Of a DNA stretch of 64,000 nucleotides, positions 1 to 64,000 are shown piece by piece. The translations under genes and the position numbers were made by a program. The DNA comes from a virus (taxonomy: Duplodnaviria > Heunggongvirae > Uroviricota > Caudoviricetes), in IMG/VR virus record IMGVR_UViG_3300035688_000604; one strand, 5' to 3'. Positions within the stretch are counted from its first letter, which is position 1, and each line of letters begins with the position of its first letter. The notes beneath the pieces are model-generated. The model had not been told where the DNA came from. It ran no database searches and worked only from the letters and a program-made list of their open reading frames with translations.

Positions 1-464
1 CAGAATTTTCCATTCCCAACATAAACATAAGGTAATTTAAATCTTTTGATTAATGACATCATTTTTATCTCTAAACTTGATGGAGTTCTTCTTTTTAGGC
101 ATTCTTTCTTCCATTCTGGGTAGTTTTTTCTGTATTTTTCGATGCCATTTTTTATTTTTTTCTTGATTTCTTCTGCTCTTTTATTACCAAAGAATTCTTC
201 GTAGGTTTTTCCTTTTTTATCATGGGTAATTTTCTGTTTTATTTCTTCTGCTTTTTTTAATCCATGAATTTCTTCGTAAGTTTTTCCTTTATTACAATGT
301 TCATGCGTTTGATAATATTTCAACATCCCTTCAGAATTAGTATAATTCACCTTTTTACCTTTATTCCAAGCAATACATCCCTTTTTGAATTGAGTAAGTG
401 GATGAAACCCTCGTTTGGCATATTTACCTAAGTTTTTTATTGATTGTTTTTTGGAACATCCCAT
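1..464 (-). CDS. partial CDS (N-terminal part; C-terminus beyond window edge); K-rich protein with three NUMOD3-like repeats (GKTYEEIHG...EEIKQKI), putative homing-endonuclease DNA-binding module
   Basis: ATG at 462-464 (minus) and an open frame running off the window start. Repeats KGKTYEEIHGLKKAEEIKQKI / KGKTYEEFFGNKRAEEIKKKI resemble NUMOD3 motifs. Absent from the ORF track because it is incomplete. Confidence 0.4.
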   Translation of the reverse strand, partial: MGCSKKQSIKNLGKYAKRGFHPLTQFKKGCIAWNKGKKVNYTNSEGMLKYYQTHEHCNKGKTYEEIHGLKKAEEIKQKITHDKKGKTYEEFFGNKRAEEIKKKIKNGIEKYRKNYPEWKKECLKRRTPSSLEIKMMSLIKRFKLPYVYVGNGKF

Positions 465-612
465 AGTATCTATTTAGAATTAATTAATATTTAAAAATTT
501 AAATTTATCAGAATTTTAATAAATTTATAGAATAAAGACTATAGTTTAAAATAAATAAAAAGGAAAAAAAGAAGCCACATTTTTTATATCCAAGAATTGA
601 ATCTTGGACGGC

Positions 613-813
613 TTAAATTTTTGCCCCAACTCTCTTACCGATTGAAGCCAATATAAAGCCTATACCAGTTCCGACAGCCAATAGGATGACGAAAATGGCT
701 AAGGGTGCTCCCATTCCTGTGAACAGTGAGCCTATACCGCTACCAATATCGGATAGAGTATCATTTAAAGTTCCCATGTTTTCACCATTTTTTAATTGAT
801 AACAATAACACAT
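613..813 (-). CDS. small membrane protein; member of a 3-copy family sharing a C-terminal TM helix AIFVILLAVGTGIGF
   Basis: 66 aa ORF. The hydrophobic C-terminal helix is nearly identical to the C-termini of ORFs 42140..42451 and 40291..40458. Confidence 0.45.
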   Translation of the reverse strand: MCYCYQLKNGENMGTLNDTLSDIGSGIGSLFTGMGAPLAIFVILLAVGTGIGFILASIGKRVGAKI

Positions 814-1054
814 TGAATGAAATATTTAAATAGTATACAAAATTAAATCATTTCATTTTGTTGAAAATTTTTAAAATTTCTAAAAAAAGATTTCTAAGAC
901 CCAAAAATGGCTTCTTTTATACCTTTCAATACACCTATCCAATCCCAGAATTTCCAGAGCAAAGTCAATAAAAAAAGAATTATGATGATAAGTATGAAAA
1001 GTTTTGCCAAACCTTCATAATCTGTCATGACTATTTATTTTAAAAATTAAAGAT

Positions 1055-1264
1055 TTAAAGTTTTTTTAACCACTTTGGTATAGCAAATTTTGCTATATAT
1101 TTAAGTTTATTGAGGTATCGCTGAGGAAGTTGAACATCCATTAAACTCTGATGATAAATGCAATCTGGACAACTTACGCCATAATTTCTTGTCACATAAC
1201 AATCTTTATTTCTCACATTACCTATGATGTGGCTATCCCTTTGACAATATGGAAATTCGAGCAT
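1055..1264 (-). CDS. small Cys-rich hypothetical protein
   Basis: 69 aa ORF with several Cys pairs (CPDC). Immediately downstream of the 1266..2120 gene on the same strand. Confidence 0.3.
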   Translation of the reverse strand: MLEFPYCQRDSHIIGNVRNKDCYVTRNYGVSCPDCIYHQSLMDVQLPQRYLNKLKYIAKFAIPKWLKKL

Positions 1265-1265
1265 C

Positions 1266-2120
1266 TTAACATTTCCCGATTATCCTATTAAAAAGGGAAC
1301 AATCGCTTGTAACACCTGTTGTCTGCCCGATTATTCTTTGGACTTCTTTTGCAGGAACACCGAGAACTTTCTCGAAAAGATTTGTGATTATGTCAATCCA
1401 TTTTTGTTCGAGTTCATAGAACTTTATATCAATCCAAGACCTTAAATCATTCAACTCGTTTAATATATCCTGAGTTGAATTTGTGTTATTTGCACTTATG
1501 TTCAATATCAACTCATTTGTATAGTTGAAATTCAACGTCATGTTGTTCTTTAAATTATTTATCTCATTCATTATAGTCTGATTCATCTGTATTATCGTGT
1601 TGTTCATCTGGACAAGAGTATCATTCAAAGCATTCAACTTGTCTATTATCTCTTGGAACTTTTGGTATGCTATAGATACATGGAATGTCGCTGATTTCTT
1701 CACTATTTGACTCTTCCCAGAAAAAGTCACATTGCAAACAAAATAATATTCATAGACACCGAGAACATCTGGTATTGTCACTTCTTTATAATAGTTACCA
1801 GTGATTGAAGAACTTGAAAGAGAAGTATCTATTATCCAGTAAGTCTTGTTAGGAAAAACTATTGATGCATTGCATGATGCGGTCAAAGGATTACCGAGAC
1901 CATCAGAAACTCTGACTATAACCTGACCAGTCTCATTCGCATAGTATTCAGTCCTTGATACTATGTCAACGTAAGCATTATCAGGAGTCCTATTTTCAGC
2001 ATATATGACTTGCGGTTTAACCTCAAGTTTGTAGGCAATGATAGTCAAGAACATGATTGAAATGCAGAGGATTATACCAAGCAAAAAACTGACGGCATTG
2101 TTTTTGTCCATAATATTCAC
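1266..2120 (-). CDS. membrane-anchored surface (glyco)protein with an N-terminal TM, a TEY...GNP...C domain, and an N/Q-rich coiled C-terminus
   Basis: N-terminal hydrophobic helix and many N-x-S/T sequons. A domain resembling the repeats of the 911 aa neighbour (TEYYANETGQVIVRVSDGLGNPLTASCNASIVF). Confidence 0.55.
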   Translation of the reverse strand: MNIMDKNNAVSFLLGIILCISIMFLTIIAYKLEVKPQVIYAENRTPDNAYVDIVSRTEYYANETGQVIVRVSDGLGNPLTASCNASIVFPNKTYWIIDTSLSSSSITGNYYKEVTIPDVLGVYEYYFVCNVTFSGKSQIVKKSATFHVSIAYQKFQEIIDKLNALNDTLVQMNNTIIQMNQTIMNEINNLKNNMTLNFNYTNELILNISANNTNSTQDILNELNDLRSWIDIKFYELEQKWIDIITNLFEKVLGVPAKEVQRIIGQTTGVTSDCSLFNRIIGKC

Positions 2121-2179
2121 TATTAGAATTAAGAATAAATAAAAATAAAAAAGTTCGCTTCAAATCCAAAGTATTCCTT

Positions 2180-2635
2180 CTAACTTATGACAACAGCAGT
2201 TGGTAATGTTTCATTTAATAATGACAATGCCTCTGAAACGTGGGATGCCTTGCTATTTCCTATTGTTCTACCTGCAACTTTACACTCAGCATATTGTTCA
2301 TAGATACCATAAGTCTCTGGTGCAGTCCAGTTATAAAACCAACTTCCATCTGCACCGCCTTCTTCCATTAGAGTATTTGTCACTAATGTTGATTTGTCTG
2401 GATTATATATTGTTACGTTGCACCAATCGGCTGTCAATCCCATACCAAGGTTATTTGCCACTCTTACTATGGTCTGAGCATCTTCTCCACCCATGTATTC
2501 AGTTCCTGAAACGAATTGAACGCTTCCACCGAATTTCTCTGGGTGAGCACTCGCATAGTAATAAGTTCCAACTCCGCCTGCCATTGCTAATGCCAGTAGG
2601 AATGCTAATATTTTTATTTTTTGCATTTTTTTCAT
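2180..2635 (-). CDS. secreted protein with signal peptide and the same GTEY...G..L...C domain
   Basis: MKKMQKIKILAFLLALAMAGG signal peptide. GTEYMGGEDAQTIVRVANNLGMGLTADWCNVTIYNP resembles the repeat units of the neighbouring genes. Confidence 0.55.
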   Translation of the reverse strand: MKKMQKIKILAFLLALAMAGGVGTYYYASAHPEKFGGSVQFVSGTEYMGGEDAQTIVRVANNLGMGLTADWCNVTIYNPDKSTLVTNTLMEEGGADGSWFYNWTAPETYGIYEQYAECKVAGRTIGNSKASHVSEALSLLNETLPTAVVIS

Positions 2636-2697
2636 CTTTTAAATATAATGACCATACAAGTATTTAAATTTTTCTAAATTTTTAAAAAATTTAAAAA

Positions 2698-5433
2698 TTA
2701 ACTTATCACAGAAATCTGAGTTGTAACCCATTCATAAACAGTTTCCAAGATATTTTTGATGTCATAAACTGTCTGGTTGAGACTCAGATAATAATTTGTT
2801 ATTGTCGAATTGAGTGCCTGAATTGCGACATACATCGTATTGTTGTGTGATTGTATTAAAGATTGAATTGTCTGGCTCTCATTGAACATCGTTGCGTTAT
2901 GCGATATAATAATATTCGATATGTTAATGCTGGCATTTGTTATTGCATCGCTTACATGAATTTCCCCACTACCCCTGATTTCGCTTTCTATTGTCGCTGA
3001 AGCCCAAGTAACCCACCACCTATCTATCGTTGGAGAAGTATCGTTGATTGTAGGTCTTGTTATCTCTGCATAAAGTTTGATAGGAGAATTATCATTGGCA
3101 CAACTACTAATATCCCCCAAACCAGAACAAATAATATCGTTACTGCTGTTTAAGATTTTAAAGTTAATACTGCCATCGTTATTCACATACTCTGCACCAA
3201 AACTATACCAAATGGTGGAATTGTTTATTATTGGAATCGACCTTATCACACCAGATGTAGTTAATGTCCCGTAACAAGTCTGATTTGTCATACTTTCAGT
3301 TCCGTAACTGTTATTATACCTAAAACTTATTTCAGTTGAATTCAAAGTCTTGTTATAAATTACTACTTCATCTTCTGTGCCATTAAAAAAATATTCTACT
3401 CCGTTCCTACTACTAATTGTAAAGTTCCCTATGTTTTGAATAGTTGCTGTAAGAGTATCATAAACAATAGTTTTAGTCAATAATGAACCATCAAAATAAA
3501 TATTGACTCCACTTGCTTTACTTGAACCGTTATAAGTTACAATCAAATGATGCCAATTTCCATTGGCGTATGTAGCAGGAACTGAAACACGAATAACATT
3601 AGAAGACCATGTGTTTATCAAATCAAAATAAATCTTTCCTGAATCCATATAAATTTGCCATCCTCGACAGTTGGTAGGACACTGGGTTCGTGAGACAAGA
3701 ATCGAAGCAGGAGTGTTTATGCTTGTTTTAAACCACGTTTCAACAGAAAAATTTTGAGTCCTCTCAAAATTTGCTGTAGTTGAAGCATTTCCCATATTAA
3801 CATATTGATTAACACCATTAAACTGTAATGAATTATTAAGTTTCCCTGCAACCCAAGTCGGACTGTTGACAGTATTTCCATTTCTCCCATTTCCAGAACT
3901 GTCTGAAACACTCGTTCCAGATGTTTCGTTCAAATGATACCAAGCATAAGGATACAATTCAACTGTATTATTACAAGTTTGAGCAACCAATTTAACATTG
4001 CTGTTATTCACTGTGACATTCGTATAACTTTCCAATTTTGAATAATCTAAAAAGTCATCTATGAATGCCGAACTTGGAATATAACAAGTCGCTGATACCA
4101 TGTAAACTCCAACTGTAGAAGGGACTGTAAAATCGTAATAATATAGACCGTCAGAGCCAGAAAGATAATTCATTATGATAGAATCTAACATCTTTGTTTT
4201 GTTTGGAAAATATGCAGTGATGTAACAGGAAGAATTGTCTATTGGCTGGTAGTTTCTCAGCAATTGCAACCATATAGTTCCAGCCTCGTTTGGGTTATAT
4301 TCAGTCCCGAAAAAATTTATGCTTACATCAGATTTTGAAATGTTCTGGATGTCTTCAGCCCATTCTGCAACATGAAAAGTATCACCAGAATAAATTTTTG
4401 TTCCATTGATGTCGCAATAATTGTCTGTCGAATATACTCCAGTTGGTAATGTTGTTAAAAATTGATAATAGTAGAGACCGTTTGACCCAGAGATATAATT
4501 CAGCCTTTCATTATTTGTTTTTATGTTGTCTTGGCTATCTCTGATTGTAGTATAACAATTGCCATTATTTATTGGATTCTCTTGATTGTCTAAAATCTGC
4601 AACACGATTCTTGCATTCTCGCTTGATGAGTATTCAGTCCCACCGACTGATTCTACTGAAAATGGTGGATTAATTGATACATGAAAAGTATCGGCAGATA
4701 ATATTTTAATTCCATTGACCATGCAGTAACTATCGACTGAATAGACACTAATTGGTAATAAAGGCACAAATTGAAATTGATAATAGTAAATACCATTCGA
4801 CCCAGAGATATAATTCAGAGTCTGGTTATCTGCTTTTATGTTATTTTGACTGTCTCTGATTGTGGTATAGCAATTGCCATTATTCACTGGATTCCCTTGA
4901 CCATCCAAAAGATGCAACACTACTTTTGCGTTTTCATTCATTGAATATTCAGTTCTACCGATGGATGATACGCTTGCTGGTGGGTTGTCCATGTATGTCA
5001 AGTCAAGCCATCCTATCACTGCTCCAGTGTTTACTGTAGACCTTAAAGTTATGTTATAAGTTCCATTTGTTTTTATCATGTTACTACAGTCAAAATAGAA
5101 TTGCACATTTCCAGTCGTTGAAAATGCTGTCGCTACATAATAACTTGGGGTATTACAATACCCCCCATTCACCCATAAAGTAAAATTTTGTGTTTGCCCA
5201 TTAATCTGTGCATTGAAAGAAATTATAGCACTGATGACACTCTTAATATTATCAGGGGGTTCTATTGTCACATTATAATTATAGTTTGTGTTAGATACCA
5301 TATTTTCCCTATAGAAAGGATTGAGATAAATTTTGTTGTATTGTTGAATTGATAAAGATTTTGTGTTGGACAGGATAAAAAAAGAAATTACAATAAATGA
5401 AACCAAAAACCCGAAGATAAATTTGTGTTCCAC
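2698..5433 (-). CDS. large surface glycoprotein (911 aa): N-terminal TM/signal, three tandem ~105 aa beta-domain repeats, LamG/ConA-like lectin-type segment, extremely sequon-rich
   Basis: Long ORF with an N-terminal hydrophobic segment. Internal tandem repeats (VxSxGxTEYSxxENAxxVLxxLDxQxNPxNNGNCYTTIRDSQxNIK...GSNGxYYYQF) are visible at both protein and DNA level. SLQFNGVNQYVNMGN...ETWFK resembles LamG_3. Dozens of NxS/T sites. Confidence 0.7.
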   Translation of the reverse strand: MEHKFIFGFLVSFIVISFFILSNTKSLSIQQYNKIYLNPFYRENMVSNTNYNYNVTIEPPDNIKSVISAIISFNAQINGQTQNFTLWVNGGYCNTPSYYVATAFSTTGNVQFYFDCSNMIKTNGTYNITLRSTVNTGAVIGWLDLTYMDNPPASVSSIGRTEYSMNENAKVVLHLLDGQGNPVNNGNCYTTIRDSQNNIKADNQTLNYISGSNGIYYYQFQFVPLLPISVYSVDSYCMVNGIKILSADTFHVSINPPFSVESVGGTEYSSSENARIVLQILDNQENPINNGNCYTTIRDSQDNIKTNNERLNYISGSNGLYYYQFLTTLPTGVYSTDNYCDINGTKIYSGDTFHVAEWAEDIQNISKSDVSINFFGTEYNPNEAGTIWLQLLRNYQPIDNSSCYITAYFPNKTKMLDSIIMNYLSGSDGLYYYDFTVPSTVGVYMVSATCYIPSSAFIDDFLDYSKLESYTNVTVNNSNVKLVAQTCNNTVELYPYAWYHLNETSGTSVSDSSGNGRNGNTVNSPTWVAGKLNNSLQFNGVNQYVNMGNASTTANFERTQNFSVETWFKTSINTPASILVSRTQCPTNCRGWQIYMDSGKIYFDLINTWSSNVIRVSVPATYANGNWHHLIVTYNGSSKASGVNIYFDGSLLTKTIVYDTLTATIQNIGNFTISSRNGVEYFFNGTEDEVVIYNKTLNSTEISFRYNNSYGTESMTNQTCYGTLTTSGVIRSIPIINNSTIWYSFGAEYVNNDGSINFKILNSSNDIICSGLGDISSCANDNSPIKLYAEITRPTINDTSPTIDRWWVTWASATIESEIRGSGEIHVSDAITNASINISNIIISHNATMFNESQTIQSLIQSHNNTMYVAIQALNSTITNYYLSLNQTVYDIKNILETVYEWVTTQISVIS
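4050..4990 (-). repeat. three tandem intragenic domain repeats (~310 bp each, third copy degenerate) inside the 911 aa surface protein gene
   Basis: DNA segments around 4380-4690 and 4700-4990 align closely (e.g. ...ccattgac...ggtaat...gataatagta.ataccrtt.gacccagagatataattcag). Confidence 0.6.
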
Positions 5434-5434
5434 A

Positions 5435-6025
5435 CTAAATCCCCAGTATTATTTTTATCAATAAACCTACTACAAATGTTAGGATTATCGCAATTCCAGA
5501 CTTCGTGAAATAGCCGACTATCAAACTGATGATTAATATCAAAAGCAAGACCATGATGCTTATTATTCCCTTGAAACTCTGAGTGTTCCAAAAATAATTC
5601 CTTGTCTCTCCAGTCCTTGTGATGTTGATGAAATAATCCAAATTCAAATCACTATCAACATGTATTCCGCTCTGGACTGTAGCCCATACTTCATAGTTCT
5701 CAACAGTCCTCGGACATCCATTGGTATTGTTCCAAGTGACAGCACCGTTAGTGAAAAACAAATCATAATAATCGTTATCTGGAACTGTTATGTTTGCCAT
5801 ACCGCCAGTATAGTTTGCATGATAACATTTGAAAGTGTAATACATCTGACCTTGTGAATATGTCTTATTCTGCAAATAGACTATCAGGAACTCGTCAAAA
5901 TATCTTGATGTCATGTTTCTATTGAGCCAGAATTTCACAGTAACGAAATGAGGTTGTGCATAGGCTACACTAAGAAAAAATAGAAAAAAAATTGTCGCAG
6001 GCAATATTATTTTTTTCATCATCAC
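5435..6025 (-). CDS. secreted protein with signal peptide and C-terminal TM anchor
   Basis: MMMKKIILPATIFFLFFLSVAYA signal peptide, several NxT sites, C-terminal hydrophobic helix. Confidence 0.5.
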   Translation of the reverse strand: MMMKKIILPATIFFLFFLSVAYAQPHFVTVKFWLNRNMTSRYFDEFLIVYLQNKTYSQGQMYYTFKCYHANYTGGMANITVPDNDYYDLFFTNGAVTWNNTNGCPRTVENYEVWATVQSGIHVDSDLNLDYFINITRTGETRNYFWNTQSFKGIISIMVLLLILIISLIVGYFTKSGIAIILTFVVGLLIKIILGI

Positions 6026-6267
6026 TCAAACAACCTATCTAACACATTCAATATTTTCTGGAAAGTCGGTCTCATCGAAAGAAATAAAAGGATGACCCTG
6101 TAATAAAAATAAATAAAAAACAATTGGATTCCGAAGAATGCGACTACAAAGAATATGAATGATAATGCCCATCCAAGTGTGTAGAACCACCAATAAATCT
6201 TACCAAAAAAATTTCCTATCGCTGTGAAGGCACTCGCAATCGCCTCTGGAAATTCAAGTATGCTCAT
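6022..6267 (-). CDS. small integral membrane protein
   Basis: 81 aa with two hydrophobic helices. Its start overlaps the stop of the downstream gene (translational coupling). Confidence 0.4.
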   Translation of the reverse strand: MSILEFPEAIASAFTAIGNFFGKIYWWFYTLGWALSFIFFVVAFFGIQLFFIYFYYRVILLFLSMRPTFQKILNVLDRLFE

Positions 6268-6273
6268 TCTTCA

Positions 6274-7131
6274 TCACTCTGTTATCTTCTTCAATATCCA
6301 TTTCAACGATAAAGGCAAGAAACCTACTATGAATACCACTGCCACGATTATCGAGACAATCAAAAACATGTAATAAAGTATTTTCCAGATGTCTATATTT
6401 ATGCTGACAAGTTGTGCTATTGATTGAACCACAGTTTTCATGGATGGGGAAACTTTTTCCTCGATGTTGACGATTGAAGTCGAATAACCCAAAAACATTA
6501 TTGAATAGTCTATGTCAGCACCAGTGACATTATCCGCCCAACCGAACTCTATCCTTTGTTGGTCTATATCAGATGATAAATATATTGAACCGACTGGACA
6601 ATACGCACTCTGCTCTCGTTGAACATCCTCATCTGAACTGTTCCACCAATTCCAACATGGTGTTGTATCGAGATAAACATAGTCAGTCGAAATATCAGCC
6701 CTTGGAAGTCTTAACTTGATTATAGGATTCCAATCTGTTTTGTTGCAGTTGTATGGAGTGAAATTACCAAAGCAATCATTGTTTGGTTCTGGAAAGATTT
6801 TGAACATGACGTTGAAATTCTTATGCTCGACATTATCTATATAAATAAAACGATTGCAGAAAGGTGCATCTCCGATTAGAGCAGTCCCATTAAAAACTTC
6901 ACCCTCAAGAGAACACCAATGGCAACTTCCTTCGACAAATATATCACATATAGTCCTATTGCCTTCCCCACCACATGTGTATCTTGAATAACAGTTTGTG
7001 TCATTGCCAACCCACATCCTGTAATTGACTATTGCTTCTTTTGCTGTCGTCTCATTACCAGTTGCAGACATCACACTTCCAAACATAAACATAATACTCA
7101 ATAAAATAATTGGAATGAATATTTTTTTCAT
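6274..7131 (-). CDS. secreted Cys-rich protein with C-terminal TM anchor
   Basis: Signal peptide MKKIFIPIILLSIMFMFGSVMSA, many Cys and NxT sites, C-terminal TM helix. Confidence 0.55.
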   Translation of the reverse strand: MKKIFIPIILLSIMFMFGSVMSATGNETTAKEAIVNYRMWVGNDTNCYSRYTCGGEGNRTICDIFVEGSCHWCSLEGEVFNGTALIGDAPFCNRFIYIDNVEHKNFNVMFKIFPEPNNDCFGNFTPYNCNKTDWNPIIKLRLPRADISTDYVYLDTTPCWNWWNSSDEDVQREQSAYCPVGSIYLSSDIDQQRIEFGWADNVTGADIDYSIMFLGYSTSIVNIEEKVSPSMKTVVQSIAQLVSINIDIWKILYYMFLIVSIIVAVVFIVGFLPLSLKWILKKITE

Positions 7132-7140
7132 AATTTCACC

Positions 7141-9378
7141 TCATAACCTCGGAACAGATTTTTTGAAGATTAAATATAATATTGTGGCGAAACCTAAAGC
7201 CAAGAATATTATTATTATCGGAACGAGCAGACTTCCTATAAGAATGAACATTCCTGATGCAACATCCTCAAACAAAGAAACTGGGTCTTCTTGCCAATTG
7301 GTAGTGTTTATCATGGGTGTCTCTTCCTGACACGCACATGACTCTGATAAGTTCATATAAGTCCAGCAATAATTACCACATTCGCATGAACAATCTGGAA
7401 ATGGTCTCATTGTCATCTCTGGATTTGGACAATTACCACTGCAATAATTAGTTGAATAACATGCCTTTGCTGTCTGGTTGCAACCATAAGGACAAGTAGT
7501 GAAACTACTCCATGAACAATCTGATTGTTTCAAAGCCAGATGTGTTGTGTTGTAACAATACCAAGTCGGTGGATAACAACCACCATACAGACAACTTGGG
7601 TCTGATACCCATCTTTCAGTTATATCACAACCAGCAGGTGCACAAGTCCTTTGTTGTTTTCTCAATTCCTCAGCACATTCTGTTGTGTTATACCAAGGTG
7701 TGCATGAACATGTCATGTATTCTTCACTGATATAACTATCACCATAATATAATCCATCAATATCACCACAACAGTAGTATCCGCCACATTGTGTCGTCCC
7801 AGTTCCTACAGTAATCTGATATAGAGTTTCAAATGGGTCTATAATCCAAGGCTTCTGAAAACCATAGACAGAACAACCCCTACCCAATCTCACTGAACTC
7901 ATTTTAGCGTGATTCCAGACATGCATATCTACTGTCTCACCTGCAAACTCGCTCATATTGAAACTTTTTATGTTCATCCCAGACCCACATGTTGTGATAT
8001 TTAAAAATTTACTGTGGGATGTGTTTGTCGTGGAGTTTATAGTGATGTTCACTGGATAGGAACATGTAGAAATTATGAATGACATGTTGGATGGGTTTGC
8101 GTTATAAAAAGATGGGACTTCATAATTTGTGTAAGCGAAATGATAACCACCGTCTATTGTTTGATTGATAAAATAGACCCCTTTAAGCGGAAACTCGTTA
8201 AGATTGTATGTAGTTATCTTGTTCCATGCTTGGTCAAATTTTGAAATATGCCAACACATGTCAGACGGGCATGTAGTCCACCCCCCAGTATTCGGGTCTT
8301 GAAACATGCGTGAATGCCATAAGACAAACCATAGATGCGTAGTTCCCGAATGTCTTTGATACACAGTAAACTGGTCAAGTTCTTGGTCTTGATAATAGGC
8401 TGGGTCTGTCCTTCCTATTATCATCTTATTAAGACTGTGTGATATGCTTCCTTCAATACAACAATCTGGACATGGATTACCGTAACTATGGTCGCACTGA
8501 GCAGAATACTCAACAACATAAAGATTTTGATAATTTGGATAGGGGTCTCTTCGTGCCAAGTATAAAACATAAGGTGCACAATCATAAGTCTCCCAAAGAG
8601 TCCCAAAACATTTCAATGGTTCATTTGGTTCTGATACTGGTAAGTAATCATAAAGAAAATCATAACTAAGGATGGGCAAACGGTCTTCTCTCACATCATC
8701 ATCATCCTTCGGTGAGCAAATACCCAGAGAACATGTATCCCAACTGACTCTCATAATATGACCATCGGTATCATTATAAAATATGGGTCTTTCATAATTC
8801 CCAGTCCACTGATAACTGTAATCAGCAATCTTTAGATTATCCATTCTATGTGTAGAACCACAACCACCTACTGGAACAGCCCACTCGGTATAACTCATGT
8901 CACCTTCATGAACATGAAACACATTTATTCCGTAAGTATAGTTAGAACCTTTGTATTCATAGACAGGACATACAACATCAAAATAACCATTGTTTTCGTG
9001 TTGTGATATGTCACAATATGCCCCGAATATCCTTAAAGTCCCGCCTGTTGTATTGCATTGAGTCCCATTGCCAAAAGCGATTTTAGTTGGAACTAATTCA
9101 ATCACATTCTCCTCAATCCTCGATGTAGGGTTTATCTTATGAATCCAATAACCACTATCAGTTCCAACACCATAACGATAGACATACCACCATTCTGCCG
9201 AATAGAACATTGATGTTCTACCGAATACATACGAACTGTAAGCCTGCGGGTTTATCACGTCTGTATACATCCTGTAATCATTGTGAGTCCAACCTTCTGC
9301 ACCAGAAGCATTATTCATAACAAGGTAGCATGCAAAAACCATGCAGAATATTACGGCTAAAATTGTTTTATTGACCAC
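7141..9378 (-). CDS. large secreted Cys-rich surface protein (745 aa) with C-terminal TM anchor
   Basis: Signal peptide, more than 50 Cys, many sequons, and a C-terminal hydrophobic helix followed by KKSVPRL. Confidence 0.6.
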   Translation of the reverse strand: MVNKTILAVIFCMVFACYLVMNNASGAEGWTHNDYRMYTDVINPQAYSSYVFGRTSMFYSAEWWYVYRYGVGTDSGYWIHKINPTSRIEENVIELVPTKIAFGNGTQCNTTGGTLRIFGAYCDISQHENNGYFDVVCPVYEYKGSNYTYGINVFHVHEGDMSYTEWAVPVGGCGSTHRMDNLKIADYSYQWTGNYERPIFYNDTDGHIMRVSWDTCSLGICSPKDDDDVREDRLPILSYDFLYDYLPVSEPNEPLKCFGTLWETYDCAPYVLYLARRDPYPNYQNLYVVEYSAQCDHSYGNPCPDCCIEGSISHSLNKMIIGRTDPAYYQDQELDQFTVYQRHSGTTHLWFVLWHSRMFQDPNTGGWTTCPSDMCWHISKFDQAWNKITTYNLNEFPLKGVYFINQTIDGGYHFAYTNYEVPSFYNANPSNMSFIISTCSYPVNITINSTTNTSHSKFLNITTCGSGMNIKSFNMSEFAGETVDMHVWNHAKMSSVRLGRGCSVYGFQKPWIIDPFETLYQITVGTGTTQCGGYYCCGDIDGLYYGDSYISEEYMTCSCTPWYNTTECAEELRKQQRTCAPAGCDITERWVSDPSCLYGGCYPPTWYCYNTTHLALKQSDCSWSSFTTCPYGCNQTAKACYSTNYCSGNCPNPEMTMRPFPDCSCECGNYCWTYMNLSESCACQEETPMINTTNWQEDPVSLFEDVASGMFILIGSLLVPIIIIFLALGFATILYLIFKKSVPRL

Positions 9379-9486
9379 TATACCACACTTACTATTTTAA
9401 ATGTTTAAATATTTAAAATTTTTCAAAATTTCTTTTTTAACAAAATCCCATTATTATATTTAAATTTAAAAAGTTAAAATACTTTT
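9379..9486. promoter_or_regulatory. AT-rich divergent promoter region between the surface-protein operon (minus) and the GT2 gene (plus)
   Basis: 108 bp intergenic stretch of TTTAAATATTTAAAATTTTT-type TATA-like sequence between divergent starts. Confidence 0.3.
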
Positions 9487-10494
9487 ATGCGATGTTCTAT
9501 AGTGATTCCAACTTACAATTCCGAAGAAAAAATCGATTGGAATCTCAAAGAACTGGTTAAAACCATCCCTAAGTCCACTGAAATAATAGTTGTGGATGAT
9601 GGCTCTTCTGATAATACGACTCAAACCGTTCATAATTTTATTTACTACCATCCAGAGAATAAAATGAAATTAATAGAGAAAGAACACACAAACCCAGCAA
9701 ACACAAGGAATGAAGGATGGAAAGAAGCAGAAGGAGATATGATAATTTTTCTTGATAGCGATTGCACTGCCACAAAAAATTGGTATACAGAGATGCTCAA
9801 ACCCTTTGAAGAAAAAGACGTAATCGCAGTCTCTGGTGTTTATCTTTCAAAACAAAAAGAATACATCTCAAGATATGTTCATGAACAGACCGAAATGAGG
9901 CAAAACAAAGTTGAAAAATATACTGATAACCTTGCAACTTACAGCCTCGCAATCAAAAAAGAGATGTTGAAAAAAGTTGGCGGTTTCCCAGAAATCTATC
10001 CGACATCATCATGCGAAGATACAGAATTCAGTTACAAATTAAGGAAGTATGGAAAATTTATCCTCAATAAAAAAGCAAAAGTCTATCATCATCACAAAAA
10101 TAGCATCAAAAGTTATCTGAAAAAACAATTCCAGCATGCGAAATATCGTGTCCTATTATATAAGAGAAAGAACCCAGTCGGTGACAAGTATGCTGGGTTC
10201 AGTGTTATGGCACAGCCATTCATGGCTCTTTTCTCGATTCTTCTTTTTCCGTTCCTTCCTTATTCATCTTTCATATTTATTTGGTTGCTCTTGGTGATTC
10301 AGATTAGAGAAACAAGAAGTAATGAATTTAAATTTTATCTTTTTTCAGTGACCATCGGGATGATAAGAGCGTATGTTTGGTTGTTTGGAATGGGAATCGG
10401 AGTGATTGAATTTTATGTTCTCAAAAAAGAAGGGTTACAGAATAGAACGGAAGATAAGGATTCTTTTGGAGAAGAGTTATTGGAAGGTTATTAG
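9487..10494 (+). CDS. family 2 glycosyltransferase (GT-A fold) with C-terminal TM segments
   Basis: N-terminal CSIVIPTYNSEEKI...VVDDGSSDNT and the DxD-type motif FLDSDC. Hydrophobic C-terminus. Confidence 0.7.
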   Translation: MRCSIVIPTYNSEEKIDWNLKELVKTIPKSTEIIVVDDGSSDNTTQTVHNFIYYHPENKMKLIEKEHTNPANTRNEGWKEAEGDMIIFLDSDCTATKNWYTEMLKPFEEKDVIAVSGVYLSKQKEYISRYVHEQTEMRQNKVEKYTDNLATYSLAIKKEMLKKVGGFPEIYPTSSCEDTEFSYKLRKYGKFILNKKAKVYHHHKNSIKSYLKKQFQHAKYRVLLYKRKNPVGDKYAGFSVMAQPFMALFSILLFPFLPYSSFIFIWLLLVIQIRETRSNEFKFYLFSVTIGMIRAYVWLFGMGIGVIEFYVLKKEGLQNRTEDKDSFGEELLEGY

Positions 10495-10741
10495 GGCTGG
10501 TGCAAGTCTTGGAGAAGCAGATTTGGTTTGTATTAAAAAAGGAAAGAGCATCTTCATCCAAGTGAAATCCACAAAGAAGAAAGTATTCTATTATTATGGT
10601 TTCATGGAAGATAAACTTGAGGGTCTGTTGTTTTATCTCGTAGTAGATTTTGGTTATGGTAAAATCAGAATACTTCCACCTCAAAAAAAAGTTTTTCCTG
10701 AAGATGGGCAGGATTTTAAAGAATTTCTTAAAAGCACTTAA
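10406..10741 (+). CDS. hjc: Holliday junction resolvase Hjc-like nuclease
   Basis: KKKGYRIERKIRILLEKSYWKVIRAGASLGEADLVCIKKGKSIFIQVKSTKKK matches the Hjc pattern KG..ER.....L...G..V.R...S....D.V....G....IE.KS. The 5' end overlaps the GT2 ORF in another frame, so the true start may lie a few codons downstream. Confidence 0.5.
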   Translation: MNFMFSKKKGYRIERKIRILLEKSYWKVIRAGASLGEADLVCIKKGKSIFIQVKSTKKKVFYYYGFMEDKLEGLLFYLVVDFGYGKIRILPPQKKVFPEDGQDFKEFLKST

Positions 10742-10770
10742 ATTTAAATTTTTAAAATAAAATTATTACT

Positions 10771-11199
10771 ATGTTAAAGGGATGCCTTTACAGGAAATTT
10801 TTCGGAGATGATAAAATGTTTGGTAAGAAAAAAAAGGAAGACGTTCAGCCTGTTCCTCAACAAGTTCCACAACAGATGCAACCAATACAACAGCCACCAT
10901 TTCAGTATCAGCAACAACCGCCAGTCCAACAGACACAATCAATGCAACCTATGATTCATCAGCAAATGGAAGAGCCAACAAAGTTTTCTATCGCAGAAAG
11001 GGGGATGACTCAAATTCCCATGACAATTGTTTCAGGTTCTGGTCAAGTCATACAGACTGGTGAGATGCAGGAAAAAGAAGTCATAAGGATAATATATAAT
11101 TTGTCGATGGATGATTTGGTTGAGATTCTTGCAGGAACACCAAAGAACTCTTCAATAAATGTTAAGATAAAAGAACTAATGAAGAGGCTGGTGAAGTAA
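10771..11199 (+). CDS. Q/P-rich low-complexity protein (likely starts at MFGKKKK, ~10816)
   Basis: PQQVPQQMQPIQQPPFQYQQQPPVQQTQ repeats. ORF of 142 aa. Confidence 0.4.
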   Translation: MLKGCLYRKFFGDDKMFGKKKKEDVQPVPQQVPQQMQPIQQPPFQYQQQPPVQQTQSMQPMIHQQMEEPTKFSIAERGMTQIPMTIVSGSGQVIQTGEMQEKEVIRIIYNLSMDDLVEILAGTPKNSSINVKIKELMKRLVK

Positions 11200-11749
11200 C
11201 ACCGAGCCTCTCATAGTATCTCACTTTGCATCGCCACTTTCTGAGTAGACTCTGGTTTCTCCTTAACGATTGTTCTTTTTCTTTCATCATTCTCAATGCA
11301 TGTTCGTATCTCTCTGTTTTTAAGTTCCTTGGCTCTTTTGGAATGGCACTCACAATTTTCCCGTTTTCAAATTTCAATCCCTCTTTTAGATTGATTTTGA
11401 ATTCCTTCGCCCAAATCATATCCATGTCACTTAATTTTATCATGTCTTCATGATGCAATCCTCTGTTGTGTCCGAGTTCATGTGTGAATATCTCTGCGAA
11501 CAAAACGCTGTCAAACTCTCTGAGTTTTTTCTTGATTTCACTTCCTTCGTTGTATTCTACTACTGGTTTCAAAACGAACATTCTTATCCAGTTGCCATTG
11601 ACCGATGCTATCCCATGAGTCGTGCAAAATCTCTTGCTGTATTCTATTATTACTGTTCTGTGATTATCCATCCCTTCTCTCCTGACACATTCGTTCATTA
11701 GTTTTTGAAAATCTTTTGTGCTCCACTCTGTTCTGTTTTTGATTTTCAT
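11162..11749 (-). CDS. metzincin-like zinc metallopeptidase
   Basis: HELGHNRGLHH matches the HExxHxxGxxH zinc-binding signature. Confidence 0.45.
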   Translation of the reverse strand: MKIKNRTEWSTKDFQKLMNECVRREGMDNHRTVIIEYSKRFCTTHGIASVNGNWIRMFVLKPVVEYNEGSEIKKKLREFDSVLFAEIFTHELGHNRGLHHEDMIKLSDMDMIWAKEFKINLKEGLKFENGKIVSAIPKEPRNLKTERYEHALRMMKEKEQSLRRNQSLLRKWRCKVRYYERLGVTSPASSLVLLS

Positions 11750-12103
11750 CTATATTCCCTTCCTGTGGCATTCACATCCACAATTTTTTACATTGCACAT
11801 TTTATGTTCACCTTTCCAACAGTCATACGAAATTCTGTTCATCTAAATCCTCTCCCAGTTTTTTATCATCTCTTCTGTTTCCACTTGAACCTTGTCTTCA
11901 ATTTGTTTCTTCTTCATGCTCATCACCTCTGCATTTTCATACTCCGAATTTTTTTCGGAATATATCATCTCTAAACTATATTTAGGAAAATAACAATTTA
12001 AAACTTTCTATAAAAAGGAGACATCTCCAACCTTCTTTAATAAAAAAAGAGGTAGGAGATAACTTTGTTTACTTTTTAGAGAGTTTTTATGACATTTTAG
12101 AAA

Positions 12104-12436
12104 CTACTTTTTTATTTTTCTAAAACCTACTCTTTTCTTTCTCGCCATCCTTGCAATCGCTCCTTTATGTCTTGAACGCAATCCTTTGAAATATGCAGGA
12201 TAGATTTCTCTCACGGTTATCATTGTCGGTGGTGCTGGTCTTCTTATTTTTATCGTCACTTCTTTCGGTGTCACTCTTTCGATTGAAATTTCTTTTGTCC
12301 CTTCAATGATGCTTATGGATTTTTTTACTTCAAGACCTTTCTTCGTCTTGTCCCATATCGGAGTGTTTGGAGACCATCCGCTCTGTATCGCATTCTGAGA
12401 AGGTCTGTCAAAATCCTTAAAGAATTTATCAAACAT
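12104..12436 (-). CDS. hypothetical basic protein
   Basis: 110 aa ORF. The reading frame stays open upstream without an ATG, so it may be longer with a non-ATG start. Confidence 0.3.
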   Translation of the reverse strand: MFDKFFKDFDRPSQNAIQSGWSPNTPIWDKTKKGLEVKKSISIIEGTKEISIERVTPKEVTIKIRRPAPPTMITVREIYPAYFKGLRSRHKGAIARMARKKRVGFRKIKK

Positions 12437-12672
12437 CGCATCTCTTGCATCAGAATAAGAATCAAACCTTCCAACTTCTTCCCTTATATCACGCTTTCCA
12501 ATCTTCGTAACTATGACTGTGAAAAATCCATCTTCTACAATAACCTCATACTCTTCCCTGAGTTTTTCATCGTATTTTCTCCCATTCAGTTATGAATGTT
12601 TGGAGCATAAACAACACAAGGAAGTGGTCTTCCACTCCTGAAGATTTCTTCAGTGTTAAAATAATCTGGTAT

Positions 12673-13248
12673 CTAATTCACCTCATCCATTCTCGATTCT
12701 TCTCCTTTCAACATCCCATACACATAATCCTTGAACCATTTTATCTCTGGTTTTGAATATGGGGATTTTAATATAAATTCTGGTTCTGGAATATGACCAT
12801 CTGATTTTGGAGACACACGAAGGACTATATTCGGTCTCATCATCCGCCATCTTTTAAATGCACTGCAACAAGAAGCGAAGAATATTATCCTCAACGCTTC
12901 CCAGTATGTCATCATGTCTTGAAAAAAATAGACATGGAATTTTTTTACAGGAATCTTTAAAATATGAAAAAAAGGAAATTTATTATCAATGTGAATTTTA
13001 TAAATAGTCTTCATCGATGAGACAAAACCTTCACAATCACCCTTCTTGAATTTTCTCTGAATATCATTCAATTCCAACAACAGGTCTTCCTTTGGAAGTC
13101 TGTCATCATAATCAAGCATAAGGCAATGCATTCCATTATTAAAAGGAGATTTATCATCAAGATTGCTACGGATACCAAGAACAGGATTCTCAAGTTTTGT
13201 AATTCTAAAATTTAGAGTAAACACTCTATTGAGAAATCTCCATTGCAT
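12673..13248 (-). CDS. hypothetical protein; weak resemblance to archaeo-eukaryotic primase (AEP) motifs
   Basis: LMLDYDD (DxD), FHVYFF (H), RVSPKSDG. Speculative. Confidence 0.3.
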   Translation of the reverse strand: MQWRFLNRVFTLNFRITKLENPVLGIRSNLDDKSPFNNGMHCLMLDYDDRLPKEDLLLELNDIQRKFKKGDCEGFVSSMKTIYKIHIDNKFPFFHILKIPVKKFHVYFFQDMMTYWEALRIIFFASCCSAFKRWRMMRPNIVLRVSPKSDGHIPEPEFILKSPYSKPEIKWFKDYVYGMLKGEESRMDEVN

Positions 13249-13352
13249 TTTTTTCCTCTCCCTTTTGAAGCATTGAAAGGGTAACTCTAACGCTCCGCTA
13301 ACTTAATCCAGAGCACCCATCTTGGTATTATATATTAGACCGATTAAATATT

Positions 13353-13535
13353 TTAAATTTTCTCTATTTGATAGGCTTCTTTTTCCAACTGCTCATCAGA
13401 AACCTCAACCTTATCCCCGAATTTCCATCTTTTCATCTTTGATTTAAACTTAGCCATTACGCTCTCGGATTTCAAAGTGTAGATAAAATTCTGACCAGTG
13501 TTAAGAACGCCCACGACTTCAAATTGCATCATCAA
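13353..13535 (-). CDS. small hypothetical protein
   Basis: 60 aa ORF. Confidence 0.25.
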   Translation of the reverse strand: MMMQFEVVGVLNTGQNFIYTLKSESVMAKFKSKMKRWKFGDKVEVSDEQLEKEAYQIEKI

Positions 13536-13618
13536 TCACCAAGCATTTAGTGAATCGGGTCGAGAGTTTTATTCTCTTCCAATCATTTAGTGATTTTTTT
13601 TCGATTCAATTCTAACTT

Positions 13619-13834
13619 TCATTCAGTAGCCAAAATCAAATCCTTCTCTAATACTGTCTTTCTCTTGCTGTTCTCAGCGATTTTCTTTGAATCACTGAAT
13701 GTCATTCTTATAAAATCTCCGACTGTAATCTCCATTCTCGCCAAAGCCTTTCCCGAAATCTTCATGTCTGGATGAAATTCATGAAACATCCTCTTCAAAG
13801 TTGCTTTAGGTATCTTTACTACCAAAACTACCAC
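13619..13834 (-). CDS. archaeal histone (histone-fold, HMf-like)
   Basis: IPKATLKRMF...ISGKALARMEITVGDFI...AENSKRKTVLEKDLILA matches histone-fold helices and the conserved RKT motif. Confidence 0.7.
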   Translation of the reverse strand: MVVLVVKIPKATLKRMFHEFHPDMKISGKALARMEITVGDFIRMTFSDSKKIAENSKRKTVLEKDLILATE

Positions 13835-13835
13835 C

Positions 13836-14048
13836 TCACAAAAGTTTTACAAGTCGCATGGACTTTTTATTCATAATCGTGACTTTCTTTTCCTGCTCAA
13901 GTTCCTCAACGACTTTTGTTATCGTTGGCGGGGCTCTATCAACCCCCCTGCTTATCTCTGAAATATTAAGGACTTTATCCTTGTTTTCCTTCAAGAAATC
14001 AATGACTTTCTTCTTCAGGTTGACATGATTTTGTTTGTTAATCCTCAT
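13836..14048 (-). CDS. small winged-helix DNA-binding protein
   Basis: 70 aa. The ISEISRGVDRAPPTITKVVEEL pattern is HTH-like. Confidence 0.4.
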   Translation of the reverse strand: MRINKQNHVNLKKKVIDFLKENKDKVLNISEISRGVDRAPPTITKVVEELEQEKKVTIMNKKSMRLVKLL

Positions 14049-14082
14049 ACGTTAAATATTAAAATTTAAACATTTAAATTTG

Positions 14083-14607
14083 TTACATTGCTTGGAACAT
14101 CTCTTTGGGTTCATCTTCCCCTTTTTTTATTATTTTTATCGCTTCTTTTGGCGTTTTAATGATAATATCAAATTTTTTAGAAAGTCTTCTCCTATCTTTT
14201 ATTATTTTCTCATTCGTTGTCACAAAAACAGTCTTTTCCTCTGGGTTATCCTGTCTTTTATTAAACATCACGCATTGCATTAACTCAGGAAAACTATCAC
14301 ATCCAACACTGGAAATATATTTGTGTCTGAATTCCTTTTCGTATTCTTCTTTCGTGAGTATGCCTTCCCTGAATACTTCTTCCATCACTGTTTTTTCAAT
14401 CCTGAAAGTATTTTTTCTTAGTCTTTCAATGAACTCCTTTTTTTTATCATCTGGAAGATTGTCTATTAAATCTAATAGTTCTGGTCTGAATTCAACCATC
14501 CCAGCACTTTTCTTCCTCAAATCTTCTACAAATTCTTTAATCTTCTTCTTCAACATCAACACCACATACATGACCACAGTTAGGACATTCCCATTTGATG
14601 GTATCAA
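14083..14607 (-). CDS. hypothetical protein
   Basis: 174 aa ORF with a TTG start in the track. A possible tiny Zn-ribbon ORF sits just upstream (about 14560-14675). Confidence 0.35.
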   Translation of the reverse strand: MIPSNGNVLTVVMYVVLMLKKKIKEFVEDLRKKSAGMVEFRPELLDLIDNLPDDKKKEFIERLRKNTFRIEKTVMEEVFREGILTKEEYEKEFRHKYISSVGCDSFPELMQCVMFNKRQDNPEEKTVFVTTNEKIIKDRRRLSKKFDIIIKTPKEAIKIIKKGEDEPKEMFQAM

Positions 14608-14658
14608 AATTAACGACAGTCCCTGTCATCTGGCTTCCGCATTCCTTGCAGACCACAC

Positions 14659-15243
14659 TCAGCGTTTCATCCACCTATCAATATTTATTATAGGAACAAA
14701 CTTGTCAAAAACACTCTTCAACGTAACTAAATCATCCTTTAAATGAACCTCTATGTTTTGTTTTATTTGGTTGTCGCCACCTAAAAATTTAAGGTAGATG
14801 TTGCTCATGTCTCTTCCCTCAAACTCTGTATTCTTCTTTATATCAAGAAACCTGCAAACATCCGCCAATGAATTCTTAGAAAGGTGCATTACATTTTTGG
14901 TAACATCATAAACATCAACCTGAAGAATGTTGCAGATTTTGGTTTTGTATTTTTCCATCCCTATTTTGTTCTTCAGAGCCCTTGCAAAAATGAACGGTAT
15001 ATCAAAATAACTACCATAGAAAGTTATGAGACATGGAGTATCTGGCAGAAAATCAAAAAACTTTTCTATAATTTCCTTCTCATTCTCTGGGTTTTCAACA
15101 AACCAAATTGATATTTCATTCTTATCATTCATCACTCCTATAGAAATCAATTGAGAAGAAGAGGCATCAAGACCAGTTGTTTCGCAATCTAAAAACAAAA
15201 CATTAGACCCATTCTTCTCCATCATCCCACCCCTCATCATCAA
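14659..15243 (-). CDS. DEDDh-type 3'-5' exonuclease (DnaQ-like fold)
   Basis: Exo I LFLDCETTGLD, Exo II YGSYFDIPFI, Exo III HLSKNSLAD. Confidence 0.6.
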   Translation of the reverse strand: MMMRGGMMEKNGSNVLFLDCETTGLDASSSQLISIGVMNDKNEISIWFVENPENEKEIIEKFFDFLPDTPCLITFYGSYFDIPFIFARALKNKIGMEKYKTKICNILQVDVYDVTKNVMHLSKNSLADVCRFLDIKKNTEFEGRDMSNIYLKFLGGDNQIKQNIEVHLKDDLVTLKSVFDKFVPIINIDRWMKR

Positions 15244-15460
15244 TTTTTTCTGTCAATTCTTTTGTTTCTTGTTTTTTTAAGTCTTTCTTTTCCTCTTTTT
15301 TTGGAATTTCTGGTTTTTTTGCTCTAACTTTAATCGATTCAACAGTTGAAAATCTATATCCGCATTTCTCACATTTCCTTCTGCGTCTTATTTTTTTCTC
15401 TGGATTTATACGGCTATCTATTACATCTGTCTTTGATTTGCATTTTGGACAGGGAAACAT
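15203..15460 (-). CDS. NrdR-like zinc-ribbon protein lacking the ATP-cone, with a K/E-rich tail
   Basis: MFPCPKCKSKTDVIDSRINPEKKIRRRRKCEKCGYRFSTVE matches the NrdR N-terminal Zn-ribbon (CPxC...VIDSR...RRRRxCxxCxxRFTTxE). Confidence 0.5.
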   Translation of the reverse strand: MFPCPKCKSKTDVIDSRINPEKKIRRRRKCEKCGYRFSTVESIKVRAKKPEIPKKEEKKDLKKQETKELTEKIDDEGWDDGEEWV

Positions 15461-15465
15461 TGTTA

Positions 15466-16317
15466 CTACTCATCCTCGCCATCGGTTATTATAGTCTTCT
15501 TTCCATTTGTAGTGACAGTCTTTTTGCTTTTCTTTTCTTCCATAAATTCCTTCTCCAGAGTGGTCTCGACTGTCGGTGCTACATAGAACGTGACTGAGAT
15601 GTTCTCATTTGCATAAGCCAACTTCAACGGGAAATCATTACCCATGCTGATTCTGACAATGCTTGATATTGGAGTCGCCTTCACAACCTTTTCAATATAG
15701 TCACGATTCAAAGATGTCATGCATGGTTCTTTGACTTGCAATTTTACAATCGCTCCACTGTTCTTTTCAACCCTAAAATCATATTCAGACATGTCACTTC
15801 TTCCAAATACTCTTAATCGGTTCTCATCAACACTGAACATCAAATTTCCACCATAATGTTTTTCGCTCTCCTTCACTACCTTCTCAAGGACTGCACTTTC
15901 CATCTCGATGTTTGATAGGAATTTCAACTGCTGTAATTGCTCTTTGGGAAATGATTTCTCTTCCAAATCCATCAACCTTATTTTTATTATCTTCATGTCT
16001 GGTTTGTTTTGAGATAAGACAAGCGTATGGTCTCCTTCTAATGAAATTGTAGTCTCCCCACTGAAGAGTTTCAAAGAATGGAAGAACTCCTGCATGTTGA
16101 TACAAATCTTTACATTGCCTTCCACTTCGTATTCCTTAAACAAACTACTCTTGAAAACTATGTCAGCCATAGTTACACTCGCCCTGTCAACGAGCATCGC
16201 TTTTATTCCTTCTGAGTCTACATTAAACACGACCTCATCAAATATCTCGTTTATCGGAGTAAGGGCATCCTTCATCTTAATTATATCTTCTATTGTTGCT
16301 TTGAACAATTCAATCAC
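15466..16317 (-). CDS. pcn: PCNA-like DNA sliding clamp (with acidic C-terminal extension)
   Basis: Matches the PCNA N-terminal pattern (F.A.....I...K.AL..I.DE..F.....GI....D.S.V.M). Confidence 0.6.
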   Translation of the reverse strand: MIELFKATIEDIIKMKDALTPINEIFDEVVFNVDSEGIKAMLVDRASVTMADIVFKSSLFKEYEVEGNVKICINMQEFFHSLKLFSGETTISLEGDHTLVLSQNKPDMKIIKIRLMDLEEKSFPKEQLQQLKFLSNIEMESAVLEKVVKESEKHYGGNLMFSVDENRLRVFGRSDMSEYDFRVEKNSGAIVKLQVKEPCMTSLNRDYIEKVVKATPISSIVRISMGNDFPLKLAYANENISVTFYVAPTVETTLEKEFMEEKKSKKTVTTNGKKTIITDGEDE

Positions 16318-16595
16318 CTCACTATTGCAACTAAAATCAATATTATGATTATGACAATTATAAACAGGAAAAACAAGAATGAACCAAGGAGACCTTTCTG
16401 ATTTTTCTTTCTTGCGAATTCAGAAACTCTCCTTTGGTCTTTTTGGATGGTGATGATTTCACTCTCCAACACGCTCAATAATTTGTTTATATTTTTACAG
16501 GCGTATCGGCTTTCACCAGCCTCTTTTAACAAATCCATAATTTCGTTCTTCAAACCTTCGACATCAACATCTATCGTTGACCTCACCTGTCCCAC
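16314..16595 (-). CDS. small protein with coiled N-terminus and C-terminal TM helix
   Basis: 93 aa ORF with a C-terminal IIVIIIILILVAIV segment. Confidence 0.35.
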   Translation of the reverse strand: MGQVRSTIDVDVEGLKNEIMDLLKEAGESRYACKNINKLLSVLESEIITIQKDQRRVSEFARKKNQKGLLGSFLFFLFIIVIIIILILVAIVR

Positions 16596-16873
16596 CCCAT
16601 TATCTCTTCAAAATATTCATATCCAACAAGAGAATCAGTCTTGCAGTAGACAACTTCTTTTGTTTGATTTGTTTTCACAAAAAAACATTTCGATAAATCT
16701 CTACAATAACAAGTGTCCATGTCTGTTTTTACATAAGACATGTTTACCATCCTGCAAACACGCTCACAATCAGCAGGTTGTGGTATTTTGTATTTTATGT
16801 ATCTATTACCAATCAATGCAATCATTACTACAATAACAATGACTACCAAAAAATACAAAACATTTTTATTCAT
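16583..16873 (-). CDS. pilin-like membrane/secreted Cys-rich protein (paralog of 16886..17188)
   Basis: N-terminal hydrophobic helix. Shared C-terminal pattern CE.xC...NMS/T.Y......C.C with its neighbour. Confidence 0.45.
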   Translation of the reverse strand: MNKNVLYFLVVIVIVVMIALIGNRYIKYKIPQPADCERVCRMVNMSYVKTDMDTCYCRDLSKCFFVKTNQTKEVVYCKTDSLVGYEYFEEIMGWDR

Positions 16874-16885
16874 CTTAATCCTCTT

Positions 16886-17188
16886 CTACGGTGCTTCTCT
16901 TATGTATTTTACAATCCAAGACTGACCTTCATCTTTGCAGTATTCCGTATTGCCTATAGTTATGCAATTTTTCTTTAACGGTTGACATTCACAATAATCG
17001 CCCCCATAATTATAGAAAGTCATGTTAGCCTTGACACATAATTGTTCGCAAAAAGTTTTTTGCTCTGGTATTGGTGTTTTCCCAAAAACCCCCATAGCCC
17101 ATAATGCACAGACAACAACGACTATTATTAATATTGCCCAACCATAGGTCATCAAATATTCTGTTGCTGTTTGACCTTTTCTCAACAA
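16886..17188 (-). CDS. archaeal type IV pilin-like protein with class III signal peptide
   Basis: MLRKGQTATEYLMTYGWAILIIVVVV matches the archaeal prepilin signal (K/R-G-Q-S/T...EYL...hydrophobic). Cys-rich globular part. Confidence 0.55.
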   Translation of the reverse strand: MLRKGQTATEYLMTYGWAILIIVVVVCALWAMGVFGKTPIPEQKTFCEQLCVKANMTFYNYGGDYCECQPLKKNCITIGNTEYCKDEGQSWIVKYIREAP

Positions 17189-17189
17189 A

Positions 17190-17474
17190 TCACCTCACGG
17201 GTATTTTTCTAACTATTCTATTCATCTCAGATTTGGCAAGAGCAATAAAACACATGCCAAAGAATAGTATCATCAAATCAAGTAAAAACTCGAACAAAAA
17301 TATATCTGAAAGTGACAATAAAAATTTTATCTGAGCAAACACCGTAAGAAAAACACCAATTGTAAAAAGAAGCAATCCAAGAACATGCGTGAATTTTACA
17401 AAATCTTTGTGTTCATTCTCTTTTTTAATTCTCGAATCCTCGATTCTTTTTCTCCATTCTTCTAAATATCCCAT
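17190..17474 (-). CDS. small membrane protein
   Basis: 94 aa with two hydrophobic helices. Confidence 0.35.
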   Translation of the reverse strand: MGYLEEWRKRIEDSRIKKENEHKDFVKFTHVLGLLLFTIGVFLTVFAQIKFLLSLSDIFLFEFLLDLMILFFGMCFIALAKSEMNRIVRKIPVR

Positions 17475-17818
17475 ATATCAAACCTCTTTGAGACTTTAAA
17501 CTCCTGAATCTTGAACGGATAATCTGCAACGATGAGGTCGAGTTGTCTCGCCTGATACCAAATCTTCACTATCTCAGGCAACCTATCGCATTTGTTGATT
17601 TCTTCATACTTGAAAGTATAACCTTCTGGAAAACACGCATAATGCCTCTGACATTTTTTGCAAAGTTTTTCTGTGAAATAATCCGCTCTGTTACCAACAT
17701 TCTCCAAGAGTCTCTTCATGAAAGAGTTTAACTCTCTTTTTTCGTTGTCTTTAGAGACTCTGCCCAAATCCTCACCACCACATTTGAACTCGGAATCTTG
17801 TGACACATCCTGAAGCAT
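17462..17818 (-). CDS. hypothetical protein
   Basis: 118 aa ORF overlapping its neighbours by a few codons. Confidence 0.35.
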   Translation of the reverse strand: MLQDVSQDSEFKCGGEDLGRVSKDNEKRELNSFMKRLLENVGNRADYFTEKLCKKCQRHYACFPEGYTFKYEEINKCDRLPEIVKIWYQARQLDLIVADYPFKIQEFKVSKRFDIWDI

Positions 17819-18132
17819 TCTATGTAGTTCATCAACAATGTCACAAAAGCGGAATATAATTTTTTTCTGTCCTCATTCTCCGTCTTGCACATCGCACTGA
17901 AAACATGAATAAGAACAGAATCAATCCATCCCAGCATATCTTCCCTTTCCTTTTTCTTGGCACTTTTCCATCTTATATCAAAGAAACCAACAGCCTGACC
18001 GATTGCCGATATGAAATAAAAAATATCATCATCACTTCCATTAGAAAGGTTTTCAACAGAGAATCTTGTCCAGTTCCATTCCTTGTCAGGTATAGCGGTT
18101 AGGAGATATTTACCTTTTGAAATCTCTGACAT
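17728..18132 (-). CDS. hypothetical protein
   Basis: 134 aa ORF. Confidence 0.35.
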   Translation of the reverse strand: MSEISKGKYLLTAIPDKEWNWTRFSVENLSNGSDDDIFYFISAIGQAVGFFDIRWKSAKKKEREDMLGWIDSVLIHVFSAMCKTENEDRKKLYSAFVTLLMNYIECFRMCHKIPSSNVVVRIWAESLKTTKKES

Positions 18133-18170
18133 AATACAATATATTGTGGTTTGACTATTTAAATTTTAAA

Positions 18171-18719
18171 TTATAAAACATCTACTTTCAAGTGATGAAT
18201 CCTTTCTTCAAGAGTAAAAGGTGAAATGATAAAAACATACAATCTTCTCAGTCCTCTAAAACCAATAAGAACATTACTAAAAACAAGAGCAGAGACGATG
18301 TTCCATTCATCCTTGTCTTTCCAATAAACTTTCGGGGTCATTTGAAAGAATTCAAGCAATCTATTCCACCATATATTCTTTGGCATTATGTTCACGACTC
18401 TTCTCTTGAAGACTCTTTCTTCTTCCTTCAAAACTCTTATAAGGTCATCATCATTGAAATGCTCAAGGAGACCATCAGTGACAACAAAATCAACGCTTTT
18501 ATTTTTTATAGGAAGATGTTTCACATCAGCGAGTATGTCTGGTCTAAATTTTCTCTCTCTGTCTAACGTAAAAACTTTACCCCCAAGACTCGATATTTTT
18601 TCGCTGATTCTTTTATAACCACATCCTAAATCAAGAGTGATTCCATTCCACTCAAAAATAGATATGAAATCGTCAACTTCTTTTCTACTGATTGATATTT
18701 TGGGGTAGTTGTCCCACAT
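18171..18719 (-). CDS. class I SAM-dependent methyltransferase
   Basis: Motif I ITLDLGCGYKRI, motif II/post-I DVKHLPIKNKSVDFVV, and LLEHF. Confidence 0.6.
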   Translation of the reverse strand: MWDNYPKISISRKEVDDFISIFEWNGITLDLGCGYKRISEKISSLGGKVFTLDRERKFRPDILADVKHLPIKNKSVDFVVTDGLLEHFNDDDLIRVLKEEERVFKRRVVNIMPKNIWWNRLLEFFQMTPKVYWKDKDEWNIVSALVFSNVLIGFRGLRRLYVFIISPFTLEERIHHLKVDVL

Positions 18720-19116
18720 TCCCTAATCCTCTCCTTATTTCATCTTCTTTTTTCTTTTCCTTTTTGCATTTAAAGTAAAATCTCATGTTTGCTACTGGGG
18801 GATATATCTGAATTATAGCATAACCAAACAGAGTATAAATTATTGATGTTATGAAATCATATTGCATAAAGAAAATCAAAATAAACACCAAAGCGATGAG
18901 AAGAATTACTTTTGTGATAAAGAAATTGCCATTCTTGAATGCACCGATAGCACCATATTTTTCAAGTAATGCCCTTGTTCTTTTATTAGTTTCCCGATGT
19001 ATTTTATCTGGAAAATCCCTTGCTATTAAAAAAGTGGTAAGGCTATCGAGCAGTTCTAAAATTACATCGAGTAAAATCAAATCAGCCATCCATAATATTT
19101 GCAGTATGAAATTCAT
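18685..19116 (-). CDS. integral membrane protein
   Basis: 143 aa with hydrophobic helices. Confidence 0.4.
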   Translation of the reverse strand: MNFILQILWMADLILLDVILELLDSLTTFLIARDFPDKIHRETNKRTRALLEKYGAIGAFKNGNFFITKVILLIALVFILIFFMQYDFITSIIYTLFGYAIIQIYPPVANMRFYFKCKKEKKKEDEIRRGLGNVGQLPQNINQ

Positions 19117-19839
19117 TCAGACACCTAAATTAAATTTTAAAAATATTTCAGGAACTTCAATTCCCCTTTCTTTGCACCAATCAAAAACATTTTTATCGTG
19201 TTTAGAACAATTACATTTATAACAAGCGATGACCATATTTGAAATACCTGAACAGCCATTTGGGTCAATATGGTCATAAGTTAAAAGTTGTGGATGATAA
19301 TTAGGAATTGCAGGATATTCAAACACCTTTTTTTTGCAATAAACACATCTCATTCCATCTCTTTGTTTTATTAATTCTGAATCTTTGTAAGATATTAAAA
19401 CTGGGAATTTTTTTCTATAATTTAATTTGGCTCTCAATCTCGTAATTTTACCTTTTGGTGTTTTGCTATATTTTTTAGCATTCTTCAATCTAATTTCTCT
19501 ACCTTTTGGTGATTTGTTGTATTTTTTATTAATTTTTTTGCGAATTTCTTTTCCTTTAGCGGAATTCAAATATTTTTTTCTTGTTTCTTTTCCTTTTTGA
19601 GAATTTTGATATTTTTTTATTGTTTCCTTCCCCTTATTTTTATAATACCGTCTTAAAACTTCTTTTCCTTTTTCTGTTTTAGAATATTTTTCCATCGCTC
19701 TTATTTGAACATTTCTTCCTTTCACTGTATGATAATATTTTCGACTATATTCTCGACTATAACATTTTCCGCATAATTCTTTAGCATAATGTTTTTTTTT
19801 CTTCCCACAACTTTTACATTTAATTATTCGATACTTCAT
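19117..19839 (-). CDS. HNH endonuclease with N-terminal Zn-ribbon and K-rich tandem repeats (KGKE-I/T-RKKY x~7)
   Basis: C-terminal HNH-type motif CVYCKKK...YDHIDPNGCSGISNMVIACYKCNCSKHDKN. Repeats KTEKGKEVLRRYYKNKGKETIKKYQNSQKGKETRKKYLNSAKGKEIRKKINKKYNKSPKGREIRLKNAKKYSKTPKGKITRL. Confidence 0.6.
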   Translation of the reverse strand: MKYRIIKCKSCGKKKKHYAKELCGKCYSREYSRKYYHTVKGRNVQIRAMEKYSKTEKGKEVLRRYYKNKGKETIKKYQNSQKGKETRKKYLNSAKGKEIRKKINKKYNKSPKGREIRLKNAKKYSKTPKGKITRLRAKLNYRKKFPVLISYKDSELIKQRDGMRCVYCKKKVFEYPAIPNYHPQLLTYDHIDPNGCSGISNMVIACYKCNCSKHDKNVFDWCKERGIEVPEIFLKFNLGV

Positions 19840-19843
19840 AAAA

Positions 19844-21274
19844 TCAAATCTTCAAAAAGTAGTTTATGAAACTTCTAAAACCATGATAAAGTCTATGAAT
19901 ATCGGATTTTGATTTGATATTAAATAATAATTCAGTCATTTTCCCTCTTCGTAAATAGAATTCTTTCAATCCCCTATCAACAAATTCTTCCATTTCTTGT
20001 TTTGAGAGTTGAGGATACGACAAAACTGTTGATTGCTCGAAATTCTCATCAACCCATTCATTCCAATCTTTTGCGATTATAAATCCATTCTCTTTTGCCC
20101 ACCTATAGAATGGAGTCGCTGGATAAGGAACTATCACTGAAAACTGAGCAGTCGTGGGGTTCAATTCTTTTGCGAACTCTATCGTCTGCAACGCAGATTC
20201 TCTCGTTTCATTTGGAGCACCAATCATGAAACAACCATTGACTTTTATATCATTCATCTTTGTTAACCTTGAGAACAGCCTCATCTCTGCAAGGGTTATA
20301 TTTTTGTTGACGACATTAAGTGATTGCTGAGAACCGAATTCATATCCGACACATAAATCCCTGAGACCGCAACTTTTCATCGTCCTTAATAAAGTTGTAT
20401 CTGCAATGTTAGGTCTTGCGTTGGCACTCCAAGTAAAATCGAGACCACGATTCATTATCTCCCAACAAAAATCCCAAGCATCCTGATAATTTTCTTTTGA
20501 AACAAGTGTATCATCCTCAATCATTATTTCTTTCAGCATTGGGAACAATTCAAAATCATGTTCAATCTCATCGAGTCTTCTTCTTGCAGACTGTTTTCTC
20601 AATTCACCACCAGAAATTGTAAATCTGTTTCCACAAAAGGTGCATGCATTTACACAACTTCTGCTTCCAATCTGAGTTATGAATGGATATAGTTTTCCCG
20701 CATCTTCATAATCGAAAATATCCAAAAATTCCCACGCAGGAAAAGGAAGATTATCCAAATTAGTAATAAATGGTCTTGGTTTGTTAACTATTATTCTCTT
20801 TCCCTTTCTGTATGCGATTCCCAAACATTGCTCAATAGGAACTCTTTGATTAGCCAAATCTGCAATCGTATAGTCAAATTCATTCATCGCTATGATGTCA
20901 ACCTTGTCCGAAATCTGTAAAGTCTCTGTCGGCAATGCTGAAGGATGAGCACCAACAAGAACCGTCTTGCAGTTTGGGTCTTTTATTTTGACTTGCTCTG
21001 CAAAAGCAATGTCGTTATAAATGCTCGGAGTTGTAGCCCAGATTACTGTAATGTCTGGTTTGAAAAATTCTAAGATTTCAAGTGTTTTGTGATAAGGAAG
21101 GTTTTTAGCCTGTGCATCCAATAAATAAACTTGATGACCAAATTGCCTAACAAAAGCAGTAGCCATCGCTAAATAATCTGGATGCCTCTGCACCCTTCCA
21201 CGAGATTTAGCGTGCCATCTTGCAGATTTCGAGAAATCTTTTGAATACATCGGGTTAACAAAAAACACTCTCAT
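19844..21274 (-). CDS. B12-binding-domain radical SAM enzyme
   Basis: CxxxCxxC cluster SRSCVNACTFCGN. N-terminal region consistent with a B12-binding domain. 476 aa. Confidence 0.65.
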   Translation of the reverse strand: MRVFFVNPMYSKDFSKSARWHAKSRGRVQRHPDYLAMATAFVRQFGHQVYLLDAQAKNLPYHKTLEILEFFKPDITVIWATTPSIYNDIAFAEQVKIKDPNCKTVLVGAHPSALPTETLQISDKVDIIAMNEFDYTIADLANQRVPIEQCLGIAYRKGKRIIVNKPRPFITNLDNLPFPAWEFLDIFDYEDAGKLYPFITQIGSRSCVNACTFCGNRFTISGGELRKQSARRRLDEIEHDFELFPMLKEIMIEDDTLVSKENYQDAWDFCWEIMNRGLDFTWSANARPNIADTTLLRTMKSCGLRDLCVGYEFGSQQSLNVVNKNITLAEMRLFSRLTKMNDIKVNGCFMIGAPNETRESALQTIEFAKELNPTTAQFSVIVPYPATPFYRWAKENGFIIAKDWNEWVDENFEQSTVLSYPQLSKQEMEEFVDRGLKEFYLRRGKMTELLFNIKSKSDIHRLYHGFRSFINYFLKI

Positions 21275-21349
21275 CCTATCGCCTTCTTCTTATAATATTT
21301 AAGTGAAACTAACAAAGCGAGTATAAAAGCAATGAGTTGAATCAAAATA

Positions 21350-21547
21350 TCAATCAACCCTTTCTGGTTTCTTTTTTGGTTCGCCAAGATTATTATAACA
21401 CCTCATGCAAATATAGTATACTCTTTTCCTACCTTTTCTTTCCGCTTGTTGACCTACATGCAATCTTTCTTTACAAAGTTTGCAGTGTGGTTCATATCTA
21501 TTAAAAAGATTTTCAGACACAGTAACTATTCTTGAAATAAAAATCAC
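21350..21547 (-). CDS. small Zn-ribbon protein
   Basis: CKLCKERL...CMRCYNNL. Confidence 0.35.
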   Translation of the reverse strand: MIFISRIVTVSENLFNRYEPHCKLCKERLHVGQQAERKGRKRVYYICMRCYNNLGEPKKKPERVD

Positions 21548-22218
21548 CTCACACCGTTTAGTTTCATTTTGAAATAACAGACTACTCCACCGATGGCATT
21601 TTTTAAACCGTCTTTTATAGTCACACCTTTTCCTTTGATGTAATCAGATGGAATCGGAACAAACTTTATTTTATATCCGAGACGACCAGCGATTATATTC
21701 ATCTCCATTTCGACTGCATATTTTCTTGATGAAGAATATTTCAATATGTCTCTAAGCAACGGAGTTCTTATTGCTCTCATTCCAGATTCAGAATCTTTTA
21801 TGTTTGTTCCAGCGAGCAATGAACACCATCTCGACAAAAACCAGTTACCAAATTTTTTATGGGTGGGATAATCTCTAATATATCTCCAGCCAACACACAT
21901 ATCATTGTCTTTCATAAACTCAAGTAAATCAGGAATCGATTCGACTGGATGTTGCCCATCTGCATCCAAAAAAATAACAACATCATCTTCATTTAAAATT
22001 TTATTCCAAAAAAGCCACAACACCCCGCTTCTCAATGTAGTTCCTTTACCGAGATTACATGGATTTGAGATGACATCAGCATTACTGACTCTTGCAGTCA
22101 TGTCTGAACTTCCATCATCAAAAACATAAATCATATCACAAAACTTCCTCGCCTTTTTCACTACTTCCCCTATCGTGTTCTCCTCATTCTTTGCGGGAAT
22201 AATGGCAATTATTTTCAT
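21544..22218 (-). CDS. family 2 glycosyltransferase (dolichyl-phosphate sugar synthase-like)
   Basis: MKIIAIIPAKNEENTIGEVV...VFDDGSSDMT and FLDADGQH match GT2 signatures. Confidence 0.65.
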   Translation of the reverse strand: MKIIAIIPAKNEENTIGEVVKKARKFCDMIYVFDDGSSDMTARVSNADVISNPCNLGKGTTLRSGVLWLFWNKILNEDDVVIFLDADGQHPVESIPDLLEFMKDNDMCVGWRYIRDYPTHKKFGNWFLSRWCSLLAGTNIKDSESGMRAIRTPLLRDILKYSSSRKYAVEMEMNIIAGRLGYKIKFVPIPSDYIKGKGVTIKDGLKNAIGGVVCYFKMKLNGVR

Positions 22219-22380
22219 TAAACTTCCTCACAATATTTTTCTTTGCATTCTGCACATATTTTGAAACCAAGTTTCCTGAGATAATATGTCGCCTTTTTGT
22301 TGCAGAATGAACAAAATCCAGCATAACCTTCTGGCATACCTTCAAGTTCATCATTCACCTTTACCACAACTTTCATCAAA
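22219..22380 (-). CDS. small Zn-ribbon protein (53 aa)
   Basis: Manual translation gives MKVVVKVNDELEGMPEGYAGFCSFCNKKATYYLRKLGFKICAECKEKYCEEV. Below the ORF-track length cutoff. Confidence 0.3.
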
Positions 22381-22519
22381 TCACCATTTTTTTTGGTCTC
22401 CTATCAGAGTTGTCCAGTCAATGCAAGACTTACTCTCGATGTTTATGCCTTACATCAACCTTCTTGCCGAGCAAGGTAGAGAGTGCCTTTACCCGTAACC
22501 CTGACAGAGAGATTTCCAA

Positions 22520-23104
22520 TCATTTCCTCACGACTATGAAATTTGTGACATACCACTTCAGCAACGGATATGTTAAATAAAATTCAACGAAACCAGCGAA
22601 TGCTAATACACCCAATAAAATTAACCAGAAAACAATAGACCTTTTCCAATTTTTCTTGAAATTTATGGCAACATAAGGAAGGAAGAAGAATGAAAGTAAT
22701 TCTGGTATCCCATGAGGAGTCAAACCTATTATTGCAAGCATCGGGTCTACAGCAGATGCTGTTGTTATGACGCTTCCAAGGACGACTCCTAAAGTGAAAT
22801 AATTAAAGGATAAAAGAGCGAGTGAAACAAAACTAAAAATCGTCATGACTATAAAGATGCTGTAATTATGAATTATCAAACTCCAGACAGTTGTGTGTTC
22901 TGTTTTTTGGACTCCTTCAATCATAATCTTCACTGTATTTGGAACAAAGATTGAAAGCAAACAGCCAAACATCGCACCCATCATCATTAAAGCAAGATAA
23001 AATCTTTTTGGTTTGGCTTTTATATACTCATCAAACTTCCACCACCAAATTATTTTCTTTCTCCAATTAATTTTTTTCTTTGGCATTGAACCCCCTATTT
23101 CCAT
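22520..23104 (-). CDS. polytopic membrane protein
   Basis: 194 aa with four or more TM helices, inside the glycosylation cluster. Confidence 0.45.
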   Translation of the reverse strand: MEIGGSMPKKKINWRKKIIWWWKFDEYIKAKPKRFYLALMMMGAMFGCLLSIFVPNTVKIMIEGVQKTEHTTVWSLIIHNYSIFIVMTIFSFVSLALLSFNYFTLGVVLGSVITTASAVDPMLAIIGLTPHGIPELLSFFFLPYVAINFKKNWKRSIVFWLILLGVLAFAGFVEFYLTYPLLKWYVTNFIVVRK

Positions 23105-23385
23105 CGTCCATATTTTATTTTTGTGTCTATGATTAATCTTAACAGGCTGTTGAGTTCATTTTTATTCTCTGCATGAATAGTTTGATTTATGTCCATGCGA
23201 ACTCTTCTCGGTATCGTGCTTTTCTTATCCTTAACTATGCCACACTGATATTCAACTAAAAAATTAAGGTTTTGCTCAAACTTTTCTACGACATTAACCA
23301 TTGTTTGCAAATCATCAAACTTCCATTTTTCATCCTTTATTACAACATCCCATTCTTTTCCTCTATCAAATATTTCTATACTCAC
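23095..23385 (-). CDS. hypothetical protein
   Basis: 96 aa ORF. Confidence 0.3.
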   Translation of the reverse strand: MSIEIFDRGKEWDVVIKDEKWKFDDLQTMVNVVEKFEQNLNFLVEYQCGIVKDKKSTIPRRVRMDINQTIHAENKNELNSLLRLIIDTKIKYGRWK

Positions 23386-23678
23386 TCTATCACCAACTTT
23401 TTCTTTATCAATTCCAAATCTTCCTTTATCTCTTCAATTCTATTATGAAGATTCATGATGTCATTCTCATACTTGAAAATTTTCAAAATTTCAACATCAA
23501 CATAACCAAGAATTATAGAAGGTATTATTGTCAGAGGTATCAAAGACCAGAATGATAAGTTGATTCCCCATATTTTGATGAATGTCCCAATTACCAAGAT
23601 GAAATTAACTACACTCCCATAAATCATTGCTCTCTGTAAGTATACTTTCAACTTTGCAAGAATCTTTATTATGTTCAT
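23382..23678 (-). CDS. small membrane protein with coiled C-terminus
   Basis: 98 aa with two hydrophobic helices. Confidence 0.35.
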   Translation of the reverse strand: MNIIKILAKLKVYLQRAMIYGSVVNFILVIGTFIKIWGINLSFWSLIPLTIIPSIILGYVDVEILKIFKYENDIMNLHNRIEEIKEDLELIKKKLVIE

Positions 23679-23793
23679 TTATTTTTCTCCCTTAATTTTC
23701 TAAAATATTCCTTTCTTTCGAGTCGAGCCTTTTCCTTCCTTAATCTTCTTCTTTCTTTTCGTCTTTTACCAGTAGAAGTTCTTGTCTTAGCCA

Positions 23794-24723
23794 TTATCTC
23801 ATCCTTATCTCCCAAAGTTTTTCAGTTGACATGGGTTTAATTCCCCATAACACGAGTGCGTGTGCATACGATAAGAAAGTTACAAGTATCCATGTGAGAA
23901 TCGAAAATATCATGTGGATTGAATGAATCTCCAACATTCCTTTTATAATGAATATGGTCATCGGTAGATAAAAATTCTTTGTGCTCGTGCTGTATTTGAA
24001 ACTGTGGCGAATCTGCTTTCTCGCAAGATGACCACGAAGTTTCTGTTTGTATAATCTTGCAAGAGAAATATGCTTGTATATCACAACATGATGAGGAATC
24101 TCAATGTCTTCAAGAATTACAATTTTGTATCCCTTCCTAACAATATCAAAGACCCTCTCCAAATCATCAGCACTTGTCATCGCCTTTGTTATAAGTTTTT
24201 TTCTGATGATATTTAGGAAGAATGGAAAATACATCTTATCAATATCAACATAAAGAATTCCATTCTCTCTTTTCGTGTAATATTTTTTTTTGAATTTCAT
24301 CAAAAAATAATCAGACCAAGCATCACCCATGTATGCTACGCCTCTGCTCTTTTTCCAGTTCTCAAAAGTCATAGACCATGAATTTGCTATCCCGCCCACT
24401 TTTTTATCCTTGAAAGAATCAACGAGTGAATCAAGAGATTTTTCTCCAGACAATAACCAATCAGCATCATGAACGATTATGATTTCTCCACTTGCTTTTT
24501 CAACAAGCCTATTTAATATCCCATGCTTCCCAAGTTTGTTCTTTGATTCTATGAATTTGACATCACTATAGCGTTGAACTATCTCCTTAGTATCGTCAGT
24601 GCATGCATCAAGTCCGACTATGATTTCATCTCCCTTTCTTTTGTATACTTCAATGTTGTCCAGACATTTCTCTATGTTCTCCTGTTCATTATGTGCTGGG
24701 ACTAAAAAGGAAATGTTCATCAT
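23794..24723 (-). CDS. family 2 glycosyltransferase
   Basis: NISFLVPAHNEQENIEKCLDNI, DAD-type motif, and a C-terminal TM helix. Confidence 0.6.
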   Translation of the reverse strand: MMNISFLVPAHNEQENIEKCLDNIEVYKRKGDEIIVGLDACTDDTKEIVQRYSDVKFIESKNKLGKHGILNRLVEKASGEIIIVHDADWLLSGEKSLDSLVDSFKDKKVGGIANSWSMTFENWKKSRGVAYMGDAWSDYFLMKFKKKYYTKRENGILYVDIDKMYFPFFLNIIRKKLITKAMTSADDLERVFDIVRKGYKIVILEDIEIPHHVVIYKHISLARLYKQKLRGHLARKQIRHSFKYSTSTKNFYLPMTIFIIKGMLEIHSIHMIFSILTWILVTFLSYAHALVLWGIKPMSTEKLWEIRMR

Positions 24724-25430
24724 GCCTCACCAAAAAGATAAAACCAAAGATAATAGATGTTGTATTTCAACCTGAACTCTGTAAAGACAGAAAATAAAAC
24801 ATTCATAAAAGGTCTGAAAATCATGAACAAACTTCTATGTTTCCAAGTCAAGTAAGCATCTCCAACCGCATATCTTCTTGCTTTTTCTTTTTCAGACATC
24901 TTTTCAAAAGAACCGATATGAAAAACTTTTGCAGATGGACAACCGTAGACTTTGTATCCTTTCCTCTTGATTCTCTCGTTCATATCCCTGTCATCAGCAT
25001 AGTAAGGAAGCATCGGGTCGAAAGGAATTTCATCAAGGACTTCTCTTCTGTAAGCAGTATTGCAATGGTGAACTATAGTGAATTTGCGAGGAATCTTATT
25101 TTTTATTTCCCTGTAAAGAACAGAACCACGAACAATCTTGACATTCGAGTTTTTAAATTTCTCCACGATTCTTTCTATCCAAAAAGGAGAAAGATATGTA
25201 TCCATATCAGTAAAGAGTAGTATGTCACCAGTAGAGTTCTTCACTCCGATACTTCGCTGGTATGATGCTGAGATTGGCTCGCAAAATATTATCTTGTCAA
25301 CAAAAGGTTTTGCAATCTTTGGTGTTCTGTCATTTGAACTGTCCACCAAAATAATTTCATCTGGTTTCATTGTCTGACTCCTTAAACTATAAAAAAATGA
25401 CTTGGCATATCTTTCCTCATTACGACTCAC
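24720..25430 (-). CDS. family 2 glycosyltransferase
   Basis: GT2-like N-terminus with DxD motif FTDMDT. Start overlaps the upstream gene. Confidence 0.55.
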   Translation of the reverse strand: MSRNEERYAKSFFYSLRSQTMKPDEIILVDSSNDRTPKIAKPFVDKIIFCEPISASYQRSIGVKNSTGDILLFTDMDTYLSPFWIERIVEKFKNSNVKIVRGSVLYREIKNKIPRKFTIVHHCNTAYRREVLDEIPFDPMLPYYADDRDMNERIKRKGYKVYGCPSAKVFHIGSFEKMSEKEKARRYAVGDAYLTWKHRSLFMIFRPFMNVLFSVFTEFRLKYNIYYLWFYLFGEA

Positions 25431-26952
25431 TAATATTAAACTGAGTTTGATTTTTTACCACCTCATAAATCTCACCCATATCATTACCGAAGACCTTTGT
25501 AAAATGAATCGTGTCTTGATTGATATTGTTCAAAAAATTGTAAGTGAATATTCCATACAAGTTGCTTTGGGGAAGAACATAATCGTTTCCGATGATTCCA
25601 CGCCAGACATAAATATAATCTGCTTTCTGGGTAATCAAATCATTGAATATAATTGCAGTATCATTAGACCTCATTATCTCTGGGAATTTTGAAGTGACCC
25701 AAGTATAATTTCTCTGTGCATAATAGTAGACACTACCACCGTATGCAGTGAATACTGTAGAATTTTGGGGGGTGTTATCTCTAATCCAATAAAGACCGTC
25801 TATGTAAGTTTGCTCCCATCTATGTTGAGATGATGTTGATTGGACTGTCGTGATTGAATTATACAGAAAATATGTGACCAGAACCGAAAGAACAATAAAG
25901 AAAACCCATCTTCTTTTTGTTGTGTTTTCTATGACCTCGCCTAATTCTTTCCAGTATCCGATAGTCAAGAAAGCCATGAAAGGATAAATGATAGCAAGAT
26001 ACCTGACTTCATGCGAGAATTTGAGAAACGCTGACATCACAAGGAAAAATGCTATCGCAAAAAAAGGAAGTTTAATTATTTTATCGTCTTCTTGTTTGTG
26101 ATAGGTATAAGCAAATCCTATAAAGATGAATGCCATCTGCCAGAAACCAATGCTTGAAACAAGGTCTACTACAAAAATCTTTCCAACAGCCTCAAACTCT
26201 GGGAGAGTTGTCGAAGGATAAGGATTCCCATGAATCATATACCAGACATCATTGAACATGAAGACTGCTGGAATCTTATAGACGGAAATGTCATAAAGAA
26301 CAAACAATCCAATAATTGCCAAAGGTATGACCATTGATATACCAATATATTTCCAACCAAACTTAGCCCATATCATGTAAGACAACAATATCGGAAAGAA
26401 TAACAATGCAGATTGTTTTGAGAAGAATGATAATGCTACAATGAATCCGAGAATGACCGCATACTTTATGTTTTTCTCCCTTGTTAGAATAAAAATAATC
26501 AAAGAAGAAAAGAAGGCGACAATCACTTCCACATAGGCAAGCATGAGAAAATGAGAGAAATATAAAAATGAAAGTAATAATGTTGATGTCAGAATCGCTG
26601 GAGCGATTCCTTTTATTTTTTCAACGGCAAAATAAAGCATCACGACTGCAAAGAACCCAAATATGCATGATACGATTTTTAAAACCGCAAGTTTGATTCC
26701 AAATATATGAAAAAGAATCGAGGATAAGAAGGACAACAACAAAGGTGCAGTAATAGGCTGACCGTCCCATGTGAAACCTGTATAGTTTCCTCTAAACATC
26801 TCCACTGCAATCCTGAAATAGGAAGCCTCATCTTCTCCAAGATAATCTGTCTTCGATGCCGAATACATGAAAAAAACAAAAAGACCGAAAAGAATTATAA
26901 GAAATATTGTCTCAAGTGTGCTCTCATTAAGTTGCAATTCTATTGTCTTCAA
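25420..26952 (-). CDS. GT-C fold membrane glycosyltransferase (PMT/ArnT-like dolichyl-phosphate-sugar transferase family)
   Basis: 510 aa with more than 10 TM helices. First-loop DE motif GEDEASYFRIA. No WWDYG oligosaccharyltransferase motif seen. Confidence 0.6.
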   Translation of the reverse strand: MKTIELQLNESTLETIFLIILFGLFVFFMYSASKTDYLGEDEASYFRIAVEMFRGNYTGFTWDGQPITAPLLLSFLSSILFHIFGIKLAVLKIVSCIFGFFAVVMLYFAVEKIKGIAPAILTSTLLLSFLYFSHFLMLAYVEVIVAFFSSLIIFILTREKNIKYAVILGFIVALSFFSKQSALLFFPILLSYMIWAKFGWKYIGISMVIPLAIIGLFVLYDISVYKIPAVFMFNDVWYMIHGNPYPSTTLPEFEAVGKIFVVDLVSSIGFWQMAFIFIGFAYTYHKQEDDKIIKLPFFAIAFFLVMSAFLKFSHEVRYLAIIYPFMAFLTIGYWKELGEVIENTTKRRWVFFIVLSVLVTYFLYNSITTVQSTSSQHRWEQTYIDGLYWIRDNTPQNSTVFTAYGGSVYYYAQRNYTWVTSKFPEIMRSNDTAIIFNDLITQKADYIYVWRGIIGNDYVLPQSNLYGIFTYNFLNNINQDTIHFTKVFGNDMGEIYEVVKNQTQFNISES

Positions 26953-27224
26953 GCAATCACCTTATTTACCACTCTTAAAACTTCAAAGATGTGTTGTGCT
27001 ACTTCTCTTCCTTCATTACTCAGTGATAAAATCATTGTGCGTCCTGATTTCTTCTTCAAAACAAGACCGAAGTTTTTTAAATCCTCAGTCATCTTCCAAA
27101 TTTGCGAGTATGCTATTCCAGTCATGCTCTGGATTGCTGACATGTTTAGGTTGTTATTCAGGAGAAGAAAGAGTATTTTGCACCTGACAGCAGAACCAAA
27201 AAATTTGAAGGAATTGTCTTTCAT
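26949..27224 (-). CDS. ArsR/MarR-like winged-helix transcription regulator
   Basis: KILFLLLNNNLNMSAIQSMTGIAYSQIWKMTEDLKNFGLVLKKKSGR shows an HTH plus wing. Sits at the downstream end of the MVHK array. Confidence 0.5.
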   Translation of the reverse strand: MKDNSFKFFGSAVRCKILFLLLNNNLNMSAIQSMTGIAYSQIWKMTEDLKNFGLVLKKKSGRTMILSLSNEGREVAQHIFEVLRVVNKVIA

Positions 27225-27548
27225 AGATAAACTATATGATTCCCGCTATATAAACTTTATATCCACTCAAGTAGAAAAGTATGATATGACTAAGGAAGAG
27301 TTACAGAGACTTCTTGATTTCTATAACGAAGAACTTGAAAAGAACAAAAAACTATTGATGAACACTGCAAAACTGAAAGAAATAAAACACATTCAAAACA
27401 AGATTAACTTTTATAATGAAAGGATAAAGGAATTATCTTTCATGACATAAACATGAGCAATATTCTGGATGTGGTTTTTCTGGGTCATGACATTTTCTGC
27501 AACATCTACCACGTTCTTTCTCCCATTTGGTTATTTTCTTATGAACCA

Positions 27549-27722
27549 TTATAATTCTAACCTCTTTATATTGCCTCGTTTATCTTCTATCTCTATCTCC
27601 TTCTCATAACCAGTCCCAAAATTTCTTCTCCACCATCGTAAAAATTCTATATCTGTTTCATCTTTCATTAAAAAATGCTCTTTCATTTTATCCAATATTT
27701 TTCTCTTAATTGTATGAACCAA
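27549..27722 (-). CDS. MVHK-array small protein 1 (57 aa, TTG start, (M)VHT...)
   Basis: TTG start preceded by GGTGA. Its TAA stop overlaps a degenerate remnant junction TAATGGTTCATAG. Manual translation. Confidence 0.45.
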   Translation of the reverse strand: MVHTIKRKILDKMKEHFLMKDETDIEFLRWWRRNFGTGYEKEIEIEDKRGNIKRLEL

Positions 27723-27923
27723 CTATTTCACCTTTCTAACTTCTTTATCTGCTTTTATTGACTTCAGATATTTAGAAGCACTTTTGTAACTCGAAAAATA
27801 TCCATGAGAAACCACATTAAAAAAAGGATGGGTTGTTTCTTGAACTTCCCATGAAGTTTTTATTCTTTCAGAATATGGAATACTTTTCCAGTGAACTATA
27901 TCAAATTTCAGTTTATGAACCAT
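27723..27923 (-). CDS. MVHK-array small protein 2 (66 aa)
   Basis: Junction tatgaaccat (RC ATGGTTCATAAA). The upstream extension in the ORF track is an artefact. Confidence 0.55.
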   Translation of the reverse strand: MVHKLKFDIVHWKSIPYSERIKTSWEVQETTHPFFNVVSHGYFSSYKSASKYLKSIKADKEVRKVK

Positions 27924-28180
27924 TATTTCTTTGCCTTTATTATTTTTATTTCTGCAACATCTCCTAATTTTACCATTTTCCAATTTTCAGGTCTTTTCCA
28001 TCCCTTCGGTAATTTTTCAAGACATTCATGGGCTTGACCCATTTCCATAGGATGCTTCCAACCACAATTTTGACATCTTGGATAGATTTGACCATAATGA
28101 TTAGTTGATTGATATGATACAAAACCACATTTAGTGCATCTGTATTTCTTTTGTGATATTTTTCCTATAGTGTGAACCAT
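27923..28180 (-). CDS. MVHK-array small protein 3 (85 aa, MVHT, Zn-ribbon)
   Basis: CTKCG...CQNCG. Its TAA overlaps the next ATG (TAATG). Confidence 0.55.
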   Translation of the reverse strand: MVHTIGKISQKKYRCTKCGFVSYQSTNHYGQIYPRCQNCGWKHPMEMGQAHECLEKLPKGWKRPENWKMVKLGDVAEIKIIKAKK

Positions 28181-28182
28181 TA

Positions 28183-28560
28183 TTATTCAACTTCTATGAT
28201 TTTTTTAACATCATTTCCAATATATTGACTGTTTCTGATGCTTGTTTTATTAGGTGCATAAAATTCATAAATATCTCCATATTTTGTCTTGACCCAGAAT
28301 TTCTTCATAACTGGTCTGAAATTAAATTTCACACCTTGTAAAGGTATGCTATCTTTAAAAAAAGAATTTCCTCTTATTCCTTCAAATATTCTGTCTTTGT
28401 CAGATTGAGTCCAATTCCCAGAAAATGCTTTTTGATGTAATTTCCATATATCAGTTCCTCTTACATCTTCTACAACACCTAACTCATTAAACGGTGCAAT
28501 ATATTCTTCATGATTCATTATCTGAAGATGTCCTTTTGATTTCTTTAATTTATGAACCAT
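28183..28560 (-). CDS. MVHK-array small protein 4 (125 aa)
   Basis: ATGGTTCATAAA start at 28558-60. Confidence 0.55.
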   Translation of the reverse strand: MVHKLKKSKGHLQIMNHEEYIAPFNELGVVEDVRGTDIWKLHQKAFSGNWTQSDKDRIFEGIRGNSFFKDSIPLQGVKFNFRPVMKKFWVKTKYGDIYEFYAPNKTSIRNSQYIGNDVKKIIEVE

Positions 28561-28736
28561 CAAAACAACCTTCTTTTCTTTTTCATTCCCTTTTCAGTCA
28601 TCTCCATCTCATAACCAGAAGTAACATGAACTTTAGACATGAGTGAAGAGACTTGCTTTCTGAATTCTTCTGGTGATACATTTACACCGCCAACTGCGAA
28701 CATGACTTTTGATTTGATTTCTTTTTTATGAACCAT
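28560..28736 (-). CDS. MVHK-array small protein 5 (58 aa)
   Basis: Manual translation gives MVHKKEIKSKVMFAVGGVNVSPEEFRKQVSSLMSKVHVTSGYEMEMTEKGMKKKRRLF. Its TGA overlaps the next ATG. Confidence 0.45.
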   Translation of the reverse strand: MVHKKEIKSKVMFAVGGVNVSPEEFRKQVSSLMSKVHVTSGYEMEMTEKGMKKKRRLF

Positions 28737-28738
28737 TT

Positions 28739-28939
28739 TTAATCACCATATTCTTTGGCAAACTCTTCTGCTTGTTTTTTGGTGGCAAATGTTTTTGACC
28801 ATATTATCTGACTCCCCGTATTCATAGTTGGGAATTTTACTCTTTGAACAACCCACCCCTTTCCAGACATTGGAAATACTTCTTTGGCATTATATACCTG
28901 TATAAAACTTCTTTTTTTGATTACTTTTTTATGAACCAT
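28739..28939 (-). CDS. MVHK-array small protein 6 (66 aa)
   Basis: Conserved junction GGTGATTAAAAATGGTTCAT. Confidence 0.55.
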   Translation of the reverse strand: MVHKKVIKKRSFIQVYNAKEVFPMSGKGWVVQRVKFPTMNTGSQIIWSKTFATKKQAEEFAKEYGD

Positions 28940-29040
28940 TAAGAATACACCCCTCTTTTATATCCACATTCCAAACATGGAGAAGTTAGGCATTTTTTAC
29001 CACAATATTCACATTTCTTATATTTTTGCTTATGAACCAA
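28939..29040 (-). CDS. MVHK-array small protein 7 (33 aa, TTG start, Zn-ribbon)
   Basis: Manual translation gives (M)VHKQKYKKCEYCGKKCLTSPCLECGYKRGVYS. TAATG coupling. Confidence 0.4.
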   Translation of the reverse strand: MVHKQKYKKCEYCGKKCLTSPCLECGYKRGVYS

Positions 29041-29044
29041 TCAA

Positions 29045-29293
29045 TCACCTTTTCATTCCCATAAATTTATGAACACCGTCCATCCACCACACATACCAAA
29101 CACTACCTTCAGTTTCAAGTTTTGGTTTTATGTATTTCCATTTTTCTTCAAATATTTTTTTAAGAAAATTTTGTGCTTTTCTGTCTCCTTTGAGTGCTTC
29201 TCCTGATATTAATGATAATGATTCAGACGCTTGTTCTTCTAACGGTGTTTCAAGTTGCCAAACATCCCCTAACACTTCTTGTTTATGAACCAT
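29045..29293 (-). CDS. MVHK-array small protein 8 (82 aa)
   Basis: ORF-track entry starting with MVHKQEV. Confidence 0.55.
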   Translation of the reverse strand: MVHKQEVLGDVWQLETPLEEQASESLSLISGEALKGDRKAQNFLKKIFEEKWKYIKPKLETEGSVWYVWWMDGVHKFMGMKR

Positions 29294-29394
29294 AATTAAT
29301 CCCTATAAACTGTTTTTCCTTCTCTCCAATAAAATCTTCTTGAATATTTACTATGAATACTTTGCATTTGTTCCAAAAATTTTTTTGCTTTTGT

Positions 29395-29445
29395 CACTGT
29401 TTCAAATTTTATTTTATTAACATCCTTTGACTTTTTGTGAACCAT
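29395..29445 (-). pseudogene. MVHK-array member 9, truncated after 16 codons (MVHKKSKDVNKIKFEQ*); an out-of-frame continuation runs to ~29298
   Basis: Conserved junction GGTGAAGTAATGGTTCACAAA but a stop after 16 codons. The continuing reading frame sits next to an A7 homopolymer. Confidence 0.4.
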
Positions 29446-29693
29446 TACTTCACCTTCTTTGCATAACCTTTAATGTCTTTGATGTAAACGTCTCCAAGTT
29501 CTCCTTGCGGTGTGAACGGTGATTTAACTTTGCAGAACCATCTTGCAAAAGGATTCTTTGTTTCGCCTTCTGGCTTCTGATATTTTCTGTAGACTTCCCA
29601 TTTCCAAGAACCATCTGGAGTCTCCCATACTTCAAGCGGAAGACCTTGCTTTAGTCTTTCTGATGTTGATAATTTTTTGATTTTGTGAACCAA
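29445..29693 (-). CDS. MVHK-array small protein 10 (82 aa, TTG start)
   Basis: gtgaaccaa junction (TTGGTTCACAAA). Confidence 0.5.
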   Translation of the reverse strand: MVHKIKKLSTSERLKQGLPLEVWETPDGSWKWEVYRKYQKPEGETKNPFARWFCKVKSPFTPQGELGDVYIKDIKGYAKKVK

Positions 29694-29894
29694 TCATCTC
29701 ACCTTTTCTTTTAATTTTAATGTCGATTTAATTAATTTCCATGAATATTCTGGAGAAAATCCCATATCATAAACTAAAACTTCATCTATTTCATCAATTG
29801 ATTTCCCTTTTTTATCCATTTTAAGTATTTCTTTTTTTATAATTTGTTCTTGAGATTTAGTTACATCTATTGTTTCTTTTCTTTTATGAACCAT
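29694..29894 (-). CDS. MVHK-array small protein 11 (66 aa)
   Basis: ORF-track entry starting with MVHKRKETIDV. Confidence 0.55.
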   Translation of the reverse strand: MVHKRKETIDVTKSQEQIIKKEILKMDKKGKSIDEIDEVLVYDMGFSPEYSWKLIKSTLKLKEKVR

Positions 29895-29901
29895 TTTTCA
29901 A

Positions 29902-30150
29902 TCACATCCTTTCAAATCCTTTTCTGATAAAATCACTCATGAAATTCAAAGCCTTCGATTTTGAAATATTTTCAGCGAGCACCTTTTCTTTTCCAGTATA
30001 AGTGTTCCTCAACACTACTTCCTTTTTTTGTATGCGATAAACAATAGCATTATTCACCTTATAATAAACACCTTCTGAAAATGCTATATAATTCGGTTCG
30101 GTATCCAAAACCCAATTTTTAGGAATCCTTAAATTAATTTTATGAACCAT
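29902..30150 (-). CDS. MVHK-array small protein 12 (82 aa)
   Basis: MVHK start at 30148-50. The longer track version is an artefact. Confidence 0.55.
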   Translation of the reverse strand: MVHKINLRIPKNWVLDTEPNYIAFSEGVYYKVNNAIVYRIQKKEVVLRNTYTGKEKVLAENISKSKALNFMSDFIRKGFERM

Positions 30151-30422
30151 TATAATGACCTCGCCCATTTTTCTATTTCAATTGGATGAAGATTAGATAA
30201 ATCATTCTTTTCTTCTTCCGTTAATAATTTATCATAATATTTATCAACATTTTTTCTCGTTATACCAAGTTTTTTTGCTTTCTTGAACATATCCTTTGCG
30301 AGTTTTTTATGTGATGAAATATCTTTCGGAGTATTTGCTACATTTTCAGCATAATCAGTATAATCTTCTCCTGTTTGCCAATATAAAATTCCTTTTTTTA
30401 GATTTTTAATTTTATGAACCAT
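30150..30422 (-). CDS. MVHK-array small protein 13 (90 aa)
   Basis: TAATG coupling on both sides. Confidence 0.55.
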   Translation of the reverse strand: MVHKIKNLKKGILYWQTGEDYTDYAENVANTPKDISSHKKLAKDMFKKAKKLGITRKNVDKYYDKLLTEEEKNDLSNLHPIEIEKWARSL

Positions 30423-30721
30423 TATAAATCCCTCTTGTTGTGATAACCAGCATCGACATAAATGAACCTTTTATGATTCAATTCATGATTGAACCTGTCT
30501 TCTTCTTTGACCAACCCAAGTTTCTTCAGTTCATCATATCCCGTCTGCTTCCAAGAATCCCCGTATCCATAAACCACTCCACTATAAGCAACCTGTTCGT
30601 TGGTATCGACATCTATCACAGTAGTCGAATGGTAAGTGTTTCCATTGACTTTATCGAACCATCTCTTGCCTATTATGATATACTTCTTGAGTTTTTTTGA
30701 TTTCAATATTTTATGAACCAT
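30422..30721 (-). CDS. MVHK-array small protein 14 (99 aa)
   Basis: ORF-track entry. Confidence 0.55.
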   Translation of the reverse strand: MVHKILKSKKLKKYIIIGKRWFDKVNGNTYHSTTVIDVDTNEQVAYSGVVYGYGDSWKQTGYDELKKLGLVKEEDRFNHELNHKRFIYVDAGYHNKRDL

Positions 30722-30723
30722 TT

Positions 30724-30876
30724 TTATTCATCTTCCAGTATATTTTCTATTGTTGCTTTTAATCCTTCATCAGTTTTATTGCCCCAAGTAGTTTTGTAAT
30801 AACCATCCTTTCCTTTATGCAATTGCAAAATTTCTTTCAATTTTTCAAATGTTTCTGTTTTTAATTTGTGAACCAT
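30724..30876 (-). CDS. MVHK-array small protein 15 (50 aa)
   Basis: Manual translation gives MVHKLKTETFEKLKEILQLHKGKDGYYKTTWGNKTDEGLKATIENILEDE. Confidence 0.45.
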   Translation of the reverse strand: MVHKLKTETFEKLKEILQLHKGKDGYYKTTWGNKTDEGLKATIENILEDE

Positions 30877-30879
30877 TAT

Positions 30880-31041
30880 TTACACCTTTTCATAAGTCAA
30901 TGCAAACTTATCAAATCCTATTATTTTTTCCGATATTAGATTATAGCCTTTGTTCTCTAACATAGATTTCATTTTTTCTGCTTTTTCAATACTTTTCAAA
31001 TTGCCAAAATCTACTTTGACTTTTCTTATTTTATGAACCAT
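30880..31041 (-). CDS. MVHK-array small protein 16 (53 aa)
   Basis: Manual translation gives MVHKIRKVKVDFGNLKSIEKAEKMKSMLENKGYNLISEKIIGFDKFALTYEKV. Confidence 0.45.
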   Translation of the reverse strand: MVHKIRKVKVDFGNLKSIEKAEKMKSMLENKGYNLISEKIIGFDKFALTYEKV

Positions 31042-31046
31042 TTATC

Positions 31047-31175
31047 TCACTTTATCCAATACTTATCAGTCTTCGGACTGTCAATACATTTTGCACATGG
31101 AATGTGATGACCCGCAGTTGGGCTAAATTTACCACATACGATGCATCTTAACATTCTTTGTTTTTTATGAACCAT
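31047..31175 (-). CDS. MVHK-array small protein 17 (42 aa, Zn-ribbon)
   Basis: Manual translation gives MVHKKQRMLRCIVCGKFSPTAGHHIPCAKCIDSPKTDKYWIK. Confidence 0.45.
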   Translation of the reverse strand: MVHKKQRMLRCIVCGKFSPTAGHHIPCAKCIDSPKTDKYWIK

Positions 31176-31177
31176 GA

Positions 31178-31432
31178 TTAATCAACCTCTAAAACAAACT
31201 CTTTTGTCATTATTCTCTTCAATTCAGGTTTTATTTTTTTCTTGTCCTTGACGAATGAAGATGCCATCATATCTCCTTTTTTTATTCCCCAGTCGAACCA
31301 ATAATCTTTCCCATCCTTGCGGACTGCAACAAAACCTCTTAATCCCCTGTATTCTGCACCGTCTTTAAAGGCTCTGAATAATTTCCACCCTTCTGGAAGT
31401 TCATTCTTTTTTAATTTCATTAAGTGAACCAT
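31178..31432 (-). CDS. MVHK-array small protein 18 (84 aa, MVHL)
   Basis: ORF-track entry. Confidence 0.55.
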   Translation of the reverse strand: MVHLMKLKKNELPEGWKLFRAFKDGAEYRGLRGFVAVRKDGKDYWFDWGIKKGDMMASSFVKDKKKIKPELKRIMTKEFVLEVD

Positions 31433-31716
31433 TACATCACCTTCTTATAATGCGGAAGATTTCTAATCCTGCTGTAATTGACAACTTTTGATTTAAATTC
31501 TGGCTCTTTATTGAATCTTTTCTGGAATGCATCGACAAAAGTTGTGGCATCCGCATCCTCTTCCAGATATGCAAATTTACCGTCTGGGGTTTGATAACTA
31601 TAACCAGTTATTTTATCTGCTATGCCAAGTTCCTTTAATTCTTCTATCGGGACTTTTATCCAACCGTGACTTGCATCTGAAGTGAACAAATATTTTCCTT
31701 TGATTTTATGAACCAT
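31432..31716 (-). CDS. MVHK-array small protein 19 (94 aa)
   Basis: ORF-track entry. Confidence 0.55.
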   Translation of the reverse strand: MVHKIKGKYLFTSDASHGWIKVPIEELKELGIADKITGYSYQTPDGKFAYLEEDADATTFVDAFQKRFNKEPEFKSKVVNYSRIRNLPHYKKVM

Positions 31717-31720
31717 TTAA

Positions 31721-31996
31721 TCACCATAATTCTTTTTTAAGTTTTTCATTTACTTCTTTTCTTGTTTTAGCGAAAACCCAACCAAATTTAGTCCTTCCGA
31801 CAAATCCTTTTGTTCTGTGCAATCCAAATTTTGTTGAAAATGTTTGCGGAAAAGGGAATCCGCCTTTTTTATAATCCCAATCTTTCACTTGCTTGTCATA
31901 TTGAATTAAAGCCAAACGATTGTATTCGCTAACTGGAATTATTTCTCCTATTGATACATTTTCGCTCATAACAGTTTGTTGTCGCTTATGAACCAT
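31721..31996 (-). CDS. MVHK-array small protein 20 (91 aa)
   Basis: ORF-track entry. Confidence 0.55.
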   Translation of the reverse strand: MVHKRQQTVMSENVSIGEIIPVSEYNRLALIQYDKQVKDWDYKKGGFPFPQTFSTKFGLHRTKGFVGRTKFGWVFAKTRKEVNEKLKKELW

Positions 31997-32002
31997 TATA
32001 AA

Positions 32003-32149
32003 TCAACCTCTAAATTTCTTTTTAGTCAAATCATACTCCTTTTCTGTTAAATAAGAATAACTTTGAAGAAATTCTTCTTTTGATAATTTTTTAAAATCCC
32101 TCATCTTTTCTTTATCGTCTAAAAAATCTGTATATTTTATTCTATGCAT
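32003..32149 (-). CDS. MVHK-array variant 20b (48 aa) starting MHR (ATGCATAGA; looks like a 3-nt deletion of the GTT codon)
   Basis: Manual translation gives MHRIKYTDFLDDKEKMRDFKKLSKEEFLQSYSYLTEKEYDLTKKKFRG. Confidence 0.4.
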   Translation of the reverse strand: MHRIKYTDFLDDKEKMRDFKKLSKEEFLQSYSYLTEKEYDLTKKKFRG

Positions 32150-32151
32150 AA

Positions 32152-32328
32152 TTATTTCCTCGCTCCTTTTATAGCACTTTCTAATTCATCCATCTCATCT
32201 GCGATGTATTGTTGTTTGACATAACTTCCAGTTGTATCTATTCCTGCTTCTTCGCAACTTTCGTAATTATCTTTTATTGCCTTTAGTAAATCTTTTGCTC
32301 TTGATTTTATCTCATTTTTGTGAACCAT
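32152..32328 (-). CDS. MVHK-array small protein 21 (58 aa, acidic)
   Basis: Manual translation gives MVHKNEIKSRAKDLLKAIKDNYESCEEAGIDTTGSYVKQQYIADEMDELESAIKGARK. Confidence 0.45.
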   Translation of the reverse strand: MVHKNEIKSRAKDLLKAIKDNYESCEEAGIDTTGSYVKQQYIADEMDELESAIKGARK

Positions 32329-32580
32329 TCATTTCACCCATTTTTTTCTCCATTCAGGTTTATGAAAATTGATAACATCCGTGACTATATCATAAGTTGC
32401 TCTGTCTTTTGGGTCTTGTAAATCTAAAATTCCTTCTCCTTCTTTTAAAATTTTGAATAATCTTTTGGATTCCTCTGCATATTCTCTATCACCAAATGGG
32501 TCTGTTTTGTCTTCTTTCTTGAATATCCTTTCCAACTTTTCAATCATTTCTTTTCTCGTAAATTTAGATTTATGAACCAT
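32329..32580 (-). CDS. MVHK-array small protein 22 (83 aa)
   Basis: ORF-track entry. TGAATG junction. Confidence 0.55.
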   Translation of the reverse strand: MVHKSKFTRKEMIEKLERIFKKEDKTDPFGDREYAEESKRLFKILKEGEGILDLQDPKDRATYDIVTDVINFHKPEWRKKWVK

Positions 32581-32731
32581 TTTATCACCAATTTATTTTA
32601 CCACCAAGATAATCAATAGTTTTTATTACCGTATCCTCATCTTTATCTGAAAGTTTATTATCATCATATAATTCTTGCAATCTATCAATCAATTCCCTTT
32701 TCTTAATATTCCAAACTCTTTTGTGAACCAT
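32581..32731 (-). pseudogene. MVHK-array member 23, frameshifted (MVHKRVWNIKKGN*, then a -1 frame ORF ...RLQELYDDNKLSDKDEDTVIKTIDYLGGKINW*)
   Basis: Its N-terminus resembles the upstream neighbour (MVHKRIWKGFK), suggesting a decayed partial duplicate. The frame shifts at AAGAAAGGG. Confidence 0.4.
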
Positions 32732-32736
32732 TTAAA

Positions 32737-33069
32737 TTACCTGTATTTTTTTAATAATTTTTTAAAACCCTTTACTTCACTTTTTTCTAAATATTTTTTT
32801 GAATATTTTTCTGGGGCTGAAGTGCCAAAAATATCTTCCTTTTCTTTTTTAGTAAAATTTTTTAACATTCTTTTTTCTATAGGGACTAATGGAATCTCCC
32901 TGTTTGGCAAATCTACCCAATCGGCAATGACTGTTTTCATCGCTTCTTTTGTTATTGGTTTATTTCCATAACCTTCAATACCCTCGTAAAAATCTGGGTC
33001 TATCATATTAAGATTTTCCCCATGTTGTATCTCGAATTTAAATCCTTTCCAAATTCTTTTATGAACCAT
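32737..33069 (-). CDS. MVHK-array small protein 24 (110 aa)
   Basis: MVHKRIWKGF at 33067-69. The track's N-terminal extension is an artefact. Confidence 0.55.
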   Translation of the reverse strand: MVHKRIWKGFKFEIQHGENLNMIDPDFYEGIEGYGNKPITKEAMKTVIADWVDLPNREIPLVPIEKRMLKNFTKKEKEDIFGTSAPEKYSKKYLEKSEVKGFKKLLKKYR

Positions 33070-33070
33070 A

Positions 33071-33187
33071 TTAATCATTCCTACCATATTGCGGTTTCCC
33101 ACAATCTCTACAAAATATCCCTCTCATGGTTTCCCATGATATTTTCTTGCTCCCACAAAATTTGCATTTCATTCTTTTGTGAACCAA
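33071..33187 (-). CDS. MVHK-array small protein 25 (38 aa, TTG start, Zn-ribbon)
   Basis: Manual translation gives (M)VHKRMKCKFCGSKKISWETMRGIFCRDCGKPQYGRND. Confidence 0.4.
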   Translation of the reverse strand: MVHKRMKCKFCGSKKISWETMRGIFCRDCGKPQYGRND

Positions 33188-33238
33188 ATCATCTCACCTA
33201 TATTCTAAATCCTATAGTTAGATTTTTAAACCTTACTT

Positions 33239-33541
33239 TTACTTCAAAATAACTTTCGGGAACTGCTTTCTGAACCCTGAAACACTCATCTCATAACCAT
33301 TGTAAGCAACCAACGGAGATTCCACTTTCGCTAATTTGGTATATGGATGCCCAACAAAAAGTGTCTTTTTCTTTTCTTTTGAAAACCTATTAGCCTCTTT
33401 CAACGTCTTGAAAACATAATAAAAATCGCTTTCTCCACTTGTAGGATGAGCCCACACTCTTATCTGCGGATGTTTGAGTTTCCCTCTTGTCTCTTGAATT
33501 ATATCAATCATTCCTTTGATTTTTTTAGTCTTATGAACCAT
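33239..33541 (-). CDS. MVHK-array small protein 26 (100 aa)
   Basis: ORF-track entry. A 51 bp AT-rich spacer (33188-33238) downstream may hold an internal promoter. Confidence 0.55.
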   Translation of the reverse strand: MVHKTKKIKGMIDIIQETRGKLKHPQIRVWAHPTSGESDFYYVFKTLKEANRFSKEKKKTLFVGHPYTKLAKVESPLVAYNGYEMSVSGFRKQFPKVILK

Positions 33542-33545
33542 TCAA

Positions 33546-33734
33546 TCATCTCGTTACCCAGACTTTCCATTCCTTTCCATATTTTTTAACTTCTACTTTC
33601 GGTTTTTTCTTGGAATAGATGTTGACCCATTCTTCCTTCTTTTTCGTCAATGGCGGAGACATTATATTTATTGTCAATTTATTCAGTTCAACTTCTGTCA
33701 TACTTTTATGTCTTTTAAAGACTTTGTGAACCAT
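33546..33734 (-). CDS. MVHK-array small protein 27 (62 aa), first gene of the minus-strand array
   Basis: ORF-track entry. GGTGAAAGTATGGTTCAC junction. Confidence 0.55.
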   Translation of the reverse strand: MVHKVFKRHKSMTEVELNKLTINIMSPPLTKKKEEWVNIYSKKKPKVEVKKYGKEWKVWVTR

Positions 33735-33817
33735 ACTTTCACCTACTTAATAATAGCACTATTAAATATTTAAATATTTCTAAAAAATTTAAATATTTAT
33801 ACATACATAGATTATAC
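33735..33817. promoter_or_regulatory. AT-rich bidirectional promoter region of the MVHK array (repeated AAATATTTA boxes)
   Basis: 83 bp between the divergent MVHK genes: ...attaaatatttaaatatttctaaaaaatttaaatatttatacatacat... Confidence 0.4.
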
Positions 33818-34018
33818 ATGGTTCACAAGATGCGATTGCCAAAAAAAGTCGTAATTTACCCAAGAGGATTTTATAAAGAAAGTGCTGAAGGTTTCATGGG
33901 GATATTTTTCCAAAGGAAGTCTTTGTTAGAATACCAGCATACAAAACTGACCCTGAATATGCTGAACGTGGTAGTGTTGCAACTCATGAAACAATGCATC
34001 AGGTTTGGAGAAAATTAA
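33818..34018 (+). CDS. MVHK-array small protein, plus strand (66 aa, MVHKMRLPKK)
   Basis: ATGGTTCACAAG start on the plus strand, divergent from the main array. Confidence 0.5.
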   Translation: MVHKMRLPKKVVIYPRGFYKESAEGFMGIFFQRKSLLEYQHTKLTLNMLNVVVLQLMKQCIRFGEN

Positions 34019-34236
34019 ACACTAAGGAAAAAGTCATGTTTATGAAGAAAATGGGGAAAGTTGAGAAATTACCTTCTGAGTTGAAAGGTTACAACCCAGT
34101 TTTGCAGGCTATGAAAAAAACAGCACCTAAAAAAGATATATTATCAATGAAAAAAATAGGCGTGAGCCCAGAAAAATTAGTAACTGCCACAGAGACTTTC
34201 CCAAGAATGGGAGCATATTGGGTTTGGGGGTATTAA
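33994..34236 (+). CDS. small basic protein (80 aa, MHQ...), overlaps the previous ORF by 25 nt
   Basis: ORF-track entry. The overlap could mark a frameshifted longer gene. Confidence 0.35.
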   Translation: MHQVWRKLNTKEKVMFMKKMGKVEKLPSELKGYNPVLQAMKKTAPKKDILSMKKIGVSPEKLVTATETFPRMGAYWVWGY

Positions 34237-34237
34237 A

Positions 34238-34456
34238 ATGCATAAAAGACGAGAAGATTTAGTCACACCAGAACAGTATCCAGAAGCATTCAAGTATTTT
34301 AAATATTTAATGAAAAAACATGGGATTAAGAGGTCGAGACTTCTTAAACGGGAAGGTGAAGTTGAAGAAAAAACAAGATATATACAAAAAATTCCTCAGA
34401 GAGAATTCAGGGAAGCGGTGATAACATTAAAAAATCATCATAAACCTGAATTTTAA
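34238..34456 (+). CDS. MVHK-array variant (72 aa) starting MHKR (ATGCATAAAAGA; looks like a GTT-deleted version of ATGGTTCATAAA)
   Basis: ORF-track entry. Confidence 0.45.
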   Translation: MHKRREDLVTPEQYPEAFKYFKYLMKKHGIKRSRLLKREGEVEEKTRYIQKIPQREFREAVITLKNHHKPEF

Positions 34457-34830
34457 TACTCGCCAACTATCATCTTGAACTTTTCCTCATCTACACCTTT
34501 CAGCATCTTGAATCCGTCACCCAGCATATTGAAATGTGAGTGTGTTGTAAGGTATAGAACCCAGTCCCCGCTTTCTTTCGGTGGGAATTCTTTTCTTTCT
34601 CCTTTGAAGACCTGAGCGAGTTTGGTGAGTTCGTATATATCAACTTTCTTCGAGAAGACGCAACCTATAAGGAAGATGTTTGGTTTTATGAAGAAGAAGT
34701 TTAATCCTGTTAAAGTATCAGAATCATACCTGCTATCAATCTCCCCCATGAAAACTTTGGCATCGCTGAAACTCTCAAATCCAAAGAGTATATCATAGGT
34801 ATCCATATCTGAATGGTAAAAGTCTTCCAT
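34453..34830 (-). CDS. hypothetical protein
   Basis: 125 aa ORF, convergent with the plus-strand MVHK genes. Confidence 0.4.
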   Translation of the reverse strand: MEDFYHSDMDTYDILFGFESFSDAKVFMGEIDSRYDSDTLTGLNFFFIKPNIFLIGCVFSKKVDIYELTKLAQVFKGERKEFPPKESGDWVLYLTTHSHFNMLGDGFKMLKGVDEEKFKMIVGEY

Positions 34831-34953
34831 GAAGGAAGTTTCAGACCTTAAAGATTTAAATTGGTATGTATATACTAAACAAACGAAAAGCCTTTATATT
34901 AGGATGTGTTACTATCGTTTAGTGACCCTATATATAATAGGGGGGAATAAGGC

Positions 34954-35883
34954 ATGCCAGAAATACTTGAATTACCCCTTGCAGGGGGTATAAAAAAGGA
35001 TTTTGAGCGTTTCTTTAGCACTACCAATTCTTCTCCTTCTGACTGGTCTTTTGAGGGAGTAGAGTTGCTCGGTTTCGGCAGTTGTATCGGTTCTTTCTAC
35101 AATAAACCGCTTTCTCCTACTTGCGAGATATGCGGTCATAAAATAAAGCAGAATTGTATCTTTACCAACAAAGACATGGAATACCATATTGGTGTTGTAT
35201 GTGCTTCTAACTTACTTGCTCTGAAAAAATACGGTAATATTGATAAGTTGAACTTCGTGAGAAAAGTCGCACTCGAAAAAAAGACGATTCTTGTGAGAAT
35301 CAGGGAATTCGAGGAACAGCGTAAAAAAATCGAAATCGAAGTGAAGTATAACGATGAGGTCAAATGGCTCAAAGATTTTCTGGATGCATGCAAAAACATT
35401 CCTGATTTATGGGGGAAATATCAAGGTCTTGTTATTGATTGTTGGAATCTATGCGAACCCTACGAGCAGGTCTTCAATAAAAATATTAAGTTCTTCCAAG
35501 ATTTGGAGAATTCAATAAATTATGGTAAATTATCAGACAGACAAGTAGCAGTCTTGAAAAAATGTATGCAGGAAAAGAACATAGAAGTGAGAGTCAAGGA
35601 AATCATGGATGAGACTGAGATGTTTCTGATAAGAGTAAGAGAAAGAGAAGATAGAGAAAAGAAGATGAGAGAAGCGATGGAGATGATTGACCATCTATCA
35701 GAAAAGGGTTACAGAGGCGGTCTCTGGTTTAAAATCAACATGTGGGAAGGTCACAGAACTTTCTTAACGTCTATTCGTAATCAGTTTTTTGAAAAACAAT
35801 TCCTGACTGACAAGCAGATTGAAGCAGTCAAGAAAGTTCATGATAAATATTGTAAAGAATGTAAGGAGCGTGATTTGGTATGA
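34954..35883 (+). CDS. hypothetical protein with N-terminal Cys cluster and coiled-coil; first gene of a translationally coupled plus-strand operon
   Basis: 309 aa. CEICGHKIKQNC motif. GGGGAATAAGGCATG Shine-Dalgarno upstream. Confidence 0.45.
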   Translation: MPEILELPLAGGIKKDFERFFSTTNSSPSDWSFEGVELLGFGSCIGSFYNKPLSPTCEICGHKIKQNCIFTNKDMEYHIGVVCASNLLALKKYGNIDKLNFVRKVALEKKTILVRIREFEEQRKKIEIEVKYNDEVKWLKDFLDACKNIPDLWGKYQGLVIDCWNLCEPYEQVFNKNIKFFQDLENSINYGKLSDRQVAVLKKCMQEKNIEVRVKEIMDETEMFLIRVREREDREKKMREAMEMIDHLSEKGYRGGLWFKINMWEGHRTFLTSIRNQFFEKQFLTDKQIEAVKKVHDKYCKECKERDLV

Positions 35884-36083
35884 AATGTGAGTATTGTGGA
35901 AAGGAAATAACAGCAGAGCAGAACTTTGGAAAGGGATTGACTGTTGTTTGCGAAAACTGCAAAGACAAATATCTGACATTTGAAGACCCCGCAGAAAAAA
36001 GATTTGAAGGAGCAGATAATGACGAGTTGTTCAGTAGAGAAGAAGATAGAGAGCCTGAAGAAGATGTTGGTAAGGAATATTGA
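35880..36083 (+). CDS. Zn-ribbon protein with acidic tail
   Basis: CEYCGKEITAEQ...CENCKDKY. ATGA start/stop overlap with the upstream gene. Confidence 0.4.
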   Translation: MKCEYCGKEITAEQNFGKGLTVVCENCKDKYLTFEDPAEKRFEGADNDELFSREEDREPEEDVGKEY

Positions 36084-36093
36084 GGTGTAAAAC

Positions 36094-36492
36094 ATGGGAG
36101 ATATATTCAAGGGTGCAAAAATTTCAATAGTTCCTTCATGTAGTGGAAGATGGGATGAGGCTATAAAATACGAAGGCGAAGAAATTCGTGCAGATGGAGA
36201 CCATGTTTCAACAGGTGTTTATGATATTTTTATAAAAAAAGATGGAGTTATTTTTGGGAAAATTGAGATGTGTGGAGACAGGATGGATTACTGGGCGAAT
36301 CATAATTATTATATTGCAATAAGGGGAAAGGATTTGAAGATTTTGGGTATGGCAAAGACAATCAATGGATGGATTGGATATAATATATTTACAACAGACA
36401 GGTTCATTGAAGATGGTCGTGTTCATCCATTCAACATTTTGGAATGGAGAAAGATGATGATAAAAAAGGTGATGAAAAAGGTGATAATATGA
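36094..36492 (+). CDS. hypothetical protein
   Basis: 132 aa ORF. Confidence 0.4.
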   Translation: MGDIFKGAKISIVPSCSGRWDEAIKYEGEEIRADGDHVSTGVYDIFIKKDGVIFGKIEMCGDRMDYWANHNYYIAIRGKDLKILGMAKTINGWIGYNIFTTDRFIEDGRVHPFNILEWRKMMIKKVMKKVII

Positions 36493-36797
36493 GTAATTGG
36501 ACTCCAGATGAATCTGACATAGAATGGACAAGAGATTTAGTCAATTCTCTAAAGATTGGTGGGTTTTGGGGGACTTCATTCGCCAAATTCAAAAAAGTTT
36601 CCGAGAGCAAGTTTACCATCGAACAAATAAACCCAGACCCAAACGTAAAAGCGGATGATAACATCGAAAAAGTTGAGAAGGTCTTCAAGATTCTTGGAAT
36701 CGAACTTGAAGGGAAATATGATGCTATATTTGCTTCGTTGATTCCAAACCATGAATTTTTTATCGGCATGAAAAAGAAAAAGGATGAGAAAAAATGA
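36489..36797 (+). CDS. hypothetical protein (start at MSNWTPDE with ATGA overlap)
   Basis: GGTGATAATATGA junction. The longer track ORF begins at 36444. Confidence 0.4.
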   Translation: MSNWTPDESDIEWTRDLVNSLKIGGFWGTSFAKFKKVSESKFTIEQINPDPNVKADDNIEKVEKVFKILGIELEGKYDAIFASLIPNHEFFIGMKKKKDEKK

Positions 36798-37594
36798 AAG
36801 TTGATTTGACGATTGATTTTGATTTCTTCATCAGAGAAGACCCTGACTGGGATTTCGGTCATGCAGAATCTATGTTTTTCCTCACGACATTATGGAATCT
36901 GAGATATGCAGACCATGATTTACAGAAAGGTAGCGACATAGGGACTTTCGCAGATTTCAAACCTATTCAAATCATGGAGAAATTACGGGAGAAAGGTTTC
37001 AGGTTTTCAAAGAACACAAAATTTTCAATCGGTGAAAGTCATGCAGGAATCATCAAAGCATTTGATGGAAAGAATCATGCAGAAATGTTGATTAACATTG
37101 ATGCTCATCATGATTTTTTTGGAGAAATAGAAAACAAATGCCTGCCAAATGGGGATTCAAAAGTTCAGGCAGGAATCATCATCGATAAATATATAATTAA
37201 TGCTGGTAACTGGTTGAATTATTTCCACGACAAAAAATTCTACAAAAATGTTTTGATAATATATCCAAAATGGAAGGAAATCGGAAACGATGGCAACACA
37301 AAAAATCTTCCATATAAGATTTTAAAATGGGATGATTTGCCGAAAGATGATTATGAAATACAGGGAATCTATATATGCAGGTCTGGTTGCTGGGTTGCAC
37401 CCCATCATGATGAAGACTTCAAACTGTTTGTAACTCTTCTTTCATTGAATTGCAATAAAGGAAGGGGTTACACTCTTATCGGAGAAATTGACCCCATGAT
37501 TGAAAGGGAAATCGATTGGGATTTGATTAAAGAACACAAAGAACACCTTGAAAAATTCAGGGAAGATATAAAAAAGAGGTATGAAAAACGATGA
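36794..37594 (+). CDS. hypothetical protein
   Basis: 266 aa ORF with a 4-nt overlap with its neighbours. Confidence 0.45.
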   Translation: MKVDLTIDFDFFIREDPDWDFGHAESMFFLTTLWNLRYADHDLQKGSDIGTFADFKPIQIMEKLREKGFRFSKNTKFSIGESHAGIIKAFDGKNHAEMLINIDAHHDFFGEIENKCLPNGDSKVQAGIIIDKYIINAGNWLNYFHDKKFYKNVLIIYPKWKEIGNDGNTKNLPYKILKWDDLPKDDYEIQGIYICRSGCWVAPHHDEDFKLFVTLLSLNCNKGRGYTLIGEIDPMIEREIDWDLIKEHKEHLEKFREDIKKRYEKR

Positions 37595-38097
37595 CAGATA
37601 CCATAGAAGAATTAGTCAAGATGCATGATGCTTTCGTGAGAAAAGTAATGAAAGAAAGGGGGAAGTTAGTCTCGCAAATTGTTTTTTCTAAGAATAGAGA
37701 AGTATTTCCAATGATATGCCTTGGTGGAAGAGATGAAATCAAGATGGCAATGGTGGTCGCCAAGAGGCAAGACCCAGACTGGATAGTTGTGATGAACGAG
37801 GGGTATATAAAGAAATTCACGAGGGCTAAGGGCGAGAGCATCGAAAAAATGAAAGAGCGTGAGATGTCTCTTCTGTCAACACATCAAACTGGTGATTTGG
37901 AAAGAGAATTCAACCTCGGAAACCCAGACATAAAGGAAGTCGTCATACTTACTGTTTACACAAGAGACAAAAAAATGTCTGTTACTTATGAAAAAATCGG
38001 CAACAAGTTGAAGAAACTTTACGAGACCGATGATTTTGCTGGTTATCTAACATACGATGACATGGATATATTCAAAAAAATAAGGGATGAAAAATGA
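37591..38097 (+). CDS. hypothetical protein
   Basis: 168 aa ORF. Confidence 0.45.
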   Translation: MTDTIEELVKMHDAFVRKVMKERGKLVSQIVFSKNREVFPMICLGGRDEIKMAMVVAKRQDPDWIVVMNEGYIKKFTRAKGESIEKMKEREMSLLSTHQTGDLEREFNLGNPDIKEVVILTVYTRDKKMSVTYEKIGNKLKKLYETDDFAGYLTYDDMDIFKKIRDEK

Positions 38098-38354
38098 AAA
38101 ATAAAACTGCTAATCAGGTAATGAAAATAATAGTTGTTCTCAACTGCCTTTTCATAATGGGAATTCTGATTGCGATAAAGAACATAGACCTTGTTGTTAA
38201 TCTTTTCAATTTGAAGACCTATGAAGATACAAACGTTTATGGAATACCGCATGGAATGGAGCAGTATTACATGAACTCTCTGTTGATATTATATTGTAGT
38301 GTAATCTGGCTGATTCTCGTAAACATTCTCTTGCTCTTCATGGTGGTCAAATGA
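38094..38354 (+). CDS. small membrane protein
   Basis: 86 aa with two hydrophobic helices. Confidence 0.4.
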   Translation: MKNKTANQVMKIIVVLNCLFIMGILIAIKNIDLVVNLFNLKTYEDTNVYGIPHGMEQYYMNSLLILYCSVIWLILVNILLLFMVVK

Positions 38355-38530
38355 TAATCAAAATAAAATGTCCTTATCTGGAATGCAACAAAAAATTTGA
38401 TTTTTTGAAAGATTTGAAATTGCACCTGATAAGTTTTCATAGAATCCCTCTGGTATATGTCAAAGACGTATATTTTGATGAAGACAAAAGAAGAGTATGT
38501 GGATTAGGTGATGTTCTTGAAAATTTATAG
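38351..38530 (+). CDS. C2H2 zinc-finger protein (59 aa)
   Basis: Manual translation gives MIIKIKCPYLECNKKFDFLKDLKLHLISFHRIPLVYVKDVYFDEDKRRVCGLGDVLENL (C-x4-C-x12-H-x4-H). ATGA overlap with the previous gene. Confidence 0.4.
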   Translation: MIIKIKCPYLECNKKFDFLKDLKLHLISFHRIPLVYVKDVYFDEDKRRVCGLGDVLENL

Positions 38531-38780
38531 ATACAGGAACGATTACACAAAAATTTTGAGAAAATTAATTTCATCATTCACAGCCAAAAAAAGACATGGT
38601 TGGAAGAGGGAAATTGGTTGCGGATTCTTGGCTGAGGAGATAGAATCAATAAAGATTATCAGTAAAAAATTATTGCTGTTCAATTTTAATTTTGACCGCA
38701 AGCAGGAGATTGAGATACCAGAACTGAACTTGAGAGAGACTGAAGAGGCTATAAAATTTATTAGAAAAGTGATTAAATGA
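38508..38780 (+). CDS. hypothetical basic protein
   Basis: 90 aa ORF that overlaps the previous ORF's end. Confidence 0.3.
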   Translation: MMFLKIYRYRNDYTKILRKLISSFTAKKRHGWKREIGCGFLAEEIESIKIISKKLLLFNFNFDRKQEIEIPELNLRETEEAIKFIRKVIK

Positions 38781-38933
38781 TGACAGGTTTAAGTGAATTT
38801 AAAAAAAATGAGGTTATAAGATTGTTGAAGATGTATCATGGTTGCGTCAACAGAGTAGCCATAGAAAGCGGTGTGTCCTTATCCACGATAAGGAAATATT
38901 TCAAGGATGTAATTCAAAGAGAAAAGGAAAGAT

Positions 38934-39461
38934 TCAACTGTGAATGTTGACTCCAAGGATTTTTGAAAGATTTTTTCTGTGGTAATCAAAATCATCACCG
39001 AACATTCTTGCAAGCATTCCGTAGACTTCAATCCCTTGTTCTGGTGTGTAATAGATACAATTCACTTTCTTTTTCTTTTTTTTCAGGAAGACTCTCTTGA
39101 ACCTTAATTTTTTTATCGATAGACCATTCATCTTCAATATTCTGTAGAAACTTGTGCTGTATCCGAATTTCTTTGTTATCTCAAAAGGAAATCTTGGTTT
39201 TTTCTTTATGAACTCAAGAATTTCAAGTGATTTTGTAGGTTTTATGTAATCTGGAATCTCTCGTTTTCCGCTCCTTACTTCTTCCCAATACCTCGTAAGA
39301 AACCAGCGACCAGTCTTGAATTTTTCCCTGACAAAGTATGTGTTTACAGTATTAGGAGAGATATTGAACTTTTTTGAGGTTTTTTGTAGCAGTTCGGTTC
39401 TTGTGCTGTCTTTCCTCATAACAGATTTTGCATACTTTACGACCTGTTCTGAACGCCTCAT
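38934..39461 (-). CDS. HTH-only protein resembling the N-terminal DNA-binding region of IS630/Tc1-family transposases (no DDE domain)
   Basis: Two HTH-like segments: KKFNISPNTVNTYFVRE and ILEFIKKKPRFPFEITKKFGYSTSFYRILKMNGLSIKKL. Confidence 0.35.
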   Translation of the reverse strand: MRRSEQVVKYAKSVMRKDSTRTELLQKTSKKFNISPNTVNTYFVREKFKTGRWFLTRYWEEVRSGKREIPDYIKPTKSLEILEFIKKKPRFPFEITKKFGYSTSFYRILKMNGLSIKKLRFKRVFLKKKKKKVNCIYYTPEQGIEVYGMLARMFGDDFDYHRKNLSKILGVNIHS

Positions 39462-39587
39462 GATAAATATTTATCTTTAAAACATTTAAACAAGCACGAT
39501 GGATATGGTTGAAGATGATGGCTGGGATGACGAAGAAGAAACTGATGACAAAGACGACACAGACGATGACGAAGAATTAGATGAAGG

Positions 39588-39863
39588 CTACGATGAGTGA
39601 TTACGTTTTTTGTTCTTTTTTTCTTTTTCCTCTTCATCATATAAAGAGACTTCTCCAAATTTGACTATTGCGAAGACCATACCAAGAAAAAGCATTGCAG
39701 AAGACACCATAATTAACGGGTCTTTTGCCCGCCACATCTGTATTATGGTAGCAAAAAGCATTATCAACATACCAAACCAATTATACCATTCTGGTTCTGA
39801 ATTGGGCATAATAATATAATAAAAAAGAAAAAATAAATAGAAAAAGCACACGCCACGATTCAA
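39588..39863 (-). CDS. small membrane protein with K/E-rich tail
   Basis: 91 aa ORF. Likely true start at MPNSEPEWYNW. Confidence 0.3.
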   Translation of the reverse strand: MNRGVCFFYLFFLFYYIIMPNSEPEWYNWFGMLIMLFATIIQMWRAKDPLIMVSSAMLFLGMVFAIVKFGEVSLYDEEEKEKKNKKRNHSS

Positions 39864-40111
39864 CTTTTCTTCCTCAATGCGTCTCTGTATGGAATTGAGA
39901 TGTTTTCGTATGTGTTGTCTACTCTTTCAAACGCTTCTTTTGGTTCATTGAAGGGAAATATAAGATTAAGTGTCCTTGAAAGTTTATGATTCTTGTCTGT
40001 TTTTATACCAAGTCTCTTTGCATCGTTGCTGTCAATCCACACAGTAATGTGAATCGGTAGGACTTTTTCTGTCAAACCAACAAACAAAGTTTCTCTTGCC
40101 ATGATTTTCAC
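39860..40111 (-). CDS. hypothetical protein
   Basis: 83 aa ORF. Confidence 0.35.
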   Translation of the reverse strand: MKIMARETLFVGLTEKVLPIHITVWIDSNDAKRLGIKTDKNHKLSRTLNLIFPFNEPKEAFERVDNTYENISIPYRDALRKKS

Positions 40112-40215
40112 CCCCTTTTTTACTTTGTTTTATACTGTAACAATAACATTTAATATTTAAATATCTTTCCATTTCAAAAATCACTGTGAAAAATACTATA
40201 CAAAACAGAAGAAGA

Positions 40216-40290
40216 TTGCGAGAGTCGGATTTGAACCGACAATCTCTGATTCATGAGACCAGTATGTTAACCAAGTTACACCATCTCGCA
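40216..40290 (-). tRNA. tRNA with CAT anticodon (Met or Ile2), CCA not encoded
   Basis: RC reads TGCGAGA TG GTGT AACTTGGTTA ACAT A CTGGT CTCATGA ATCAG AGATT GTCGG TTCAAAT CCGAC TCTCGCA A. Good cloverleaf with a 7-bp acceptor stem and TTCAAAT T-loop. Confidence 0.8.
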
Positions 40291-40458
40291 TTATTTGTTT
40301 TTTTTGTTTTTTTCCTTAAATTTATTAACTATTTTTTCCATCATTTCAAGATTTTTGATTATAGTTTTGTTCGCAAAATAAACTCCTACAGCAGAACCTA
40401 TACCAGAACCCAAGCCAATCATCATTGCATTAAGTATTATCTCAAAAATACTTGCCAT
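40291..40458 (-). CDS. small membrane protein (55 aa, MASIFEIILNAMMIGLGSGIGSAVGVYF...), relative of the 613..813 family
   Basis: Internal Met of a longer track ORF. Gly-rich hydrophobic helix similar to the 613..813 and 42140..42451 proteins. Confidence 0.35.
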   Translation of the reverse strand: MASIFEIILNAMMIGLGSGIGSAVGVYFANKTIIKNLEMMEKIVNKFKEKNKKNK

Positions 40459-40823
40459 ATTCTCACCTCTAAACGTTTTTATTTTAAATTTAAATTGGAT
40501 TAGTATAAATTCCTCTTCTTCAGTATGAACTTCAGTAGTTTTTTGTCTTTTATCGTGTTCAAATCTCCCTGAAACCCTTGTTTTGATATTCTTGGATGAG
40601 ACTGCCTGTAATGTTCCGTCAAATCTTTTCCAGAAGAAAAGGAATAACCGCATCCGCATTTAACAGAGCCACTATGTGCTCTGGGTTTATATTTTCCTTT
40701 AGAAGAATGCTTCTTAACATCCTTCGCTTTTCTCGTTCTTGAAATTTAGGTTCACCTTACCATAGCAAACCTGAATTAACTCAGGTTATGCATGGTTGGT
40801 GTCAAGTTCTGAATGCATAGGAA

Positions 40824-41174
40824 TTATTTTGTTATCGTATATTTAAGTTCTTTCATTTTTCTTAATTCTCTGCGAATCTTCAATTGTGGTTTAGGATAAA
40901 TGATTATCATTATATCGATGACCGAGACCATCCTTTTTTTCTTTCTGACCTTCCAATATTTTCTCCCATAATTATCCATCAAACCTATTATCTTCAGCCA
41001 TTCTTTTGGAAGAATAAACCCCCTATCAGCAAGAATTAGAATGTCTATGTCAGACTTTTTCTCCACATATTTTTTAAACCTGACAGAACCGAAGATTGTA
41101 TAAACCAATTTCTTGTTTAGAACTCTTTCGCATTCTGAGACGAATTCTTCTGCAATCTTCTCTGGTGACATCAT
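40824..41174 (-). CDS. minimal nucleotidyltransferase (Pol beta superfamily, MNT-like)
   Basis: IFGSVRFKKYVEKKSDIDILILAD shows the GS...DxD NTase signature. Confidence 0.5.
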   Translation of the reverse strand: MMSPEKIAEEFVSECERVLNKKLVYTIFGSVRFKKYVEKKSDIDILILADRGFILPKEWLKIIGLMDNYGRKYWKVRKKKRMVSVIDIMIIIYPKPQLKIRRELRKMKELKYTITK

Positions 41175-41211
41175 AAATTAATCTTTTAAAGTTAAAGATT
41201 TAAAATAAAGA

Positions 41212-42105
41212 GTGGTGAAAAGAATGGATATTAGGCACTACATAGCAATCGTTGTCGTTGTGATAATAGCGACAATAATAGCATTCGACTCGATTACTAT
41301 AATAAAGGCTGGTGAAGTGGGAGTTGTATTTGATGCAAGTAGAGGAGTTTTACCCGACCCATTGGGCACAGGTTGGCACTTCAAGACACCAATATTGCAG
41401 ACCATCTATCCTATAAAAACAGCAAGAGACACGATAAACTTATACGGGACTTATGATGAATGCAAGCAAGAACCGCAGGATTGTGATGATATAGCAATAT
41501 CGATACCGAGCAAAGAAGGATTGGAAATAAGAGTTGATGTTTCAATCTTCTACAGAGTAAAATCTGATAGAGCAGTTGATGTTGTAAAGTCATTGACCAC
41601 AGATTATGTATGGGGAACAGTAATACCTTCAATTCGTTCAGCAACGAGAGATGTAGCAGGTGGAATGGCTGTGACAGAACTTTATGGAACTGGAAGAGAA
41701 AAATTAGAAGAAGGAATTTTCAATAACTTGAACCCGAAATTTGAAAAGGATGGTTTCGTCTTGGAAGAAGTCCTGATAAGAGATGTAGCCATACCAGAAC
41801 AGATAAAGAATGCAGTTGAATCCAAACAAAAAACAGAACAAGAGATGTTGCAGAAAGAGACTGAAGTTAAGAAGGAAAAATTGGAAGCAGAGAGAATAAT
41901 CGCAGAGGCAACTGGTGTTGCAGAATCAAAATTGAAAGTTGCAACAGCAGAGGCAGAGGCAATAAGAATTCAGGGACAAGCATTGAGAGAAAATCCAGAT
42001 GTAGTCCAATTGAGATGGGTAGAAAAATGGGACGGAAAATTACCGACATACATGTTCGGGCAAACAGGCTCGGCATTAATACAGATTCCAACAAACATAG
42101 GATAA
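41212..42105 (+). CDS. SPFH/band-7 (stomatin/prohibitin-like) membrane protein
   Basis: N-terminal TM followed by GEVGVVFDASRGVL..., typical of the SPFH domain. Coiled-coil C-terminus. Confidence 0.65.
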   Translation: MVKRMDIRHYIAIVVVVIIATIIAFDSITIIKAGEVGVVFDASRGVLPDPLGTGWHFKTPILQTIYPIKTARDTINLYGTYDECKQEPQDCDDIAISIPSKEGLEIRVDVSIFYRVKSDRAVDVVKSLTTDYVWGTVIPSIRSATRDVAGGMAVTELYGTGREKLEEGIFNNLNPKFEKDGFVLEEVLIRDVAIPEQIKNAVESKQKTEQEMLQKETEVKKEKLEAERIIAEATGVAESKLKVATAEAEAIRIQGQALRENPDVVQLRWVEKWDGKLPTYMFGQTGSALIQIPTNIG

Positions 42106-42139
42106 AAGATTTTATTTTTTATTTTTTTAATTTATTGTA

Positions 42140-42451
42140 GTGATTATAATGGAGAAAAAAAAACCTTCATGGATTCCATTAGCCGTTTTTTTAATCAGCA
42201 TACTGGTTATTGGAATCGCAGTCATTGGAATACAATCAAAATATGTTAGGATTGCACCAGAAAGACATCTGAGTAGAAGTATAAAAGAAACACCAAAACA
42301 GCAATTAACAGAAATTTCAAGGACTTTGAACGAAACAGCGACAGACATCAATAATCTTCTTGGCGGTTCTACTGCGATTTTTGTTATATTGTTAGCCGTT
42401 GGAACTGCCATTGGATTTGCTATGATGAGAATTAATTCCAACAGATTCTAA
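42140..42451 (+). CDS. small membrane protein, member of the AIFVILLAVGT-IGF family
   Basis: C-terminal LLGGSTAIFVILLAVGTAIGFAMM, nearly identical to the helix of 613..813. Confidence 0.45.
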   Translation: MIIMEKKKPSWIPLAVFLISILVIGIAVIGIQSKYVRIAPERHLSRSIKETPKQQLTEISRTLNETATDINNLLGGSTAIFVILLAVGTAIGFAMMRINSNRF

Positions 42452-42966
42452 AAATCAGTCAAACTTCTCTGAACCGAGTTTTCTTCCTTTTCTTCTTCAA
42501 CCGTTGATTCCAATTTCCCAGTAATCAACCAATCCTCAAAATTGATTCCCAACCGCAAAGGTATGTTGAAAGCCAACTCGCTCTCGTCTGGATAATCTGC
42601 GAACTTCTCCCTGAAATCAAGTTTCTCAGTCGTTCTGAGATATTCTATGATGTCATCCGTAAGGAAGATATACAATCGAATAATATCATCATCCTTGAAT
42701 ATTACCAGCCTGTCACGACCTTCATTCAACTGAAATTTTATCTCGGAAGAGTTCATCAAAGTCATCGCACCATGACCTTTTCTTGTGTAAGAAGTAGTCC
42801 CCCTCGGTCTGAAAGTCACGAAGAATTTTCTTCCTTTTATTTCATACCTGTAACCGACAACCCTGTTTAGATAATTTACGTTTATCCTGTCTTTGTATGC
42901 CTCTCCTACTTTTCCGCCATGCTTATTGACAAGCCATCTCACTGCATCTCTGATATTTTGAGGCAT
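42448..42966 (-). CDS. hypothetical protein
   Basis: 172 aa ORF. Confidence 0.4.
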   Translation of the reverse strand: MPQNIRDAVRWLVNKHGGKVGEAYKDRINVNYLNRVVGYRYEIKGRKFFVTFRPRGTTSYTRKGHGAMTLMNSSEIKFQLNEGRDRLVIFKDDDIIRLYIFLTDDIIEYLRTTEKLDFREKFADYPDESELAFNIPLRLGINFEDWLITGKLESTVEEEKEENSVQRSLTDF

Positions 42967-43016
42967 AAAAATATATGGTGAAACGTATTTAAATTTTTAA
43001 AGATTAATTAAAAATC

Positions 43017-43460
43017 ATGGGAGAATTAGATATTGAATGGAAATGCGGAAAATGCGGAAAAGAATATACTTGCGATGAATACAACCGATTACCATCAACA
43101 AAAGTAGTTGAAACAGACACAAACCCCAGAGAACAACATGGTTATACTTCCGTTTGTAGTTGTGGTTATGTTTTTCATAGAGATAAGTGGAGACTTCAAA
43201 AAATATTAACATTAAAGGCAAAAATGGGTAAAGTTAAACTAAGAGTAAGCACAGTCTTCCTTGAATTGAACCATTTTGGGATGTGGTATGAGACTATGGT
43301 ATTTATCGAAAAGAGTGACTTTTCAATAACCTGTTATTATCAAGATAGGTATGTGACCAAAGAGGAAGCGATTAAAGGACATGAAAATGTCATCAAATCT
43401 CTTAAAAATAAGAAATTTGAGATAACACCTAACGAATTTGAATTGAAGATATTGATTTAA
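43017..43460 (+). CDS. Zn-ribbon-containing hypothetical protein
   Basis: WKCGKCGKEYTCDEY...CSCGYVFH. Confidence 0.4.
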   Translation: MGELDIEWKCGKCGKEYTCDEYNRLPSTKVVETDTNPREQHGYTSVCSCGYVFHRDKWRLQKILTLKAKMGKVKLRVSTVFLELNHFGMWYETMVFIEKSDFSITCYYQDRYVTKEEAIKGHENVIKSLKNKKFEITPNEFELKILI

Positions 43461-43484
43461 ATTTTTAAAGAATAAATTATACTT

Positions 43485-44270
43485 ATGCCAGAACCAAGCC
43501 AAGATTCGTCCAAAGATGAGCCAAGAGATTTCGAGCAGGAAGTGATGAAGGAAGAGAGCAAGAAAGTAAGAAACAAATTGAGCCAGAACAACGCCAAGAC
43601 TGAACCAGAAGTAATCCATTCAGAGCCAGTAGATACGATTGTAAAGTGTCCATCATGTGGAAAGAACAAAGTCAACTGGGTCTTTACAAAGCGTGGAGCA
43701 AGTTTAAAATGCATGAGTTGTGGTTTTGACACGCATGTTTTGCAGGATGTTTTCTCTCATCGCAGGAAAGAATTGGAAGTCCTTCCTATACTCAAAGAAA
43801 TATTTTCTCAATTGATTTTCAAAGAAAATGTCCCGATAGATACTGATATTTTTTCTGGAGAAATAGGTCATGCAAAAACAAGGTATGACTTTGGAGTTTA
43901 CTGGTTCTCAAAAAAGATTGCCAAATGCAAAGTCGCAGTCCTTCAGAATACAACAAGAGATAATTACCTAAACGCTGAAGAGCAATATATCCAAGGTCGT
44001 CCAAAAGTGTTCGAGTATCTAAGTAAAATCAACGCAATCATGGTGTTTTATTTTGTCGATGAGCCTGATAATACTAAAAAGATAGCGATGGCTGATTGTA
44101 GGGAAATGAAGAAATTTGCTGTGATGGTAAAAGACCGTTTTAATAATGACCAATATCATTTGAACAAAGAAATAAGAAAAGTTATAATCAAGACTTCATT
44201 CAAGGATTTTCAAACTCTGATATTCAGGAATTTTTATGATTTGATAACCGAAGGTGTCTATATTGTCTGA
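43485..44270 (+). CDS. hypothetical protein with Zn-ribbon
   Basis: 261 aa. CPSCGKNKVNW...CMSCGFDTH. Confidence 0.45.
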   Translation: MPEPSQDSSKDEPRDFEQEVMKEESKKVRNKLSQNNAKTEPEVIHSEPVDTIVKCPSCGKNKVNWVFTKRGASLKCMSCGFDTHVLQDVFSHRRKELEVLPILKEIFSQLIFKENVPIDTDIFSGEIGHAKTRYDFGVYWFSKKIAKCKVAVLQNTTRDNYLNAEEQYIQGRPKVFEYLSKINAIMVFYFVDEPDNTKKIAMADCREMKKFAVMVKDRFNNDQYHLNKEIRKVIIKTSFKDFQTLIFRNFYDLITEGVYIV

Positions 44271-44775
44271 AAGAATTCAAACAACATTGAAAGGAGAAAA
44301 AATAATAAAAGATTTTACGCTCAATGAAGCGAGAAGGATAGCCGAAGAAATTTGTGATTTCTTAAAAGACCATGTGATTAAAATCGAGATAGTCGGTTCT
44401 ATACGAAGAAAGAGGAATATAGTTCATGATATAGACATAGTTGCTGTAGCAAAGCCCTATTTCCTTCAGAGAATTTATCAGTTGCCTGAAATTAAGATGA
44501 AAAAATCTGGAAAGAAACTCATAGAATTTGAATACAAAAAAATGCAGGTGGATGTTTATTTAAGTAACGAGGAAACTTTTGAGACAATACGATTGATAAG
44601 GACTGGTTCTGCCGAACATAACAAAAAATTGTGCATGATAGCCATTCGTAAGGGGATGCATCTTTATGCAAATGGCGGTGGTCTTTGGAAAGAAATTAAC
44701 AAAGTTACTGATACCGAAGAGGGAATCTTAAAAGAATTGTTGGGAAAAGTTCCATTGCCAGAGGAACGAGAATGA
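44254..44775 (+). CDS. minimal DNA polymerase X-like nucleotidyltransferase (173 aa; palm + thumb only)
   Basis: IVGSIRRKRNIVHDIDIVAV matches the Pol beta GS..RG...D.D palm. IRTGSAEHNKKLCMIAIRKGMHLYANG matches the Pol beta TGSxxFNxxMR thumb. Size comparable to ASFV Pol X. Confidence 0.55.
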   Translation: MSILSERIQTTLKGEKIIKDFTLNEARRIAEEICDFLKDHVIKIEIVGSIRRKRNIVHDIDIVAVAKPYFLQRIYQLPEIKMKKSGKKLIEFEYKKMQVDVYLSNEETFETIRLIRTGSAEHNKKLCMIAIRKGMHLYANGGGLWKEINKVTDTEEGILKELLGKVPLPEERE

Positions 44776-45173
44776 AAATTCATAAAACAGCAATCCTGAC
44801 CACTATAGCAACCCTCGTATTGATTGTTTTATTGGCTAATTTTTTGGCAGGAAATAATCTTTTTTGTGATTACAAAACAATATGCAGGCTTTCATATAAA
44901 AGGAGTTGTTGGGATTTACAGAATCCAGAATTCGATTGTGGTATAATTTACAACAGACTCGGAAAATATTGGAACAAGAACTCAAGTTATGTTTCTGGGA
45001 GCATGGCTAACATCGAAGTGACTGCCTGTAGCAAAGAAGTATTAGGTGTATTGGAAAAACAGTTCAACTTAACTTTGACAAATGAGACTTGCAAGTATTA
45101 TTGTTGCGTCACTGACGGAACTTGCTACAATGGTGTTGGTGTTAATAATCAAGCATTATGTATAGGTAATTAA
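44772..45173 (+). CDS. secreted Cys-rich protein with N-terminal TM/signal
   Basis: 133 aa with about 10 Cys. Confidence 0.4.
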   Translation: MKIHKTAILTTIATLVLIVLLANFLAGNNLFCDYKTICRLSYKRSCWDLQNPEFDCGIIYNRLGKYWNKNSSYVSGSMANIEVTACSKEVLGVLEKQFNLTLTNETCKYYCCVTDGTCYNGVGVNNQALCIGN

Positions 45174-45174
45174 A

Positions 45175-45441
45175 ATGAAATTTGCTAAAGATTTAGAAGG
45201 AAAAGCAAGGCACAATGAATGTTTTATCAAAGGTTGTAATAAGAAAGTATTTACTTCCTTCAAAACAGAAGAGGGATATTATTCTCTCTGTGAAGAACAT
45301 TCGTTTGAAGAATATAAGGAATGGAAAAAATTAAACATGACAATCCATGATATGGTAGACGAAGGTGTTTTGAACTACAATAAAGCGATGATTTTAGAGA
45401 GAAGAACCAATAAAGAAAATTCTAAAAGAAAAAAGGTGTAG
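45175..45441 (+). CDS. small Cys/His-containing protein
   Basis: 88 aa. HNECFIKGCNKK...CEEH. Confidence 0.35.
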   Translation: MKFAKDLEGKARHNECFIKGCNKKVFTSFKTEEGYYSLCEEHSFEEYKEWKKLNMTIHDMVDEGVLNYNKAMILERRTNKENSKRKKV

Positions 45442-45842
45442 ATAATGGTATTACAAGAATGCGAAGATTGTATGAACTCACATAGATTTAATCAAACCTG
45501 TTTGTTCATTCAAATATTAAATCAAGGGTTCTGTCAAAAACATGGAGTAATGACAAATAAAGAATGGTTAAAAGAAAATTCCAAAGGAGAAAAGGTGATA
45601 AATAACGGAAGAAGATAGTGTTTACGATTGGAATGCAGAATACAAGAAAGAGAAGAATAAAAAAAGAAGGTTGAATGAAATTCAAAAAGATTTTAGAGTT
45701 GATTAAAAATGGAATATAGAACATTAGAACAGGATATTTTTGAGATTTTTAGCAAAAGGAATATAGAAGTATTATGTGAGACAGTTCATTTTGACAAGAA
45801 GAAAAAATGTTTTGTCTGGACTATAGAAGGGAGAAGTAAAAA

Positions 45843-46055
45843 ATGAACGGAATGGCAATCGTTATAAAACCAACAAAAGGGGATAAGGAAAAATATGCGA
45901 AGGTATCAGAAGAGATACTAAACATTTTTAAAAAATATAAATTAAAGACAGAAGAAGTCGCTTACATTGTTCATGTCATGGAAAATGTTATCAAAGAAGG
46001 TGGCTTACGCATAGTCACTGATACGGAGATGGAAGATGGAACAAAAATCAATTGA
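45843..46055 (+). CDS. small hypothetical protein
   Basis: 70 aa ORF. Confidence 0.3.
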   Translation: MNGMAIVIKPTKGDKEKYAKVSEEILNIFKKYKLKTEEVAYIVHVMENVIKEGGLRIVTDTEMEDGTKIN

Positions 46056-46305
46056 TTTTGAGAAGGAAATAGCATGCATCCGTGCACTGCTCGAAAGATT
46101 GTTGAGGGTCATGGATGAGAGGCTTTTTGTAGATTACCAGATGGAAAAATTCGGAAGGATAAAATATCTTGTGAAAGAAGACCTGTTAAGATGCGTCAGA
46201 TGTTTGAAGCCTATGAAACAGATTGATAAATATACTTGGAAATTGGACTGCGAATGCATTGAAAAATATCCAGAGTTGAAGAATTTGAGGTTGAGTTTGG
46301 GATGA
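46036..46305 (+). CDS. small hypothetical protein
   Basis: 89 aa with a Cys cluster (CVRCLKP...CEC). Confidence 0.3.
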   Translation: MEQKSIDFEKEIACIRALLERLLRVMDERLFVDYQMEKFGRIKYLVKEDLLRCVRCLKPMKQIDKYTWKLDCECIEKYPELKNLRLSLG

Positions 46306-46523
46306 AAGGGTTTCTAAAATTCAAAAAGTTTGGCGAGGGAAACTGGTGGGTTTACAATCATAAGGGGGAAATACTCGGTTCAATAGCATACCACTCAAGA
46401 TGGAAAAGATTCGTGTTTGAACCAGACGACACTACATTTTTTGATGCCGAATGTTTGTTGAAGATAATTGAAAAATTGAATAAATTGCAGAAGTTAAAAA
46501 ATGGAAGAAATAAAAAACGTTGA
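46302..46523 (+). CDS. small hypothetical protein
   Basis: 73 aa ORF, coupled to its neighbours. Confidence 0.3.
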   Translation: MKGFLKFKKFGEGNWWVYNHKGEILGSIAYHSRWKRFVFEPDDTTFFDAECLLKIIEKLNKLQKLKNGRNKKR

Positions 46524-46701
46524 TGTCTGCTTGTTCTGCAAAAAAACAAAGGATTGGAATAGCACTATTGTGCTGAAAACAAAAACCGCAAATGTAGAAG
46601 TCACTGTCTGTCCGAATTGTAGGATAACAAAAACAATTTTAGATATGAACAGAAAAATAACAAGACTTTTCTTTAAGAAATTCAAAAAAGAACATGATTA
46701 A
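46501..46701 (+). CDS. small Zn-ribbon protein
   Basis: CLFCKK...CPNC. Confidence 0.3.
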   Translation: MEEIKNVDVCLFCKKTKDWNSTIVLKTKTANVEVTVCPNCRITKTILDMNRKITRLFFKKFKKEHD

Positions 46702-48196
46702 AATGGATGATGATGTTACAAAAATCAAAGAGTCTGTCAACGATAGCCTTTCTAAATTAGATGAACTTATCGAAAAAATAAAAATCGAAAGAGAAGAGAT
46801 TAAAAAAACACTTGAAAATAAGATAGAACAACTTTTTATTGGGAAATACGACAAAGAAGAAATAGACGAGTTCCTTAAAGAACCTTATGTTATCATACCT
46901 AAAAGAGAGAACGAATTCTATGTCATTGCTCCAAGATGGATTGATTTTCAAATTGGATGGTTGGAAAGGCAGACTAAAAGTTACAATATTTTTATAGTAA
47001 ATCGTTATATTCAGTGGATAGCACAAGTCCCTGAAGTTTTAAAGCAAAAATTAAAGTTTCCTACACCCCTGCCATTGAAAATTGTAGATGGTGTGTTATT
47101 AACTGGAAAAGAGCATCAAGAAGATGCCATGCGAAAATACAAGAGTTATCTTGTTTCAAGAGTCGGTTCTGACAGAATAAAAATAAAAAAAGGTAATGAA
47201 TTCAAATTGATAGCACAGTTAATTGAAGATGGTATCCTTCCCTTCATACCGAGACCCATCCAAGAAGAAGATTTGCTTGAATGGTCTGGAATTGAATTAA
47301 GGAAATATCAAGAGGATGCATGGAAAGAATTTTTAGACAAAGGTGCTTGCGGGATTTATTGGTCATTTGGTGCAGGAAAATCTTTCTTTGGTGTCTATGT
47401 TTTAGCGAGATTGAAAGGTGAAAAAATTGTAGTAGTCCCTACTTTGACTTTGAAAGAGCAGTGGGAAGAAAGGATAAAAAAATATATACCAGAAAGGATG
47501 AATGAGATTGAGGTTGTGACTTATCACGCTTATGATAGAATCAGGAACAGAAACCTTACATTAATAATTTTTGATGAATGTCAGCATCTTCCTGCAAATA
47601 CCTTCATAAGGCTCGCTACTTTGAATGCAAAATATAGGTTAGGGTTTTCTGGCTCTCCGTTCAGAGAAGATAAAAGAGAGAATTATATATTTGCTTTGAC
47701 TGGTTTCCCAATCGGAATGTCATGGGATGAACTACTAAAAATGAAAGTGGTCAAGATGCCCATCTTCAAACTTTATCTTTTTATGAACAACCAAGAAAAA
47801 ATTAGAAAGATTGATGAACTATTGAAACTGCCTTTGAAAACTTTGATATTTTGTGATTCACTTGAATTCGGAGAAAGGATTTCAAAAGCGTTCAACATTC
47901 CTTTTATTTACGGTGCTACTACTGGAAGAATGGATATTTTAAGGGAATCCAATGTGAGTGTCATTTCAAGGGTCGGAGATGAAGGGATTTCTTTACCAGA
48001 ATTAGAGAGGGTGATAGAGGTCTCATTTTTATTCGGTTCAAGAGCACAAGAAAGTCAAAGGTTCGGGAGATTGATGCATTCACAAAAGGAAGAACCAGAA
48101 CATATAATCTTGGCGACTGAAGAAGAATTTGAAAAATATAATAAAAGGTTCTATGCCATCACAGAAAGAGGGGGAAGATTGGAAGTGATAAGATGA
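46694..48196 (+). CDS. XPB/Rad25-like superfamily 2 helicase
   Basis: Walker A SFGAGKSFFG, motif II IFDECQHL, motif VI QESQRFGRLMH. N-terminal domain ahead of the helicase core. Confidence 0.55.
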   Translation: MIKMDDDVTKIKESVNDSLSKLDELIEKIKIEREEIKKTLENKIEQLFIGKYDKEEIDEFLKEPYVIIPKRENEFYVIAPRWIDFQIGWLERQTKSYNIFIVNRYIQWIAQVPEVLKQKLKFPTPLPLKIVDGVLLTGKEHQEDAMRKYKSYLVSRVGSDRIKIKKGNEFKLIAQLIEDGILPFIPRPIQEEDLLEWSGIELRKYQEDAWKEFLDKGACGIYWSFGAGKSFFGVYVLARLKGEKIVVVPTLTLKEQWEERIKKYIPERMNEIEVVTYHAYDRIRNRNLTLIIFDECQHLPANTFIRLATLNAKYRLGFSGSPFREDKRENYIFALTGFPIGMSWDELLKMKVVKMPIFKLYLFMNNQEKIRKIDELLKLPLKTLIFCDSLEFGERISKAFNIPFIYGATTGRMDILRESNVSVISRVGDEGISLPELERVIEVSFLFGSRAQESQRFGRLMHSQKEEPEHIILATEEEFEKYNKRFYAITERGGRLEVIR

Positions 48197-48489
48197 AAGA
48201 AAAAAACATTTTCATCGAGACAACACCAGTTAAGATACTCATTATGGTGAACCAGCAACCCATGTTCTTAACTCACCTCTCGAAAAACCTTGATATGACA
48301 TTTTCAAACACCCACAAAATCATGAGAAGACTTGAATCTTACGGTTTTATCTGCACCGAAAAAAAAGGAAGAATGAGGATTATCATGCCTACAGAAAAGG
48401 GACAAGAAATAGGTGTTCTGCTTGATGAATGCTACCACAAAATTTCAAAATTGGAAAAAAAGATGTTAGAAAAAAATAAAAATAAGTAA
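48193..48489 (+). CDS. winged-helix transcription regulator
   Basis: HTH LTHLSKNLDMTFSNTHKIMRRLESYGFI followed by a wing. Start overlaps the helicase stop. Confidence 0.45.
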   Translation: MKEKNIFIETTPVKILIMVNQQPMFLTHLSKNLDMTFSNTHKIMRRLESYGFICTEKKGRMRIIMPTEKGQEIGVLLDECYHKISKLEKKMLEKNKNK

Positions 48490-48618
48490 ATCAATTATTT
48501 AGTATGAACACTATAGAAGAGTTCAATTCTGAAATCAAAAGGTTAAAAAGCATAAACTCTAAAAAAAGTCAAGTCCATGCCCTTGAGTTCTTCAGAGACA
48601 AATACAAAATCGCTTTCT

Positions 48619-48912
48619 CTACCAGCATTTACAATTATTGAGTTGTGTCTGTAAGTTTACTACTCGGCTATCTAAGTTATCGTATTCCCATTTACTTGGG
48701 ACTTCATACTGTAATTTGTTCTGTATTTGTGTTATCTGCCCCTGCATATTAGTCATCTCATACTTGCTCGGTGTATTTGAAGATAAATAACTCAAACTGC
48801 TTCCCTGCGAAAGTAATGTCAATATCATAAAGAACATTACTATCCCCATCAAAGTTATCGCTATATACAAGGCTTTCAGCCTTATTCTGCTTCCTTCATC
48901 TATTGTTGCCAT
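48619..48912 (-). CDS. small membrane protein with Q/N-rich tail
   Basis: 97 aa ORF. Confidence 0.35.
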   Translation of the reverse strand: MATIDEGSRIRLKALYIAITLMGIVMFFMILTLLSQGSSLSYLSSNTPSKYEMTNMQGQITQIQNKLQYEVPSKWEYDNLDSRVVNLQTQLNNCKCW

Positions 48913-48916
48913 TTTC

Positions 48917-49225
48917 TCACTTTATATTTATTATTATCCTCTTCACTGTCCTTGGTATCACTATTATACCATTCATTTTAGGTCTGCCTGCGTTGTTCTT
49001 CTTAACAATTGGCTGTTTCTTTTCTGCTGTATTGATTTTATTTTTGACTATTTTCTTCCCGTGATTTCTTTTAAAGAATCCCCATTTTCTCTTGTATATC
49101 GCAACCGTCTGAACACTTATACCGAGTTTTTTTGCAATTTCTTTGTCTTGTGTCGCTCTTCTTTCCAACAGTTTGTATAGTCTCTTTCTCAATAAACCAG
49201 TTACCTTTTTTGCTCTTTTTTGCAA
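48917..49225 (-). CDS. small HTH DNA-binding protein (TTG start)
   Basis: KEIAKKLGISVQTVAIYKRKW HTH. GGTGA Shine-Dalgarno upstream. Confidence 0.4.
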   Translation of the reverse strand: MQKRAKKVTGLLRKRLYKLLERRATQDKEIAKKLGISVQTVAIYKRKWGFFKRNHGKKIVKNKINTAEKKQPIVKKNNAGRPKMNGIIVIPRTVKRIIINIK

Positions 49226-49244
49226 CTTATCACCTTAAATAAGA

Positions 49245-49472
49245 TTAATCTTTTAAAGTTAAAAGTTTAATTTTTAATTTATTGATAGAAATTTTGTAAC
49301 TACCAGATAGAAAAGAAAACCAATTTATTTCTTAAATTTCAAAGTTCTCAAGGGAATAAGAGCGAAGTAAGTTAGATAAGTAGTGACATTACTCCATTAA
49401 CTACCTTCGCACCTCGATGACTTCCCCCTAATATTTACTTAATGGAATCCTATTTAAACTTTAAAAGATTAA
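49245..49472. mobile_element. candidate MITE-like element: 17-20 bp terminal inverted repeats (ATTAATCTTTTAAAGTT) flanking a ~190 bp GC-richer core
   Basis: 49245-49264 ATTAATCTTTTAAAGTTAAA and its reverse complement at 49456-49472. A third direct copy of the 20-mer lies at 41177-41196. Confidence 0.35.
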
Positions 49473-49766
49473 TGAAAATATATGACAAAGAAGGAAAAAA
49501 TAGATTTTTTAAAGTTTATGTTCAGGTTCATAATATGGGTCGTTATTTATATGTCCCTCAGCGTGCATTTTTACAATATCAATAGGGGATTCATAAGTGA
49601 TATATTTTTGTTCATAGCGATTTTTGCATTCTTCAGTTATACGATTACAAGAGGAGCATAACATGTTAGGTATGAATTTTTGTAAAATACATGGATGGAC
49701 TTACTTTCAGATTGAAAGTAGGGATGATTATTTTTGTTTGAAATGTGAAAAGGAGAGTGACTGTTA

Positions 49767-50069
49767 ATGGAAAGATATTTTATAACTGGTGTTCAGATTG
49801 GAATACTAAAAGCGGTAAAAAATTATCCAGATTCATTCAAGAAAATAGACGAAATATTGAAAGAAATCATAGACAAGCAGTTCATAGGAAATATGCTGAT
49901 GCCTTACGAAGACTACGAAATTGTTATCGTCAAGAAAAAGATTGGGAAGGAATTTAGTGAAAAATGTGATTGTGAGTTGAAACCAGAACATTTAAAGGGA
50001 GAGCATGATTTCTGCTGTCAACTATGTGGTGGAAGTCATACCGAAAGGATTTGCCCAGAAAAAAAATGA
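49767..50069 (+). CDS. small Cys-rich protein
   Basis: 100 aa. CDCELKPEHLKGEHDFCCQLCGGSHTERICPEKK. Confidence 0.3.
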   Translation: MERYFITGVQIGILKAVKNYPDSFKKIDEILKEIIDKQFIGNMLMPYEDYEIVIVKKKIGKEFSEKCDCELKPEHLKGEHDFCCQLCGGSHTERICPEKK

Positions 50070-50076
50070 TGATTAA

Positions 50077-51816
50077 ATGATTGAAGATTCTATGCTGTTT
50101 TGGTATCCAAAAATAAAGATTTTAGATATTCCTCAACCTAAGACGGAAATATACGAGATACCAAAGAATATTCTTGAAAATCTTTGTGAAGAAAACATGC
50201 AGAATCTTGATATGAATGCAGTAAAGGAAGTTGCAAATAGAATCGGCTATCCGCTTTTTTTGAGGACTGACCTTGCTTCTGGAAAGTTTTTTTGGAAAAG
50301 AAGTTGTTTCGTTGAAAAGGAAGAAGATTTGAAACAGCATATATTTGAAGTTATTTCCTTTAACCAGTGTGCCGATATATGTGGTCTTCCTTTTGAGGCT
50401 CTGGTCTTTAGAGAATACATACCCATGAAGAATTTGTTCACTGCATTTTACGGTGAGATGCCAGTCAACCCCGAAATAAGATTCTTTGTAAAAGACGGGG
50501 AAGTAAAATGTTGGCATTGGTATTGGTGTTGCTGTAAAGATACAGAAGTCCTTACTGATAATGGGTTTAAAAAATTTAAAGATTTAATAAAAGAAAAGAT
50601 ATTCACTCTTAATCCAAAAACAAGAAAAATAGAATTATTACCTTTCAATAAAGTGATTAGTTATCATTATAAAGGAAAAATGATTCATATTTCTGACAAA
50701 ACATTCGATATGTTAGTAACGCCAGACCATAAACTACCAGTTTTTACTCAAAATAATAAAAAAATTAATTTAATTAAAGCAGAGGACTTGAAATATAATT
50801 ATAAAATCCCACGAACAGGCATCTGGAAGGGAAAGAAAAGAGAGCGGATAAAGATTGGTGATTTGACTTTTAGAACATCTGATTTTTTTGAATTTATGGG
50901 ATATTATATTTCAGAAGGTTCTATAGGGAAATCAATAACAAGCCCAAACATAATACTTTCTCAAATACCAAAAAAACAAAAGATAATTACTGATTGTTTG
51001 GAAAGGATGAAAATTGAACATAAAATATATGGTAAGAATATAACTATTTCAAAGATACAAACAAAGTATAGGGCTTTATATGATTATCTGTTGAAACTTG
51101 GTAAATCTTATGAAAAGTTCGTTCCTAAAGAACTCAAAGAATATTCCCCAGAATATTTAAAGAATTTTCTTAATGCTTATTGTTTTGGGGATGGATATAT
51201 AGACAATACTTCAAAATTTGATTCTATTATCAGATTATTTTCCACTTCTTCTTATAAATTAGCGAATGATTTATGTGAAATCATATTAAAAACTGGAAAG
51301 CGACCATCAATCTATCAAAAACATAAAAAATCTAAATTCTTTATTAAAAAATGGTATCGGACTAAACATCCTGTTTTTACTGTTGTTGAAGGAAATACAA
51401 AAAATTTCTGTTATGAGCACCCATCATCACGAAAAAACAAAAATAAAGTAAAGATAATTGATTATGATGATATGGTTTATTGTGTTTCTATGCCCCAAAA
51501 TCATATTATTTATATTAAAAGAAACGGCAAATGTTCTTGGACTGGAAATTGTGAAGAGGCGATAAAACAACCGTCTGTAAGCAATTGGAAAGAGATACTT
51601 GAAAATGAAAAGAAAAGTGTTTTTGGCAATGAAATATTATGGTTGACAGCAGATGCGAGAAAGGTATCGAAAGTTCTTGATGGTTATTGGTCTGTGGATT
51701 TTTGCAAGGCGAAGAATGATAAATGGATATTAATTGATTGTGCGATTGGAAAAAATTCATGGCATCCAGAAGATTGCAAGTATGCTAAATACAAAAAGAG
51801 AGGTGATTTAATTTAA
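50077..51816 (+). CDS. ATP-grasp-like enzyme interrupted by an intein with a LAGLIDADG-like motif
   Basis: Exteins: GYPLFLRTDLASGK..., EIRFFVKDGEVKCWHWYW | CEEAIKQPSV...WILIDCAIGKNSWHP. The insert begins CCKDTEVLTDNGF (intein block A) and contains LNAYCFGDGYID. Confidence 0.5.
   Translation: MIEDSMLFWYPKIKILDIPQPKTEIYEIPKNILENLCEENMQNLDMNAVKEVANRIGYPLFLRTDLASGKFFWKRSCFVEKEEDLKQHIFEVISFNQCADICGLPFEALVFREYIPMKNLFTAFYGEMPVNPEIRFFVKDGEVKCWHWYWCCCKDTEVLTDNGFKKFKDLIKEKIFTLNPKTRKIELLPFNKVISYHYKGKMIHISDKTFDMLVTPDHKLPVFTQNNKKINLIKAEDLKYNYKIPRTGIWKGKKRERIKIGDLTFRTSDFFEFMGYYISEGSIGKSITSPNIILSQIPKKQKIITDCLERMKIEHKIYGKNITISKIQTKYRALYDYLLKLGKSYEKFVPKELKEYSPEYLKNFLNAYCFGDGYIDNTSKFDSIIRLFSTSSYKLANDLCEIILKTGKRPSIYQKHKKSKFFIKKWYRTKHPVFTVVEGNTKNFCYEHPSSRKNKNKVKIIDYDDMVYCVSMPQNHIIYIKRNGKCSWTGNCEEAIKQPSVSNWKEILENEKKSVFGNEILWLTADARKVSKVLDGYWSVDFCKAKNDKWILIDCAIGKNSWHPEDCKYAKYKKRGDLI
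50530..51549 (+). mobile_element. intein (~340 aa) with LAGLIDADG-like endonuclease motif
   Basis: An N-terminal Cys followed by KDTEVL, LNAYCFGDGYID (LAGLIDADG-like), and a C-terminal ...NHIIYIKRNGKCSWTGN|C. Boundaries are approximate; the C-terminal splice motif is atypical (no canonical HN). Confidence 0.5.
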
Positions 51817-52100
51817 TGGTGACAACAGTGGTCTATAGTAAAAAGGTCTTCTTAAAAGTCATGAAAGAACTGTTAAAAGATGATGAATTTGTTGTTATAT
51901 CCAACATCATAGATGGGAGCATAAGTGCTGGAACAAAAAAGAAATATCTAAGAGTCTCTGTTGGGTTCAATCAATATTCGTTCATCCATCCAAATTCAAT
52001 CGTGGACGTAATGAATTCAAAAGTCTTTGGTTTAATCGTATGCAAGAAAGAACTTTTAGCAAAGGAACTGCAAAAAGAAGATGACGAGGTTAAGGAATGA
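51816..52100 (+). CDS. hypothetical protein
   Basis: 94 aa ORF with an ATGG overlap with the upstream stop. Confidence 0.35.
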   Translation: MVTTVVYSKKVFLKVMKELLKDDEFVVISNIIDGSISAGTKKKYLRVSVGFNQYSFIHPNSIVDVMNSKVFGLIVCKKELLAKELQKEDDEVKE

Positions 52101-52342
52101 TTGAGTTCCCATTCTTCAGATGTCTGCTCTGCAAAAAGATTAAAATTAAAAAGCAGTATGATGTCCTTCAATTCAGTAGGATAAGAGGCAAGAATTACGA
52201 AAGCAGGACTTGTGTGAAATGCAGACACAAGCACTTCAATATGTTCGAGCCAGAGAAGTTCGCAAAAATAATCAACGATGCCATGAAAGAAAAGTATGGC
52301 ATCGATTTTATGGAAGAGATGAAACTGACCACTTATGACTGA
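52097..52342 (+). CDS. Zn-ribbon protein
   Basis: CLLCKK...CVKCRHKH. Confidence 0.35.
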   Translation: MIEFPFFRCLLCKKIKIKKQYDVLQFSRIRGKNYESRTCVKCRHKHFNMFEPEKFAKIINDAMKEKYGIDFMEEMKLTTYD

Positions 52343-52466
52343 ATACAAATGCCCCGACTGCAAAATATCTTTGCGTAGGGTTCATATAATAGATGTGGAA
52401 GAGATAGTGATGATTTGTGTGAAATGTAAAAAATTGTATGAATTAAAATTGGTGAAGTGGAAATGA
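52335..52466 (+). CDS. tiny Zn-ribbon protein (43 aa)
   Basis: Manual translation gives MTEYKCPDCKISLRRVHIIDVEEIVMICVKCKKLYELKLVKWK. Confidence 0.3.
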   Translation: MTEYKCPDCKISLRRVHIIDVEEIVMICVKCKKLYELKLVKWK

Positions 52467-52834
52467 ACATCGCAGTCGTGGGCAACAGAAAAGGATGGTC
52501 ATATTGGGAAATAGAGAAGACACTGAAAAAATATTATGTTTACAAGAGTGATGTGATTGTAACAGGCGGTGCTGAAGGGGTTGACACTTTTGCTCAAGAG
52601 TTTGCAAAGAAGCATGGAAACAGAATAATGATAATATATCCAGACCCTACAAAACCTTCTCCTCAAAGATACTATGAAAGGAACAAAAAAATTGCCCTCG
52701 AATGTGAGTTTATGTTCATCTTTAACAGGGACAACAATCCACGTTCTGGTTCTTTCAATGTGATGAATCAAGCAAAGAAATTAAAAAAAGAACTCATGCT
52801 TATCAAAGGTGATGAAAATTGGTTAAAGGGATAA
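52457..52834 (+). CDS. SLOG/DprA-like Rossmann-fold protein
   Basis: IVTGGAEGVDTFAQEFAKKHG matches the GGAxGxD motif of the DprA/LOG-like (SLOG) fold. Confidence 0.4.
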   Translation: MEMNIAVVGNRKGWSYWEIEKTLKKYYVYKSDVIVTGGAEGVDTFAQEFAKKHGNRIMIIYPDPTKPSPQRYYERNKKIALECEFMFIFNRDNNPRSGSFNVMNQAKKLKKELMLIKGDENWLKG

Positions 52835-52904
52835 AATGGATTGACTGAAAACAGAGAAAACTAATGTTTAAATGTTTAAAATTTAACCTTTTTATCGAGA
52901 GAAA

Positions 52905-54338
52905 ATGGAAACTATTCAGATTAGCACAACCCCAGAAGGGATATTTCATAAGATGAGAAAAAGTTACACTGACATATATGATGCTATTCGAGAAGATGTA
53001 GTCAATGCATTTGAAGAAAATGCGGAAATAATTGATATTAACATTGAAATAAAAAATGGTAGTTCTTATGTCACTGTTATTGGTGGGCAAAACCCCCTGA
53101 CACATGAAAAATTGAATATATGGTTTACTTCAACAAAACTGAATAGTTTTGATGTCGGGCAAATGGGGGAAGCCAGATGGGCAGTATTTGCTTTCGGTGT
53201 TAAAAAAAAGGTTTATGAACAACAAGACAAAAAATTCGTTCTTCATGATTTCAGTTGTGATTTGCCAGTTAAAACCGATTATAATGAAAAAGAGACAAGA
53301 ACTACTTACATTATTCCAGAAAAAATTGACATAGAAATGTTAAAAACAGAATTGGAAATGACTTTTGCATTGTTATTAAGAAATGAATATAACATCATGG
53401 TTAATGGGGAGAAATTGAATTGGAAAAGTATCCTTCCAACATGGAAACCCATTTGTGAAGACGAAGTTCTGATTTATAACAAACCATTTTTAGTCATAGG
53501 GTGGTATGTCCAGAACACAGATAAAGAAGCCGATTACTATTTTGATAGCCCATTCCCACAACCATTTTTGGGATTGAGGGGTGCTCTAAAAGGTATAACA
53601 ATTCAATATGAAAGAATGGGAATGACAGATAGAACAAATCATCTCTTCGGGTTTGTTGTTGATATAGAGGGAAGAGAATTCAGCCCACAAGTCAACAACC
53701 AGAAAACTGGTTTGATTTCAAGCCCAAGAATTAATCATATAATACATGAAGTGAGAAAACATCTTCGTAAATACAAGGAGTTCAATCCTAAACCATTAAC
53801 TACAAGTGAAACATTCAAAGAACTTCTTAAATTTCTTCCAAATGTTTTTATCTCACCAAGAAAATGTCCAAAGTGTGGTAGCACCAAATTAAAATCTGAT
53901 GGTAAGAGATATATCTGCCAAAAATGTGGTCATACTTTCTTTAAAAAATGGTCAAAAAAAAGAAAAGATTACAGTAAGAAAGGGATGAAAACAACCAACC
54001 CCCTTACGCAGGGTATTGAAGGAGAAGAAGGTTATTGGGAAAATGAAGGATTTTTAGTCCCTAATATAGACCCAAACAGACCGAATGTGTGGGGAATAAA
54101 CGTAAAAGCAAACGAAGAGGGTCATTATAAATATCCAAAACTAAAATATGAGTATGATAGATTCAGCAAGAACCAAACTGCTAATAACGCAAGGACGCTT
54201 ATTCCGATTTTAGTTAGAGTTAGATTGAAGAAAAAATTCATAGAAAAAAACGAGGAAACGCTCCGAGATGAATGGGTTCAACTCGACAATCTATTAGACA
54301 ATGCGTTAAAGGGAAAGATATTAGATGTGGAAACCTGA
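52905..54338 (+). CDS. hypothetical protein with central Zn-ribbon
   Basis: 477 aa. RKCPKCGSTKLKSDGKRYICQKCGHTF. Confidence 0.45.
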   Translation: METIQISTTPEGIFHKMRKSYTDIYDAIREDVVNAFEENAEIIDINIEIKNGSSYVTVIGGQNPLTHEKLNIWFTSTKLNSFDVGQMGEARWAVFAFGVKKKVYEQQDKKFVLHDFSCDLPVKTDYNEKETRTTYIIPEKIDIEMLKTELEMTFALLLRNEYNIMVNGEKLNWKSILPTWKPICEDEVLIYNKPFLVIGWYVQNTDKEADYYFDSPFPQPFLGLRGALKGITIQYERMGMTDRTNHLFGFVVDIEGREFSPQVNNQKTGLISSPRINHIIHEVRKHLRKYKEFNPKPLTTSETFKELLKFLPNVFISPRKCPKCGSTKLKSDGKRYICQKCGHTFFKKWSKKRKDYSKKGMKTTNPLTQGIEGEEGYWENEGFLVPNIDPNRPNVWGINVKANEEGHYKYPKLKYEYDRFSKNQTANNARTLIPILVRVRLKKKFIEKNEETLRDEWVQLDNLLDNALKGKILDVET

Positions 54339-55383
54339 GAATATCAAATGGAAATTCAAGGATGACTGTAGCGACAGGAGCAGGAACAAGTGGATTGCAT
54401 TTGCGACATTCACTCAGTATCAAAGGAGAAAGTTCTTAGAAAGAGAAGGACTTCAATACAAAGATGTTCCAAGATGTAAACTCTGTCATCACCCCTTCTT
54501 TAAATGTGTCTGTGAAGATGAAGGTTATCATAAAAAAATAAGACAAAGAAAAAAACTTCTGCATCTTCCCTTCGAGGAAAAACTTGAATATTCAAGGAAA
54601 ATTGTTGAGAAGACATTAAAAAAATTGAATGAAAAGAAAATCTATCTGGCATATTCTGGCGGGATAGATAGTGAATGCTGTGTTCAATTGTTTAAAGAAG
54701 CGATAATGGATGGTCGTGTTAAAGTTATTTTTGGGGCTACTCTTGTAGATTTTCCAGAGACAATAAAACGTGTGGATGAACTGGAAAAAGAACTTAAAAT
54801 AAAGATTATCAGAGCGATGCCAGAAAAGGGAATATCATTCAGATACATTGTGGAAAAATATGGTCTACCGCTTCATTCTCGTTCATCAAGCAATAAAAAG
54901 TTGAGGATTGCCACATCAAAATGTTGTGAGTTGTTGAAAAAAAGACCCATGAATAAGTTGACCAAAGATACTGATGCATTGATTATGGGTTTGAGAATCG
55001 AGGAGAATCAATACAGAATGATGCTTCTGTTCGATAAAGGTGCTTTTTTCTATTCAAAGGGTCATAAAAACTGGAGAATATATCCAGTCGCTTACTGGTC
55101 TATCGATGACATCTGGAAATTCCAAGAGAAGATGGGTTTCAACTACAATAAAATTTATGATAACACAAACTGCAACAAGAAGGGATTTTATCGGTTGTCA
55201 GATAAAAAATATTATCAAATAAGAACTGGGTGTTGGTCATGCCCACAGTCTATAAAAGGTGGTTATCTTGTCTGGCTTGAAAGATACTATCCAAACTTTT
55301 ATAAGGCATTAATGGTTAATTTTGGTCTGATAAAACATCACAATATGTCGTTGGAATTGTCTTTAAAATTAAAATCTGATTAA
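54325..55383 (+). CDS. PP-loop ATP pyrophosphatase (PAPS reductase-like family) with Cys-containing N-terminal extension
   Basis: KIYLAYSGGIDSECCV shows the SGGxDS PP-loop. Confidence 0.55.
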   Translation: MWKPENIKWKFKDDCSDRSRNKWIAFATFTQYQRRKFLEREGLQYKDVPRCKLCHHPFFKCVCEDEGYHKKIRQRKKLLHLPFEEKLEYSRKIVEKTLKKLNEKKIYLAYSGGIDSECCVQLFKEAIMDGRVKVIFGATLVDFPETIKRVDELEKELKIKIIRAMPEKGISFRYIVEKYGLPLHSRSSSNKKLRIATSKCCELLKKRPMNKLTKDTDALIMGLRIEENQYRMMLLFDKGAFFYSKGHKNWRIYPVAYWSIDDIWKFQEKMGFNYNKIYDNTNCNKKGFYRLSDKKYYQIRTGCWSCPQSIKGGYLVWLERYYPNFYKALMVNFGLIKHHNMSLELSLKLKSD

Positions 55384-55424
55384 CCAATCAAACAAATCAA
55401 TATCAATTCCTGAGAGAAAATAAT

Positions 55425-55580
55425 TATTTGAAGAGAGTATTTTCGAGCAGTGGGTATTATTTTGAAAGCACACCTAACAAAGCCTTATCCCGATAGTCAG
55501 GAAAATGGCTGTGTTGGATAAATAGTAGTCCCCCACTCTTTTGGGGTAACTGCGAACCCACTCGTAAAAAAACTCTCTTC
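55425..55580 (+). ncRNA. candidate structured non-coding RNA (strand uncertain)
   Basis: GC-richer intergenic segment. The distal complementary arms GAGAGT..CGAGCAGTGGGT and ACCCACTCG..ACTCTC enclose about 110 nt containing a CCCCA/TGGGG hairpin. No ORF. Confidence 0.25.
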
Positions 55581-55645
55581 AACCTTTAAATTTTTAACAT
55601 TTAATATATATTTTATGCACAGAAAGAGAACTATCTGTAAAACGT

Positions 55646-56008
55646 GTGATTATGGGGATTGTTCTTTTGCTACGATTTTTTGTAGAAAGAATGGGTATAC
55701 AATGTCTTGGATTGCTGGGAAGGGGTGCAAAGATTGGAAAGAGAGGTCTTAATATGATGAAAGTGAAATTGAATAGCACTGCACCGCATGCGTATCTTAC
55801 AAGGGCTGTTAACGGTGTTATTGATGTTTCTAATGGGAATGGTAATTTTCTCATAAAAAGTGGACATGCAACTTTGATTGAAAAATTCGTTATGAGTAAA
55901 AATGGAGCAGAACATTATTGTGGAAATAAAAGACCAGCAAGAAAAGTGTTTTGTCAACTAAAGAAAGGTCATACTGGCAGTCACAGAGCAGTTATATTTT
56001 GGGAGTGA
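55646..56008 (+). CDS. hypothetical protein
   Basis: 120 aa ORF. Confidence 0.3.
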   Translation: MIMGIVLLLRFFVERMGIQCLGLLGRGAKIGKRGLNMMKVKLNSTAPHAYLTRAVNGVIDVSNGNGNFLIKSGHATLIEKFVMSKNGAEHYCGNKRPARKVFCQLKKGHTGSHRAVIFWE

Positions 56009-56508
56009 TGATGATGAAATATTTATTGATTATATTGTTTTTCCTACTTATAATCAGCAATGTCTCTGCTGTAGAGTTCTACATTGCCATCATGAACGAC
56101 AATGATTACGATATTGAGGTAACTGTTCATGGAAATCATTGCTATTTTGATAATGGAGAACTTGGAAAAAAAGTCCTCATCCCACCAAGGAATCGTGTGG
56201 AAGAATACGTCAACGCAAATGAAACTAATACATGTTACATGAACATAATAGAAGCCGAGCCGAATGTGAGGTTTGGTAGTATTGTCAATGACACCCAGTT
56301 CGTGCTTGAGGTGGGAAGACCAATTAACATATATGTTGACAAGCCAGTTCCGCTCCCATGCAATCAGAACTGTATTGATTTTAACTACATTATTCTTGCT
56401 GTATTGATTATCATTATCTTGTTTATTGTCATAATAGTCGTTATAATAAAGGGAAGGTCTGAACCATTGACAACACAAGAAAAATATCCAACAGGTTCTT
56501 ATACATGA
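56008..56508 (+). CDS. secreted protein with signal peptide and C-terminal TM anchor
   Basis: MMMKYLLIILFFLLIISNVSA signal peptide and a C-terminal helix ILAVLIIIILFIVIIVVII. Internal start of the track ORF 55951..56508. Confidence 0.45.
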   Translation: MMMKYLLIILFFLLIISNVSAVEFYIAIMNDNDYDIEVTVHGNHCYFDNGELGKKVLIPPRNRVEEYVNANETNTCYMNIIEAEPNVRFGSIVNDTQFVLEVGRPINIYVDKPVPLPCNQNCIDFNYIILAVLIIIILFIVIIVVIIKGRSEPLTTQEKYPTGSYT

Positions 56509-56744
56509 CAGTCTTGGTTGAAAAATATTTTTTCTGCAAGGGGAAAAACTGCAACTGGTATGGGACTATGGAGAAATTGCGGTGGAAGGCTGATGATGGT
56601 TTATTAGAGCATCAGAAGAAGACATGCCCAGTCTGTGGCGGACATTGGTTTGATGAAAAACTTTACGATTACGAGACAAAGAAATGGACTGATATAGAGA
56701 GGCAGTTCTACCCGCAGAGTAATTATTTTGAAAGAAGGTTTTAA
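56505..56744 (+). CDS. Zn-ribbon protein
   Basis: CKGKNC...CPVCGGHW. Confidence 0.4.
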   Translation: MTVLVEKYFFCKGKNCNWYGTMEKLRWKADDGLLEHQKKTCPVCGGHWFDEKLYDYETKKWTDIERQFYPQSNYFERRF

Positions 56745-56835
56745 TTATGAAGAAAACAATCGAGGAATTTAGAAGAAGGTTTTGTGAATCATGCGATGAA
56801 AAAGACTGCAAAAGGAAATTCCATAAGATGGCTAA

Positions 56836-57087
56836 ATGTGCATCTGTAATAATTGCTACAGAAAAGGCACAGGATTGGTTGAAAAAATGAGGCAATTAAC
56901 CATTAAAAAAATACTTGATAAATATTGGGAAGTTATTTTTGTCGTTAGCATTTTTTTCAGTTTAGCAGAAGGGTTTGTTTTAATTGGGTTAAAACTTAAT
57001 GTTTTTCTGTTAGTTGGAATTATGATGTTCACTTTTCCATTATGGTTTTTATTTTGGTGTTGGGTAACTGTAAAAATCAAGAGTTGA
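56836..57087 (+). CDS. small membrane protein
   Basis: 83 aa with two hydrophobic helices. Confidence 0.35.
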   Translation: MCICNNCYRKGTGLVEKMRQLTIKKILDKYWEVIFVVSIFFSLAEGFVLIGLKLNVFLLVGIMMFTFPLWFLFWCWVTVKIKS

Positions 57088-57091
57088 AAAA

Positions 57092-57214
57092 ATGATGCAT
57101 AGATGCATGAAGTGTGGAAGATTTTACGATAACGAAGTTTATGACAGATGCCCAAATTGCACTGGTAAGGCATTTAAAAAATGGAAGAGAAAACATCACA
57201 CTATGAGAGATTAA
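57092..57214 (+). CDS. tiny Zn-ribbon protein (40 aa)
   Basis: Manual translation gives MMHRCMKCGRFYDNEVYDRCPNCTGKAFKKWKRKHHTMRD. Confidence 0.3.
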   Translation: MMHRCMKCGRFYDNEVYDRCPNCTGKAFKKWKRKHHTMRD

Positions 57215-57226
57215 GGAATTGAAAAA

Positions 57227-57442
57227 ATGACAGAAGAAAAGTTTTTAGGCGTTGGGTTTGTTAAATTTTATGTTTATTTGTTTGTAATATTATTCTTAGT
57301 ATTTTTTGTAGCGTTTCCTTTGTATAATTGGTTGTTAGCACAGTATGTTAACTATTTTATTGTTACTCATACCGCAGTTAACACAACAAATTCTGGTTAT
57401 CTGATTGATGGATTTAGAATTATAGAGGAATTGAGACCATGA
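57227..57442 (+). CDS. small membrane protein
   Basis: 71 aa ORF. Confidence 0.35.
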   Translation: MTEEKFLGVGFVKFYVYLFVILFLVFFVAFPLYNWLLAQYVNYFIVTHTAVNTTNSGYLIDGFRIIEELRP

Positions 57443-57687
57443 ATCCAGAAAGGGAAAAAATAAAAGAAAAGGTATTGGAAAATAATTGGAGAACACAAAA
57501 TGTTCAGGAAAGAATTATACGCACAGTAGAAGATGCAATCCAAGAAACAGCAAATCGGATTTTTGACATTTTTGACGAGCATAAGATAGATACAGGTCAA
57601 TATTTTAATAATGTTATATTAGTTAAATTCACATTCAGATTGGATGATTATGAAGAACTCAAAAATTCGTTTACTTTTAAAAAATAA
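57439..57687 (+). CDS. hypothetical protein
   Basis: 82 aa ORF with an ATGA overlap. Confidence 0.4.
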   Translation: MNPEREKIKEKVLENNWRTQNVQERIIRTVEDAIQETANRIFDIFDEHKIDTGQYFNNVILVKFTFRLDDYEELKNSFTFKK

Positions 57688-57699
57688 GAGGATTGAATT

Positions 57700-58041
57700 A
57701 TGAAAAGAGAAAAGACACTGATGATAAGAAAGATTGGGAATTTTTTAGAAATCGATGGAAACTGGTATTTTCCTAAACAACACTCCCGAAAAGATAAAAA
57801 AGGAATGATATTCAAACAAGTGGACAAAAAGACCGTTGAAGGTAATGTAAAAATTTTAGTCAAAACATTGAGTCCGTATCTTGACAAGGGAATGATACTC
57901 GAAGATGCATTGGCTGAATTAAAACCAAGAGAAATGATGAAACTTACAGAATCACTGAAGACTGGAAAGAAACCAAAGGTTAGAAGCAAATATGGATGCA
58001 TTGATTTCATAGTAAATGGTGTGGAAGTCCCAATAAGGTAA
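57700..58041 (+). CDS. hypothetical protein
   Basis: 113 aa ORF. Confidence 0.4.
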   Translation: MKREKTLMIRKIGNFLEIDGNWYFPKQHSRKDKKGMIFKQVDKKTVEGNVKILVKTLSPYLDKGMILEDALAELKPREMMKLTESLKTGKKPKVRSKYGCIDFIVNGVEVPIR

Positions 58042-58046
58042 ATCAA

Positions 58047-58283
58047 ATGAAATGCCCAACCTGTAATAAGGAGATGCGTTTATTAGATAGTGGAGATGAT
58101 ATGAATGGTGGATGGTCGTTGTGGTATTGCAAAAGATGTAAAAAAAGATACAGATGGAGTGCAAGAAAATTCAAGGAAGAAGTCATGCCCAGAAGAGAGG
58201 AAAGTTCCGTTCAAAGAATTCATGAAAACGAAATTGATATTCGGAAAAAAGACAGCAACTTCAAGGAACAGGAAACTTGGTGA
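58047..58283 (+). CDS. Zn-ribbon protein
   Basis: CPTCNKEMRL...CKRCKKRY. Confidence 0.4.
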   Translation: MKCPTCNKEMRLLDSGDDMNGGWSLWYCKRCKKRYRWSARKFKEEVMPRREESSVQRIHENEIDIRKKDSNFKEQETW

Positions 58284-58491
58284 AGTCGGAGATTTTTTCA
58301 TTGTTTATGGAAGGAAATATGAGTTCACCCAGATAAAAAAACTTGTATTATGCCAAGTCGCTGGTTTCTATTTTAAAGAGGAAGGTTTTGACACTCCAGA
58401 TGAATTCATTGCATACTGGAAAGATTTGCACAGGAAGAAATACAACGCAGACCAGATTATTTATTTTCACAAGTTCAAGCCCGTGAAATAA
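58222..58491 (+). CDS. ASCH (PUA-like) domain protein
   Basis: MKTKLIFGKKTATSRNRKLGEVGDFFIVYG matches the ASCH N-terminal pattern (G.K..E.R.....GD...). Internal start of track ORF 58105..58491. Overlaps the end of the previous ORF. Confidence 0.4.
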   Translation: MKTKLIFGKKTATSRNRKLGEVGDFFIVYGRKYEFTQIKKLVLCQVAGFYFKEEGFDTPDEFIAYWKDLHRKKYNADQIIYFHKFKPVK

Positions 58492-60583
58492 AACCAGATT
58501 CTGGCTCGAAGAATTCTCCTTCTCTGATTGCTTTTCTTACTCTTTCTTCTGCTCTTTTTATTCCTTCATTCTCACATGATTCTATGAAATCACTCATAGG
58601 GATTTTCTCGCCAAAAATGTTCTTCAAATCATTGTAGATTTCAATAAGGTCTCTTGCAACCACTCGACTCTGAGCAGATGTTCTTCCTTCTGCTTTGTCA
58701 ATATCCAGTTCTCCAGTCTCGTAATCAAAACCAAATGAACGAAGAAATCCTTTGAAAGATTCAATCGCATTGTCTGCATCCTTGTCATTAGTTTCTTCAG
58801 CGAGCCTTAGTTTTGCGAATGCCTCTGCAAATCTTAGCAGACCTTCAAACTGTCTACTTGTGATGACAAGTATCCCAACTTTGTCTACGGTTTTTTGTCT
58901 CATCTCAACATAGAATTTTTTAAGTTTTTCAAAGGTTTTTTTATTTACTTTTGGTTTGGTGCTCTTTGCATACATCAAATATTTGACCAAAAACTCTGGT
59001 GTGAAAGGAGTCTTCTTCTCGGTGATGTTTCCCATTTTGTCTGCTATTTTCGAGTCTATTTCTGCATTTGGTTTGTCTGTGAAACAGAATTTCAAATCAA
59101 ACCTTGAGAGCGTGACTTCGGAAAGATTAATCTGGTCTTTCAAGTCGAGCATCGCATCCCATCTACTTTTTTTAGGATTCGCTATAGCAAGAACAGATGT
59201 CTCTGCTGGTAAAGTTATGTTTATGCTCGCCTTTGATACTGGAAGTTTTTGTAACGACATCACAGTATCCAAACTTTTAATATCGTCTGGGGTTGCCTTA
59301 TCAATCTCATCAAGTATACATAACCCACCAGAACCTACAACAAGGACTCCAGCAGAAATATACCATGAATCAGTCTCAGGGTCTTTCAGCATTGCAACAG
59401 ATAATCCTGCCGAAGTCGCTTCACTGCAAACCGTATAGTAAGTTTTTGGAAAATAATTAAAATTAAATAAAGAAAGTGTTGTCTTGGAAGTAGATGGGTC
59501 GCCTATGAGAAGGATATGTATGTTTCCTCTGTTCATTTTTTTATCTTTCTCAGAATACTTGGTCACACCACCAACCAGTTGTAGTATCAATCCTTTTTTT
59601 ACATCCTCATAACCATAGATTGATGGAGAATAACTCTGAATGAGTTTATCAATCAATTTCTCATCCTTCGATGCTTTCTTGAATTTTTTTATATCATCAT
59701 CAGTGAATCTAATTTCTTCGGTCTCGGTTTTCCAGAAAAGGGAATCGATATAAGGTTTTTTTATGTTAGTTCCTTGATGCCTTCGCTCCAATAAGATTCC
59801 ATCAATGATTACCTTCATCCCAGCAATGAACCTTCTTTTTTCTGGAATGGGGTTATCAATCAAATCTTCATGAAGAAGAATCGCAATCTGAATCGGTAAA
59901 GAACTCTGGACTGCTTCAGATATTGTCAGAATTTGAAACTCCCTGCTTATGTCAAAATCTTTTAGTTCTTCAAAATCTCTTTCTGCCCTACAGTTCGGGC
60001 AATACATCTTGTTATGAATCTTCCTTCCAAAAGGGGTGTAATCTACAGTGACTCTTCTTTCACATCGTTTGCACTCGAAAGTTTTTTGTATGCTCGCAAC
60101 GAATGGAATCCCTATATTAGTTATGACTCCTTCGATTTGAACCAACTTACCTATCGTCTTCTCGTTTATTATCTCTCCAATCTTGTAAGTGTTCGGCAGA
60201 TTTTTTATTCCAAGCCTCAACCAATTCTCTTTCTTTATTTTTTTGGCATCTTCTTGAGTCAATTCTTTTGCTTCACAATCCATCGGGGTGTTCAATCCCC
60301 TATCAATATCATTCAACTTTTGCTCAAACTCCATGAGCAAAGTGACAAGAGTGGCATCCTTACTTTCGAGCAGTGTTTTAGTCAGTTGAGCATCATTTTT
60401 TGTGTCAAATTCTTCAATCGCATTGAAATCTATGGTTATCCTTTTGGCTTTTCTTAGAACAGAAGATTGTATTTCTTCATTCTTGTCCCAACAAGTTTCC
60501 TGAAAAGGTTTGTTCAAACTATAATATTCTTGAAGGAAAAGCGAAAATTGGTCTGAAAGGTTTCTTGTCTCAACATCCATCAA
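58475..60583 (-). CDS. mcm: MCM replicative helicase
   Basis: Zn finger CKRCERR...CPNCRAE, Walker A IHILLIGDPSTSKTT, Walker B LCILDEIDKA, arginine finger TLSRFDL. 702 aa. Confidence 0.8.
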   Translation of the reverse strand: MMDVETRNLSDQFSLFLQEYYSLNKPFQETCWDKNEEIQSSVLRKAKRITIDFNAIEEFDTKNDAQLTKTLLESKDATLVTLLMEFEQKLNDIDRGLNTPMDCEAKELTQEDAKKIKKENWLRLGIKNLPNTYKIGEIINEKTIGKLVQIEGVITNIGIPFVASIQKTFECKRCERRVTVDYTPFGRKIHNKMYCPNCRAERDFEELKDFDISREFQILTISEAVQSSLPIQIAILLHEDLIDNPIPEKRRFIAGMKVIIDGILLERRHQGTNIKKPYIDSLFWKTETEEIRFTDDDIKKFKKASKDEKLIDKLIQSYSPSIYGYEDVKKGLILQLVGGVTKYSEKDKKMNRGNIHILLIGDPSTSKTTLSLFNFNYFPKTYYTVCSEATSAGLSVAMLKDPETDSWYISAGVLVVGSGGLCILDEIDKATPDDIKSLDTVMSLQKLPVSKASINITLPAETSVLAIANPKKSRWDAMLDLKDQINLSEVTLSRFDLKFCFTDKPNAEIDSKIADKMGNITEKKTPFTPEFLVKYLMYAKSTKPKVNKKTFEKLKKFYVEMRQKTVDKVGILVITSRQFEGLLRFAEAFAKLRLAEETNDKDADNAIESFKGFLRSFGFDYETGELDIDKAEGRTSAQSRVVARDLIEIYNDLKNIFGEKIPMSDFIESCENEGIKRAEERVRKAIREGEFFEPESGFISRA

Positions 60584-61695
60584 ACCACCGTTCTTATTTC
60601 TTTGCTTACGTTATCCTGTTCATTCGTCCTTATCCTGATGATGCCAAGTTCTTCAAGATACTGAACTTTTTTAAGGATTGTCAACCTGTTCCACTTGATT
60701 GCTTTCTGCATGGCATCAACAAAACCTTCTTTGGTTGGGAAGAAACCGCCATTACCTTTCAGGAACTCGTATGTTATTTTTAATGTGTTCCTCAATGTTT
60801 CGTCTTTCACTCCCTCACTCAAAACTTCATCAACATAAGTCGTCCTCAACACATTCGATGCAAAATCTTCATCTATTTTTGGAGAGTTTGCCAAATGGGC
60901 AGAAAAGAACAACTGGTTGCAAGCCGATAAAATGTTCCTCGGTATTCCATCAGTGACAGAATGAACCAATTTTAAAGATTCTTCTGTGAAAGGATAATAG
61001 ATTGTTGGGTTTTTTTTGTTGGTCTCCCTGACTGTATCGAGTCTTTTGGACACCAAATCCAGCATCTCATTAAACTTGAATCTCCGCAATTGGAATGATT
61101 GAAACTTTCCAAGATTCTCTGTCACCTTGTTTGCCTCAACATAATGCGATTCATTCATAGCGATGATGATACTTATTTGTTTGCACCCAACAAACCATTC
61201 AAGTGTCCTATAAAACTCCTTATAGTATTTACCGCCTATGAAATCTGGAACATCAATCAGCATGTAATATTTGATGTTTTTTTCCGCAAGATAATGTGCT
61301 GTTTCTTCCTGAAACGCACTGTAACTTTTTTGCATCTTGTCTTCATTCAAGATATTGCTCGAATAATCAACATCCTTTACATTTTTTATTACTTCATGAA
61401 TTAGTTTGAAAGGATTGCTGAACTCTTCCCCTACGCCTTTGCTATAATGTTCTATGAAGTTCGGGTTCTTCAAATCCCGTATTGTCTTGCCCAAGAAAAG
61501 CAGAGTTGATGTCTTGCCTATGCCTCGTTCACCCTTTATTATGATATTGAGGGGGTATGATTTTTCAAAATTGTCAACCAACATCACTTGTATTAGTTTC
61601 TGTTTGTCTAATGGTATGAAGGGTTCGAGGTCGAGGTAATCGTGAGCACTTATACGAGAAAAAGGATTTCCTTTGAACTCATTAAAAAAAGGCAT
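60580..61695 (-). CDS. orc1: Orc1/Cdc6 replication initiator
   Basis: AAA+ Walker A GERGIGKTS, Walker B MLIDVPDF, C-terminal winged helix. Start overlaps the mcm stop. Confidence 0.75.
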   Translation of the reverse strand: MPFFNEFKGNPFSRISAHDYLDLEPFIPLDKQKLIQVMLVDNFEKSYPLNIIIKGERGIGKTSTLLFLGKTIRDLKNPNFIEHYSKGVGEEFSNPFKLIHEVIKNVKDVDYSSNILNEDKMQKSYSAFQEETAHYLAEKNIKYYMLIDVPDFIGGKYYKEFYRTLEWFVGCKQISIIIAMNESHYVEANKVTENLGKFQSFQLRRFKFNEMLDLVSKRLDTVRETNKKNPTIYYPFTEESLKLVHSVTDGIPRNILSACNQLFFSAHLANSPKIDEDFASNVLRTTYVDEVLSEGVKDETLRNTLKITYEFLKGNGGFFPTKEGFVDAMQKAIKWNRLTILKKVQYLEELGIIRIRTNEQDNVSKEIRTVV

Positions 61696-61799
61696 AAAAA
61701 AATAAATCGGAATTTGAGTATATATTGATTTCTATTGTTTCAGTATATAAATCACAAAAAAATTAAATTAACTAAAAAAATAGAAAATTTTTTTATAAT

Positions 61800-62230
61800 C
61801 ACTTTTCTGTGATGAATCGATTGTCTATATTTATCTATATTGTCTATTGGCTTCATTTCCTATGGAAACCCAAAAAAATGGCATCACTACTCTTTAACGG
61901 TTACAAAGGTATAGACAAACTACTTTTAGTTCGTTTTTCAAAACCCTTAATACCATTTCCTCTATCGGAACAACCTTCATTTCCTGTCGAAGTAGTTATC
62001 TATAGATAACCACACAAAATATCGGTTGTCTATAGATAAATATAGATAATCAAAATCACTTCTAAAAACAAGAAATTTTATAAAAAATACAAGGTGTTGT
62101 GGTTTTACTCATTTTTCTACTTTTTCAGGACACCCCTCAATTAAAAAATAATCAATAGACATATAGATAATATAGATAATTAAAATGGTTATCTATAGAT
62201 ATATATAGATAATCAAAAGTTTTCAAAATG
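61800..62230. promoter_or_regulatory. putative replication origin: clusters of TATAGATAA / TTGTCTATA boxes, including the perfect palindrome GTTATCTATAGATAAC, flanking an AT-rich unwinding region
   Basis: 61821-61850 TTGTCTATATTTATCTATATTGTCTATTGG; 61995-62011 GTTATCTATAGATAACC; 62024-62060 GGTTGTCTATAGATAAATATAGATAATC; 62154-62218 AATAGACATATAGATAATATAGATAATT...GGTTATCTATAGATATATATAGATAATC. AT-rich spacer at 62061-62150. Directly upstream of orc1/cdc6. Confidence 0.6.
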
Positions 62231-62271
62231 CCAGAGTCGGGTTTTTATTTTATACGAAAGATACTATAAAT

Positions 62272-62565
62272 TTATTCTGGAAAAGTCACCCTTCCAGTTT
62301 CAACTGCGACACATTTGCTACCATCATAACATTTTCCTTCAGGACAATTGCAGACATTTATTTCATGACTGTCGTTGAGCGAACAACCGCAAGCACCAAT
62401 AACGCAATTGTTTGGAAAATCAGTGGCTGATTTGCAACAACTTGCTGTCGATACAATTCCGCCTGAAAGTGTGCATGTGTCAATGGTTGGTCTTGTCAGA
62501 GCGTAAGCAACTGCCAAGGCAACGACAACAACCGTTATTATTGCAATCAAGATATATTTATTCAT
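62272..62565 (-). CDS. small secreted Cys-rich protein
   Basis: N-terminal TM/signal and 12 Cys. Confidence 0.4.
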   Translation of the reverse strand: MNKYILIAIITVVVVALAVAYALTRPTIDTCTLSGGIVSTASCCKSATDFPNNCVIGACGCSLNDSHEINVCNCPEGKCYDGSKCVAVETGRVTFPE

Positions 62566-62816
62566 TTTTCATCCCCCTCTACACTGAATGTAAAACTAAT
62601 GACCAAATAAACAATAAAACATATCCCAATCCCACCTACGATTATTAGAAGTCCTTCAAGCCATGTGATTCTCGTGTTAGTATCTTTTAAGAGCCAAAAA
62701 TCAAGTTTAGCCAATAAAATTCCTGTGATTATGAAAGCAACTATTCCAACCCATCCCACAAAGTCATTCCATTTTTTGAAAATCTTGTTTAGTCTCTCCT
62801 TTTTCATTTCAACCAC
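62562..62816 (-). CDS. small membrane protein
   Basis: 84 aa with two hydrophobic helices. Confidence 0.35.
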   Translation of the reverse strand: MVEMKKERLNKIFKKWNDFVGWVGIVAFIITGILLAKLDFWLLKDTNTRITWLEGLLIIVGGIGICFIVYLVISFTFSVEGDEK

Positions 62817-63022
62817 TTCTGCTTTTTTATTTCTAAAATTTTTAATTTTGTTTTTGCGACTTCAATATCTAATAAAATTTTCATAATCATTTTAATTTTC
62901 TTTCCGTCTAAACCTTCGTTTCTTAGAATATCTTCAAAATCTTTAAAACAATACCACTCGTTTTTATACTTAATATCAGCATGATTACCGCAAAACTCTA
63001 TTGAACATAATCTATTACTCAT
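62804..63022 (-). CDS. small Cys-containing protein
   Basis: CSIEFCGNHADIKYKNEWYC. Confidence 0.3.
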   Translation of the reverse strand: MSNRLCSIEFCGNHADIKYKNEWYCFKDFEDILRNEGLDGKKIKMIMKILLDIEVAKTKLKILEIKKQKWLK

Positions 63023-63150
63023 ATTGAAGCACTTCTTTTCATTCTTTCTTTTTTTATCTCAACCTGCTCCGTATTTTTTCCCACTCATCCCTTGTTATTT
63101 CTGCTGAGTAGTTATGAGGGTCTTTAAAATATTCATCCAGTTCTTCAATT

Positions 63151-63387
63151 TTATTTTTTGATGTTGTCATGTTTAGCCCGAAGTTTATCAGATTTTTGGA
63201 TTTCTTCCTTTATTCTTTTTTTATTTTTTTCTATCAAATGCATATAACATATTTTTTTATTTTTTAATAAAACCCATATTTTATTCCAATCTTTTTGTGT
63301 TAATTCTTTCTCTGTTTTTATAAGATACCAATTCAAAACCATTATTTTTCTCCCTCTTCTTCCCCAACTGGAATCATAACAATGCAT
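63151..63387 (-). CDS. small basic hypothetical protein
   Basis: 78 aa ORF. Confidence 0.3.
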   Translation of the reverse strand: MHCYDSSWGRRGRKIMVLNWYLIKTEKELTQKDWNKIWVLLKNKKICYMHLIEKNKKRIKEEIQKSDKLRAKHDNIKK

Positions 63388-63545
63388 GGCTGAGATTTTC
63401 CGTCAACTTCATTCTCCCATGTTTCCATAAACATAACAACTTTTTTGACATCTTTTAAACCAAGCATTCCAGCAAACGCTTTAGGTATAGCGACAAAAAT
63501 TTCTTTTCCGCTCCTTCTCAAACTTCTGGTTTCGGTATATTTCAT
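63342..63545 (-). CDS. AbrB/SpoVT-like swapped-hairpin regulator
   Basis: GKEIFVAIPKAFAGMLGLKD. Confidence 0.4.
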   Translation of the reverse strand: MKYTETRSLRRSGKEIFVAIPKAFAGMLGLKDVKKVVMFMETWENEVDGKSQPCIVMIPVGEEEGEK

Positions 63546-63577
63546 AAGAACTACTTTATCTTTTAAAATTTAAATCT

Positions 63578-63726
63578 TTACAGAAATTCCATTATCCATT
63601 TATCTTCAAGCCTTTTTAGTCTTACCTTTTTCTTCATGTTGTAATCATTAATCCAACTTTTCGGTAAAGAAACATACGCTTCTTCTTTGTTACGCCTTAT
63701 ACTTCGTATATCCTCATCAGGTTTCA
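63578..63726 (-). CDS. AbrB/MazE-like small regulator (49 aa; internal start of the track ORF)
   Basis: MKPDEDIRSIRRNKEEAYVSLPKSWINDY... The track's upstream extension translates a DNA repeat region and is probably non-coding. Confidence 0.35.
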
Positions 63727-63754
63727 TAATATTCATTATCGATAGTAAAATATT

Positions 63755-63855
63755 TAAACAACCGTATGTTACCGTATGGCTTACCATACTGAACCATACG
63801 GGAAACCATACTGAAACATACTGAACCATACGGGAAACCATACGGGAAAGCCAGA
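63755..63855. repeat. short direct and inverted repeats (CCATACGGGAAA x3, CCATACTGAA x3, inverted CCGTATGG x2), iteron-like
   Basis: ...accgtatgttaccgtatggcttaccatactgaaccatacgggaaaccatactgaaacatactgaaccatacgggaaaccatacgggaaagcc... Confidence 0.5.
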
Positions 63856-64000
63856 CAGTCCAGAAAACTAAATTACTATGGTCATTTCTATAAGACACTA
63901 AAATATACATTTTAGGTCAAAAAAAAGGCAGTAGAATAGACCAATCTAAATTAGCCCCCCACACCCCTCTCCCCTGCGTAAACAGTAGAGAGAGAGAGAG

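What the first reader, a model, noticed from the sequence alone, without database searches (positions are those of the whole stretch)
27549..34456. Array of ~31 unrelated small genes that all begin with the same nucleotide block (GGTGA-N3-6-TAATGGTTCAYAAR, giving MVHK)
Across 6.9 kb, 28 consecutive minus-strand genes plus 3 divergent plus-strand genes encode proteins of 33-125 aa with no evident similarity to one another. Some are Zn-ribbons and some are basic or acidic. Every one starts with ATG(or TTG)-GTT-CAY-AAR preceded by GGTGA, and the stop of the upstream gene usually overlaps the start (TAATG, TGATG or TAAATG). Valine is encoded as GTT in all ~30 copies while the His and Lys codons vary synonymously. 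Nucleotide-level conservation of a ~20 nt junction around otherwise unrelated cassettes points to a function at the DNA or RNA level: a cassette boundary or recombination site, an RNA processing or translation-coupling element, or gene conversion. The organisation resembles an integron-like cassette array or viral hypervariable small-gene arrays, but no integrase is visible. I do not recognise this as any described system.
Basis: seen in the sequence. Interest (0 to 1): 0.9.

Follow-up and report, generated by a model that had tools for sequence, protein, structure and literature searches.

The report
Shuffling array of MVHK-tagged small genes
A roughly 100-kb archaeal virus- or plasmid-like element carries one operon of 29 unrelated small genes that all start with the same four amino acids (Met-Val-His-Lys). 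Near-identical relatives carry different sets of these genes swapped exactly at that shared start, and I found no description of such an arrangement.

Summary
On the minus strand, 28 back-to-back genes (33734 to 27433) start [A/T]TG-GTT-CAY, and 25 of them continue with Lys. A 29th gene starts MHRIK, and one divergent plus-strand gene also starts MVHK. There are 23 exact ATGGTTCAYAAR sites against 0.11 expected.

The members are not paralogues, and allele comparisons show purifying selection. Near-identical contigs from other assemblies carry different cassette sets. All 14 homology breakpoints on the window lie within -11 to +17 nt of a cassette start. There is no attC-like repeat, no integrase and no intergenic space, so this is not an integron.

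The shared block is mainly a peptide or codon-level feature. Diverged relatives (GC 33-51%) keep M-[V/A/T/S/P or nothing]-H-[K/R] with other codons. Other lineages put a different shared start (MAYKIK, MFKVK) on homologous cassettes. Phage homologues of one cassette lack it. Yet Val is GTT 28/28 here (41% internally), so codons are constrained too.

Best reading: a hypervariable accessory-gene operon. Each cassette has a standard 5' adapter (Shine-Dalgarno, start, tag, Lys-rich linker) that standardises early translation and serves as the crossover point for shuffling. A T4-like targeting tag is the main rival.

The parts
27433..33734 (-). Whole array: 29 tightly packed cassette genes (33-125 aa), probably one operon. 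28 start M-V-H and one starts MHRIK.
   Evidence: no enrichment of promoter- or terminator-like sites inside
33735..33817 (.). Divergent A+T-rich control region with two TATA-like boxes forming a 17-nt palindrome (33763-33779 / 33783-33799). It coincides with the strand switch and the GC-skew minimum.
   Evidence: I15; promoter role is inferred
33546..33734 (-). cassette 1, 62 aa, MVHKVFK; preceded by AGGTGA
33239..33541 (-). cassette 2, 100 aa, MVHKTKK. Found 100% identical (351 nt) in L003 and L004 with different neighbours. The homologue in L221 starts MTHK.
33071..33187 (-). cassette 3, 38 aa, TTG start, CxxC...CxxC
32737..33069 (-). cassette 4, 110 aa, MVHKRIW
32585..32731 (-). cassette 5, 48 aa. 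Identity with L001 ends at 32720, the last base of its ATGGTTCACAAA.
32329..32580 (-). cassette 6, 83 aa
32152..32328 (-). cassette 7, 58 aa. The L132 allele starts TTG-GTG-CAT-AAA.
32003..32149 (-). cassette 8, 48 aa, degenerate tag MHRIK (ATG CAT AGA). The L127 homologue starts MVHKIK and sits at another position in its array.
31721..31996 (-). cassette 9, 91 aa
31432..31716 (-). cassette 10, 94 aa
31178..31432 (-). cassette 11, 84 aa, MVHL
31047..31175 (-). cassette 12, 42 aa, zinc-ribbon-like
30880..31041 (-). cassette 13, 53 aa. The homologue in L136 (58% identity) starts MPYK.
30724..30876 (-). cassette 14, 50 aa
30422..30721 (-). cassette 15, 99 aa, RWFDKVNGNTYHS family (phrog_6246). 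The tag plus Lys-rich linker (residues 1-13) is predicted to be coil, and the fold starts at residue 14.
30150..30422 (-). cassette 16, 90 aa
29902..30150 (-). cassette 17, 82 aa
29694..29894 (-). cassette 18, 66 aa
29445..29693 (-). cassette 19, 82 aa, TTG start. Homology with L001 resumes at 29690. 19 of 58 database homologues carry MVH[KR].
29296..29445 (-). cassette 20, 49 aa
29045..29293 (-). cassette 21, 82 aa
28939..29040 (-). cassette 22, 33 aa, TTG start, zinc-ribbon-like
28739..28939 (-). cassette 23, 66 aa
28560..28736 (-). cassette 24, 58 aa
28183..28560 (-). cassette 25, 125 aa
27923..28180 (-). cassette 26, 85 aa, MVHT, zinc-ribbon-like
27723..27923 (-). cassette 27, 66 aa
27549..27722 (-). 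cassette 28, 57 aa, TTG start, MVHT
27433..27549 (-). cassette 29, 38 aa, Cys-rich
33818..34236 (+). Divergent MVHK-tagged gene with no Shine-Dalgarno sequence (possibly leaderless). Here it is split by a frameshift into 66-aa and 80-aa ORFs. It is intact (139 aa, HETMH motif) in L004.
34238..34456 (+). 72-aa gene starting MHKRRE, the tag variant without Val

Best explanation
The region is a hypervariable accessory-gene operon. It sits on an archaeal (probably DPANN-associated) virus- or plasmid-like element of roughly 100 kb.

About 30 unrelated small ORFan genes are strung together with almost no intergenic DNA. Each begins with the same 5' adapter:
- a Shine-Dalgarno sequence buried in the end of the preceding gene;
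- the start codon;
- the codons for Val-His-Lys;
- a Lys-rich, unstructured linker.

Most likely the adapter does two jobs.

1. It is a standard start-of-translation and N-terminal module. It gives any cassette behind it the same initiation and early-elongation context. This would explain why it is conserved as amino acids and preferred codons, and why each lineage has its own version.

2. Because it is identical in every cassette, it is the place where recombination between co-occurring relatives deletes, inserts, replaces and re-orders whole cassettes. This is microhomology-mediated modular shuffling.

Shown:
- the array itself, and the absence of paralogy;
- purifying selection on the cassettes;
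- cassette-level mosaicism with breakpoints at the adapter;
- lineage-specific tags on homologous cassettes.

Inferred:
- a single transcript;
- the translational role;
- the recombination mechanism;
- an accessory (host-takeover or anti-defence) role for the proteins;
- the host.
For: Array and motif:
- The 29 members show no paralogy. Across 12 loci, about 200 tagged genes fall into about 140 families, with only one within-locus paralogue pair.
- They are real genes. Allele differences fall 27:14:68 by codon position, with 55 synonymous and 36 non-synonymous codon changes.

Cassette exchange:
- L001 is 100% identical to the window over 10,822 nt, up to the last base of one ATGGTTCACAAA. It then has 3 cassettes where the window has 14. 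Homology resumes at the next junction at 98.98% identity.
- L003 and L004 share only one 351-nt cassette with the window, inside a different context.
- L127 and L132 show further replacements and a re-ordered cassette.
- All 14 distinct breakpoints on the window lie between -11 and +17 nt of a cassette start. A 29-nt target in a 217-nt mean spacing gives about 0.13 per event by chance.
- Both array versions occur in one metagenome.
- Identical arrangements recur in independent assemblies.

Peptide or codon-level module:
- Diverged arrays keep M(V)HK at GC 33-51% with other codons.
- Residue 2 is V 102, A 4, T 3, P 2, S 1 or absent (about 12 cases). It is never I, L, F, M, D or E.
- Other lineages use MAY[GK]IK or MF[KG][VI]K on homologous cassettes.
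- Most phage homologues of the 99-aa cassette start directly at the domain.
- Val is GTT 28/28 here against 41% internally, and 22/22 in L221 against 25% internally.
- K+R make up 33% of residues 5-12 against 19% elsewhere.
- AlphaFold2 (mean pLDDT 94) puts residues 1-13 in coil ahead of the fold.

Published support:
- In E. coli, codons 3-5 set protein yield through both amino acid and nucleotide identity. K|N-Y|I and KIH are among the best, and A/U is favoured (PMC6920384).

Element:
- It carries MCM, Orc1/Cdc6-like, PCNA, histone and Hjc genes.
- Close relatives of its MCM occur only on unnamed contigs of 105 kb or less. The next best matches are DPANN MAGs at 33-35% identity.
Against: - No expression, transcript or proteomic data exist.
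- Twelve identical bases plus a loose Shine-Dalgarno sequence are short for homologous recombination. In L222 and L138 the codons vary, so nucleotide identity is not maintained everywhere.
- If the tag were only an optimal translational ramp, other strongly expressed genes of the element should use it. None does.
- Many different good ramps should also coexist, rather than one per genome.
- The rule that residue 2 is small or absent keeps the His, Tyr or Phe at position 2 of the mature chain after Met excision. That rule, and the flexible linker, fit a peptide recognised by a partner at least as well.
- The translational-ramp data come from E. coli, not archaea.
- Host and replicon type are not established. 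No capsid or terminase gene was found in the window.
Confidence: 0.5

Rival explanations
1. The tag is an N-terminal address label in the manner of the T4 capsid targeting sequence. M-(small)-His-Lys plus a basic flexible linker would be recognised by a lineage-specific partner. That partner could be a scaffold or capsid interior, a vesicle or export machinery, or a protease or chaperone. Dozens of unrelated small effectors would then be delivered or handled together. Shuffling at the junction would be a by-product.
For: - Conservation is at amino-acid level across GC 33-51%.
- Residue 2 is always permissive for Met excision or absent. The mature N-terminus is therefore X-[H/Y/F]-K in every variant and dialect.
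- The tag is genome-specific, not family-specific. This is what co-evolution with a reader would give.
- Tag and linker are unstructured ahead of the fold.
- The tag is confined to the array.
Against: - Four residues is a very short signal.
- No candidate reader, protease or capsid gene was identified.
- The neighbouring HExxH gene is frameshifted in the window and in two other contigs.
- A peptide reading alone does not explain the excess of GTT and of C-ending His and Tyr codons.
Confidence: 0.28
2. The block is only a lineage-specific translation-initiation context. It plays no part in recombination, and the mosaicism arises from illegitimate recombination filtered by selection for intact genes.
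For: - Homologous genes elsewhere lack the block or carry another one.
- The genes are tightly coupled.
- A/U-rich early codons are favoured (PMC6920384).
Against: - Fourteen of 14 breakpoints fall within a 29-nt span around the start, with homology running exactly through the motif.
- Selection for intact genes would allow breakpoints anywhere in the short spacers or gene ends, and would leave scars.
- One genuine scar, the in-frame fusion in L001, still joins at GTTCAC.
Confidence: 0.1
3. The block is a target on RNA or DNA. It could be a shared site for an antisense or small RNA, an RNA-processing enzyme or a DNA-binding regulator that controls all cassettes at once. It could also be a site for a dedicated site-specific recombinase (integron-like).
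For: - The 8-mer ATGGTTCA is invariant, and Val is GTT 28/28 here and 22/22 in L221.
Against: - Three-nucleotide insertion/deletion variants (MHK) and variants with other codons are tolerated.
- There is no complementary copy elsewhere in the window apart from a real gene start.
- No Rfam family matches.
- There are no attC-like inverted repeats and no integrase.
- There is no flanking sequence that could form a conserved structure.
Confidence: 0.07
4. This is ordinary paralogy: a tandemly duplicated gene family that has diverged beyond recognition except at its N-terminus.
For: - The members share a start and have similar small sizes.
Against: - No pairwise similarity exists among the 29.
- Members include different folds: zinc ribbons, the RWFDK alpha/beta domain, and acidic helical proteins.
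- Several have independent homologues elsewhere without the tag.
- The same family carries different tags in different genomes.
Confidence: 0.03

Closest known systems
Internal-protein (IP) locus of T-even phages, with its capsid targeting sequence
   Same: A polymorphic locus encodes unrelated small proteins whose only common feature is a conserved N-terminal peptide (PMC3012670, citing Repoila et al. 1994). The proteins are accessory and anti-defence. The shared 5' sequence accompanies modular exchange between related phages (this last point is from my own recollection of Repoila et al.).
   Different: The T4 signal is about 10 residues. It is cleaved by the prohead protease, and its packaging role has been shown by experiment. 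Only a few such genes occur per phage. Here the tag is 3-4 residues plus a basic linker and sits on about 30 genes in one operon. The element is archaeal-type, with no identified capsid, protease or reader.
PeSL mobile regulatory cassettes in the hyperplastic regions of T4-type phages
   Same: Short conserved sequence blocks flank ORFan genes in hypervariable regions. Recombination between the blocks causes the insertions, deletions and replacements that distinguish near-identical genomes (PMC2839356, PMC4122927).
   Different: PeSLs are intergenic promoter plus stem-loop terminator units, and each gene is its own transcription unit. Here there is no intergenic space and no stem-loop. The conserved block is the ribosome-binding site plus the first four codons.
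Integron gene-cassette arrays
   Same: A one-directional array of promoterless, unrelated cassettes lies downstream of a common promoter region. Cassette content varies between close relatives.
   Different: There is no IntI integrase, no attI and no attC imperfect palindromes. The repeated element lies at the 5' coding end of each cassette, not at its 3' non-coding end.
Viral early-gene / 'ORFanage' / host-takeover modules (for example the cyanophage ORFanage, PMC4503421)
   Same: These are clusters of small, fast-turnover genes of unknown function that are gained and lost between close relatives.
   Different: As far as I know, those modules are not described as sharing an identical N-terminus.
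Short translational ramp (codons 3-5) and engineered standard N-terminal expression tags
   Same: A few N-terminal codons rich in K, I, Y or H and in A/U determine protein yield largely independently of the downstream gene. Both amino acid and nucleotide identity matter (PMC6920384).
   Different: This was shown in E. coli and eukaryotic reporters, not in archaea. It is not known as a natural, genome-wide uniform adapter on a cassette array.

Membership tests
Integron | IntI tyrosine recombinase next to the array | tested here: not met
   Pfam scans of 31 of the longer ORFs and of 61 further ORFs gave no integrase family. The neighbours of the array are an HExxH protein, small ORFs and a 309-aa protein of unknown function.
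Integron | attC imperfect inverted repeat (about 55-140 nt) at the 3' end of each cassette | tested here: not met
   Twenty-five of the 27 junctions between MVH-tagged genes measure -1 to +7 nt. One exception is 51 nt. The other holds cassette 32149-32003, whose own junctions measure 2 and 6 nt. The inverted-repeat search found no local arms at the junctions.
Integron | Cassette content varies between close relatives, with boundaries at the repeated site | tested here: met
PeSL-type regulatory cassettes | Conserved intergenic promoter plus stem-loop terminator between ORFan genes | tested here: not met
   There is no intergenic space. Promoter-like sites: 29 against 31.6 expected. Terminator-like sites: 5 against 2.7. 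The scan covers sigma-70-type promoters only, so archaeal promoters were not assessed.
PeSL-type regulatory cassettes | Differences between near-identical genomes map to the conserved blocks | tested here: met
T4-like capsid-targeting-sequence protein set | Unrelated proteins share only a conserved N-terminal peptide, in a polymorphic locus | tested here: met
T4-like capsid-targeting-sequence protein set | The tag directs the proteins into the prohead and is removed by a prohead protease | not testable with these tools
   No capsid, scaffold or prohead protease was recognised. This needs virion and N-terminal proteomics.
Tandem paralogous gene family | Detectable sequence homology among members | tested here: not met
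   BLASTP all-against-all with the first 5 residues removed gave no pair among the 29 window members at E<1e-3. The MAFFT alignment has invariant columns only in the tag.
Archaeal virus or plasmid-like element (replicon type) | Virus hallmark genes (capsid, terminase) or plasmid transfer genes | tested here: inconclusive
   None were found in the window. The related locus L221 has a DUF87 / terminase-like ATPase (phrog_2666, 1e-11). A conserved 54-aa hydrophobic protein and a module of secreted proteins are shared with L222. The window carries replication genes but no ribosomal-protein hit.

The most novel reading that the evidence does not exclude
The N-terminal M-(small)-[His/Tyr/Phe]-Lys-(Ile/Val)-Lys tag plus basic linker is a new kind of address label. 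After Met excision it would present X-His-Lys at the free N-terminus. A lineage-specific reader would recognise it. A family of large DPANN-associated archaeal viruses or plasmids would use it to load, export or co-regulate dozens of interchangeable small effector proteins. The arrays would then be a plug-and-play effector library, and each lineage's tag 'dialect' would define who can exchange cassettes with whom.
Probability: 0.25. Interest if true: 0.9.

Novelty: new variant of a known kind. Interest (0 to 1): 0.78.

Why it matters
If this holds, it shows a natural way of keeping a large, fast-changing library of unrelated small genes expressible and exchangeable. The unit that is standardised is the first few codons, not a promoter or a recombination site.

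It would give:
- a simple sequence signature (many adjacent genes sharing one N-terminus) for finding accessory or effector gene arrays in uncultivated archaeal mobile elements;
- a set of about 140 or more small protein families that are candidates for host-takeover or anti-defence functions in DPANN-type systems;
- a testable case of either translational-ramp standardisation in archaea or a very short N-terminal targeting signal.

The lineage-specific tag dialects also offer a marker for which elements share a common cassette pool.

Tried and rejected
Searches that gave little or nothing:
- Scanning IMG/VR for GGTGA-N3-6-ATGGTTCAYAAR returned only single matches, consistent with chance.
- Both genome-contig scans (the 309-aa neighbour and the MCM) found no relative, so no GTDB species could be assigned.
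- Literature searches for MVHK, MAYKIK and related strings, for the sample accessions, and for arrays with conserved N-termini in archaeal viruses found nothing relevant.
- Pfam on ten array-region proteins (seven of them cassettes) and PHROGs on all 29 cassettes plus the L004 protein gave one real hit, phrog_6246 of unknown function for the 99-aa cassette.
- Pfam on the large proteins next to related arrays gave only a carbohydrate-binding module.
- The 54-aa conserved hydrophobic protein has no match in phage records or PHROGs.
- A Foldseek search of the 99-aa cassette model against the PDB gave nothing at E<=0.001. The weak resemblances to EndoV/RNase H-like folds and to T7 Gp1.2 (E 0.005-0.02, TM about 0.4) are not used.

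Ideas considered and dropped:
- tRNA-like or T-loop similarity of GGTTCA, judged coincidental.
- Pairing with helix 45 of 16S rRNA, where the partner bases are dimethylated.
- An element-encoded special initiator tRNA. The tRNA(CAU) at 40216 is not initiator-like.
- ATCUN metal binding, which is not shared by the Tyr and Phe dialects.
- Tandem-repeat or assembly artefacts. Loci L166, L170, L200 and L208 were such artefacts and were excluded.

Full report

Yes. ATGGTTCAYAAR occurs 23 times in the 64-kb window. All sites lie between 27538 and 33829, against 0.11 expected from shuffles.

With TTG starts and variation at the fourth codon allowed, 28 consecutive minus-strand genes of 33-125 aa begin [A/T]TG-GTT-CAY. 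A position-by-position count shows an invariant TGGTTCA after the first base. This is followed by Y, then AAR in most genes. Upstream there is only a GGTGA-like Shine-Dalgarno sequence at variable distance. It often lies inside the last codons or the stop codon of the preceding gene.

Junction spacing is tight. Stop and start overlap by 1 nt in 8 junctions, abut in 3 and are 1-7 nt apart in 14. Two apparent gaps are larger, 51 nt and 155 nt. The 155-nt gap holds a 29th cassette (32149-32003) that begins MHRIK. Its homologue in another contig begins MVHKIK.

On the plus strand only 33818 begins MVHK. The gene at 34238 begins MHK. The ORF at 33994 is the second half of a frameshifted gene that is intact (139 aa, HETMH motif) in locus L004. 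No other gene in the window has the motif.

Val is GTT in 28/28, against 41% GTT at internal Val codons (P about 2e-11). His and Lys codons vary.

**2. Are the members related to each other, and are they genes?**

All-against-all BLASTP, with the first five residues removed, finds no pair among the 29 at E<1e-3. A multiple alignment has conserved columns only in the tag.

Alleles of the same cassette in different contigs differ mostly at third codon positions (27:14:68). They show 55 synonymous and 36 non-synonymous codon changes. So the cassettes are protein-coding and under purifying selection.

Pfam finds nothing at its thresholds for the seven cassettes scanned. PHROGs places one of the 29 cassettes, the 99-aa one, in a family of unknown function.

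**3. Cassette polymorphism**

Exact-protein look-ups found the same locus in other assemblies.

- L001 is a 91-kb JGI contig. It is 100% identical to the window over 10,822 nt, up to the last base of the ATGGTTCACAAA of cassette 32731.
- After that point L001 carries 3 cassettes where the window has 14. Homology resumes at window 29690, the start of the next cassette, at 98.98% identity.
- In L001 the last of the three cassettes is fused in frame to the following one. The start codon is replaced by GGT, giving ...RHG-VHKIKK....
- L003 and L004 share with the window only the 351-nt 100-aa cassette, at 100% identity. Its neighbours there are different tagged cassettes.
- L127 and L132 add further replacements. 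One cassette sits at a different position in the order.

All 14 distinct homology-block ends on the window lie between -11 and +17 nt of a cassette start. For a 29-nt target in a mean spacing of 217 nt, chance gives about 0.13 per event.

Both array versions are present in one metagenome (L001 and L128). The same arrangements recur in independent JGI, Logan and ENA assemblies. The repeat is also shorter than the k-mer sizes assemblers normally use (my own knowledge, not tested here). Assembly chimeras are therefore unlikely.

**4. What the shared block is**

*The 99-aa cassette family.* The 99-aa cassette belongs to a large family (RWFDKVNGNTYHS; 340 database hits). Most members start directly at the domain (MIKY..., MKKY...). 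The window's copy has an extra MVHKILKSKKLKK. AlphaFold2 (mean pLDDT 94) puts residues 1-13 in coil with lower confidence, and the fold starts at residue 14.

*Other shared starts on homologous cassettes.* Homologues that sit in other arrays carry other shared starts:
- MAY[GK]IK / MSYAIK in L133;
- MF[KG][VI]K / MAFKV / MPFEV in L136;
- M[TAV]HK in L138, at 51% GC.

A second family behaves the same way: the window 53-aa cassette starts MVHK and its L136 homologue starts MPYK. A third does too: the window 100-aa cassette starts MVHK and its L221 homologue starts MTHK.

*The 82-aa cassette.* It has 58 homologues. Nineteen carry MVH[KR], down to 52% identity. The rest start at the domain, and one of them is labelled Candidatus Thorarchaeota.

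*Long M(V)HK arrays in diverged elements.* These occur in L143, L220, L221 (about 22 genes) and L222 (about 17 genes).
- Codon 2 is GTT 22/22 in L221, against 25% internally.
- In L222 it is GTA 6, GTT 2, GTC 1, GTG 1.
- In L143 it is GTT 5, GTA 4.

*Residue 2.* In a count that allowed any residue at position 2, it is V 102, A 4, T 3, P 2, S 1, or absent in about 12 cases. It is never I, L, F, M, D or E, although those are single-base neighbours of Val. All the residues observed permit removal of the initiator Met (established specificity of methionine aminopeptidase). The His, or Tyr or Phe in other dialects, would therefore be residue 2 of the mature protein in every variant. This is an inference.

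*Conclusion.* The block is a genome-specific, not family-specific, N-terminal module. It is conserved as peptide. In some lineages there is additional codon-level uniformity.

**5. Context**

- The array starts at a divergent A+T-rich region with a 17-nt palindrome of TATA-like boxes. This sits at the strand switch and the GC-skew minimum.
- The window encodes MCM, an Orc1/Cdc6-like protein, PCNA, a histone, a PolB-exonuclease/RNase H-like protein, DprA, helicases, inteins, HNH nucleases, glycosyltransferases and large secreted Laminin_G_3 proteins. A syntenic copy of the locus (L139) also has an Hjc call on record.
- No hit to a ribosomal-protein, capsid or terminase family passed threshold.
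- Close relatives of its MCM (40-66% identity) occur only on unnamed contigs of 105 kb or less. The next best matches are DPANN MAGs at 33-35%.
- A module of secreted proteins and a 54-aa hydrophobic protein (87% identity) is shared with L222.

I read this as a roughly 100-kb archaeal virus- or plasmid-like element, possibly of DPANN hosts. This is tentative.

**6. Mechanism**

The cassette shuffling at the adapter is well supported.

What the adapter is for is less certain. I favour a standard start module (about 0.5). It would combine coupled re-initiation through the embedded Shine-Dalgarno sequence with a fixed early-elongation 'ramp'. In E. coli, codons 3-5 rich in K, I, Y or H and in A/U give the highest yields, through both amino-acid and nucleotide effects (PMC6920384). 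That matches the mixed peptide and codon conservation and the Lys-rich continuation seen here.

Uniformity within a genome would then follow from cassettes entering only by recombination in the adapter.

The main rival (about 0.28) is an address tag like the T4 capsid targeting sequence (PMC3012670). It better explains three things: the rule that residue 2 is small or absent, the flexible linker, and the restriction of the tag to the array.

The integron-like, RNA-target and paralogy readings are weak.

**7. Comparison and novelty**

The closest known systems are these:
- the T-even internal-protein locus, which has the same logic but a longer, cleaved, experimentally proven signal;
- PeSL-mediated modular shuffling (PMC2839356, PMC4122927), which has the same population pattern but an intergenic promoter-terminator block.

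This array is not a member of either, nor of the integrons.

I found no description of arrays of this kind. I rate it a new variant of a known kind, namely hypervariable viral accessory-gene regions with conserved boundary blocks. It has a real chance of hiding a new targeting system.

Noticed in passing
window 33818-34236 (+); L004:14-433 (-): The divergent MVHK-tagged gene is split by a frameshift into 66-aa and 80-aa ORFs in the window, L001 and L002. It is an intact 139-aa protein with an HETMH (HExxH, metalloprotease-like) motif in L004. Pfam and PHROGs give no match.
   Followed up: partly
window 40216-40290 (-): The element carries a tRNA with anticodon CAU. It has G1-C72 and lacks three G:C pairs in the anticodon stem, so it is not initiator-like. 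It could be an elongator Met tRNA or an AUA-reading Ile2 tRNA, which would suit the many ATA codons.
   Followed up: partly
window 613-774 (-) and 1266-9378 (-); L222:39-5118: A 54-aa Gly-rich hydrophobic protein (MGTLNDTL...) is 87% identical to one in L222, while the adjacent large signal-peptide proteins (745, 285, 81, 196 and 911 aa; Laminin_G_3) are only 26-44% identical. This may be an envelope or virion module. It has no match in phage records or PHROGs.
   Followed up: partly
window 58475-61695 (-): MCM and an Orc1/Cdc6-like gene lie side by side. Close relatives of the MCM occur only on unnamed contigs of up to 105 kb. The nearest named relatives are DPANN MAGs at 33-35% identity.
   Followed up: partly
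window 33735-33817: The GC-skew minimum and the switch of coding strand coincide with a 17-nt palindrome of TATA-like boxes (33763-33779 / 33783-33799). This could be a bidirectional promoter, and perhaps an origin of replication.
   Followed up: no
L151:251-3062: Seven genes start MAK[LFM]K. Each is preceded by a conserved caaagaaaagctgtc block with 25-42 nt spacers. This is a different kind of shared gene-start block, in a contig that holds a homologue of the 99-aa cassette.
   Followed up: no
L133:3224-7497 and L136:3643-10565: These arrays of small genes share MAY[GK]IK (ATGGCATACGGAATAAAA repeated exactly) or MF[KG][VI]K starts, in 30%-GC contigs that also encode large Laminin_G_3 secreted proteins. 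Tyr is mostly TAC despite the low GC.
   Followed up: partly
L001:11125-11577: A 150-aa ORF is an in-frame fusion of two cassettes. The second start codon is replaced by GGT, so a VHK relic lies inside the protein.
   Followed up: yes
L127:1880-2011: A 43-aa gene that matches the C-terminal glycyl-radical part of NrdD (PF13597) sits inside an MVHK array but lacks the tag (it starts MEKEK).
   Followed up: no
window 50077-51816 (+): A 579-aa protein combines a weak ATP-grasp-like N-terminal match with an intein that contains a LAGLIDADG domain. Related elements have inteins in MCM and other genes.
   Followed up: no
window 63783-63849: A short tandem repeat (units of 10-12 and 22 nt, ACCATACTGA / AACCATACGGGA) lies near the end of the window.
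   Followed up: no
window 26949-27224 (-): A 91-aa winged-helix (TrmB-like, sub-threshold) protein lies directly downstream of the last cassette, before the PMT_2 / glycosyltransferase island.
   Followed up: no

What the first reader, a model, noticed from the sequence alone, without database searches (positions are those of the whole stretch)
44254..44775. Minimal 173 aa Pol X-like nucleotidyltransferase (palm and thumb only)
The ORF carries the Pol beta catalytic GS-x-RR...D-x-D motif (GSIRRKRNIVHDIDIV) and a thumb-like TGSAEHNKKLCMIAIRKG segment. It has no 8-kDa, fingers or PHP domain. Its size matches the smallest known Pol X enzymes (ASFV-type). It sits in a block with an XPB-like helicase, a Zn-ribbon protein and other repair-like genes, suggesting a compact gap-filling repair module.
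Basis: partly seen in the sequence, partly recalled or inferred. Interest (0 to 1): 0.55.

Follow-up and report, generated by a model that had tools for sequence, protein, structure and literature searches.

The report
Minimal viral Pol X DNA polymerase
A 173-residue gene in an archaeal virus-like element encodes a stripped-down family X DNA polymerase with only the catalytic palm and thumb, one of a large, untested group of virus proteins as small as or smaller than the smallest DNA polymerase known.

Summary
The ORF at 44254..44775 (+) is real and both quoted motifs are present. It is a family X DNA polymerase made of palm and thumb only.

Evidence:
- A 24-sequence family profile hits only Pol X structures: Thermus PolX 1e-17, ASFV Pol X 1e-11, Pol lambda 1e-10.
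- All 24 members match the Pfam Pol-beta thumb. Only 1 of 24 touches the MNT-type domain, at E = 0.007.
- The AlphaFold model (pLDDT 92.9) superposes on Thermus PolX (TM 0.80) and ASFV Pol X (about 0.70).
- The metal and dNTP ligands G48, S49, R51, R52, D59, D61, D/E100, T117-G118-S119 and N123 are kept in at least 167 of 171 relatives.

The stated refutation test (best match to MNT/KNTase) is not met.

It is not an ASFV orthologue. It scores closer to the prokaryotic PolX core, lacks the ASFV 5'-phosphate pocket, and places the Pol beta R258/F272 pair the other way round (Y102/R116).

The family has at least 190 clusters at 50% identity, mostly 140-200 aa, on tailed-virus contigs. Complete members go down to 139 aa.

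The overlapping upstream gene is a Zn-ribbon protein with a PD-(D/E)xK nuclease fold. The element also encodes PCNA, a separate PolB-type exonuclease, MCM and an XPB-like helicase. No ligase, AP endonuclease or glycosylase was found.

Most likely role: distributive short-gap filling on viral DNA. This is inferred, not shown.

The parts
44254..44775 (+). Mini Pol X gene, 173 aa, 20.1 kDa, pI 9.1. Alternative start at TTG 44263.
44254..44319 (+). N-terminal extension, res 1-22, low pLDDT. It holds QTTLKG (res 9-14, 44278-44295), which sits at the same position as the QKNLFG clamp-binding-type motif of the closest relative.
44320..44577 (+). Palm, res 23-108. Contains the dNTP-binding GSIRR (44395-44409), catalytic D59-I-D61 (44428-44436) and the third acidic residue D100 (44551-44553). 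Y102 sits at the Pol beta R258 position.
44578..44772 (+). Thumb, res 109-173. Contains R116-T-G-S-A-E-H-N123 (44599-44622): R116 is at the Pol beta F272 position and N123 at N279. The C-terminal P169-E-E-R172-E matches the end of the PolX core.
43485..44270 (+). Upstream gene overlapping the PolX start by 17 nt. It has a disordered N-terminus, a Zn ribbon and a C-terminal PD-(D/E)xK nuclease-fold domain resembling D212 and Hjc.
46694..48196 (+). XPB/Rad25-like SF2 helicase, same strand, 1.9 kb downstream. It is also linked to mini PolX in L002/L003.
15466..16317 (-). PCNA-type sliding clamp encoded by the element. Candidate tether for PolX; this is hypothesis only.
14659..15243 (-). Stand-alone PolB-type (DEDD) 3'-5' exonuclease near PCNA. 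Candidate trans-acting proofreader; this is hypothesis only.
58475..61695 (-). MCM helicase (58475..60583) and an Orc/Cdc6-like gene (60580..61695). These are the archaeal-type replication initiation genes that define the replicon type.

Best explanation
The gene encodes a catalytically competent family X DNA polymerase reduced to palm plus thumb. It is carried by an archaeal virus-like element of about 90-100 kb that has its own MCM, Orc/Cdc6-like protein, PCNA, exonuclease and helicase.

Inferred mechanism:
- GSIRR (res 48-52) and D59/D61/D100 bind Mg-dNTP and catalyse nucleotidyl transfer.
- The thumb (T117-G-S, N123, K124) checks the nascent base pair.
- With no 8-kDa lyase domain, no fingers, no PHP domain and no exonuclease, the enzyme should be distributive and should fill gaps of one to a few nucleotides.
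- Such gaps would arise when nucleases process viral DNA during repair, recombination or maturation of replication intermediates. One candidate is the co-transcribed Zn-ribbon/PD-(D/E)xK protein.
- A host ligase would have to seal the nick, because none is seen in the window.

Shown: family membership, fold, conservation of catalytic residues, gene overlap with a nuclease-fold protein. Inferred: polymerase activity, DNA substrate, gap-filling role.
For: - Profile of 24 relatives against PDB: the 60 hits shown are all Pol X. Thermus PolX 1.2e-17, ASFV Pol X 1.2e-11, Pol lambda 1e-10, then Pol mu and Pol beta.
- Pfam: thumb matched in 24/24 members, palm in 15/24.
- AF2 model pLDDT 92.9. Foldseek TM 0.78-0.80 to Thermus PolX and 0.68-0.72 to ASFV Pol X.
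- Residue equivalences come from the HMM alignments.
- Conservation in 171 relatives: G48 170, S49 171, R51/R52 170, D59 170, D61 171, D/E100 167, T117 170, G118 171, S119 169, N123 168, R172 166.
- Basic protein, pI 9.1.
- The gene overlaps the upstream gene by 17 nt and the downstream gene by 4 nt.
- Other loci pair the polymerase with DNA-processing genes: RNase H plus XPB-like helicase next to mini PolX in L002/L003, and DNA ligase next to the 252-aa PolX of E. coli phage IME392.
- ASFV Pol X has the same architecture and is an established BER gap-filling enzyme (PMC5330486).
Against: - No biochemical data exist for any member.
- No AP endonuclease, glycosylase or ligase was found in the window.
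- Neighbourhoods of relatives are very diverse, with no universally conserved partner.
- PolX is not in the stretch examined of a related element (L042) that keeps the nuclease, PCNA, exonuclease and helicase, so it looks like an accessory gene.
- The family lacks the Pol beta R283 equivalent (C127) and the ASFV 5'-P pocket (K125/K165/P167 in place of R125/T166/R168). How it grips gapped DNA is therefore unexplained.
- R116 at the F272 position has no counterpart in the Pol X enzymes compared here, and its effect on sugar or substrate choice is unknown.
- The nuclease model has only moderate confidence (pLDDT 70.7), and I could not identify a canonical (D/E)xK triad in it.
Confidence: 0.65

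Rival explanations
1. Clamp-tethered polymerase. The disordered N-terminal peptide binds the element's own PCNA, which replaces the missing DNA-binding domains and gives processivity. Together with the separate PolB-type exonuclease acting in trans, and with MCM, it could even serve as the element's own replicative or Okazaki-maturation polymerase.
For: - 8 of 58 family members with an N-terminal extension of at least 8 aa carry Q-x-x-[LM]-F, against 0.16 expected and 0 of 5000 shuffles. The motif always lies 14-23 aa before the core.
- The window's QTTLKG aligns with QKNLFG of its closest relative, P0002.
- The window encodes PCNA and a stand-alone DEDD exonuclease.
- No replicative polymerase was found among the ORFs scanned.
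Against: - The window's motif lacks the Phe and the aromatic pair of a canonical PIP box.
- 6 of the 8 carriers share a C-terminal KPxW tail and so form one subclade, which means few independent events.
- Most family members, including nearly all IMG/VR homologues, start at the core with no extension.
- PolX is not seen in L042, a relative that keeps PCNA and the exonuclease.
- The window covers only about two thirds of the element, so a PolB could lie outside it.
Confidence: 0.18
2. Template-independent terminal transferase or end-tailing enzyme that modifies viral or host DNA (or RNA) 3' ends, for example for genome-end chemistry or counter-defence.
For: - Pol X members include TdT and Pol mu.
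- Truncated viral PolX cores can be engineered into untemplated synthesisers (PMC13252658).
- The unusual R116 and the loss of the R283 equivalent could loosen template checking.
Against: - The model shows only short connections between the palm strands, with no long loop of the TdT/Pol mu Loop1 kind. The role of Loop1 in untemplated synthesis is from PMC1636348; I did not align the loop explicitly.
- The equivalents of the template/nascent-pair readers N279 and K280 (N123, K124 position) are retained, N123 in 168/171.
- The closest structures are gap-filling enzymes.
Confidence: 0.08
3. Catalytically dead Pol X relic that acts only as a DNA-binding or structural factor, as reported for non-canonical bacterial PolXs that lost polymerase activity.
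For: A sizeable fraction of bacterial PolX proteins have degenerate polymerase sites (PMC9226535, PMC12926913).
Against: All three acidic residues and the GSxRR and TGS motifs are intact here and in at least 167 of 171 relatives. Unlike those bacterial proteins, there is no PHP domain that could carry another activity.
Confidence: 0.04
4. MNT/KNTase-type minimal nucleotidyltransferase (toxin-antitoxin or resistance type), not a polymerase.
For: It is small and has the shared Pol-beta-superfamily GS...DxD palm. A true MNT-like gene lies nearby at 40824..41174.
Against: - PF01909 is not matched by this protein and is matched by only 1 of 24 relatives, at E = 0.007.
- The Pol X-specific thumb is matched in 24/24.
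- All top sequence and structure hits in the PDB are Pol X.
- No flanking gene gave a HEPN match in the Pfam scans.
Confidence: 0.01

Closest known systems
African swine fever virus Pol X (O174L, 174 aa; PDB 1JAJ, 5HRB etc.)
   Same: - Same architecture: palm plus thumb only, about 20 kDa, basic, with no 8-kDa, fingers, PHP or exonuclease domain.
- Same catalytic motifs: GSxRR, DxD, third Asp at residue 100, TG at 117-118.
- Aligns end to end, res 10-170 against 3-171. TM about 0.70.
- Also virus-encoded, in a genome that has its own PCNA.
   Different: - Only about 20% identity, and the family profile scores lower against it than against Thermus PolX (47.5 vs 67 bits).
- The ASFV 5'-P pocket R125/T166/R168 is K125/K165/P167 here.
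- The His115-Arg127 platform is I115/C127 here.
- F102/F116 are Y102/R116 here.
- The host is an archaeal virus-like element, not a eukaryotic giant virus.
- No adjacent AP endonuclease or ligase.
Polymerase core (palm+thumb) of bacterial/archaeal PolX, e.g. Thermus thermophilus PolX (PDB 3AU2/3AUO)
   Same: Best sequence match (E 1.2e-17, res 167-315 of 575) and best structural match (TM 0.78-0.80, rmsd 2.1-2.4 A, 24% identity). The C-terminal 'PxxRE' end of the core is shared.
   Different: Thermus PolX also has an 8-kDa domain, fingers with HhH motifs and a PHP exonuclease/AP-endonuclease domain, all absent here. R245/L259 of Thermus are Y102/R116 here.
Phage PolX of about 252 aa (Escherichia phage vB_EcoM_IME392 AXY86063.1, annotated 'putative DNA-directed DNA polymerase family X'; Vibrio phage 2.275.O AUS02698.1)
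   Same: Closest proteins in cultivated viruses (29-34% identity; top BFVD structural hits, TM 0.71-0.77). They lie in prokaryotic virus genomes, and the IME392 gene sits next to a DNA ligase.
   Different: They carry about 100 extra N-terminal residues. In IME392 this is an HHH_8 (8-kDa-type) domain. The window protein has none. Their hosts are bacteria.
Bacterial PolX2 group (Nucleic Acids Res 2026, PMC12926913)
   Same: Prokaryotic Pol X lacking both the 8-kDa and the PHP domains.
   Different: [quoted passage not shown] The mini form ends at the thumb and sits on viral contigs. I compared the two from the paper's description only, not by alignment.

Membership tests
DNA polymerase family X (Pol beta-like polymerases) | Pol-beta-type nucleotidyltransferase palm with hG[GS]x9-13Dh[DE]h and a third carboxylate (GSxRR...DxD...D) | tested here: met
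   G48-S-I-R-R52, D59-I-D61 and D100 align with the Thermus and ASFV catalytic residues. They are conserved in at least 167 of 171 relatives.
DNA polymerase family X (Pol beta-like polymerases) | Pol X-specific thumb (Pfam PF14791) with the (Y/h)(F/x)TGS...N dNTP/nascent-pair motif | tested here: met
   PF14791 matches res 115-173 at E 4e-5. That is 23.8 bits, just under the 25-bit cut-off, for this protein alone. It matches 24/24 family members, best 2.3e-13. T117-G-S119 and N123 are near-invariant.
DNA polymerase family X (Pol beta-like polymerases) | Three-dimensional palm+thumb fold superposable on solved Pol X structures | tested here: met
   AF2 pLDDT 92.9. All 50 top Foldseek PDB hits are Pol X, with TM up to 0.80.
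DNA polymerase family X (Pol beta-like polymerases) | Template-directed DNA polymerase activity | not testable with these tools
   Needs a primer-extension or gap-filling assay.
Canonical PolX core (Pol beta, Pol lambda, bacterial/archaeal PolX1) | N-terminal 8-kDa (dRP-lyase/5'-P-binding) domain and HhH fingers; PHP domain in prokaryotic PolX1 | tested here: not met
   No Pfam match to HHH_8, the lyase, fingers or PHP domains. The alignment to Thermus PolX covers only res 167-315 of 575. The model contains palm and thumb only.
ASFV-type Pol X (orthology, not just architecture) | 5'-phosphate pocket Arg125/Thr166/Arg168 and His115-Arg127 platform (PMC5330486); closer to ASFV Pol X than to other Pol X | tested here: not met
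   The aligned residues are K125/K165/P167 and I115/C127. The profile scores 47.5 bits against ASFV and 67 bits against Thermus PolX.
MNT/KNTase minimal nucleotidyltransferases (PF01909, often with a HEPN partner) | Match to NTP_transf_2, no Pol X thumb, adjacent HEPN gene | tested here: not met
   No PF01909 hit for this protein, and only 1 of 24 relatives at E 0.007. The thumb is present. The flanking genes are a nuclease-fold protein and a Cys-rich membrane-type protein.
Sliding-clamp client proteins | Terminal disordered PIP box (QxxhxxFF) or QxxLF clamp-binding peptide | tested here: inconclusive
   The window has QTTLKG at res 9-14 in a low-pLDDT tail. True QxxLF occurs at the homologous place in 8 relatives and is strongly enriched. 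Those 8 belong mostly to one subclade, and binding was not tested.

The most novel reading that the evidence does not exclude
Viruses of archaea and bacteria carry a large, uncharacterised lineage of natural 16-20 kDa Pol X enzymes. It arose by reduction of the prokaryotic PolX core independently of ASFV, and would include the smallest DNA polymerases known (complete members of 139-147 aa).

The missing DNA-binding domains would be replaced by tethering to a sliding clamp through a terminal QxxLF-type peptide. The window's version would work with the element's own PCNA and its separate proofreading exonuclease as a split, modular polymerase.
Probability: 0.15. Interest if true: 0.7.

Novelty: new variant of a known kind. 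Interest (0 to 1): 0.45.

Why it matters
ASFV Pol X is still described as the smallest known DNA polymerase (PMC13252658, 2026). Surveys of prokaryotic PolX (PMC9226535, PMC12926913) list only large multidomain forms. I found no mention of a mini form in the searchable literature on archaeal viruses.

This window belongs to a family with at least 190 clusters at 50% identity. All members have intact active sites, and many are 15-20% shorter than ASFV Pol X.

If these proteins are active, three things follow.
- They set a new lower size limit for a templated DNA polymerase.
- They offer compact scaffolds for enzymatic DNA synthesis.
- They show how an enzyme lacking the usual DNA-gripping domains finds its substrate, whether by an alternative basic surface, a swapped Arg/aromatic pair, or clamp tethering.

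They would also show that viruses of prokaryotes, like giant eukaryotic viruses, carry their own gap-filling repair polymerase. The identification itself is not surprising: automatic pipelines already label relatives as 'PolX'.

Tried and rejected
- PHROGs gave no hit for the protein.
- A genome-contig scan with the full alignment failed for lack of a conserved stretch. The rerun with 10 close sequences found only 4 loci: a Bathyarchaeota MAG, an unclassified bacterial MAG, an Omnitrophota SAG where the match lies in a 573-aa ORF, and a weak Thermoleophilia match that BLAST against the window ORFs did not reproduce. The host remains unassigned.
- All-vs-all clustering of ORFs from 41 loci found no partner gene conserved across the family. 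The neighbours I scanned are portal, HK97 capsid and methylases, which mark viral context rather than a repair operon.
- I looked for a replicative polymerase, ligase, AP endonuclease or glycosylase among about 50 window ORFs and found none. The 745-aa (7141..9378) and 477-aa (52905..54338) proteins remain unassigned.
- I looked for canonical PIP or QxxLF motifs at the termini of the window's nuclease, exonuclease, helicase and Hjc. There were none; only MCM has QFSLF, at res 12.
- C-terminal extensions of family members hold no clamp motif.
- Tandem repeats and Rfam gave nothing relevant to the gene: only tRNA-Met at 40216..40290.
- The MNT/KNTase reading is rejected. The dead-enzyme reading is rejected on conservation.
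- Literature searches for a viral or prokaryotic mini PolX returned nothing specific.
Full report
**1. Observation**

The ORF runs from GTG 44254 to the stop at 44773-44775 on the + strand and encodes 173 aa. GSIRRKRNIVHDIDIV is residues 48-63 and TGSAEHNKKLCMIAIRKG is residues 117-134.
- The gene overlaps the upstream gene (43485..44270) by 17 nt.
- Its stop overlaps the ATG of the next gene (ATGA at 44772-44775).
- JGI called the same ORF on a 99%-identical relative.
- A TTG at 44263 has GGTG 6 nt upstream, the arrangement also seen before the gene at 45445. The true product may therefore be 170 aa.

**2. What the protein is**

On its own the protein gives weak but coherent hits:
- Pfam Pol-beta thumb at 4e-5 (23.8 bits, cut-off 25) and palm at 0.08.
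- Thermus PolX at 1e-4 in the PDB.
- ASFV Pol X over its full length, query res 10-170 against 3-171, at 0.007-0.03.

The large protein database holds 24 relatives of 140-212 aa. I aligned them as A1. The profile makes the case clear:
- Thermus PolX 1.2e-17, ASFV Pol X 1.2e-11, Pol lambda 1e-10, then Pol mu and Pol beta. All 60 hits shown are Pol X.
- Every one of the 24 members matches the Pfam thumb and 15 match the palm. NTP_transf_2, the MNT type, is touched by one member at E = 0.007.

The AlphaFold2 model built on A1 has pLDDT 92.9 and pTM 0.84. It shows one helix, a five-stranded palm sheet, and a thumb made of two helices, a hairpin and a helix. Only residues 1-7 fall below pLDDT 50.
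- Foldseek against the PDB returns only Pol X structures among the top 50.
- TM normalised to the query is 0.78-0.80 for Thermus PolX and 0.68-0.72 for ASFV Pol X.

**3. Active site**

The HMM alignments equate these residues:

| Window | Thermus / Pol beta / ASFV equivalent |
|---|---|
| G48-S-I-R-R52 | GSxRR dNTP-binding motif |
| D59, D61, D100 | The three catalytic carboxylates (ASFV D49/D51/D100) |
| T117-G-S119 | TGS motif |
| N123 | Pol beta N279 |
| C-terminal P169-E-E-R-E | End of the PolX core (Thermus PPPLRE) |

Across 171 relatives these positions are almost invariant: G48 170, S49 171, R51 170, R52 170, D59 170, D61 171, D/E100 167, T117 170, G118 171, S119 169, N123 168, R172 166. 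This argues for an active enzyme under purifying selection.

The family also has its own signatures.
- Y102 (161/171) sits where Pol beta has R258, Thermus has R245 and ASFV has F102.
- R116 (161/171) sits where they have F272, L259 and F116. These equivalences are stated in PMC5330486.
- The Arg/aromatic pair therefore appears to be swapped between the two positions.
- The Pol beta R283 / ASFV R127 position is Cys or Ala here.
- The ASFV 5'-phosphate pocket (R125, T166, R168) corresponds to K125, K165 and P167, so it is not conserved.

**4. Relation to ASFV Pol X**

The architecture is the same, but orthology is not supported.
- The profile scores higher against the prokaryotic PolX core than against ASFV (67 vs 47.5 bits). 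The structural match points the same way.
- The ASFV-specific features are absent.
- Cultivated phages carry intermediate forms. E. coli phage IME392 has a 252-aa protein with an N-terminal HHH_8 (8-kDa-type) domain, annotated 'putative DNA-directed DNA polymerase family X' and adjacent to a DNA ligase. Vibrio phage 2.275.O has a 254-aa form. These two are also the top hits in the viral structure library.

My reading is that the prokaryotic PolX core was reduced independently within viruses of prokaryotes. This is an inference; I did not build a tree.

**5. Size and spread of the family**

An exhaustive HMM search of 1.84 billion cluster representatives gave 190 proteins at E <= 1e-30.
- The median length of the 172 sequences in hand is 167.5 aa, and 110 of them are shorter than 174 aa.
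- Complete members with all motifs and the C-terminal EPxxRE go down to 139-140 aa, or 15.8 kDa (P0066, P0015). Several are 147 aa.
- IMG/VR holds 32 viral contigs with relatives. The neighbours include an SPP1-type portal, an HK97-type capsid, an adaptor protein and DNA methylases.
- A pattern-limited scan found only 4 species-representative cellular genomes with a relative. One is a Bathyarchaeota MAG contig. One is an Omnitrophota genome in which the match lies in a 573-aa ORF, presumably a multidomain PolX.

On the literature side:
- A 2026 paper still calls AsfvPolX the smallest known DNA polymerase (PMC13252658).
- The two surveys of prokaryotic PolX describe only PolX1, PolX2 and PHP-only relatives (PMC12926913; PMC9226535).
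- My searches found no description of mini PolX in prokaryotic viruses.
- JGI's pipeline already names relatives 'DNA polymerase/3'-5' exonuclease PolX', so the family label is not new.

**6. Genomic setting**

The window has about 34% GC and is packed with small genes. It has one tRNA-Met and a strand switch with a change in GC-skew sign near 34 kb. It encodes:

| Gene | Coordinates |
|---|---|
| MCM | 58475..60583 |
| Orc/Cdc6-like (weak match) | 60580..61695 |
| PCNA | 15466..16317 |
| Stand-alone PolB-type 3'-5' exonuclease | 14659..15243 |
| Hjc homologue | 10406..10741 |
| XPB/Rad25-like helicase | 46694..48196 |

The window also holds glycosyltransferases, a B12/radical-SAM enzyme, a PAPS reductase and an intein-containing ATP-grasp gene.
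- The MCM's best matches are archaeal virus MCMs at about 30% identity.
- Near-identical and related contigs are 91-105 kb long.
- It is thus an archaeal virus-like or plasmid-like replicon. I found no capsid or terminase inside the window, so 'virus' is not proven for this element.
- No replicative polymerase, ligase, AP endonuclease or glycosylase turned up among the roughly 50 ORFs scanned.

**7. The 'repair module' claim**

The upstream gene, which overlaps the PolX start, has a disordered N-terminus, a Zn ribbon and a C-terminal domain.
- Its eight homologues are 58-71% identical.
- The AF2 model has pLDDT 70.7 overall and 77-93 in the C-terminal domain.
- It is therefore a PD-(D/E)xK-fold protein. 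I could not identify a clean catalytic triad, so nuclease activity is inferred.

In a related 104-kb element (L042) the homologue of this gene lies between PCNA plus a Zn-ribbon gene and the PolB-type exonuclease. The XPB-like helicase and the radical-SAM gene are a few kb away. No PolX appears in that 12.7-kb stretch.

In L002/L003 a 152-aa mini PolX is followed by RNase H, a LAGLIDADG gene and an XPB-like helicase. In L004 it lies 2 kb from an MCM.

So PolX repeatedly sits among DNA-processing genes, but it is an accessory gene with no fixed partner. In the window, the gene that overlaps its stop codon is a Cys-rich protein with an N-terminal hydrophobic segment, unrelated to repair. The module idea is partly supported.

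**8. Clamp-binding lead**

Of the 171 aligned proteins, 95 have fewer than 5 residues before the first core helix. The members that do have an extension often carry Q-x-x-[LM]-F: QSTLF, QPKLF, QPGLF, QRKLF, QEKMF, QKNLF, QTKLF.
- 8 of 58 extensions of at least 8 aa have the motif, against 0.16 expected and 0 of 5000 shuffles. It always lies 14-23 residues before the core.
- This is the bacterial beta-clamp-binding consensus and the first half of a PIP box (established knowledge; the PIP definition is also given in PMC10506467).
- The window has QTTLKG at the position where its closest relative has QKNLFG. The Phe is lost.

Caveats:
- 6 of the 8 carriers also share a C-terminal KPxW tail and so form one clade.
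- The IMG/VR homologues mostly lack any extension.
- No binding could be tested.

I rate clamp tethering of the window protein as possible but unproven, at about 0.2.

**9. Mechanism and verdict**

The best-supported reading is a distributive polymerase without proofreading that fills short gaps in the element's DNA after nucleolytic processing, with sealing by a host ligase.
- Membership in family X and the palm-plus-thumb-only architecture are shown.
- Catalytic competence is strongly implied by conservation.
- The substrate and the biological role are inferred from ASFV Pol X and Thermus PolX and from the gene neighbourhood.

Rivals, in order: clamp-tethered or replicative use, terminal transferase, dead relic, and MNT-type enzyme (refuted).

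On novelty, this is a new variant of a known kind. The family and the minimal architecture are known, and pipelines already label relatives. The prokaryotic-virus lineage, its sub-ASFV sizes, its altered active-site pair and its possible clamp motif have not been described in the literature I could search.

Interest is moderate (0.45): a solid and correct call, with relevance for biotechnology and enzymology, but not a conceptual surprise.

Noticed in passing
window 50077..51816 (+); L001 15824..16540: An ATP-grasp-like (R2K_3) gene is interrupted by an intein with a LAGLIDADG homing endonuclease. The near-identical relative L001 carries an intein-free 238-aa allele, which suggests recent intein gain or loss.
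   Followed up: partly
window 14659..15243 (-), 15203..15460 (-), 15466..16317 (-): A stand-alone PolB-type DEDD 3'-5' exonuclease (PHROG 'DNA polymerase exonuclease subunit'), an NrdR-like Zn-ribbon gene and a PCNA homologue lie side by side. The same set is conserved in the 104-kb relative L042. No cognate polymerase gene was seen in the window.
   Followed up: partly
[not shown]
   Followed up: yes
window 58475..61695 (-): An MCM helicase is immediately followed by a weak Orc/Cdc6-like gene. The MCM N-terminus carries QFSLF at residue 12, a clamp-binding-type motif.
   Followed up: no
window 40824..41174 (-) and 40216..40290 (-): A true MNT-type minimal nucleotidyltransferase (PF01909, E 1.8e-6) lies next to a tRNA-Met gene. 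It is a separate Pol-beta-superfamily protein and should not be confused with the PolX gene.
   Followed up: no
window ~27500..34900: A run of about 25 very small ORFs (50-125 aa) lies on the minus strand. It ends at a strand switch that coincides with the GC-skew sign change and the cumulative-skew minimum near 34 kb. This may be a replication origin or a divergent promoter region.
   Followed up: no
window 2698..5433 (-), 9487..10494 (+), 19844..27000 (-): Several family-2 glycosyltransferases, a PMT_2-type mannosyltransferase, a B12-binding radical-SAM enzyme, a SpoIIM-like membrane protein and a 910-aa Laminin_G_3/ConA-like protein. This is an unusually rich surface-glycan toolkit for a mobile element.
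   Followed up: no
window 52905..55383 (+): A 477-aa protein of unknown function with a central Zn ribbon overlaps the start of a PAPS-reductase-family gene (phrog_424), which suggests a functional pair.
   Followed up: partly
window 10406..10741 (+): A 111-aa ORF is 60% identical to the Hjc Holliday-junction resolvase gene of locus L002 (with the Pfam Hjc label).
   Followed up: partly
family members P0023, P0109, P0111, P0115, P0126, P0132, P0154: A subclade of mini PolX carries a conserved C-terminal tail E-[IV]-x-x-x-K-P-x-W after the core. In all but P0126 it occurs together with the N-terminal QxxLF motif. Its function is unknown.
   Followed up: no
window 63783..63849: A short tandem repeat with period 10-12/22 and 3-5 copies (ACCATACTGA/AACCATACGGGA) lies inside or next to the ORF at 63578..63910.
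   Followed up: no
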